45,037 nucleotides of DNA from Cyanophora paradoxa CCMP329 (GCA_004431415.1 QPMI01000700.1:1-45037); one strand, 5' to 3'. Positions 1 through 45,037 are shown, counted from the first letter of the stretch. Program-made: numbers and translations. Notes: generated by a model from the letters alone, not told the origin.

Positions 1-100
1 CTTCTCCAAGTTTGCCGAGTTCATGTTCGCTATGACCGTGCCCTTACCCGAGTCGTGCTCTGGGATAGGAACAGGAACTGGTAGTATTGAGTACAGAGCC

Positions 101-502
101 CTACGAGCTAGAGCTGCTATCGCCCGAGTCCAGGCGCGCCTTCTTGGCCTTGGAGCGGCGGAGGCGGGAGACGTACTGCAGGCGCAGGTTGCGCACGAGC
201 AGCTCGCCGGCCGTGGTGCCCGGCAGCCCGGGAACCGCGTCCGTGGGCAGCAGCTGGCCCTCGCGTATCGCCTTGTACGTCTTGCGCTTGTTGAATGCAA
301 CCTTCTCCGTATCTCCGTGCCGTCGTACTGGGACGTGGGAAGGAACTGCGAGGCGGTCTTGGGACTTCTAGAACCAGCGCGCGCTTGGCCTTCTTGATGG
401 AGACTGCGTTCGCGCGCTCCAGCTTGACGCCGGGCTCCAGGGGGTAGCGGCGACTTCGTTCTCAGCGAAGGAGACACGGGGGGAAGAGCCGCCGCGGGGC
501 AT
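101..502 (-). CDS. Hypothetical basic protein, ~135 aa after restoring three single-base homopolymer deletions
   Basis: ATG at 502, TAG at 101-103. Adding one base in three C/G runs gives a continuous GC3-rich frame: MPRGGSSPRVSFAENEVRRYPLEPGVKLERANAVSIKKAKRALVLEVPKTASQFLPTSQYDGTEIREKVAFNKRKTYKAIREGQLL...RRSKAKKARLDSGDSSSSS*. Absent from the ORF track. Upstream TATTTTC motif present. Confidence 0.55.
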
Positions 503-518
503 GGTTCGCTCGCTTTAC

Positions 519-844
519 CTAGCGTTTAGAAAATAGCGCGCGAGCCTCGAGCACCAGGAGACCCGCCACAACCGCTGCGGCGATGACCACGGCAACCTCG
601 AGCCGGTGCCAGAAGCGCTCGGCCCGTCCGTGAGCGCGCGGCCCGCCTTGCCCGGTGCGGTGAGTGCGGAGCCCAGCGCGCCCGCCGCAATGTCCGCCCA
701 CGCGCCTCCGTCGCCGCGCAGCACGTTCTCGCGGTTCTTCATCTCGACTGTGGCGCCGATCGCGGCGTTGAGCTCACCGAACTGCAGCCGCGGCGCGCCC
801 TTGGGCCCAAAGGTCTTGGTGAGCAGCGCGTCGAGCCAGCTCAT
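519..844 (-). CDS. Small hypothetical protein with C-terminal transmembrane segment (one frameshift near 625)
   Basis: ORF 515..844 (MSWLDALLTKTFGPKG...) joins the frame of ORF 519..701 (ERFWHRLEVAVVIAAAVVAGLLVLEARALFSKR*) if one G is added to a G run. Upstream GATTTTC motif. Confidence 0.6.
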
Positions 845-873
845 CTCTACTAGCTAGCGCTTCGAAAATCTAT

Positions 874-1368
874 CTAAATCGCGAAGCCGCGCAGGTACCA
901 GACCATCAGGAGCGAGCCGCCGAGCGCCACGAGCAGCGGCAGGTGCCCGTCGACCGCGCGCCGCGCCTCCCAGGCCCAGATCTCCTGGCGGCTCAGCTCG
1001 TTCGCGCCGTCGAAGTAAGCGCTGACGCCGTACTCGCGCGCGGGCGCAGGCTGCGACCAGAGGCCGGCGCTCAGGCGCGGCGCCCCCTCCCTCTGCTGCT
1101 GCGAGGCCAGCGCCGCCGTCGCCGCGTGCGCCGCCTCCCTCTGGCCCGGGGCGATCGCTACGAGGGGCAGGGGCCCGACGCCGCGGCCCTTGCCCGCAGC
1201 CTTAATCGACTTCAGCGCCGGCGGCGCCGGGTCCGCGCCCCTTATCTTAGGCCCCTCCGCCCCGCCGCCGGCCTTCGCCCCGCCCCCCTTGGCAGCCTCG
1301 CCGATCTTGCTGCAGCGCGAGTCCGATTTGAACACCGTACACAACAGCTTCTCTACGGCGTTGGGCAT
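874..1368 (-). CDS. Hypothetical 164-aa protein with hydrophobic C-terminal anchor
   Basis: Intact ATG ORF with GC3-rich codons ending LPLLVALGGSLLMVWYLRGFAI. Upstream AATTTTC motif; tightly packed against its neighbours. Confidence 0.65.
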   Translation of the reverse strand: MPNAVEKLLCTVFKSDSRCSKIGEAAKGGGAKAGGGAEGPKIRGADPAPPALKSIKAAGKGRGVGPLPLVAIAPGQREAAHAATAALASQQQREGAPRLSAGLWSQPAPAREYGVSAYFDGANELSRQEIWAWEARRAVDGHLPLLVALGGSLLMVWYLRGFAI

Positions 1369-1475
1369 GTTTAGACGTGTACAGACGATGAAGAAAATTT
1401 AAATGCCAACGGACTCAAAAGGACGTCGCAACTTTGAAAAGGGAAAGGGGGGAATGGAACTTTGAAAAGGGAGAG

Positions 1476-1667
1476 TTAACGCCCCGCGGGGCGCATGCCG
1501 GCCGTCGCCATCGAGACGGAGCCGGGGGCGTAGAGGGTCTTGGCGGCGTAGCCGAAGCCCACGCCGATGACGGCCGAGGCGGTGGGCGTGCCGCCGAGGA
1601 GCCAGGTGAGGGTCGCGGCGAGGGCTCCTAGCGAGTAATGCGGGGGATAGCTGTCAGCGAGGGCCAT
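1476..1667 (-). CDS. Hypothetical 63-aa hydrophobic (membrane) protein
   Basis: ATG ORF with two Gly/Ala-rich hydrophobic stretches (LGALAATLTWLLGG, AVIGVGFGYAA). Upstream TATTTTTTC motif. Confidence 0.55.
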   Translation of the reverse strand: MALADSYPPHYSLGALAATLTWLLGGTPTASAVIGVGFGYAAKTLYAPGSVSMATAGMRPAGR

Positions 1668-1715
1668 CGCGGGACCGAATTGGAAGGGGTTGAGAAAAAA
1701 TACCGCCTCGAGGCC

Positions 1716-2810
1716 TCAGTGGTGGAGGTGCCGGAAGCGCGCGTTGTCCTCGGCCTCCTCGCGCTCCGCCTGCTCCTCCGCCGCGTCGATCTCCGCCCGC
1801 GAGGCCTCCAGCGTCGCCCGCCGCGCGTAGGACTGCGGGACGGCCACGCGCCGGTAGGGCTGGGCGAGGGTCTTCGCCAGCCCCGCCGTCTCCGCCTCGA
1901 ACGCCCGCCAAGTCTCCGAGGCCTCCGCACCGGAGATCTGGCGGGCGCGGAATCCCGCCTCCAGCTCGGCGCGGAAGGCGAGGGTGCGCTGCAGGCGCTG
2001 GGCCCAGAGGGCCTGGCGCCGCGCCTCCGCCTCGCGTGCCTGGCGCGCCGCCAGCGCCTGCCGCTCGGCCTCCTGCTGGGCCCCGAAGCCCTGGATCGCG
2101 GAGAGGACGGCGCCGGGGCCGGGGACGGGCGCGGCGAAGGCGGCGGGGACGGGGCTGCGGTCGGCTAGGGAGAAGGGGACGGGGCTGGGGCCGGCGCTGC
2201 TGGAGGGGGCGGCCGAGGCCGAGCGCGCGCGCGAGCCCGAGGCCGAGCGCGAGCCCGAGCTGCCGTAGCTGCTGGGGCCGGCGCCGCCGTCCACGGGGCT
2301 GCTGCGGAAGCTGCCCGCGGGGGAGGCGCCCTCGCCCTGGCCCGAGGGTCAGGAGGGGGCGGGGGAAGGGGGGTACGAGGGGGCGCGGGTGCGGGGCCGG
2401 ACCTGGCGCGGCAGCATCTCGTCGATGCGCTGCTGGCCGGCGTGCTGCTGGGCGCGGGGGCGAACGACGGGGGCGGGCGGGACGAAGGCGGGGGCGAGTT
2501 GCGGGGCGCGTTGCCCTGCCCCTGTTCGAGCCTTGACGGGAAGGGCCGTTCTCCGGGTCCGCCGGCTCGAAGAACTGGATGGCCTGCAGCGCCGGCTGGC
2601 TCGCGCCGAGGGAGAGGGGGCCTTGGGGACGATGCCGCGGATGTAGGTCTCCCAGACGCCGCCGGCTTGTAGGAGAAGAGGCGGCACCTGGGGCCGAAGG
2701 CGGCGATGGTCTCGTCCAGCTCGCCGTTCTCGACGTCGCGGCGACGGCGGCGGAGGCGTCGGGGCCTCCGTGCGCGAGATGTACTCGCAGATGCCCGCCA
2801 CGCTCGTCAT
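1716..2810 (-). CDS. Hypothetical low-complexity/coiled-coil protein, several frameshifts
   Basis: Coding-like pieces in alternating frames from ATG 2810 (MTSVAGICEYISRT..; DVENGELDETIAAFGPRCRLFSYK; GVWETYIRGIVPKAP; ALQAIQFFEPADPENG) to a helical C-terminus (QQEAERQALAARQAREAEARRQALWAQRLQR...HLHH*). Confidence 0.5.
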
Positions 2811-3015
2811 GCCGCCCTCCGTCTCGAGCCGACGAGGTAGGTGGTGGGTCGACGACGCAGTGGGTGATGATGAAGCGGGTGAGGGTGCAGGAGGCCGTCT
2901 CCTGCCAGAAGGCAGGCGCTTCTCCCGCAGCCACACGGCTCGAAGGACTGGATGCACGCCGCCTCGCCGTCCGCGAGCGCGTGGATGATCTTCCAGGCGT
3001 AGTAGGTTGGCAGGA

Positions 3016-3066
3016 TGTGACCACCTCTTGGAAACTTCTAATAGAACTTTTCATGAGGTGTACACA
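3016..3066. promoter_or_regulatory. 51-bp imperfect palindrome, copy 1 (candidate origin / recombination / operator site)
   Basis: TGTGACCACCTCTTGGAAACTTCTA-A-TAGAACTTTTCATGAGGTGTACACA, symmetric about 3041 (16 of 19 Watson-Crick pairs in the core 3022-3060). An extra TGTGACCACCTC half-site lies at 3074-3085. Confidence 0.8.
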
Positions 3067-3156
3067 AGATCCTTGTGACCACCTCAAGGAAAAGAGGCAA
3101 ATCTCAGATACCAGGTACCAAGAGCACCTCCTTTTCTTAAGGTGCATGTGCATGTG

Positions 3157-3159
<3 letters not shown>

Positions 3160-3251
<92 letters not shown>
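3160..3251 (+). repeat. (GA)n microsatellite, ~46 units
   Basis: Uninterrupted GA run. Confidence 0.99.
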
Positions 3252-3254
<3 letters not shown>

Positions 3255-3274
3255 AGAGCTCAAGTCAAAGTCTC

Positions 3275-3546
3275 TGGACATCTGGACATTTGGACATTTG
3301 GACATTTGGACATTTGGACATAACATGTACCCCGCTATCTATAGCTAGCGCTAGCTCATCGTAGGCCTAGGCCTTGGCCTTGGACATCTGGACATCTGGA
3401 CACTTGGACATTTGGACATTTGGACATAACATGTACCCCGCTATCTATAGCTAGCGCTAGCTCATCGTAGGCCTAGGCCTTGGCCTTGGACATCTGGACA
3501 CTTGGACACTTGGACACTTGGACATTTGGACATAACACGTACCCCC
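3275..3546 (+). repeat. 106-bp tandem repeat (2.5 copies), each with six TGGACA(T/C)N 8-mers and short palindromes
   Basis: TAACAYGTACCCC recurs at 3321, 3427 and 3533. There are 18 8-mers in three blocks; spacers contain the palindromes AGCTAGCGCTAGCT and AGGCCTAGGCCT. Confidence 0.95.
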
Positions 3547-4377
3547 CTCCACAGTCTTCCCCCTTAGCTTCGAGCTGCTCTTGAACTAGCGAGCCCGCCG
3601 TCGCTCCGGCACAGCAGGCGATAGAGCAGGTAGCTCTGAGCTCGTCGGCATCCTCGCCGGTCGCGCCGCCGCCGTCCTTGGGGTGCTCCGGACCGCGGAC
3701 CGCCATTTCGCGCCACGGTGGGCTCCCGAAGCCCGGAAAGTTGCTACGGAAAGCTCTGTTGACCGGCGATCGCACTGTGCCGCCGCAGAGTCGCCCGCCG
3801 CCCGCCGTGAAGTTCGAGGGCAAGTCGCGCACTGACCTTCGCTTCTCTCCGCCTCGCAGAGGTGCACGCCGGTCCTGCGACTCAGAGCCTCATCCTAGAA
3901 GCATTTGAAGCCGACCTGCGCTGCGCCCGCTCACCCTTGTCGCGGGATTTTGAATTCGGCGGGGCGCAGGTTGCCGGGGAGCCCAGACGATCCAGGCTGC
4001 GAGCGCGCCATCCGCTTTGCATCTCTGTCGACTAAGAAGGTGCATACGAGTCGCTGGTCCGCCGGGGCGCGGGATTTGCCTCGCTTTCTCGCAACCACAG
4101 CCAAGCGCCAGCTCCATGCTCACCTGCTGTGTGCGCAGCGAGGCCGATCGCATGGAGCATCACGCGCGCAGTGCATTCGTTCGCGTCTCTCCCGTCTCCG
4201 CTACTTCCGAGTCGAAGTGCGCACCCATGCTGCAATCCCGCCCAGCGCCCGCTGCTCACGGGGCCCGGATCCGTGCAGCAGAACGCCGGCTCGGCGACGC
4301 TCACTCCATCTCGAAGGCATCTCAACGACGCTGAAGGCCCGAGCTCGGCGACGCTGCGCCCGACCTCGTCGCCCGCC

Positions 4378-7334
4378 ATGAACTCGTCCCGTCGCCTTCG
4401 GAGCCCTCGCTGCAGGGAAGCCCGCGGCCCTGCAGCGAATGAGCCGGATTCAGACAAGCCGTGCGCACTTTCAGACTGCGCGATCGCTTTCCCCTCTTCT
4501 CTCCCTTTTCCCTTCTTTTCATTCATGCGCCGGCGGCTCACTTCTGGCCCGTGCACGCAGGCTTGGGAGCCCTTGTACGCCTCGAACGGCCTGAAGCAGG
4601 CGGTCGCCCTGACGGAGAAGGTCCTCGCGATGCACCTCTCGCGCCCCAACAGCAACTGCGACTTTGCCTCCGGGCCCGTCCGCTTGCATGCCATCGAGTC
4701 CACTAGGGGCGAGTGTGTCCGCCGCCCCCAGGCGACCATCGGCATCTCAATGTTCAAGTTCAAGACGACCATGGATGTACTTGGTATGCGCGCAGCTTTG
4801 TCTTTCTCGTCTCTATCTAGATTATTCCTTCCGTGAACTTGCTCTCAATCTCACTGGCACCTGTGCCGCAGATGAGAATGAGCGCTCTTACGAAGTCGTC
4901 ATCAGCGTGGTATTCAGCTACCGCCAGCCGAAGCGCTTCACTCTCCTCCTCGCCGCCAAGCCCAACGGGGTGACTTTGAAGTATCGCATCGAAGATGTCT
5001 GCCCCAAGGAGGCCTGTGAGCACGCACTGATGGACTGGGCTGCACGCCTCGACCCCGCAGTCTTGCTGGGCACCTCGTCCCAGGTCCGCGCCTCCTTCTC
5101 TCATTCCAGTCTTCTAAAGCGGCCGCTCTGGACTTGCACCCACTCGCGACTGATTTTCGTCTCCTTCTCCTAGGGTGCAGTCTCAAAGATTGCAGAGGCC
5201 CCGCCCCTCGAGCCACTTTCACCGGAGGCCAAGGATGCCCTTCTTGCTGGGTCCATCGAGACTGGCGTCCTGGCAGCAGTGCGTCAGCAGTTGGACGACG
5301 AGTTCATGGCATTTGACCCCCGCCGGGGCGAGCTGTTGGTGAGCTCTAGATCTCATTGCAATCCACTGGTTCTCCTTGATACCATCTGACTGCGAGCTCC
5401 CTCCTTTCGCCCAGCAACTTGCTTTCACATCCGATCGGCGCCCGACGTACAGCTACACGCCCTTTAACGGCCTCAAGGGCCACGCAACGGTCCGAGCGTA
5501 CGCCAACCGTATTCTCGACCGGATTGCATTCGCCATCAAGGAGGATGAAGACGCACGCGAGCAGGAGCCCAAGCGGCCCCGCATCATGTCATCCAGCCGC
5601 AGCAAGTCAGACGTGTTTGCTTCCAGCCGCGCCGAGCTGCTCGACAAGATCGTCGCCTCCATCCTGCATGACCCCGCTTGGGTTAAGCAGGTCAAGACCA
5701 CCGATCTCATTGTCAGCTTCGACGACGTCGCAGTGAACATCCGCGACCCCGGAGTGCTATACCGCTACAACGGCGCCAACCCTCCCTCTGTCAAGGAGAT
5801 TCCGTCCACGTGGGAGAACCCCGAGTCGTTCTCCTATGGCTATCGGTGAGCCGGCTGTTTGCATCGCTGTCCGCTGCTCTTTCCCTTTATCTCTTCCTCT
5901 CTAAGGCGCGCGCGGCCCGGGCAGTTACTTTCCCAACTGCTTGGCGGACGCAACGGGCCGTCAGTGCGACTACAACAGCTTGGTGACGCGCACTGCCCGC
6001 TGGACAAGATCTGCCGAGATCAAGGGATCAATGATGTGCTCTTCTACGGCGTGTGTGGCATCGGCATTGCCAGTGATCCCGAGCAGGATGCGGTGCGCTG
6101 ACATCCTGCGCTTTGCGCTCTATTCAACTTCATCTCTATTCGACCTCCCATTCAGCTCTCTAACGTTTGGCGCCTTCAAAGATTGTGCACCTCGAGGGGC
6201 TCGGCAACACCGGCAAGAGCACACTGCAGGCAGTCGTCGAGAAGCTCATCACCTGCGAGACCCCATCGAAGGACTCCTCGCCGCAGTTCATGCTTTCTTG
6301 CATCTACGACTGCCACGAGCCTGTCTCTGCCCTCTTCATTCACGAGGTCGGCAACTCCACGCAGCTCAAGGTCCGTTCGCCAGAGTCAATGATTATTCTT
6401 CAGCTCACGCCCTCTTGCCCTGCCAGTCGCTGCAGTCAAAGATCAAGACGATTAGCGGACACGATCCAGTCAGCATCGAGGCAAAGAACAAGCCCCCGCT
6501 CAAGGCCCGCCTGCGGGCCGTTGTCTGGACGGCTGGCAACCCCACGGGCCTCTCTCAGGTGTGCCTTCCGTCACGGGCATCTTGGAGTGAGCTTTGAGCT
6601 CACGTTTTTGCTGCTCAGCACCTGTACAAGGACTACGGGGGCGATATGAGCCGCCGACTTCTGTACCTTCCCTTCAACAAGCCGGTGATTCCGACCTTAA
6701 GATCTCTTTTCGACTCTCTGTGTTCTAGATCTAGATCTTGGCCGCAGGTCGAAGCCGTAACCAACTTCAAGGAGAGCTGCCTGCAGCCCTACAACCTGGG
6801 TGTAGCGCTTGCCAAGATGATCGCTGCCCGTCACGTCCTTCTCACTTTCATTGACGGTGGCGGCCTCCAGAAGCTCTACGATCCCTTGTCGTCGGCCTCC
6901 ATCATTTACTGCCCCGAGATCGCACTTCGTCGCAGCGAGATCCTCAGCACGCAGCAGCAGGCGAGTGAGCGCAACAGCACTGTCACATCGATTGAGCACT
7001 GCTGGAGTCAGGTGCTGTTCTTAGCCTTTGCTCATTCTGTGTTCACGTTCCAACGTTCTGCAATTGCCCGCAGTGGATCCGCACCGTTGCCACAGGGCAG
7101 CCGAGTGACACGGCAGATCAGCCCGCTCTCCAGGAGCACTTCAAGCAGTACCTGCGTACGTTCAACTACTTCAATGATAAAGATATCGACGCCGCCGCAA
7201 AGAAGTACGTGCTCAACTCCACCGTCACGGCGATCAAGGGCGCCTACGAGGCAGCGGGCATTGTCTGGTGGAAGCGGGGCGGGAACACAGGGCGCGTTTG
7301 GCGGGCTTTTGGCGCCAAGATCCCGACGGCCTAG
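4378..7334 (+). CDS. D5-like superfamily-3 helicase (primase-helicase type), intron-rich; true start uncertain and possibly upstream (~3.7-4.3 kb)
   Basis: Inferred GT-AG introns 4461-4560, 4784-4871, 5084-5173, 5339-5414, 5846-5924, 6093-6181, 6371-6426, 6559-6618, 6685-6747, 7012-7073. The spliced product has Walker A (HLEGLGNTGKST), Walker B (LFIHE), B' (IKTISGHDPVSIEAKNK), motif C (VVWTAGN) and an Arg finger (KDYGGDMSRRLLYLPF), preceded by a D5_N-like LIVSFDDVAVNI. Stop TAG at 7332-7334. One C-run frameshift near 5996 and probably another before 4460. Confidence 0.85.
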
Positions 7335-7483
7335 GTCAAGCAAATTTCGTTGTATCGCCTTGTAACTTACGGTGCAGATGTAACAGAATGCAGCACACTC
7401 GCAGAGCAAATGTTTAGATGTTCAGATGTTCTCACTTGTCTTAATTGTCAGATGTACACATTGGACCGTTTCTCGAACACTAA

Positions 7484-10400
7484 TCACTTGCCTACCTCCA
7501 TTGCGCTCGTTCTAACTGTGCCAGCAAGTGCCACCTCCGAGCCAAGTGCCACCTCCGAGCGCAGGCGCACGAGATCGTAGCACTTCACGAAAACCCGGTA
7601 CGCGTCTGCATAGTGAAGGACTGACGTTTGCGCCGCTGAGCCGCCTGCCTGCCCAGCACATCGCTCATCGTATCCTCCACGCATGCAAGGTACTTGCGCT
7701 TTCTGTTCTGCATAGCTCCTCCATCACGCACGCTTGAGATCTTCCTGACGCCCCTGCATGTCTCGAACAGGTACCTTGCAACTCGCCGGGCCTGCATTGC
7801 GATGGCCTTTACCGACTTGTACTTGGCGGGATCGAAGCGCGGGCACTTCGGGTCCACACTCTGCAGCTCGCGGTAAGCCGCTCGGCCTTGCTCTGACGTC
7901 AGCCCGCGACACAGCTCATCGACCCACAGGACGTCCTTTGCTCGGTCGCCCTCGCCCGTCCAGCCAATCGCCCTGAATACGGCCACGAGCTTCGAGAGGT
8001 AAAGCCGGTCGCTCGACGGCTCGATTCCTTCGATGCTGTGACCGTCCAGGAGCACCAGGCTCGCCTTCGCCTTGAGGCCAAGAGAGTAGCGCGACTCCCA
8101 CATCCACTCGACGTCCCCGCGGTGAGCGTCGCAGGGTCCAGCACCATGAAATCCGCGATTGACTGCCTCGCCAGGGAGAGGACGGTCTCGAACGCCGTGC
8201 CCTCGAGTGAGCCATCCCAGGACTCGGCAAGGGCCAAGATCTGCGGCACGTCCATCAGTGCGGCCTTGTGCACCCAGTCGATCTCCATTTTCTGTCGCTC
8301 TTGCTCTTTCCTTGCCGAGGGCTTGCCCTGATCCGCCGTGGTCCACAGGTTCTCGGACGGGCCGACGGAGAGCTGGCGGAGCGGGCGGCGACGCTCAGGT
8401 GCCTGGAGGGCATGGAGGCGCGCCTGTCTCCGTTGTGCTCGGCTTTCAGATCCAGGTACGTCTCCACTGCGGGCGCCTCGGTGGGTGGCCGCGGCCGCCG
8501 GGGCCGCCGCCTGACTCGCGCCAGTGTCGTGCAGCATCCGAGGCGCGAACGGGCGTCACGCTGCACCGCCGAACGGACAGCAGCAGGTGCTCGCCCCCTT
8601 CACCCCTGTGCCTTCGCCCTGGCCCCGCAGCCGCCTCACACGGAACAGCAGCTGTACGATGTCGTCGGCCTCCAGTAGGGGCATCTTGGCGTCGAAGATT
8701 CCGTAGATCTTGTCGAAGTGCGCATCCGAGAAGTCCACGCCCGCCCCCAAGGCCGACGTCGCAATGACTGCGTCGCAGGTCTTGTAGCCGCCCTCCTCGG
8801 CCAGATCGAGCTTCTTCACGCGGGCCCTGCCGTCGTCGCTGTAATCAAACTGTTTGTCTTTTGCCTGCCCTATGACGATTCCGATTGTGAAGGGCCCGGG
8901 GGCGCAGGCTGGGTCTCGCTCCAAGATCTCGGTGGCCTGCTTCTTAAGTGCGCTTGCCAATGCCTGCGCCCGGCCTGTCGTCTCGACGATGATCATGGCG
9001 CGCAGGCCGCCGGGGCGGCACCTTGACATCAGGTCACGCTCGACGGCGGTGGGGCTGTCGGACAGGCGTATCCGCCAGTCGCAGGTCCGCCGGTGGTTGA
9101 AGAGGAGGGCGAGCCGAGCCCCTGTGGACGCCGCCGACTTGCCGAGGAAAGCAAGGTCCGTGGGCCTCACGTAGCCGTCCAGCGCGACGATTTCCTGTGC
9201 GCCCTCGATTCCCGCCAGAGACGGGCGCAACGCAGGTTGCGGGGGAGGCTCCGCGCCCCAAGCCCGCCGGCCACGGGCTCCAAGGTCGAGCTCAAGGTGA
9301 AGTGCCGCATGAGGGAGGAGAGCTCGTCGAGCACGACCAGGAGGCCCCCGCCGCCGCCCTCGCCCAGGTCCTCGAGCCCCTGCCAGTCGTCCTGCACCTT
9401 GTGAGCCGAATCGATCGTGCAGATGACGACCTGGATCCTCGGATCGCGGAAGCCCCACGTCCCGTGAGCGCTCTGGGGGTCCTTGGGGCGCCAGACGTCC
9501 GAGTAGAGCACGGCGACCGAGGGGAGGGAGGCTTCGTCAAGGCGGCGCTTGAGGTCGCGAGAGAAGGCCCGACGGCAGGTGAGCACGAGGATTTTGCGCT
9601 TCAACTCGAGCGCCGGCCGTACATAGGCTTCAATCAGCGCCTTCGTCTTCCCCGTGTTGAGCCCGCTGCAGATGACGTCGATCCGACGGAGCGCCCCGGG
9701 ATCGGGCCTCAGCTCGCCAAAGGTCGACTCCAGCAGCTCGGGGCTCAGGTACCGCTCGTCCACCTCTCTCACCGCAAATGGGGCATGGCCGACGGATCGC
9801 AGGGCAAGGAGGAGGGACGGAAGGGCGGTGTCGAGGGAGATGCCGCGCCGAAGGTCCGTTGCGTAGGCTTTCGTCTTGGCGCCGCCTCCTCCATCTGAGA
9901 GCCTCGCCTGCAGGCTGAAGTTCCAGATCTGGAGCTCCAGGCGGGAGTTCGGACGCGCCTCCACCTCGAGCTCGAAGGCCAGCGACCCGTCGGGCTCCGT
10001 CCGCGCCTGCAGCACCCTCGACGGCTCCAGGCGCAGGTGCACTCCGAGCTCATCCCCTGCCCTCTCCAGCTCGCCCGAACCGATGTGCTGCCCCGCAGGA
10101 GAGCGAGGGCCCGCTCTAGGATCTCGCCGGCCGCCTGGTCTCCAGCGACCTGTACCCCAGCGGCCTGCTCTGTACCCCTCTCACCGGCGCCTTGTTCCTC
10201 TGTCCCTCCATCGGTCCCTCTCCGCTGGCCCGCCGCCTCCGTCCCTTCTTCGGGCAAGTCGTCAAAGAAGTCCGCGGGCAGATCTTCCAAGAAGTTCGCA
10301 GGCAGGCCCACAGCGGGAGCCCCTTTAGCTCGGCGCAGGCTTACCCCCCCGTCAGGCTCGATGCAGAGGCGGAGCTCCGACCCAGGCGCGAGGCCGCCGA

Positions 10401-10821
10401 AGAGCCAAGAGAAGATGGTGGAGGCCTCGGCGCCCTGCAGAACGAAGTGCACGCTCTGTCCATCCTCCAGCTCGCGGGAGAAGCTGACGCCCCCCGTCCG
10501 GCCCACGACAGCCTTCGCGGCATCGCAAGCCGACTCGCCGGGCGCAACCTGGCAAGGATTCACGCCCGGGGCGTTGCTTAGAGCGTAGACTACCCCCATC
10601 GCAGGCGACCAGGCCTTGGAGACCGAGACGAACGGGAAGCATGCAAAGAGATCCTCTTCCTCGGCATCTAGATCTGCCTCCTCGGCGAAGGGCAGCTCGT
10701 CTAGCAAGTTGACGTGCATAATGTTCGTTTTGATTTCGCAGTTGATATGCATGAGTGCTTCAGAAAAAGTCGAGTGCAGCACAACCGACGGCCTGGCGGG
10801 CAGGAGGGGTTGGGTGATCAC
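7484..10821 (-). CDS. UL9-like replication origin-binding protein (SF2 helicase), split by frameshifts; start codon uncertain (GTG 10821, ATG 10752 or 10718)
   Basis: Motifs in order across ORFs 9769..10821, 9167..10042, 8556..9458, 7899..8537, 7585..8346 and 7484..7684: I (VICSGLNTGKTKALI), Ia (ILVLTCRRAFS), VVICTIDSAHKV, II (LLVVLDELSSLMRHF), III (IVALDG), V (AVIATSALGAGVDFSDAHFDKIYG), VI (IVQLLFRVRRL). These match the herpesvirus UL9/origin-binding family pattern. Shifts at ~10092 and ~9210 are single-base homopolymer losses. No introns evident. Confidence 0.85.
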
Positions 10822-10904
10822 AGCCCTGCTAGGGGGTACTCAATATCATGGCATCTAGAGGGCCGGGGTACAGGCAAGAGCTCGAGCTCTGCAGACTTGC
10901 GGGA

Positions 10905-10955
10905 TGTGACCACCTCTTGGAAACTTCTATTAGAACTTTTCACGAGGTGGACACA
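10905..10955. promoter_or_regulatory. 51-bp imperfect palindrome, copy 2
   Basis: 10902-10956 matches 3013-3067 at 52 of 55 nt, same orientation, 7,889 bp apart. Overlaps the stop codon of the HNH-like ORF. Confidence 0.8.
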
Positions 10956-11542
10956 ACATGTACAGCTGGGCGACTTGCAGAGTGCACATCCTTCGCTTCA
11001 GCTATCTTGTGCGCCTTTGCTATCGCATCATGAGCGGCAAGGCCGTACTCTATCACTGCCGGTTGGCCTGGGCGAAAAGAGACGCGCCAGTAGCGGCTTT
11101 CCTTTGATTCTGCAGACAGCTCGTCAATCATTGCTTGGACTTGGCTCTGTTCGTAGGCTCGCTTCCTCCTCTTTGTCAGACACTTGCCTTTGTTGCTTGG
11201 AAGCTTGTCGCCTGCCACAGGAACCGCCCCAAGCCGACCTCCACAGTCCATGAGCCGTAGATTCTCCCTGCGCAAGTCCAGCTTGCACCCGCTGATGCTG
11301 TCGACGCGCCAGTCGTCGTTGGGCAGGCCGAGGGGGTACCCAAATAGAAAATGATGAGCATAGGCCACATTCCCGTCTGGCGATACTGTGTACGGCCAGC
11401 TCTGTCCATCCGCAGAGGCTACTCGCCATTGGTACATCCAGAGCGCTGGTGCCCGTCGCTTGTCTACTGTGAAGCTCGTGTAGCCCCCGTTTGGGAGAAG
11501 GGCGAAGATAAAAGCTGCACCCCAATCAAATGATTCAGACAT
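10940..11542 (-). CDS. HNH homing-endonuclease-like protein (HNH_3 type), catalytic residues degenerate
   Basis: Intact 200-aa ORF. FTVD...YQW...Y...YAHHFLFG..P..WRVDSISGCKLDLRRENLR follows the phage/viral pattern HR....VDHIdGnkLDNRreNLR, but with H>S and N>L. Basic C-terminal region. Confidence 0.7.
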   Translation of the reverse strand: MSESFDWGAAFIFALLPNGGYTSFTVDKRRAPALWMYQWRVASADGQSWPYTVSPDGNVAYAHHFLFGYPLGLPNDDWRVDSISGCKLDLRRENLRLMDCGGRLGAVPVAGDKLPSNKGKCLTKRRKRAYEQSQVQAMIDELSAESKESRYWRVSFRPGQPAVIEYGLAAHDAIAKAHKIAEAKDVHSASRPAVHVVSTS

Positions 11543-11954
11543 ATTGCAAATGATGCCGCTGGCTAGCGCTGCCGCACTTGAAGTGCTGCTTCAAGCTAAG
11601 CTCACTTTGCCCTAGGCTCAGAAAATGTTGGGCCGAATCAGAAGCTGGCCCGACCGAGAGGGGTACAGCACTTAGTTAGCACCCCAGTGGAGTCAGCCCC
11701 CACGGGGCCCCAGAGGGGTAAGGCAGTCTGTTAGCAGCTGTGCTTGTTGGTGTTCGCGAGGCGCGAGGGGTACGCTGACTGTTGCTCCCCGCATAGGTTA
11801 GTGCTAGCCCCCCCCCTGTTAGTGTCGGGTGTACGAGATCGCAATATAACACTCAAATCTCCGTGATGCGTGTCTCACGCAAACCTCCGAGGGTTAACAA
11901 TGGATTCATAAAGCTCGAGAGCTGGCGGTTCGCGGATTCCAGGTCGACGCCCTC

Positions 11955-12288
11955 ATATATATTCCATGGGAAATGTCGAGATTCGAGGAGATAATGGGAA
12001 TAATGTCAAAACCGGGCCCCGGCTCATCTCAGCAGAATTTCGCCAGAATCTTCGTGATTCTCGAGATTGTGCGCGAATTTCGGAGGAAATGTCAAAACCG
12101 GAAACCGGCGTGGCCCGAATTCTCGCCGGAATCTCACCAGAATTTCGCCAGAATTCGAATATCCGTGATTCTCGAGATTGTGCGCGAATTTCGGGGGAAA
12201 TTTCAAAACCGGAAACCGGCGTGGCCCCGAATTCTCGCCGGAGTCTCTCCAAAATTCCGCCAGAATATTCGTGATTCTCGAGATTGTG
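11955..12288 (+). repeat. 334-bp dispersed repeat, copy 1 (probable transposon terminus with ~110-bp subrepeats)
   Basis: Matches 19155-19488 with one difference seen (12202). Begins at a (TA)n run; GTGATTCTCGAGATTGTG recurs at ~12054, 12165 and 12271. Confidence 0.9.
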
Positions 12289-13134
12289 TCCCCTGGGTCT
12301 TGGTGCCGCCCTCTTCGTCGGGCCCGAGGGTGCCCCCAGCGCCACCCCGCCCCCTCCATCCCCGCCGCCTCCTCCTGGGCGCGCGGGCGCCGACTCTGCT
12401 GCGCGTGCACGCGCCGACTCTGGGCCATTCATGGCCATCTCCCACTATAGCTAGTAGAATGGGGCAGGAAGTGACACTGTCCTGACAATATTTAATGTAA
12501 ATAGTGTCAGATTAAAAGTGTCGGCCGGCCTGACACTACTTGGAGCGGGGCTTCTCTTCTAGTGATCTACAGCAGTCACTGAGTCTCCTACTGCACTAAA
12601 CAAGAACTAACGAACTAACGAACAAAATGAACGAGGGAGGAGTGATCAGAGAGGGGCACACATATTACAGACGTCGACAGGACAAGTATTGAATTGCACT
12701 GCAGCGGGCCACGAACGGAAAGCGACCGGCCGCGGGCCGAGCTCAGGATCAACGCGAGCAGCTTCGAATTCGCGAGCACTGGCCATGGGGACCTGGCCGG
12801 GGCCCTCCGCAGGACCCGCCCCGCTGCGCATGCTCGGGGCCCCCAGAGGCGAGGCGCCAGCAGCGGGTCGACCCGCGGCCGCGCGGGGCTGCCGGCGCCG
12901 GGGAAGGCCGCGCGGGGCCGCGCGCCAGGAAGGCCGCCGGGGGCGGGCGGCGGGGCGCGGGGCGAGGATGGTGGGGCGTCGACGTCGGTGGCGAACGAAG
13001 GGGGTGGACTCCGGGAGGGGGTCTGCGGGACGGGCGGGTGGGCGGGGCGGGCGGGGCCCGAGAAGCCAAGGAGGAGGCGGACGTGGGTGAAGGAGCAGGG
13101 CGGGGGGGCGCGGGTTGGGGCGGGGCCGGGGCGG

Positions 13135-15130
13135 TCAGGGCGGGAGGAAGAAAGTGTCGTCGAGGGAGACCACCTCGCCCCGCACCTGCCGCCCCGCCCT
13201 CGGCCCGAGAGGCGGGGGCGGGGGCGGGGCCGGCGCGCGCCCGCGTGTGGTTGTGCCGCAGGAAGGTCGCCAGCTCGGCGACCAGGCGCCCGATCTGCAG
13301 CGCGGAGCGGGGCGCTCGGCGGGCGGGGCGGGGGCGGGGGGGCGGCGGACGTTGCTTGAGAAGGTGACGACGGAGGCGCCGCACGTCGCCAGCGCCACCA
13401 CGTCCACCATCGCCGCCTGCCCGCCCCGCCCCGCCTCGCCCGCGGCCCCGCGGAGGGGCGCGGGGGGCCACCTTCCACTCGCGCGTGCGCGTCCCGCCCC
13501 TCCGCCGCTCCGCAGGTGGCTCGCGTGGTCGAAGACCTGCCCCGCCGCCCTGAGACGCGGCTGGCCATGGCCGGCGGGGCCCCACCCACCGCGCGGTCCT
13601 TGTCGGGGGCGTGGAGGAAGGTGTAGCGCGGCCCGTACGCCCCCGCCTCCTCCCGCAGCACCGCTGCCTCGTCTGCCCCCGCCCCTCGCCCCCCGGCCCC
13701 CGGAGGGGGGCGTGGGGGCAGGCGGACCCGTTGCGACGAAGAAAAGGGTCGTGTTGAGGGCGCGGAGGAACGGCTCCGCCCGCTCCACGTACTGGCCGGG
13801 CCGCCCCCCGGTCGGCCCCGCCCGCGGGGGCGCAGCGGGCGCCGCACCCGGGCCAGCGGCAGCGGCCTCGCCTCCGACCTCTTGTCCTGCCGCCTGCCCC
13901 GCCCGCTCGGCGGCGGCGGGCGTGGGGCGCAGGGGCGGGGCGGGGCGGACCGGACGTGGATGGAGACGCAGGGGGCGCCGGGGGCGAGGCCGGCGGCGCG
14001 CAGGCCCTCCTCGAGCCAGGCCGCGCCCCGCGCGTTGGAGCGCAGCAGGAAGGCGACGGCCTGCCGCGCGTGCGAGTGAGGGGCGCCCGCGCGGGTCGCT
14101 CGCCCGGCCTTCAAGGCGCGCCTGGGCGCGGGCCCACTCGGGGCCCCACTTCTCGAAGCCCGGGGCCGCGCCTCGCCGGGGGCCGCCACGGAGCGCGCGA
14201 GCGCCGCGTCGCTCCACGCCGCGAAGTCGTAGTAGAGGACCGTCTTGTTCGCCTGCGCCCCGCCGCCGGCTCGCCCGAGGCGGGGGGCGGGTGGGCCGGA
14301 GCGCGGCGCGCCTCGTGCTTCCCGAGCGATATGGGCGCCGCCCCGCTCTGCAGGTCCCCAAGGTCCGAGAGGCTGCCCCGCGCCGGCGCGTGAGGCGGGC
14401 TGGGGGAGGTGCGCCGCGCCGCCGCGTCGGCGCGTCGGCGCACGAGCAGGTGGAGAGCGGGAGCATGCGGCAGCCGAGGCAGCGGCACTCCTCCGCGCAG
14501 AGATCGTGGTCCGCGTACCTGCCGCCGGGCGCCCGCTCTCGGCTCGGGCGGGGAGGGGCAGACTCTGAGAGGGGCGGGCGCGACGCGCGCACAGCCAGTC
14601 CTGGTGCGGGCCACCAGGAGCACGCGCCGCGTCTTGAGCACGATCCCCAGAGCGAGGCCGTGTGGTGGAGCTCCGAGCCGAACCCTGCGCCCGCCGCCGG
14701 CCCGCGCACTAAACCCGGGGTCACGGCCGCAGGGCGTGCGGGATGCGGCGCGCGCGCCTGCGGCGCCGAAGCGAAAGAGGAGGATCTGAGACACGCGGGG
14801 GCTGCAATCCTCGCGGGCTCGGTACTGGTTCCGGTAGATGACGCGCTGCCAGGCTGGGGCGTCGGCACGGCCGCGGGTCGACGTCAGACGGCAAGACGCG
14901 GCCGCTGGGCGGCTCGCGATCGGGTCGACGCCGCAGCAGGTCGAACGCACCCGAAACTCACGCATCGCTTCCACCTGCTCGTCGTTCGCGCGTCCCGAGC
15001 CGAGGGCGAGCGAGTAGAGGAAGACGTATCGATATCGCGCACAGCGAGAATTAACTCGGGTGTATCTTAAGTAAAACCCGAGATACCATTTCAGTGAAAC
15101 GGACACGCAATGATGAGTCCGAAATACCAT
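13135..15130 (-). CDS. GT23-family alpha-1,6-fucosyltransferase-like (FUT8/NodZ-like) gene, multi-exon; 5' end uncertain
   Basis: Exon fragments in the expected order: IYRNQ..EDCS, GFGSELHH.ALALGIVLKTRRVLL, WLYADHDLC..C..C..LPLSTC, CVSIHVR/RQDKRSEA, YVERAE..LFFVAT/DE, MVDVVALATCGASVVTFSSN/IGRLVAEL, VVSLDDTFFLPP*. These are separated by C-rich GT-AG introns. Homopolymer frameshifts near 14612 and 14656. Confidence 0.8.
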
Positions 15131-16419
15131 TTAAGCTCATCTCGGCAGGCATCTAAGCTTATTTAAGCTTATCTCGCAGGCCTGTGACCGGAGCACCCGT
15201 CCACCCGCGCCGCGCGCCCACCAGCGAGCAGCCAATCTCGATTGCACTCACTCTCTAGCTAGCTAGCTATCAGATGCCTGAATGGTCTCGCTAGCTAGCT
15301 AGCTACACCTACATCGCGCCTCGTTGACCACCTCTTAGCTACTCGCAGCGCCATCCGCGCAGCGCCATCGCCCACTTGTCCAGCCGCCGGCGCCGCTCCA
15401 TGTGCTCCACCACATCCGCGGCGCCTCGTTGCGCGTGCCGCGGTGCCGCCAGGCGCCTGCACGCGCGAAGTCACGGCAAGGCGCGGCACCTAAGCTCAGC
15501 GCGGGACGGGAAGCTATAGGATGGACCGGCCTGGCGCGCTTGCTAGCAAGCATTGCTAGCTAACGTGGCGCAGCCTGGGGCGCGCGCGTACCTGGTGCCA
15601 GAGGGCCCGGCCCGCGGAACGCGGAACGCAGGCCTAGGGAGACCACCGAGGGCTCCTTTACGGAGTAGTCAGATCACTTAGCAAATCCGATGGCAGGACG
15701 GTGTCTTGGGCACTTGTTCGAACCTGCCATCGCGTCTCGGTCCAGAGCGTCGGAATTCGCGTCTCGGTGCTCGGAAGGGTTGCTGTCCGCCCTCAAGAGC
15801 TAGTTAGCCAGCGTGGCACCAAGTGGACGGCGGGAGACCGACCGCAGCGGGTGTCCGTTGAAGCCGATGAACGGAAGCCGATGACCAAGGACCTGCGCGT
15901 GAAGAGGACAGGAATGCGCTAGGAGTCGCGGTTCAATGCTGTTGCTCGGGCGGCGGCCAGCGAGGCCTGCGGGACGAAGACGTTGACGAAGGCTTTTTGG
16001 ATGTGTACCCTGTCCAATCGCGTACTGGTACCCCGGTCCCGCAGCTGCATTGCTGCTGCAACCATGTGCAATGGTCCCGCAGCTGCATCCCATCGTGCAG
16101 CTGAGCGCGTGCAAGCATACGTGTGCGAGGATGCCAAGGATGCCAAGAACTGGCGCGGCGCGATGTGGCGACAGGCAACCGATACACAGCCCGAGCCGCT
16201 AACGAGCGAAAAGCTTCGTGCGTGCCACTTCTAATACAATCTCTCCTATGAGTCCCCAGGGCTGAGTACTCCGTGGCGCAGGGAGACTCGGCGACGCAGC
16301 GCAGATGCTGACGCAGCGCGATCCATGCGGGACCCGCCCTTCCGGCAAGCGATATAAACAGTTCGTACCACTTTCAGGAGTTTTCTCATAGACAAGTCAT
16401 GGGGCCGCCGCATAGGGCC

Positions 16420-17745
16420 GAGGCGCGGCCAGGCGGAGCGGAGGCGCGCGCGGCGGCGCGGCTCGCCGGGCGGGGCGGAGGCGCGGCGGGCGGCGGCGAG
16501 GCTCACTGCACGCCGCGTAGGCGCGGCGGGCAGCGGCGCGGCTCTCTGGGCGGGGCGGAGGCGCGGCGCGCGGCGGGCATCTCGCCGGGCGGCGCGGGAG
16601 GCGCGGCGGGCGGCGACGAGGCTCGCCGCACGCGGCGGAGGCGCGAAGGGCGGCAGCGAGGCTCTCCGGGCGGGGCGGAGGCGCGGCGGGCGGCGACGAG
16701 GCTCGCCGCACGCGGCGGAGGCGCGACGGGCGGCGGCGAGGCTCTCTGGGCGGGGCGGAGGCGCGGCGCGCGGCGGGGCATCTCGCCGGGCGGCGCGGGA
16801 GGCGCGGCGGGCGGCGGCGAGGCTCTCCGGGCGGGGCGGAGGCGCGGCGGGCGGCGGGGCATCTCGCCGGGCGGCGCGGGAGGCGGCGCGGGCAGCGGCG
16901 CGGCTCTCCGGGCGGGGCGGAGGCGCGGCGCGCGGCGGGGCATCTCGCCGGGCGGTGCGGGAGGCGCGGCGGGCGGCGACGAGGCTCACTGCACGCGCGG
17001 GAGGCGCGGGCGGGCAGCGGCGCGGCTCTCCGGGTGGGGCAGAGGCGCGGCGGGCGGCGGGGCATCTCGCCGGGCGGCGCGGGAGGCGCGGCGGGCAGCG
17101 GCGCGGCTCTCCGGGCGGGGCGGAGGCGCGGCGGGCGGCGACGAGGCTCGCCGCACGCGGCGGAGGCGCGACGGGCGGCGGCGAGGCTCTCTGGGCGGGG
17201 CGGAGGCGCGGCGCGCGGCGGGGCATCTCGCCGGGCGGCGCGGGAGGCGCGGCGGGCGGCGGCGAGGCTCTCCGGGCGGGGCGGAGGCGCGGCGCGCGGC
17301 GGGGCATCTCGCCGGGCGGCGCGGGAGGCGGCGCGGGCAGCGGCGCGGCTCTCCGGGCGGGGCGGAGGCGCGGCGCGCGGCGGGGCATCTCGCCGGGCGG
17401 TGCGGGAGGCGCGGCGGGCGGCGACGAGGCTCACTGCACGCGCGGGAGGCGCGGCGGGCAGCGGCGCGGCTCTCCGGCGGGGCAGAGGCGCGGCGGGCGG
17501 CGGGGCATCTCGCCGGGCGGCGCGGGAGGCGCGGCGGGCAGCGGCGCGGCTCTCCGGGCGGGGCGGAGGCGCGGCGCGCGGCGCGGCATCTCGCCGGGCG
17601 GCGCGGGAGGCGCGGGCGGGCGGCGGCGAGGCTCGCCGCACGCGGCGGAGGCGCGGCGGGCGGAGGCGCGGCGGGCGGCGGCGCGGCGGGCGGCGGCGCG
17701 GCGGGCGGCGGCGCGGCGGCGCGGCGGGCGGCGGCGCGGCTCCCC
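16420..17745. repeat. Extremely GC-rich complex minisatellite (~40- and ~81-bp periodicities)
   Basis: Recurrent GGCATCTCGCCGGGCGGCGCGGGAGGCGCGGCGGG and GGCTCTCCGGGCGGGGCGGAGGCGCGGCG modules; open in many frames on both strands. Confidence 0.95.
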
Positions 17746-18544
17746 CGCTCAATGTGTGCAGAGATTTTGATGTGATTTTGACTAGCCTAGTAGCTCCAAA
17801 TTTGCTTTGTCTCGCATTGACACATGGCGTCATTTACGACATGTGTAGGGGACATGCATATATATGTGCACGTGATCATGAGGGCACGCCACAGCGAGGC
17901 GGGTTACGTGGCGGCACGGCGGTCGCGATCGCGGCGCCGGGGCATATATAGTGAGGCACGTGGGGGCACGGCAGCGGGGCATAGTACGAGTGCGCCGCGG
18001 CGGCATGGCCGTGGGGGCCCAGGGCCCGGGGCACGTGCACTATAGCTAGCTCTAGGCGGCACCTGGCCGTAATAATTTCCGAAATCTCGTTCCAACAAGC
18101 GATGCCCTGTTAATGAGTGACATATGAGGCTTGTTTAAGCCTTTATATGATGCAACACACATGCTGTTGTTGACTGGGAATGGAGTCACTCACCCGGTGA
18201 CCGACTCGGCGAGGTCAGTTTTCATGATGACAGAGTTGGATGAGGTCATGATCAAGATGCCATGATGTCAGGCTTGAGAGCTCGTCAGACGTTTTGGCGG
18301 GCTCTTACAGGTTAGATTACTTTGCGAGTCCCGACCTTTTTATATATCCTGAAAGTTCTTTTCATTGTCCTTCTTATGATGTACTCTGATGTAATAGAGC
18401 TCAATTCTATCCAAAGATATTCAGTTCGAAAAGAAACTTCTGTGGATGGCACATGGTGCCCTGGTCTCGCTCTTGCCATCCCACTAGGGCCCGGGCACCC
18501 CCGCATCTTATAGATTCTGAATCCATGTATACCACATGTTGTTT

Positions 18545-19030
18545 CTCAGGGCTTGGATGCAGGCGCGGGGCCCGCCCTGGGGAGGCCGGGCGTGGTTCCG
18601 CGGGCCCATCATTCTCTGATGACCCCCTCACTCCCTCGAGGCGATTCTTCTGTGTCGCGCCCGGCGGCCCCGGCTCACCTTATATAAACTGAATCCCAAT
18701 GTAATCGATGTTGGTTCTCAGGGCTCGGATGCAGGCGCGGGGCCCGCCCTGGGGAGGCCGGGCGTGGTTCCGCGGGCCCATCATTCTCAGGTGCCCCCCT
18801 CACTCCCTCGAGGCGATTCTTCTGTGTCGTGCCCGGCGTCCCCGGCTCACCTTATATAAACTGAATCCCAATGTAATAGATGTTATTTCGCAGGGCTCGG
18901 ATGCAGGCGCGGGGCCCGCCCTGGGGAGGACGGGCGTGGTTCCGCGGGCCCATCATTCTCAGGTGCCCCTCTCACTCCCTCGAGGCGATTCTTCGAATTC
19001 TGTGTCGCCCCCGGCGGCCCCGGCTCACCG
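18545..19030 (+). repeat. 172-bp tandem repeat, ~3 copies
   Basis: GGATGCAGGCGCGGGGCCCGCCCTGGGGAGG at ~18555, 18727 and 18899. Confidence 0.95.
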
Positions 19031-19154
19031 GCTTATATCAGAGTAATAGTACCAGCTTCTGGAATGCCCGAATGTATTTACTTTGCCTTCGCGGCCCGCT
19101 TTATAGCTAGCTATCTGTAGTGAATTCTGGACATTGTCGTGAGATTATGCGTAT

Positions 19155-19550
19155 ATATATATTCCATGGGAAATGTCGAGATTCGAGGAGATAATGGGAA
19201 TAATGTCAAAACCGGGCCCCGGCTCATCTCAGCAGAATTTCGCCAGAATCTTCGTGATTCTCGAGATTGTGCGCGAATTTCGGAGGAAATGTCAAAACCG
19301 GAAACCGGCGTGGCCCGAATTCTCGCCGGAATCTCACCAGAATTTCGCCAGAATTCGAATATCCGTGATTCTCGAGATTGTGCGCGAATTTCGGGGGAAA
19401 TGTCAAAACCGGAAACCGGCGTGGCCCCGAATTCTCGCCGGAGTCTCTCCAAAATTCCGCCAGAATATTCGTGATTCTCGAGATTGTGCGCGAATTCGGG
19501 GGAAAATGTCAAAATCGGCAAACGCTTTGGCCCGGCCCCGAGTTCGAATT
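19155..19550 (+). repeat. 334-bp dispersed repeat, copy 2 (extends by a further subrepeat)
   Basis: Exactly 7,200 bp downstream of copy 1, same orientation. Confidence 0.9.
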
Positions 19551-19669
19551 CTCTCCCAAAACTTTATCGCCGGCCTCGCTCGTCGCGATTTTTCGCTCTC
19601 GCTCTTCTGTATTTTCTGTATTTCTGTAGTGTGTGTGCTCGAGTGTGATTTTCAAGAAGGACAGGGATG

Positions 19670-20425
19670 CAAGGCGGGGTGCGCCGCGGCGGGGCGGGGC
19701 GGCCAGGGGCCGGCGCGGGGCGCGATCCGGCCTGCGCGCGGGCGTCAGCGCGGCTCGCGGGGGGCGGGGGGCGGCGGGGGCGGCACGGACCTGGCCTCAG
19801 CCCCGTCGGCGAGGCGGGGCGCGCCGCGGCGGGCGGGGCGGGCAGGGGCCGGCGCGGGGCGCGATCCGGCCTGCGCGCGGGCGTCAGCGCGGCTCGCGGC
19901 GGACGGGGGGCGGCGGGGGCGGCGCGGACCTGGCCTCAGCCCCGTCGGCGAGGCGGGGCGCGCCGCGGCGGGGCGGGGCGGGCAGGGGCCGGCGCGGGGC
20001 GCGATCCGGCCTGCGCGCGGGCGTCAGCGCGGCTCGCGGCGGACGGGGGGCGGCGGGGGCGGCGCGGACCTGGCCTCAGCCCCGTCGGCGAGGCGGGGCG
20101 CGCCGCGGCGGGGCGGGGCGGGCAGGGGCCGGCGCGGGGCGCGATCCGGCCTGCGCGCGGGCGTCAGCGCGGCTCGCGGCGGGCGGGGGGCGGCGGGGGC
20201 GGCGCGGACCTGGCCTCAGCCTCGTCGGCGAGGCGGGGCGCGCCGCGGCGGGGCGGGGCGGGCAGGGGCCGGCGCGGGGCGCGATCCGGCCTGCGCGCGG
20301 GCGTCAGCGCGGCTCGCGGCGGGCGGGGGGCGGCGGGGCGGCGCGGACCTGGCCTCAGCCTCGTCGGCGAGGCGGGGCGCGCCGCGGCGGGGCGGGGCGG
20401 GCAGGGGCCGGCGCGGGGCGCGATC
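19670..20425. repeat. 140-bp GC-rich minisatellite, ~5.4 copies
   Basis: GGCAGGGGCCGGCGCGGGGCGCGATC at 19841, 19981, 20121, 20261 and ~20400. Confidence 0.95.
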
Positions 20426-20565
20426 GGCCAGGCCGCTGGCCAGTCGCTGAGTGCCCTATAGGCCTACTGTGACAGCCGCGAGGGCGTCCGCGAGGCTTCG
20501 CCGTACTTAGTGCTCCGCAGGAGCACGGATCTTGTTAACCAGCCAAACCCCGGAATTACTAAATA

Positions 20566-20630
20566 TTTTTTTTTTTTTTTTAAAGATCTACGGTGGGCGT
20601 GCCCACTCGTAGTACACAACGAGGATACAA
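20566..20630 (-). mobile_element. Very short retro-insertion (hairpin + poly-A tail on minus strand) inside the left TIR
   Basis: T16 run followed by the hairpin CTACG-GTGGGC-GT-GCCCAC-T-CGTAG; absent from the right TIR. No clear TSD. Confidence 0.55.
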
Positions 20631-20709
20631 GGGGTCTTAATTATTACCTGAATTACAGTATATACGTACTACGGTACTAGGCTAGAGCCGCTAGACTCGC
20701 CCGCTAGAG

Positions 20710-21069
20710 CCTCCATGTCGTCTTGTTGTTCCTCTTACTTGTCTTCTTCCTGTTATTTATCTTTCTCAATTTTGTCCCCCGCTTCTTAGTGATGTAATTC
20801 CTTCTGATATTGATGGTATCTCTCGCTCTGGCTCTTCTTCGTGTCAGTTATCCTCTGTCCCTAGATCTGCTCGATTTATCGTCTCTTCTCGCTATCGATC
20901 TGTCTCGAGCTCTGTGTCTTTCCTTTTTTATTGTCGATTTTGGCTCTTTGTCTTATCTTTCTTCGTGCTCTTGTCTTAGTTATTTTGCTTTTTTGTCTTT
21001 ATGCCCCCTGGGCAGCCCCCGCAGTGCTGGTGTCTAGAGACTGTGGCCGGTAATTCACCAAAAAAAAAA
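20710..21069 (+). mobile_element. 5'-truncated non-LTR retrotransposon / SINE-like insertion
   Basis: 360-bp T/C-rich insert ending in A10, flanked by an exact 18-bp duplication TAGACTCGCCCGCTAGAG (20692-20709, 21070-21087). Confidence 0.85.
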
Positions 21070-21487
21070 TAGACTCGCCCGCTAGAGGCCTGAGGTACTA
21101 CTGTAATTCAGGTAATAATTAAGACCCCAAAATGTTTAGTAATTCCGGGGTTTGGCCGGTTTAGTAGGCCTTAAATAATTAAGATTTGGCCGCGGAGCGC
21201 TTTAGTAGGCCCTGTGGGCTAGGCGCGCGCGAGGGCCGGGGGTGGGCTCGACGCCTGCGACGCCACGCGCTTCGAATTCTGCGCTCCCTTCGCGATCGGC
21301 GCCATGCATATGCTTCTCCCGCGCTGCGACTACAGCCGCGCCGACGCCACTGCGTTACGTACCCCCTTCGGGCCTCGGGTTTAATAGTATTAAAAACATT
21401 AGTACTCAGGCCTCAGAACTTTAGTACTATTAATATCCAACCTCTTAAATATTTCCTGCTTTACAGTACGCGTACGGTAGTACCGGT

Positions 21488-21967
21488 TAGGGCTGCGCCC
21501 AGTGAGGTCCGCGGGCTCACTTTGTGAGTGAGCTTTTTGCGTCCCACTCACTCAGTCCATGTAGTGAGCAGGGGGTACGTTTTCGTATACGCGAAAAACG
21601 ACCTAAAACGACCCAGATTTCGCCGAGTTTTCAGGCGCTATGTGCCTTAACTGCCAGCTGTTTCCACGGGCTTCTAAAATGTCGAGACTCTGACAGGTCG
21701 TTTCGAATTTCAAATTGGTCATGGTCAGCATCGCGCGCGGTGCTGCTAGCGCTACGCTATACGCATGTAGATCTGACTCAAAGTACCCCCAAATCGTTAG
21801 GTGGGGCGCCTGGGTCGTGATTTTATGGGGCCAGATACCCCCCCGCGCGGCGCGGGCTGAGGTCCAGCCTGCAGCCCACTGGCCTCATACATTTTTCTTT
21901 GTACGAGTGAGCCAAAATCCTCACTCAGTGAGTGGAGATCTCACTGATCTCACTGGACCCAGCCCTA
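21488..21967. mobile_element. Non-autonomous hAT-type element, 480 bp
   Basis: 19-bp TIRs TAGGGCTGCGCCCAGTGAG / CTCACTGGACCCAGCCCTA (17 of 19), exact 8-bp TSD GTACCGGT (21480-21487, 21968-21975), and subterminal AGTGAG/CTCACT motifs. Confidence 0.9.
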
Positions 21968-22160
21968 GTACCGGTAGGTCGCCAGCGGGTGGCGGCTGAG
22001 CGCGCCTTCCGCTGCAGCTGCAGGCGCCGGCCGGCTGCGAACGGGGGCCCGGCGGCCAGCTCTGCCTCCAGGATCATCGGACCCAGCTCCCGGCCGCGGG
22101 ATCATCGATCCTCTTTTATGCGGGAGGAGAATGACGAAATTTAGATGGGATTACGCGGCA

Positions 22161-25100
22161 ATGCTGCGAATGTTTGTAGTCTTCTCTGTGCTTGCAGCAG
22201 CCGCAGCGCAGAGTGCGTGTAGCGACGGGCTTCCTCTGGTTGCGGACGGAGAGGCTGGATGCACGGCTACCGCGTGCAAGACGGAGCTGTTTTATGTACG
22301 CGAATTCTTCAAGTCTATGTTTTGACTATTTGCCGCAAACCATAACATATGCATGAACATACAGGTCGACACCGCGGCAAACACTTGCGTTTCGCAGTCC
22401 AGCTGCAATACAGCGGGGAAGGTCACCATCGTACGCGACTTTTTCCCCACCCGGCTTTTCTTGCCATTGGCAGCCGCCGCCCTGCCGTCGCTTCTCGCTG
22501 ATTGACGGGCCCCCGGCCGGGGTCGAAATATAAATAAGGACGCCGATGACACTTGCGTGACCCCGTTCTGCTCCTCGGGCGACACCATCGCGACGGGGAC
22601 CGTCTGCAACTCGGACGCCACCTGCAAGGCGGCGGACGGGCTCTACGTGCGCTCACTTACAGAGCGACTAGTCGGGATCCGCCTCCGTGGCGGGCACGTG
22701 TGCTGATTGAAGGCCGGCGCCCCTGCGCGGCAGGTGGACGCGACGGCTGGCAAGTGCGTGTCGACGTGCGAGACGGCGGGGACGGTGCCCGTGGTGCGTA
22801 GTCGCTGAACTTTCGCTTTGCGTGTTGGCCGCCGGGCCGCTGCGCCTCCCCGCCTGTTGCTGATCAATGGGGCCGCGGCGGGCCACACTTCATTGCCTAT
22901 CAGACCGTGACGGAGACTTGCGAGATCGCTGCCTGTGCTGCGGGCGACGCCATCGCGACGGGGACCGCCTGCAACTTGGAGGCCACCTGCAAGGCGACGG
23001 ACGGGCTCTACGTGCGCTCACGTACAGAGCGACTAGTCGGGATCCGCCTCCGTGGCGGGCGCGTGTACTGATTGAGGGCCGGCGCCCCTGCGCGGCAGGT
23101 GGACGCGACGGCTGGCAAGTGCGTGTCGACCTGCGAGACGGCGGGGACGGTGCCCGTGGTGCGTAGCCGTTGAACATTCGCTTTGCGTGTTGGAATCTGC
23201 ACTTCCTCACCCCCTTCTGATCAATGAGGGCTGGGCGGGCCCCACTAACAGACCACGACGGAGACTTGTGAGGTCGCCGTGTGCGCTGCGGGCGACACCA
23301 TCGCGATGGGGACCGTCTGCGACTCGGACGCCACCTGCAAGGCGGCGGACGGGCTCTACGTGCGCTCTTGTGACGAGCGACTAGTCGGGACCCGCCTCGT
23401 CGGCGGGCGCGAGTACTGATTGAGGGCCGGCGCCCCTGCGCGGCAGGTGGACGCGACGGCGGGGAAGTGCGTGTCGACGTGCGAGACGGCGGGAACGGTG
23501 CCCGTGGTGCGTGGTCGCTGAACTTTCGCTTATCGTGTGGGCCACTGCGCCTCCCCGCCTCTTGCTGATCAATGCGGCCGCGGCGGGCCACACTTTATTG
23601 CCTATCAGACCGTGACGGAGACTTGCGAGGTTGCTGTGTGCGGTGCGGGCGACACCATCGCGACGGGGACCGTCTGCGACTCGGACGCCACCTGCAAGGC
23701 GGCGGGCGGGCTCTACGTGCGCTCTCGTGATGAGCGACAAGCCGGGACCCGCCTCCTTGGCGGGCGGGTGTACTGATTGAGGGCGGGCGCCCCTGCGCGG
23801 CAGGTGGACGCGACGGCGGGCAAGTGCGTGTCGACGTGCGAGACGGCGGGGACGGTGCCCGTGGTGCGTGGTCGCTGAACGTTCGCTTTGCGTGTTGGCC
23901 GCTGCGCCTCCCCGCCTCTTGCTGATCAATGGGGCCGCGGCGGGCCACACTTTATTGCCTATCAGACCGTGACGGAGACTTGCGAGATCGCTGCCTGTGC
24001 TGCGGGCGACACCATCGCGACGGGGACCGTCTGCAACTCGGAGGCCACCTGCAAGGCAGCGGACGGGCTCTACGTGCGTTCACCTACAGAGCGACTAGTC
24101 GGGATCCGCCTCCGTGGCGGGCGCGTGTACTGATTTAGGGCCGGCGCCCCTGCGCGGCAGGTGGACGCGACGGCTGGCAAGTGCGTGTCGACGTGCGAGA
24201 CGGCGGGAACGGTGCCCGTGGTGCGTGGTCGCTGAACGTTCGCTTTGCGTGTTGGAATCTGCACTTCCTCACCCCCTTCTGATCAATGAGGGCTGGGCGG
24301 GCCCCACTAACAGACCACGACGGAGACTTGTGAGGTCGCCGTGTGTGCTGCGGGCGACACCATCGCGACGGGGACCGTCTGCGACTCGGACGCCACCTGC
24401 AAGGCGGCGGACGGGCTCTACGTGCGCTCTCGTGATGAGCGCAAGTCGGGACCCGCCTCCGTGGCGGGCGGGTGTACTGATTGAAGGCCGGCGCCCCTGC
24501 GCGGCAGGTGGACGCGACGGCGGGCAAGTGCGTGTCGACGTGCGAGACGGCGGGGACGGTCCCCTTGGTGCGTAGTCGCTCAACTTTCACTTTGCGTGTT
24601 GGCCGCTGCGCCTCCCCGCATCTTGCTGATCCATGGGGCCGTGGCGGGCCACACTTCATTGCCTATCAGACCGTGACGGAGACTTGCGAGATCGCTGCCT
24701 GCGCTGCGGGCGACACCATCGCGACGGGGACCGTCTGCGACTCGGACGCCACCTGCAAGGCGGCGGGCGGGCTCTACGTGCGCTCTCGTGATGAGCGACA
24801 AGTCGGGACCCGCCTCCGTGGCGGGCGGGTGTACTGATTGAGGGCCGGCGCCCCTGCGCGGCAGGTGGACGCGACGGCTGGCAAGTGCGTGTCGACGTGC
24901 GAGACGGCGGGGACGGTGCCCGTGGTGCGTAGTCGCTGAATTTTTGCTTTGCGTGTTGGAATCTGCACTTCCTCACCCCCTTCTGATCAATGAGGGCTGG
25001 GCGGGCCCCACTAACAGACCACGACGGAGACTTGCGAGATCGCTGCCTGTGCTGCGGGCGACACCATCGCGACGGGGACCGTCTGCAACTCGGACGCCAC

Positions 25101-28100
25101 CTGCAAGGCGGCGGACGGGCTCTACGTGCGCTCACGTACAGAGCGACTAGTCGGGATCCGCCTCCGTGGCAGGCGCGTGTACTGATTGAGGGCCGGCGCC
25201 CGTGCGCGGCAGGTGGACGCGACGGCGGGCAAGTGCGTGTCGACGTGCGAGACGGCGGGGACGGTCCCCGTGGTGCGTGGTCGCTGAACGTTCGCTTTGC
25301 GTGTTGGCCGCTGCGCCTCCCCGCCTCTTGCTGATCCATGGGGCCGTGGCGGGCCACACTTCATTGCCTATCAGACCGTGACGGAGACTTGCGAGATCGC
25401 TGCCTGCGCTGCGGGCGATACCATCGCGACGGGGACCGCCTGCAACTCGGACACCACCTGCAAGGCGGCGGACGGGCTCTACGTGCGTTCACCTACAGAG
25501 CGACAAGTCGGGACCCGCCTCCGTGGCGGGCGCGTGTACTGATTGAGGGCCCGCGCCCCTGCGCGGCAGGTGGATGCGACGGCGGGCAAGTGCGTGTCGA
25601 CGTGCGAGACGGCGGGGACGGTGCCCGTGGTGCGTGGTCGTTGAACTTTTGCTTTGCGTGTTGGACTGTGCAATTCGTCACCCCCTTCTGATCAATGAGG
25701 GCTGGGCGGGCCCACTAACAGACCACGACGGAGACTTGCGAGATCGCTGCCTGTGCTGCGGGCGACACCATCGCGACGGGGACCGTCTGCAACTCGGACG
25801 CCACCTGCAAGGCGACGGACGGGCTCTACGTGCGCTCACGTACAGAGCGACTAGTCGGGATCCGCCTCCGTGACGGGCGCACGTACTGATTGAGGGCCGG
25901 CGCCCGTGCGCGGCAGGTGGACGCGACGGCGGGCAAGTGCGTGTCGACGTGCGAGACGGCGGGGACGGTGCCCGTGGTGCGTGGTCGTTGAACTTTTGCT
26001 TTGCGTGTTGGACTGTGCAATTCGTCACCCCCTTCTGATCAATGAGGGCTGGGCGGGCCCACTAACAGACCACGACGGAGACTTGCGAGGTTGCCGTGTG
26101 CGCTGCGGGCGACACCATCGCGACGGGGACCGTCTGCGACTCGGAGGCCACCTGCAAGGCGGCGGACGGGCTCTACGTGCGCTCACGTACAGAGCGACTA
26201 GTCGGGATCCGCCTCCGTGACGGGCGCGTGTACTGATTGAGGGCCGGCGCCCGTGCGCGACAGGTGGACGCGACGGCGGGCAAGTGCGTGTCGACCTGCG
26301 AGACGGCGGGGACGGTGCCCGTGGTGCGTGGTCGCTGAACTTTCGCTTTGCGTGTTGGCCGCTGCGCCTCCGGCCTCTTGCTGATCAATGGGGCCCCGGC
26401 GGGCCACACTTTCTTGCACTATCAGACCACGACGGAGACTTGCGAGATCGCTGCCTGTGCTGCGGGCGACACCATCGCGACGGGGACCGTCTGCAACTCG
26501 GACGCCACCTGCAAGGCGACGGACGGGCTCTACGTGCGCTCACGTACAGAGCGACTAGTCGGGATCCGCCTCCGTGGCGGGCGCACGTACTGATTGAGGG
26601 CCGGCGCCCGTGCGCGGCAGGTGGACGCGACGGCGGGCAAGTGCGTGTCGACGTGCGAGACGGCGGGGACGGTGCCCGTGGTGCGTGGTCGCTGAACGTT
26701 CGCTTTGCGTGTTGGCCGCTGCGCCTCCCCGCCTCTTGCTGATCCATGGGGCCGTGGCGGGCCACACTTCATTGCCTATCAGACCGTGACGGAGACTTGC
26801 GAGATCGCTGCCTGCGCTGCGGGCGATACCATCGCGACGGGGACCGCCTGCAACTCGGACACCACCTGCAAGGCGGCGGACGGGCTCTACGTGCGTTCAC
26901 CTACAGAGCGACAAGTCGGGACCCGCCTCCGTGGCGGGCGCGTGTACTGATTGAGGGCCCGCGCCCCTGCGCGGCAGGTGGATGCGACGGCGGGCAAGTG
27001 CGTGTCGACGTGCGAGACGGCGGGGACGGTGCCCGTGGTGCGTGGTCGTTGAACTTTTGCTTTGCGTGTTGGACTGTGCAATTCGTCACCCCCTTCTGAT
27101 CAATGAGGGCTGGGCGGGCCCACTAACAGACCACGACGGAGACTTGCGAGGTTGCCGTGTGCGCTGCGGGCGACACCATCGCGACGGGGACAGTCTGCGA
27201 CTCGGACGCCACCTGCAAGGCGACGGACGGGCTCTACGTGCGCTCACGTACAGAGCGACTAGTCGGGATCCGCCTCCGTGACGGGCGCGTGTACTGATTG
27301 AGGGCCGGTGCCCCTGCGCGGCAGGTGGACGCGACGGCGGGCAAGTGCGTGTCGACGTGCGAGACGGCGGGGACGGTGCCCGTGGTGCGTGGTCGCTGAA
27401 CGTTCGCTTTGCGTGTTGGCCGCTGCGCCTTCCCGCCTCTTGCTGATCCATGGGCCCGTGGCGGGCCACACTTCATTGCCTATCAGACCGTGACGGAGAC
27501 TTGCGAGATCGCTGCCTGCGCTGCGGGCGACACCATCGCGACGGGGACCGCCTGCAACTCGGACGCCACCTGCAAGGCGGCGGACGGGCTCTACGTGCGT
27601 TCACCTACAGAGCGACTAGTCGAGATCCGCCTCCGTGGCGGGCGGGTGTACTGATTGAGGGCCGGCGCCCCTGCGCGGCAGGTGGACGCGACGGCTGGCA
27701 AGTGCGTGTCGACGTGCGAGACGGCGGGGATGGTGCCCGTGGTGCGTAGCCGTTGAACATTTGCGTCGCGTGCTGGAATCTGCACTTCCTCACCCCCTTC
27801 TGATCAATGAGGGCTGGGCGGGCCCCACTAACAGACCACGACGGAGACTTGCGAGGTTGCCGTGTGCGCTGCGGGCGACACCATCGCGACGGGGACCGTC
27901 TGCAACTCGGACGCCACCTGCAAGGCGACGGACGGGCTCTACGTGCGCTCACGTACAGAGCGACTAGTCGAGACCCGCCTCGTCGACGGGCGCGCGTACT
28001 GATTGAGGGCCGGCGCCCCTGCGCGGCAGGTGGACGCGACGGCGGGGAAGTGCGTGTCGACGTGCGAGACGGCGGGAACGGTGCCCGTGGTGCGTGGTCG

Positions 28101-31100
28101 CTGAGCGTTCGCTTTGCGTGTTGGCCGCTGCGCCTCCCCGCCTCTTGCTGAACAATGGGGCCGCGGCGGGCCACACTTTATTGCCTATCAGACCGCGACG
28201 GAGACTTGCGAGATCGCTGCCTGTGCTGCGGGCGACACCATCGCGACGGGGACCGACTGCAACTCGGAGGCCACCTGCAAGGCAGCGGACGGGCTCTACG
28301 TGCGCTCACTTACAGAGCGACTAGTCGGGATCCGCCTCCGTGGCGGGCGCGTGTACTGATTGAGGGCCGGCGCCCCTGCACGGCAGGTGGACGCGACGGC
28401 GGGCAAGTGCGTGTCGACGTGCGAGACGGCGGGGACGGTGCCCGTGGTGCGTAGCCGCTGAACATTTGCGTTGCGTGTTGGAATCTGCACTTCCTCACCC
28501 CCTTCTGATCAATGAGGGCTGGGCGGGCCCCACTAACAGACCACGACGGAGACTTGCGAGATCGCTGCCTGCAGTGCGGGCGACACCATCGCAACGGGGA
28601 CCATCTGCGACTCGGACGCCACCTGCAAGGCGACGGACGGGCTCTACGTGCGCTCACGTACAGAGCGACTAGTCAGGATCCGCCTCCGTGACGGGCGCGC
28701 GTACTGATTGAGGGCCGGCGCCCCTGCGCGGCAGGTGGACGCGACGGCGGGCAAGTGCGTGTCGACGTGCGAGACGGCGGGAACGGTGCCCGTGGTGCGT
28801 GGTCGCTGAACGTTCGCTTTGCGTGTTGGCCGCTGCGCTTCCCCGCCTCTTGCTGATCAGTGGGGCCGCGGCGGGCCACACTTTATTGCCTATCAGACCG
28901 TGACGGAGACTTGCGAGATCGCTGCCTGTGCTGCGGGCGACACCATCGCGACGGGGACCGCCTGCAACTCGGAGGCCACCTGCAAGGCAGCGGACGGGCT
29001 CTACGTGCGCTCACTTACAGAGCGACTAGTCGGGATCCGCCTCCGTGGCGGGCGCGTGTACTGATTGAGGGCCGGCGCCCCTGCACGGCAGGTGGACGCG
29101 ACGGCGGGCAAGTGCGTGTCGACGTGCGAGACGGCGGGGACGGTGCCCGTGGTGCGTAGCCGCTGAACATTTGCGTTGCGTGTTGGACTCTGCACTTCCT
29201 CACCCCCTTCTGATCAATGAGGGCTGGGCGGGCCCCACTAACAGACCACGACGGAGACTTGCGAGATCGCTGCCTGCAGTGCGGGCGACACCATTGCAAC
29301 GGGGACCATCTGCGACTCGGACGCCACCTGCAAGGCGGCGGACGGGCTCTACGTGCGCTCACGTACAGAGCGACTAGTCGGGATCCGCCTCCGTGGCGGG
29401 CGCGTGTACTGATTGAGGGCCCGCGCCCCTGCGCGGCAGGTGGACGCGACGGCGGGCAAGTGCGTGTCGACGTGCGAGACGGCGGGGACGGTGCCCGTGG
29501 TGCGTAGTCGCTGAACGTTCGCTTTGCGTGTTGGCCGCTGCGCCTCCCCGCCTCTTGCTGATCATTGGGGCCGTGGCGGGCCACACTTTCTCGCACTATC
29601 AGACCACGACGGAGACTTGTGAGGTTGCCGTGTGCACTGCTGGCGACACCATCGCGACGGGGACTGTCTGCGACTCCGACGCAACCTGCAAGGCGGCGGA
29701 CGGGCTCTACGTGCGCTCACGTACAGAGCGACTAGTCGGGACCCGCCTCGTCGGCGGGCGCGCGTACTGATTGAGGGCCGGCGCCCGTGCGCGGCAGGTG
29801 GACGCGACGGCGGGCAAGTGCGTGTCGACATGCGAGACGGCGGGGACGGTGCCCGTGGTGCGTAGTCGCTGAACTTTCGCTTTGCGTGTTGGCCGCTGCG
29901 CCTCCGGCCTCTTGCTGATCAGTGGGGCCGCGGCGGGCCACACTTTCTCGCACTATCAGACCGCGACGGAGACTTGCGAGATCGCTGCCTGTGCTGCGGG
30001 CGACACCATCGCGACGGGGACCGTTTGCAACTCGGACGCCACCTGCAAGGCGACGGACGGGCTCTACGTGCGCTCACGTACAGAGCGACTAGTCGGGATC
30101 CGCCTCCGTGGCAGGCGCGTGTACTGATTGAGGGCCGGCTCCCGTGCGCGGCAGGTGGACGCGACGGCGGGCAAGTGCGTGTCGACGTGCGAGACGGCGG
30201 GGACGGTGCCCGTGGTGCGTAGTCGCTGAACATTCGCGTTGCGTGTTGGAATCTGCACTTCCTCACCCCCTTCTGATCAATGAGGGCTGGGCGGGCCCCA
30301 CTAACAGACCACGACGGAGACTTGTGAGGTTGCCGTGTGCACTGCTGGCGACACCATCGCGACGGGGACCGTCTGCGACTCGGACGCCACCTGCAAGGCG
30401 GCGGACGGGCTCTACGTGCGCTCACGTACAGAGCGACTAGTCGGGATCCGCCTCCGTGGCGGGCGCGTGTACTGATTTAGGGCCCGCGCCCCTGCGCGGC
30501 AGGTGGACGCGACGGCGGGCAAGTGCGTGTCGACGTGCGAGACGGCGGGGACGGTGCCCGTGGTGCGTAGTCGCTGAACGTTCGCTTTGCGTGTTGGCCG
30601 CTGCGCCTCCCCGCCTCTTGCTGATCATTGGGGCCGTGGCGGGCCACACTTTTTCGCACTATCAGACCACGACGGAGACTTGTGAGGTTGCCGTGTGCAC
30701 TGCGGGCGACACCATCGCGACGGGGACTGTCTGCGACTCCGACTCAACCTGCAAGGCGGCGGACGGGCTCTACGTGCGCTCACGTACAGAGCGACTAGTC
30801 GGGACCCGCCTCGTCGGCGGGCGCGCGTACTGATTGAGGGCCGGCGCCCCTGCGCGGCAGGTGGACGCGACGGCGGGCAAGTGCGTGTCGACATGCGAGA
30901 CGGCGGGGACGGTGCCCGTGGTGCGTAGTCGCTGAACTTTCGCTTTGCGTGTTGGCCGCTGCGCCTTCGGCCTCTTGCTGATCAGTGGGGCCGCGGCGGG
31001 CCACACTTTCTCGCACTATCAGACCGCGACGGAGACTTGCGAGATCGCTGCCTGTGCTGCGGGCGACACCATCGCGACGGGGACCGCCTGCAACTCGGAG

Positions 31101-34100
31101 GCCACCTGCAAGGCAGCGGACGGGCTCTACGTGCGCTCACTTACAGAGCGACTAGTCGGGATCCGCCTCCGTGGCGGGCGCGTGTACTGATTAAGGGCCC
31201 GCGCCCCTGCGCGGCAGGTGGACGCGACGGCGGGCAAGTGCGTGTCGACGTGCGAGACGGCGGGGACGGTGCCCGTGGTGCGTAGTCGCTGAACGTTCGC
31301 TTTGCGTGTTGGCCGCTGCGCCTCCCCGCCTCTTGCTGATCATTGGGGCCGTGGCGGGCCACACTTTCTCGCACTATCAGACCACGACGGAGACTTGTGA
31401 GGTTGCCGTGTGCACTGCTGGCGACACCATCGCGAAGGGGACCGTCTGCAACTCGGACGCCACCTGCAAGGCGGCGGACGGGCTCTACGTGCGCTCACGT
31501 ACAGAGCGACTAGTCGGGACCCGCCTCGTCGGCGGGCGCGCGTACTGATTGAGGGCCGGCGCCCCTGCGCGGCAGGTGGACGCGACGGCGGGCAAGTGCG
31601 TGTCGACATGCGAGACGGCGGGGACGGTGCCCGTGGTGCGTAGTCGCTGAACTTTCGCTTTGCGTGTTGGCCGCTGCGCCTCCGGCCTCTTGCTGATCAG
31701 TGGGGCCGCGGCGGGCCACACTTTCTCGCACTATCAGACCGCGACGGAGACTTGCGAGATCGCTGCCTGTGCTGCGGGCGACACCATCGCGACGGGGACC
31801 GTTTGCAACTCGGACGCCACCTGCAAGGCGACGGACGGGCTCTACGTGCGCTCACGTACAGAGCGACTAGTCGGGATCCGCCTCCGTGGCAGGCGCGTGT
31901 ACTGATTGAGGGCCGGCGCCCGTGCGCGGCAGGTGGACGCGACGGCGGGCAAGTGCGTGTCGACGTGCGAGACGGCGGGGACGGTGCCCGTGGTGCGTAG
32001 TCGCTGAACATTCGCGTTGCGTGTTGGAATCTGCACTTCCTCACCCCCTTCTGATCAATGAGGGCTGGGCGGGTCCCACTAACAGACCACGACGGAGACT
32101 TGTGAGGTAGCCGTGTGCACTGCTGGCGACACCATCGCGACGGGGACCGCCTGCAACTCGGATGCCACCTGCAAGGCGGCGGACGGGCTCTACGTGCGCT
32201 CTCGTGACGAGCGACTAGTCGGGACCCGCCTCGTCGGCGGGCGCGCGTACTGATTGAGGGCCGGCGCCCCTGCGCGGCAGGTGGACGCGACGGCGGGCAA
32301 GTGCGTGTCGACGTGCGAGACGGCGGGGACGGTGCCCGTGGTGCGTAGTTGCGGAACTTTCGCTTTGCGTGTTGGCCGCTGCGCCTCCCCGCCTCTTGCA
32401 ATTGCTGATCAGTGGGGCCGCGGCGGGCCACACTTTATTGCCGATCAGACCGTGACGGAGACTTGCGAGATCGCCGTGTGCGCTGCGGGCGACACCATCG
32501 CGACGGGGACCGCCTGCAACTCGGATGCCACCTGCAAGGCAGCGGACGGGCTCTACGTGCGCTCACGTACAGAGCGACTAGTCGGGATCCGCCTCCGTGG
32601 CGGGCGCGTGTACTGATTGAGGGCCGGCGCCCGTGCGCGGCAGGTGGACGCGACGGCGGGCAAGTGCGTGTCGACGTGCGAGACGGCGGGGACGGTGCCC
32701 GTGGTGCGTAGTCGCTGAACACTGGCTTTGCGCGGCGGCCGCTGCGCCTCCCCGCCTGTTGCTGATCAATGGGGCCGCGGCGGGCCACACCTCATCGCAC
32801 TATCAGACCGCGACGGAGACTTGCGAGGTCGCCGCCTGCGCTGCTGGTGACATGATCGGGGCGGGCTACGCCTGCAACTTGGAGGCCACCTGCAAGGCGG
32901 CGGACGGGCTCTACGTGCGCTCACGTACAGAGCGACTAGTCGGGATCCGCCTCCGTGGCGGGCACGTGTACTGATTGAGGGCCGGCGCCCGTGCGCGGCA
33001 GGTGGACGCGATGGCGGGCAAGTGCGTGTCGACGTGCGAGACGGCGGGGACGGTGCCCGTGGTGCGTAGTCGCTGAACGTTCGCTTTGCGTGTTGGCCGC
33101 TGCGCCTCCCCGCCTCTTGCTGATCAATGGGGCCGCGGCGGGCCACACTTTATTGCCGATCAGACCGTGACGGAGACTTGCGAGATCGCTGCCTGTGCTG
33201 CGAGCGACACCATCGCGACGGGGACCGTCTGCGACTCGGATGCCACCTGCAAGGCGGCGGACAGGCTCTACGTGCGCTCTCGCGACGAGCGACTAGTCGA
33301 GACCCGCCTCGTCGGCGGGCGCGCGTACTGATTGAAGGCTGTTGCCCCTGCGCGGCAGGTGGACGCGACGGCGGGCAAGTGCGTGTCGACGTGCGAGACG
33401 GCGGGGACGGTGCCCGTGGTGCGTGGTCGCTGAACTCTCGCTTTGCGTGTTGGCCGCTGCGCCTCCCCGCCTCTTGCTGATAAGTGGGGCCGCGGCGGGC
33501 CACACTTTATTGCCGATCAGACCGCGACGGAGACTTGCGAGGTCGCCGCCTGCGCTGCGGGCGACACCATCGCGACGGGGACCGCCTGCAACTCGGATGC
33601 CACCTGCAAGGCGGCGGACGGGCTCTACGTGCGCTCTCGTGACGAGCGACTAGTCGGGATCCGCCTCCGTGGCGGGCGCGTGTACTGATTGAGGGCTGGG
33701 GTCCGTGTGCGGCAGGTGGACGCGACAGCGGGCAAGTGCGTGTCGACGTGCGAGACGGCGGGGACGGTGCCCGTGGTGCGTAGTCGCTGAACATTCGCTT
33801 TGCGCGTTGGAATCTGCACTTCCTCACCCCCTTCTGATCAATGAGGGCTGGGCGGGCCCCACTAACAGACCACGACGGAGACTTGCGAGGTCGCCGTGTG
33901 CGCTGCGGGCGACACCATCGCGACGGGGACCGTCTGCAACTCGGAGGCCACCTGCAAGGCGGCGGACGGGCTCTACGTGCGCTCTCGTGACGATCGACTA
34001 GTCGGGATCCGCCTCCGTGGCGAGGGGGTGTACTGATTGAGGGCCGGCGCCCCTGCACGGCAGGTGGACGCAACGGCGGGCAAGTGCGTGTCGACGTGCG

Positions 34101-37100
34101 AGACGGCGGGGACGGTGCCCGTGGTGCGTAGTCGCTGAACACTGGCTTTGCGTGTTGGCCGCTGCGCATCCCCGCCTGTTGCTGATCAATGGGGCCGCGG
34201 CGGGCCACACCTCATCGCACTATCAGACCGCGACGGAGACGTGCGAGGTCGCCGCCTGCGCTGCTGGTGACATGATCGGGGCGGGCTACGCCTGCAACTT
34301 GGAGGCCACCTGCAAGGCGACGGACGGGCTCTACGTGCGCTCACGTACAGAGCGACTTGTCGGGATCCGCCTCCGTGGCGGGCACGTGTACTGATTGAGG
34401 GCCGGCGCCCGTGCGCGGCAGGTGGATGCGATGGCGGGCAAGTGCGTGTCGACGTGCGAGACGGCGGGGACGGTGCCCGTGGTGCGTAGTCGCTGAACTT
34501 TCGCTTTGCGTGTTGGCCGCTGCGCCTCCCCGCCTCTTGCTGATCAATGGGGCCGCGGCGGGCCACACTTTATTGCCGATCAGACCGTGACGGAGACTTG
34601 CGAGATCGCTGCCTGTGCTGCGGGCGACACCATCGCGACGGGGATCGTCTGCGACTCGGATGCCACCTGCAAGGCGGCGGACGGGCTCTACGTGCGCTCT
34701 CGTGACGAGCGACTAGTCGGGACCCGCCTCGTCGGCGGGCGCGCGTACTGATTGAAGGCTGTTGCCCCTGCGCGGCAGGTGGACGCGACGGCGGGCAAGT
34801 GCGTGTCGACGTGCGAGACGGCGGGGACGGTGCCCGTGGTGCGTGGTCGCTGAACGTTCGCTTTGCGTGTTGGCCGCTGCGCCTCCCCGCCTCTTGCTGA
34901 TCAATGGGGCCGCGGCGGGCCACACTTTATTGCCGATCAGACCGCGACGGAGACTTGCGAGGTCGCCGCCTGCACTGCGGGCGACACCATCGCGACGGGG
35001 ACCGTCTGCAACTCGGATGCCACCTGCAAGGCGGCGGACGGGCTCTACGTGCGCTCTCGTGACGAGCGACTAGTCGAGACCCGCCTCGTCAGCGGGCGCG
35101 CGTACTGATTGAAGGCTGTTGCCCCTGCGCGGCAGGTGGACGCGACGGCGGGCAAGTGCGTGTCGACGTGCGAGACGGCGGGGACGGTGCCCGTGGTGCG
35201 TAGTCGCTGAACTTTCGCTTTGCGTGTTGGACTCTGCAATTCTTCACCCCCTTCTGATCAATGAGGGCTGGGCGGGCCCCACTAACAGACCACGACGGAG
35301 ACTTGCGAGGTAGCCGTGTGCGCTGCGGGCGACACCATCGCGACGGGGACCGTCTGCAACTCCGACGCAACCTGCAAGGCGGCGGACGGGCTCTACGTGC
35401 GCTCACGTACAGAGCGACTAGTCGGGACCCGCCTCGTCGGCGGTCGCGCGTACTGATTGAGGGCCGGCGCCCCTGCGCGGCAGGTGGACGCGACGGCGGG
35501 CAAGTGCGTGTCGACATGCGAGACGGCGGGGACGGTGCCCGTGGTGCGTGGTCGCTGAACTTTCGCTTTGCGTGTTGGCCGCTGCGCCTCCGGCCTCTTG
35601 CTGATCAGTGGGGCCGCGGCGGGCCACACCTCATCGCACTATCAGACCACAACGGAGACTTGCGAGATCGCTGCCTGTGCTGCGGGCGACACCATCGCGA
35701 CGGGGACCGCCTGCAACTCGGACGCCACCTGCAAGGCGACGGACGGGCTCTACGTGCGCTCACGTACAGAGCAACTATAGCTAGTCGGGATCCGCCTCCG
35801 TGGCGGGCGCGTGTACTGATTGAGGGCCGGCGCCCCTGCGCGGCAGGTGGACGCGACGGCGGGGAAGTGCGTGTCGACGTGCGAGACGGCAGGGACGGTG
35901 CCCGTGGTGCGTAGGCGCTGAACATTCGCTTTGCGTGTTGGAATCTGCACTTCCTCACCCCCTTCTGATCAATGAGGGCTGGGCGGGCCCCACTAACAGA
36001 CCACGACGGAGACTTGCGAGATCGCTGCCTGCACTGCGGGCGACACCATCGCAACGGGGACCGTCTGCAACTCGGACGCCACCTGCAAGGCGGCGGACGG
36101 GCTCTACGTGCGCTCTTGTGACGAGCGACAAGTCGGGGCCCGCCTCGTCGGCGGGCACGTGTGCTGATTGAAGGCTGTTGCCCCTGCGCGGCAGGTGGAC
36201 GCGACGGCGGGCAAGTGCGTGTCGACGTGCGAGACGGCGGGGACGGTGCCCGTGGTGCGTAGTCGCTGAACTTCGCTTTGCGTGTTGGCCGCTGCGCCTC
36301 CGGCCTCTTGCTGATCAATGGGGCCGCGGTGGGCGACACTTTCGCGCACCATCAGACCGTGACGGAGACTTGCGAGATCGCTGCCTGTGCTGCGGGCGAC
36401 ACCATCGCGACGGGGACCACCTGCAACTCGGATGCCACCTGCAAGGCAGCGGACGGGCTCTACGTGCGCTCACGTACAGAGCAACTATAGCTAGTCGGGA
36501 TCCGCCTCCGTGGCAGGCGCGTGTACTGATTGAGGGCCGGCGCCCATGTGCGGCAGGTGGACGCGACGGCGGGCAAGTGCGTGTCGACGTGCGAGACGGC
36601 AGGGACGGTGCCCGTGGTGCGTAGTCGCTGAACATTCGCTTTGTGTGTTGCACTCTGCACTTTTTCACCCCTTCTGATCAATGAGGGCTGGGCGGGCCCA
36701 CTAACAGACCACGACGGAGACTTGCGAGGTCGCCGTGTGCGGTGCCGGCGACACCATCGCGACGGGGACCGTCTGCAACTCGGACGCCACCTGCAAGGCG
36801 ACGGACGGGCTCTACGTGCGCTCTCGTGACGATCGACTAGTCGGGACCCGCCTCGTCGGCAGGCGCGCGTACTGATTGAGGGCCGGCGCCCCTGCGCGGC
36901 AGGCGGACGCGACGGCGGGCAAGTGCGTGGCGACGTGCGAGACGGCGGGGACGGTGCCCGTGGTGCGTAGTCGTTGAACATTCGCTTTGCGTGTTGCACT
37001 CTGCACTTCTTCACCCCCTTCTGATCAATGGGGCCGCGGCGGGCCCACTAACAGACCACGACGGAGACTTGCGAGGTTGCTGTGTGCGGTGCCGGCGACA

Positions 37101-40100
37101 CCATCGCGACGGGGACCGTCTGCGACTCGGATGCAACCTGCAAGGCGGCGGACGGGCTCTACGTGCGCTCTTGCGACGAGCGACTAGTCGGGACCCGCCT
37201 CGTCGGGCGAGTGTACTGATTGAGGGCTGGCGCCCCTGCGGGACAGGTGGACGCGACGGCAGGCAAGTGCGTGTCGACGTGCGAGACGGGAGGGACGGTG
37301 CCCGTGGTGCGTAGTCGCTGAACATTCGCTTTGCGTGTTGGAATCTGCACTTCCTCACCCCCTTCTGATCAATGAGGGCTGGGCGGGCCCCACTTACAGA
37401 CCACGACGGAGACTTGCGAGGTCGCCGTGTGCGCTGCGGGCGACACCATCGCGACGGGGACCGTCTGCAACTCGGATGCCACCTGCAAGGCGGCGGACGG
37501 GCTCTACGTGCGCTCTCGTGACGAGCGACTAGTCGGGACCCGCCTCGTCGGCGGGCGCGCGTACTGATTGAGGGCCGGCGCCCCTGCGCGGCAGGTGGAC
37601 GCGACGGCGGGCAAGTGCGTGTCGACGTGCGAGACGGCGGGGACGGTGCCAGTGGTGCGTAGTCGTTGAACATTCGCTTTGCGTGTTGCATTCTGCACTT
37701 CCTCACCCCCTTCTGATCAATGAGGGCTGGGCGGGCCCACTAACAGACCACGACGGAGACTTGCGAGGTAGCCGTGTGCGCTGCGGGCGACACCATCGCG
37801 ACGGGGACTGTCTGCGACTCGGATGCAACCTGCAAGGCGGCGGACGGGCTCTACGTGCGCTCTCGTGACGAGCGACTAGTCAGGATCCGCCTCCGTGGCG
37901 GGCGCGTGTACTGATTGAGGGCCGGCGCCCCTGCGGGACAGGTGGACGCGACGGCAGGCAAGTGCGTGTCGACGTGCGAGACGGCGGGGACGGTGCCCGT
38001 GGTGCGTAGTCGTTGAACATTCGCTTTGCGTGTTGGAATCTGCACTTCTTCACCCCCTTCTGATCAATGAGGGCTGGGCGGGCCCACTAACAGACCACGA
38101 CGGAGACTTGCGAGGTTGCCGTGTGCGCTGCGGGCGACACCATCGCGACGGGGACCGTCTGCGACTCGGAGGCCACCTGCAAGGCGGCGGACGGGCTCTA
38201 CGTGCGCTCTCGTGACGATCGACTAGTCGGGACCCGCCTCGTCGGCGGGCACGTGTGCTGATTGAGGGCCGGCGCCCCTGCGCGGCAGGTGGACGCGACG
38301 GCGGGCAAGTGCGTGTCGACGTGCGAGACGGCGGGGACGGTGCCCGTGGTGCGTAGTCGCTGAACTTTCGCTTTGCGTGTTGGCCGCTGCGCCTCCGGCC
38401 TCTTGCTGATCAATGGGGCCCCGGCGGGCCACACTTTCTTGCACTATCAGACCACGACGGAGACTTGCGAGATCGCTGCCTGCACTGCGGGCGACACCAT
38501 CGCGACGGGGACCGTCTGCAACTCGGATGCCACCTGCAAGGCGACGGACGGGCTCTACGTGCGCTCACGTACAGAGCGACTAGTCGAGATCCGCCTCCGC
38601 GGCGGGCGCGTGTACTGATTGAGGGCCCGCGCCCCTGCGCGGCAGGTGGACACGACGGCGGGCAAGTGCGTGTCGACGTGCGAGACGGCGGGGACGGTGC
38701 CCGTGGTGCGTAGTCGCTGAACGTTCGCTTTGCGTGTTGGCCGCTGCGCCTCCGGCCTCTTGCTGATCAATGGGGCCCCGGCGGGCCACACTTTCTTGCA
38801 CTATCAGACCACGACGGAGACTTGCGAGATCGCTGCCTGCACTGCGGGCGACACCATCGCGACGGGGACCGTCTGCAACTCGGAGGCCACCTGCAAGGCG
38901 ACGGACGGGCTCTACGTGCGCTCACGTACAGAGCGACTAGTCGAGATCCGCCTCCTTGGCTAGCGTGCGTACTGATTGAGGGCGGGCGCCCCTGCGCGGC
39001 AGGTGGACGCGACGGCGGGCAAGTGCGTGTCGACGTGCGAGACGGCGGGGACGGTGCCCGTGGTGCGTGGTCGCTGAACTTTCGCTTTGCGTGTTGGCCG
39101 CTGCGCCTCCGGCCTCTTGCTGATCAATGGGGCCCCGGCGGGCCACACTTTCTTGCACTATCAGACCACGACGGAGACTTGCGAGATCGCTGCCTGCGCT
39201 GCGGGCGACACCATCGCGACGGGGACCGTCTGCAACTCGGACGCCACCTGCAAGGCGACGGACGGGCTCTACGTGCGCTCACGTACAGAGCAACTATAGC
39301 TAGTCGGGATCCGCCTCCGTGGCGGGCGCGTGTACTGATTTAGGGCCCGCGCCCCTGCGCGGCAGGTGGACGCGACGGCGGGCAAGTGCGTGTCGACGTG
39401 CGAGACGGCGGGGACGGTGCCCGTGGTGCGTGGTCGCTGAACTTTCGCTTTGCGTGTTGGCCGCTGCGCCTCCGGCCTCTTGCTGATCAATGGGGCCCCG
39501 GCGGGCCACACTTTCTTGCACTATCAGACCACGACGGAGACTTGCGAGATCGCTGCCTGCGCTGCGGGCGACACCATCGCGACGGGGACCGTCTGCAACT
39601 CGGACGCCACCTGCAAGGCGGCGGGCGGGCTCTACGTGCGCTCTCGTGACGAGCGACTAGTCGGGACCCGCCTCCGTGGCGGGCGCGTGTACTGATTGAG
39701 GGCCCGCGCCCCTGCGCGGCAGGTGGACGCGACGGCGGGCAAGTGCGTGTCGACGTGCGAGACGGCGGGGACGGTGCCCGTGGTGCGTAGTCGCTGAATT
39801 TTCGCTTTGCGTGTTGGCCGCTGCGCCTCCGGCCTCTTGCTGATCAATGGGGCCCCGGCGGGCCACACTTTCTTGCACTATCAGACCACGACGGAGACTT
39901 GCGAGATCGCTGCCTGCACTGCGGGCGACACCATCGCGACGGGGACCGCCTGCAACTCGGACGCCACCTGCAAGGCGGCGGGCGGGCTCTACGTGCGCTC
40001 ACTTACAGAGCGACAAGTCGGGACCCGCCTCCTTGGCGGGCGCGCGTACTGATTGAGGGCCGGCGCCCCTGCGCGGCAGGTGGACGCGACGGCGGGCAAG

Positions 40101-43100
40101 TGCGTGTCGACGTGCGAGACGGCGGGGACGGTGCCCGTGGTGCGTAGTCGCTGAACTTTCGCTTTGCGTGTTGGCCGCTGCGCCTCCGGCCTCTTGCTGA
40201 TCAATGGGGCCCCGGCGGGCCACACTTTCTTGCACTATCAGACCACGACGGAGACTTGCGAGATCGCTGCCTGCGCTGCGGGCGACACCATCGCGACGGG
40301 GACCGTCTGCAACTCGGACGCCACCTGCAAGGCGACGGACGGGCTCTACGTGCGCTCACGTACAGAGCGACTAGTCGAGATCCGCCTCCGTGGCGGGCGC
40401 GTGTACTGATTGAGGGCCCGCGCCCCTGCGCGGCAGGTGGACGCGACGGCGGGCAAGTGCGTGTCGACGTGCGAGACGGCGGGGACGGTGCCCGTGGTGC
40501 GTGGTCGCTGAACTTTCGCTTTGCGTGTTGGCCGCTGCGCCTCCGGCCTCTTGCTGATCAATGGGGCCCCGGCGGGCCACACTTTCTTGCACTATCAGAC
40601 CACGACGGAGACTTGCGAGATCGCTGCCTGCGCTGCGGGCGACACCATCGCGACGGGGACCGCCTGCAACTCGGACGCAACCTGCAAGGCGGCGGACGGG
40701 CTCTACGTGCGCTCTCGTGACGAGCGACTAGTCGGGACCCGCCTCCGTGGCGGGCGCGTGTACTGATTGAGGGCCCGCGCCCCTGCGCGGCAGGTGGACG
40801 CGACGGCGGGCAAGTGCGTGTCGACGTGCGAGACGGCGGGGACGGTGCCCGTGGTGCGTAGTCGCTGAACTTTCGCTTTGCGTGTTGGCCGCTGCGCCTC
40901 CGGCCTCTTGCTGATCAATGGGGCCCCGGCGGGCCACACTTTCTTGCACTATCAGACCACGACGGAGACTTGCGAGATCGCTGCCTGCGCTGCGGGCGAC
41001 ACCATCGCGACGGGGACCGCCTGCAACTCGGACGCCACCTGCAAGGCGACGGACGGGCTCTACGTGCGCTCACGTACAGAGCGACTAGTCGAGATCCGCC
41101 TCCTTGGCGGGCGCGCGTACTGATTGAGGGCCCGCGCCCCTGCGCGGCAGGTGGACGCGACGGCGGGCAAGTGCGTGTCGACGTGCGAGACGGCGGGGAC
41201 GGTGCCCGTGGTGCGTAGTTGCTGAATTTTCGCTTTGCGTGTTGGCCGCTGCGCCTCCGGCCTCTTGCTGATCAATGGGGCCCCGGCGGGCCACACTTTC
41301 TTGCACTATCAGACCACGACGGAGACTTGCGAGATCGCTGCCTGCACTGCGGGCGACACCATCGCGACGGGGACCGCCTGCAACTCGGACGCCACCTGCA
41401 AGGCGGCGGGCGGGCTCTACGTGCGCTCACTTACAGAGCGACAAGTCGGGACCCGCCTCCTTGGCGGGCGCGCGTACTGATTGAGGGCCGGCGCCCCTGC
41501 GCGGCAGGTGGACGCGACGGCGGGCAAGTGCGTGTCGACGTGCGAGACGGCGGGGACGGTGCCCGTGGTGCGTAGTCGCTGAACTTTCGCTTTGCGTGTT
41601 GGCCGCTGCGCCTCCGGCCTCTTGCTGATCAATGGGGCCCCGGCGGGCCACACTTTCTTGCACTATCAGACCACGACGGAGACTTGCGAGATCGCTGCCT
41701 GCGCTGCGGGCGACACCATCGCGACGGGGACCGTCTGCAACTCGGACGCCACCTGCAAGGCGACGGACGGGCTCTACGTGCGCTCACGTACAGAGCGACT
41801 AGTCGAGATCCGCCTCCGTGGCGGGCGCGTGTACTGATTGAGGGCCCGCGCCCCTGCGCGGCAGGTGGACGCGACGGCGGGCAAGTGCGTGTCGACGTGC
41901 GAGACGGCGGGGACGGTGCCCGTGGTGCGTAGTCGCTGAACTTTCGCTTTGCGTGTTGGCCGCTGCGCCTCCGGCCTCTTGCTGATCAATGGGGCCCCGG
42001 CGGGCCACACTTTATTGCCGATCAGACCCTGACGGAGACTTGCGAGATCGCTGCCTGTGCTGCGGGCGACACCATCGCGACGGGGACCGTCTGCGACTCG
42101 GATGCCACCTGCAAGGCGGCGGACGGGCTCTACGTGCGCTCTCGTGATGAGCGACTAGTCGGGACCCGCCTCCTTGGCGGGCGCGCGTACTGATTGAGGG
42201 CGGGCGCCCCTGCGCGGCAGGTGGACGCGACGGCGGGCAAGTGCGTGTCGACGTGCGAGACGGCGGGGACGGTGCCCGTGGTGCGTGGTCGTTGAACTTT
42301 CGCTTTGCGTGTTGGAATCTGCAATTCTTCACCCCCTTCTGATCAATGAGGGCTGGGCGGGCCCACTAACAGACCACGACGGAGACTTGCGAGGTCGCGG
42401 CCTGCACTGCGGGCGACACCATCGCGACGGGGACCGTCTGCGACTCGGATGCCACCTGCAAGGCGGCGGACAGGCTCTACGTGCGATCTCGCGACGAGCG
42501 ACTAGTCGGGACCCGCCTCGTCGGCGGGCGCGTGTGCTGATTGAGGGCCGGCGCCCCTGCGCGGCAGGTGGACGCGACGGCGGGCAAGTGCGTGGCGACG
42601 TGCGAGACGGCGGGGACGGTGCCCGTGGTGCGTAGTCGTTGAACATTCGCTTTGCGTGTTGCACTCTGCACTTTTTCACCCCTTCTGATCAATGGGGCCG
42701 CGGCGGGCCCACTAACAGACCACGACGGAGACTTGCGAGGTTGCTGTGTGCGGTGCCGGCGACACCATCGCGACGGGGACCGTCTGCGACTCGGATGCAA
42801 CCTGCAAGGCGGCGGACGGGCTCTACGTGCGCTCTTGCGACGAGCGACTAGTCGGGACCCGCCTCGTCGGGCGCGTGTACTGATTGAGGGCTGGCGCCCC
42901 TGCGGGACAGGTGGACGCGACGGCAGGCAAGTGCGTGTCGACGTGCGAGACGGGGGGGACGGTGCCCGTGGTGCGTAGTCGCTGAACATTCGCTTTGCGT
43001 GTTGGAATCTGCACTTCCTCACCCCCTTCTGATCAATGAGGGCTGGGTGGGCCCACTAACAGACCACGACGGAGACTTGCGAGATCGCTGCCTGCACTGC

Positions 43101-45037
43101 GGGCAACACCATCGCGACGGGGACCGTCTGCAACTCGGATGCCACCTGCAAGGCGGCGGACGGGCTCTACGTGCGCTCTCGTGACGAGCGACTAGTCGGG
43201 ACCCGCCTCGTCGGCGGGCGCGCGTACTGATTGAGGGCCGGCGCCCCTGCGCGGCAGGTGGACGCGACGGCGGGCAAGTGCGTGTCGACGTGCGAGACGG
43301 CGGGGACGGTGCCCGTGGTGCGTAGTCGTTGAACATTCGCTTTGCGTGTTGCACTCTGCACTTTTTCACCCCCTTCTGATCAATGAGGGCTGGGCGGGCC
43401 CACTAACAGACCACGACGGAGACTTGCGAGGTAGCCGTGTGCGCTGCGGGCGACACCATCGCGACGGGGACCGTCTGCAACTCGGATGCAACCTGCAAGG
43501 CGGCGGACGGGCTCTACGTGCGCTCTCGTGACGAGCAACTAGTCGGGATCCGCCTCCGTGGCGGGCGCGTGTACTGATTGAGGGCCGGCGCCCCTGCGGG
43601 ACAGGTGGACACGACGGCAGGCAAGTGCGTGTCGACGTGCGAGACGGCGGGGACGGTGCCCGTGGTGCGTAATCGTTGAACATTCGCTTTGCGTGTTGGA
43701 ATCTGCACTTCTGCACCCCCTTCTGATCAATGAGGGCTGGGCGGGCCCACTAACAGACCACGACGGAGACTTGCGAGGTTGCCGTGTGCGCTGCGGGCGA
43801 CACCATCGCGACGGGGACCGTCTGCGACTCGGATGCCACCTGCAAGGCGGCGGACGGGCTCTACGTGCGCTCTCGTGACGAGCAACTAGTCGTGACCCGC
43901 CTTGGCGGCGGGCACGTGTGCTGATTGAGGGCCGGCGCCCCTGCGCGGCAGGTGGATGCGATGGCGGGCAAGTGCGTGTCGACGTGCGAGACGGCGGGGA
44001 CGGTGCCCGTGGTGCGTAGTCGCTGAACTTTCGCTTTGCGTGTTGGCCGCTGCGCCTCCGGCCTCTTGCTGATCAATGGGGCCGCGGCGGGCCACACCTC
44101 ATCGCACTATCAGACCGCAACAGAGACTTGCGAGGTCGCGGCCTGCACTGCGGGCGACACCATCGCGACGGGGACCGTCTGCAACTCGGATGCCACCTGC
44201 AAGGCGACGGACGGGCTCTACGTGCGCTCACGTACAGAGCGACTAGTCGAGATCCGCCTCCGTGGCGGGCGCGTGTACTGATTGAGGGCCGGCGCCCCTG
44301 CGCGGCAGGTGGACACGACGGCGGGGAAGTGCGTGTCGACGTGCGAGACGGCGGGGACGGTGCCCGTGGTGCGTAGTCGCTGAACATTCGCTTTGCGTGT
44401 TGGAATCTGCACTTCCTCACCCCCTTCTGATCAATGAGGGCTGGGCGGGCCCACTAACAGACCACGACGGAGACTTGCGAGATCGCTGCCTGCACTGCGG
44501 GCGACACCATCGCGACGGGGACCGTCTGCAACTCGGATGCCACCTGCAAGGCGGCGGACGGGCTCTACGTGCGCTCTCGTGACGAGCGACTAGTCGGGAC
44601 CCGCCTCGTCGGCGGGCGCGCGTACTGATTGAGGGCCGGCGCCCCTGCGCGGCAGGTGGACGCGACGGTGGGCAAGTGCGTGTCGACGTGCGAGACGGCG
44701 GGGACGGTGCCCGTGGTGCATAGTCGCTGAACTTTTGCTTTGCGTGTTGGCCGCTGCGCCTCCGGCCTCTTGCTGATCAATGGGGCGCGGCGGGCCACAC
44801 TTTCTCGCACTATTAGACCGCGACGGAGACTTGCGAGATCGCTCGCCTGCGCTGCGGGGGACACCAATCGCGACGGGGACGTCGCAACTTGGAGGCCACC
44901 TGCAAGGCGGCGGACGGGCTCTACGGCGCTCACTTACAGAGCGACACTAGTCGGGATCGCGCCTCCGTGGCGGGCGCGTGTACTGATTGAGGGCCGCGCC
45001 CCTGCGCGGCAGGTGACGCGACGGCTGGCAAGTGCGT
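22161..45037 (+). CDS. Giant, probably secreted, Cys/Thr/Ala-rich repeat protein (>3,500 aa, ~130 exons, 3' end outside window)
   Basis: Exon 1 22161-22295 (signal-peptide-like MLRMFVVFSVLAAAAAQ; in-frame ATG also at 22131), exon 2 22365-22430, then alternating 108-nt exons (first 22539-22646) and 60-nt exons (first 22734-22793). All introns are GT-AG, phase 0; the repeat introns carry a CTGAT branch motif. Unit consensus: TxTETCE(I/V)AxCAAGDTIATGTVC(N/D)SDATCKAADGLY|VDATAGKCVSTCETAGTVPV. Confidence 0.9.
22539..45037 (+). repeat. Tandem array of 64 exon-intron units (~344-365 bp)
   Basis: Counted 108-nt-exon starts from 22539, 22904, 23252, 23609 ... to 44461 and 44817. The last unit is degraded and truncated. 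Confidence 0.97.

Follow-up and report, generated by a model that had tools for sequence, protein, structure and literature searches.

How endogenous protist viruses that lack a polymerase begin replication is an open question, and their replication enzyme may be undetected, according to the accessible text of PMC10120064. The genome of Cyanophora paradoxa contains 366 PLV-type capsid genes (PMC10120064, accessible text), and its endogenous PLVs are described as multi-copy and integrated, with swappable replication modules (PMC10120064, PMC12220804). Here we analyzed a stretch of 45,037 nucleotides from strain CCMP329 (GCA_004431415.1 QPMI01000700.1:1-45037; hereafter "the window"), in which two helicase genes lie between two copies of a palindrome. 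A first-pass annotation had described this arrangement as a self-contained replication cassette of 7.9 kb in a protist genome, and the host is indeed a protist-grade alga. The locus raises the question of whether it holds the replication module of such an element. Binding and origin activity are open to direct testing, because the alga is cultured and axenic and its candidate initiator adjoins a candidate origin that is short and defined.

Two convergent helicase genes of virus and plasmid type

The D5/P4-type superfamily 3 (SF3) helicase gene occupies positions 4152–7334 on the plus strand and encodes about 730–790 aa; its start was placed by homology to protein P0009 and is approximate. The protein matched PF19263 (29 bits; cut-off 27.6), TIGR01613 (E 1e-9), and PDB 7ola (E 8.5e-4). 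It contains the ATPase core of the D5/P4 primase-helicases, with Walker A, Walker B, motif C, and the arginine-finger region aligning to SaPI PriRep (PDB 7ola), DUF5906, and TIGR01613. In contrast to these proteins, the similarity (about 25–30% identity) covers the ATPase core only, no primase was detected, and the gene is spliced, with at least 10 introns. Profiles of AEP, Toprim, and TVpol primases gave no match to the SF3 protein (a diverged domain could escape them). The introns are spliceosomal (GT..AG), and spliced contigs were found in X15, X16, and X19, three runs from three studies, which were taken as RNA because they contain splice joints absent from the DNA run, although the records of the listed runs name none of them as RNA. 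This richness in introns points to a long nuclear residence. The SF3 exons showed 15 synonymous and 19 nonsynonymous differences versus a neutral expectation of 71–76% nonsynonymous (p = 0.007–0.04), in a test that took in 34 of 261 differences. A predicted SF3 structure was set aside (pLDDT 31.5).

On the minus strand, a UL9/CyRepA1-type superfamily 2 (SF2) helicase ORF spans positions 7484–10722. It is intronless and comprises 1,081 codons, with X at seven frame breaks. Six of these breaks coincide with one-base differences from short-read contigs, among the differences listed, and the seventh is read through in another copy (P0007). Helicase motifs I, Ia, II, III, V, and VI were all located, between an N-terminal region of about 350 aa and a C-terminal region of 380 aa to which no family was assigned. 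The C-terminal region also had no PDB sequence match, and a PDB search with the UL9-like profile returned 0 matches at E 10. PF02399 scored 18–22.5 bits (cut-off 20) over only 46–58 residues of the UL9-like proteins, and the cut-off was passed by two of three copies (21.7 and 22.5 bits; 58 residues). The CyRepA1 profile NF042913 aligned to residues 144–495, the helicase part, with E 6e-15 and a best score of 55.1 bits, which does not reach its cut-off of 200 bits; hhalign against Nostoc CyRepA1 gave 94.5% (E 8e-8). DUF3854 was found in the Nostoc control but not in the N-terminal 216 aa of the UL9-like protein, in three diverged copies, or in P0001–P0003. The RVKNL motif of the UL9/OBP C-terminal domain was absent by eye.

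By these profile matches, both helicases are of virus or plasmid replication type rather than ordinary cellular enzymes, and the convergent pair of the first-pass annotation is confirmed, with SF3 on the plus and UL9-like on the minus strand. The two proteins are not related to one another. A degenerate AEP domain suspected by eye in the UL9-like N-terminus was dropped without profile support, and the predicted UL9-like structure (pLDDT 36) was set aside along with its meaningless Foldseek list (TM 0.03–0.13). Minus-strand introns in the UL9-like gene were rejected, since EukProt models create them at frame breaks; the listed RNA joints, all on the opposite strand, also count against them.

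Twin palindromes and a three-box left site

All features of the palindromes reported earlier were reproduced. Two repeats of 55 bp (3013–3067 and 10902–10956) enclose both helicase genes in direct orientation at an offset of 7,889 bp. They are identical at 52 of 55 positions, the longest identical run being 28 bp, and each contains an imperfect palindrome of 51 bp (3016–3066 with 20 of 25 arm pairs; 10905–10955 with 21 of 25). Fold z-scores were −4.6 for the left and −7.1 for the right palindrome, with 0 of 200 shuffles as stable. The 19-bp arm pattern occurs at five places in the window (0 expected), namely the two arms of each palindrome and an extra half-site at 3074–3092.

At the left repeat, boxes A and B are inverted around a core of 74% AT. 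The half-site, box C (plus strand), is identical to box A at 17 of 19 positions and inverted relative to box B. The resulting B–C hairpin has a folding energy of −15.8 kcal/mol (z −5.9; none of 200 shuffles matched it) and exceeds the A–B hairpin in stability. A (GA)48 tract (3156–3251) and 2.6 copies of a 106-bp unit with about six 8-mers per unit (3275–3545) follow on the plus strand, so that the half-site, the (GA)n tract, and the 8-mer array noted beside the left palindrome were all located; "iteron-like" is a mere label for this array. The left site has an oriS-like geometry of inverted boxes around an AT-rich core plus a third box, and by analogy with herpes simplex virus (HSV) this site is a candidate replication origin. 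The right repeat is a two-box palindrome that lacks box C. It lies 180 bp upstream of the UL9-like ATG, and the left palindrome about 1.1 kb upstream of the SF3 gene. The palindrome is not a genome-wide repeat, as the left-junction contig occurs at cassette-level depth (273 in X1).

The HSV box sequence had 0 matches on either strand of 1–22500, Rfam had 0 matches in the same interval, and the palindrome arm had 0 matches in IMG/VR. A geminivirus-type origin was rejected, as the nonanucleotide motifs of this type used as queries had 0 matches. A sigma-70 promoter scan was set aside as irrelevant to a eukaryote.

A boundary at the left palindrome only

Positions 1–3005 belong to a high-copy neighboring element with small, packed, intronless ORFs on the minus strand, the last of which is cut at the left palindrome. 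In X1, its depth was 1085–1325 (contigs with 0–2 differences), with variants at 1887–4194. The junction contig 2975–3150 was unbroken in X1 (depth 273) and X2 (225). The left palindrome lies within about 10 bp of this copy-number boundary, and in the same frame GC3 is 0.90 (31 codons) to its left versus 0.39 (18 codons) inside. The left element had no informative Pfam, PHROG, or NCBIfam match, two left-flank ORFs had none in IMG/VR (0 of 24 and 0 of 33 candidates), and it is PLV-like by context only.

Contig depth across the right palindrome was flat (341 inside, 333 and 344 outside). Of the depth contrast with the flanks that the first-pass annotation proposed to examine, the step was thus present at the left palindrome and absent at the right, which is internal to the element by depth; the left one alone is a boundary. 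An HNH-endonuclease-like ORF (10940–11542, minus strand; weak matches to PF13392, E 0.037, and phrog_99, E 0.012) has the same depth as the helicase genes (333, 344), and its stop codon lies within the right palindrome. This continuity across both the right palindrome and the HNH-like ORF counts for a larger element, of which the 7.9 kb are likely only the left part. One X19 contig tracks the window up to 11962 and then diverges in sequence, so the right end of the element is probably outside the window. Other DNA begins at a 334-bp direct repeat (11955–12288, plus strand; second copy 19155–19488). IMG/VR relatives of the HNH-like protein were discarded as too weak (2 of 12 at E 4e-4, scored against candidates only), and no HNH protein was seen by eye at locus L004 among the listed ORFs of at least 80 aa.

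Profile searches detected no recombinase, primase, or polymerase between the repeats. With replication enzymes beyond the helicases undetected there and depth flat at the right palindrome, the term "self-contained" finds no support. No capsid, minor capsid, or packaging ATPase was found by Pfam among 102 of 116 frames of at least 75 aa in 1–15300; PLV capsids are often missed by Pfam. Integrase, tyrosine recombinase, and terminal inverted repeats were not detected in the window, and HUH endonuclease and nucleocytoviricot core genes had no match there (Pfam, PHROG; general profiles). The hallmark of Helitrons and other rolling-circle transposons, an HUH Rep fused to a Pif1 helicase, had no Pfam match.

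Recurrence within Cyanophora paradoxa

The layout recurs, as had been predicted: the gene pair is adjacent, with consecutive gene numbers, on four C. paradoxa contigs. UL9-like models occur on 13 contigs (five close, eight diverged at about 40–55% identity) and fall into three subfamilies whose motifs stay intact at identities as low as about 40%; one subfamily includes members that are >99% alike on separate contigs. Across the diverged subfamilies, conservation was 12/13 for Walker A, 8/9 for Walker B, and 41/50 and 36/50 for motifs V–VI, and only about 42% for the C-terminal region.

Searches beyond the species returned C. paradoxa only, with five UL9-like matches among 1.84 billion representatives (phmmer) and two SF3 matches among 7,994 candidates. 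IMG/VR yielded 0 of 68 and 0 of 63 candidates for the UL9-like protein and 0 of 89 for SF3. Eight cyanobacterial loci were not counted as independent support, since the query alignment contained a CyRepA1. A 22-bp junction pattern in two metagenome contigs was attributed to chance (no similarity beyond 28 bp).

Comparison with known replication systems

In the accessible text of PMC12543377, HSV oriS has an AT-rich spacer flanked by Boxes 1 and 2 in inverted orientation, Box 3 is inverted to Box 1, and a Box 3–Box 1 hairpin forms in oriS*. The left Cyanophora site shares this three-box geometry with hairpin, whereas only two boxes are present at the right site. In both systems, origin-like copies also occur at least twice per element (PMC12543377). 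Like HSV-1 UL9/OBP, the Cyanophora initiator candidate places an SF2 helicase ahead of a C-terminal region of comparable size, with PF02399 at cut-off. However, the Cyanophora boxes are unrelated in sequence and longer (19 versus 8 bp), the protein lacks RVKNL and has an extra N-terminal region of about 350 aa, and its partner is an SF3 ring helicase instead of UL5/UL8/UL52. Herpesvirus genes were not found near the module, and binding by its initiator is putative.

CyRepA1 (Slr7037) is a proven cyanobacterial plasmid replication initiator whose locus is under antisense RNA control (PMC9978351, accessible text). It gives the best profile match of the UL9-like helicase part, and an antisense RNA at the locus is shared. 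Differences are the score far below the family cut-off, the missing DUF3854, the eukaryotic nuclear context, and an antisense RNA that in Cyanophora is spliced and overlaps the initiator ORF itself.

Like the locus, PLVs have HNH genes, SF2 replicases, and SF3 helicases that stand alone (PMC10120064, PMC12220804), and the cargo described for PLVs includes HNH genes along with SF3 helicases that lack a primase (PMC12220804). In contrast, a capsid, ATPase, integrase, and TIR were not identified in the Cyanophora window. UL9 is absent from the main text of PMC12220804, and an SF2 and SF3 pair with origin-like palindromes was not found described for PLVs in the accessible text of PMC10120064 and PMC12220804. 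The mriyaviruses and "Ariadnavirales", described as nucleus-dependent viruses of algae and protists without a DNA polymerase, also have UL9-related SF2 or D5-like SF3 helicases (PMC11253617; 10.64898/2026.08.29.747986; accessible text). Mriyaviruses combine an SF3 or SF2 helicase with an HUH endonuclease and have an intact AEP primase in their UL9-like proteins, whereas the Cyanophora module has both helicases and neither HUH nor AEP was detected.

A proposed origin module of a larger element and alternative readings

We see about an even chance that the helicase pair and the palindromes are the origin–initiator–helicase module of a larger endogenous, multi-copy nuclear element of DNA-virus type. 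By analogy with HSV OBP at oriS, dimers of the UL9-like protein would bind the inverted boxes A and B and melt the AT-rich core, while the B–C hairpin may hold the protein. The primase-less SF3 protein could next load as a ring helicase, with synthesis by host primase and polymerase, which are proposed because none is encoded at the locus. The right palindrome would not mark an end but serve either as a further origin, with two boxes, or as an operator before the initiator gene. The left junction may have arisen at the origin, where the module inserted into or recombined with a more abundant element. As neither a capsid or packaging ATPase nor an integrase or terminal repeat of the element was identified in the window, the word "virus" rests on gene type and context. 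Counted against this reading are the absence of the HSV box sequence and RVKNL, the best UL9-like profile match being a bacterial plasmid Rep below cut-off (55 versus 200 bits), and the intron richness of SF3, whereas PLV genes are usually compact.

The main rival, which we consider unlikely, is a capsid-less, plasmid-like satellite of at least 9 kb that ends on the left in the three-box palindrome, inserts into abundant endogenous viruses, and travels with them in the manner of a transpoviron. The position of the left palindrome, which cuts a coding frame about 10 bp or less from the drop in depth, would fit this, as would the failure to detect a structural gene in the 9 kb at cassette depth. 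One junction contig at that depth (273 in X1, 225 in X2) would mean that most copies share the target, but a single insertion followed by amplification of the composite explains it equally. Moreover, the window includes neither the right end nor the remainder of the cut ORF, searches of it detected no integrase or recombinase, and the viral nature of the left element is only putative. Like the proposed satellite, transpovirons are capsid-less DNAs, about 7 kb long, that encode a helicase and are able to integrate into virus genomes, but this helicase is of type SF1 and comes with a dead polymerase domain, and their terminal repeats are inverted (PMC5499653, accessible text), whereas the Cyanophora helicases are SF2 and SF3, not Tlr1-like SF1, and the repeats are direct. 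Quite doubtful, too, is a new class of capsid-less nuclear replicon with a herpes-style three-box origin, a CyRepA1-like initiator, and an intronised, primase-less SF3 helicase, checked by its own spliced antisense read-through and spreading by insertion into the abundant endogenous viruses of the alga.

It is improbable that the palindromes are promoter or operator sites of ancient viral genes that the host has retained and that segmental duplication has multiplied, with no present replication. One gene does lie downstream of each palindrome (at about 1.1 kb and 180 bp), SF3 is fully intronised, with splicing seen in three runs that come from three studies, and the left junction and right-flank depth are common to the copies. 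However, box C and its hairpin are left unexplained, the neighborhood is mobile DNA rather than host genes, and three subfamilies with intact motifs, one with members >99% alike across contigs, resemble an active mobile family. Least probable of the readings is the first-pass model of a 7.9-kb cassette released as a circle by recombination between the direct repeats. These 55-bp repeats with their 28-bp identical core do bracket exactly both genes, and the circle would retain one three-box site. Against excision, contigs cross the identical core unbroken at both sites (the right one in X1 contig 10136–10942), so an abundant recombinant junction is absent; a rare circle could escape notice, as Logan contigs discard rare variants. 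No right-inside to left-inside junction or empty site was seen in contigs, and the left-site contig accounts for both of the loose ends that are listed at the right repeat (40+55+118 = 213 letters). There is no depth step at the right repeat, and no recombinase was detected. The flanks are unrelated, a high-copy element cut mid-frame on the left and a low-copy HNH-like gene on the right, so excision would restore no target gene.

For the origin module that we favor, a working site would carry the oriS three-box design far past herpesviruses, with an initiator nearer in profile to cyanobacterial plasmid Reps, and a sequence-defined origin could seed an episomal vector for glaucophytes.

Spliced antisense RNA over the candidate initiator gene

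A new observation is a spliced RNA antisense to the UL9-like ORF (7335–10780, plus strand), contig-continuous with the last SF3 exon. At least 14 joints across this ORF were found in X15 and X16, from two studies, and none in the DNA run X1; 12 of the 14 listed joints are GT..AG on the plus strand and 0 on the minus strand. The whole ORF is covered. That the listed joints at the initiator gene are antisense, with none sense, counts against our preferred reading. The antisense RNA has no long ORF, with five to seven stops per frame in 1,093 nt (7780–9574 tested; one intron edge approximate), and a protein product was rejected on these stops. In cultured cells, the initiator gene is covered in antisense by read-through that enters from the SF3 side and is spliced, and this would tend to damp its expression. 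An intron-rich SF3 gene, in contrast to an intronless UL9-like gene under spliced antisense RNA, may offer a snapshot of a viral module adapting to the nucleus.

Helicase genes and palindromic repeats

The paired helicase genes and their palindromes are real and multi-copy, and probably form an undescribed replication module. The SF3 helicase gene (about 4152–7334, + strand) has at least ten GT..AG introns, and at least four splice joints and several exon edges occurred in RNA-type contigs. C. paradoxa introns are described as short and dense, averaging 86 bp in length and 9.2 to a gene (PMC6704402). The ATPase core matched DUF5906, the P4 primase C-terminal model (E = 1e-9), PDB 7ola and a satellite-phage primase, in agreement with the first-pass annotation of a D5-like SF3 helicase; no primase domain was detected in this protein. 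Of 261 copy differences, 40 were listed, 34 of them in exons (15 synonymous, 19 nonsynonymous; neutral expectation 71–76% nonsynonymous; p = 0.007–0.04), and this partial list hints at purifying selection on the gene.

The UL9-like SF2 helicase is encoded by an intron-free ORF (10722–7484, − strand), open over 1,081 codons with X at seven frame breaks. Among the differences listed, six of the seven fall where short-read contigs depart from the window by a single base, and the seventh is read through in P0007, another C. paradoxa copy of the protein; the breaks thus look like assembly errors. For PF02399 the cut-off was reached over one motif, and the top-ranked Atlas clusters were those of Herpes_ori_bp and of CyRepA1, a cyanobacterial plasmid replication protein (0.97–0.98). 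The CyRepA1 match was better than that of PF02399 and extended across both lobes of the helicase, although its score was below cut-off (E = 6e-15); this ranking is among profiles other than giant-virus ones, and CyRepA1 may not mark the nearest lineage.

The repeats at 3013–3067 and 10902–10956 were re-measured as 52 of 55 bp identical, 7,889 bp apart, with an identical core of 28 bp. Within each lies a 51-bp imperfect palindrome whose fold is much more stable than those of shuffled sequences (z = −4.6 left, −7.1 right); the twin palindromes reported around the two genes stand. The arm pattern occurred five times in the window versus zero expected; the fifth occurrence (3074–3092) is the extra half-site noted beside the left palindrome and makes up a third box (box C below). 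The reported (GA)n tract and 8-mer array are also present, as (GA)48 and a 106-bp unit in 2.6 copies. The central triplets of the palindromes (3040–3042 and 10929–10931) are mutually reverse-complementary, like flip/flop hairpin isomers, through a single base that may be chance.

Copies and relatives

Protein searches returned gene models listed by source under Cyanophora paradoxa. UL9-like models lay on 13 contigs, five close to the window and eight diverged to about 40–55% identity, and the diverged subfamilies retain the helicase motifs. An SF3 model carried the adjacent gene number on four of the five close contigs; none was returned for the fifth. All five UL9-like hits (phmmer, 1.84 billion proteins) and both SF3 hits came from C. 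paradoxa itself, and neither search found sequence-level relatives above threshold outside it.

Published accounts report at least 366 endogenous-virus capsid genes (PMC10120064), PLVs (PMC12220804), adintovirus-like proteins (PMC8502044) and giant-virus segments (PMC12344493) in the genome of C. paradoxa, and UL9-like and D5-like helicases in nucleus-dependent protist viruses (PMC11253617; 10.64898/2026.08.29.747986). A full-text literature search, covering few subscription papers, found no paper describing the helicase pair or the palindromes; supplementary element tables may list the loci.

Origin-like anatomy

In HSV oriS, as described in PMC12543377, Boxes 1 and 2 flank an AT-rich spacer in inverted orientation; Box 3 is inverted to Box 1 and hairpin-forming. 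The left site reads box A forward, a 74% AT core, box B reverse, seven bases and box C forward, which is the same order, although its box sequence is unrelated to the HSV boxes. Its B–C hairpin (−15.8 kcal/mol, z = −5.9) is more stable than A–B (−11.1). The left site therefore has oriS-like geometry. At the right site, 180 bp upstream of the UL9-like ATG, only boxes A and B occur. From this analogy we infer that the palindromic sites may function as origins; since one palindrome lies upstream of each gene, an operator role is also possible. Domesticated genes with the palindromes as operators would account for that placement, but we consider this improbable.

Boundaries, copy number and the proposed circle

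Contig depth is not copy number, and all depth-based figures are rough. In DNA run X1, the single-copy reference was by assumption the depth of 51–64 seen in eight of nine short chance-matching contigs. Cassette contigs had depths of 227–350 (diverged type, about 146–159), which gives about five copies, in agreement with the five close contigs. Outside the left palindrome, depth was 1085–1325 in near-identical contigs and as high as 4194 in variants, while the junction contig (2975–3150) had 273 in X1 and 225 in a second run, X2. A coding frame across this palindrome drops from a GC3 of 0.90 up to it to 0.39 inside, indicating that one of the abundant element's genes is interrupted at this point; the other half of that gene does not form the right flank. 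Depth was steady across the right palindrome (341 just inside; 333 and 344 outside), and this level extends as far as about 11950, across an HNH-like ORF. One contig of X19, a run taken as RNA, agrees with the window to 11962 and then diverges, where a 334-bp repeat starts. Together, the depth profile, cut frame and X19 divergence make the left palindrome a boundary and the right one internal to an element of at least 9 kb, rather than the self-contained 7.9-kb unit first proposed.

At each of the two repeat sites the contigs were unbroken through the 28-bp core. A circle or empty site present in quantity should interrupt them; neither was seen among the rows listed. The two loose ends at the right site, among those listed, sum to the left-site contig. 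The excised 7.9-kb circle was thus not borne out, and with no depth change at the right palindrome we regard a self-excising cassette as the least probable reading, even though such contigs drop rare forms and a rare circle is possible. One X1 contig (10136–10942) ends one base before a repeat-copy mismatch position. The most likely reading, at about even chances, is that the module makes up the origin, initiator and helicase part of a larger element derived from a virus; a capsid-less rider of endogenous viruses is the main, less probable alternative.

Antisense RNA

At least 14 joints lie inside the UL9-like ORF in X15 and X16, runs from two studies taken as RNA; all 14 were absent from X1. 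Of those listed, 12 have GT..AG borders when read on the + strand, one matches GC..AG and one falls at an assembly gap; none fits the − strand. The antisense contigs connect this RNA with the final exon of the SF3 gene and end at 10772 and 10780, which hints weakly that the RNA ends before the right palindrome. No long ORF was present in the part tested. Because comparable + strand joints are found across the left flank and overlapping UTRs are described as common in C. paradoxa (PMC6704402), a regulatory role for this RNA is no more than possible.

Flanking DNA

The left flank (1–3005) is a high-copy element with many sequence variants, at least five small minus-strand ORFs that matched no family and, antisense to these, three GT..AG joints on the + strand. 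To the right, after a (TA)n run, 334-bp direct repeats (11955–12288 and 19155–19488; 99.7% identical, 111-bp units) enclose 7.2 kb, which looks like a second, younger insertion interrupting the helicase element. Three tandem arrays (16428–17740, 18536–19029, 19672–20429; with units of 40 bp and 140 bp, both very GC-rich, and of 172 bp) sit within and beside it. A long, intronless, frame-broken, very GC-rich ORF (about 12750–15130, − strand) had no match in Pfam and NCBIfam searches; by eye, its motifs resemble those of GT23/FUT8 fucosyltransferases. Nested inverted repeats at 20537–21161, one of 33 bp (94%) and one of 30 bp (100%), accompanied by runs of poly-T and poly-A, are possibly a MITE or element end. 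Over 22530–45037 a 357-bp unit recurs about 63 times; by eye the copies are repeated cysteine-rich exons with introns, and they are probably one giant host surface-protein gene.
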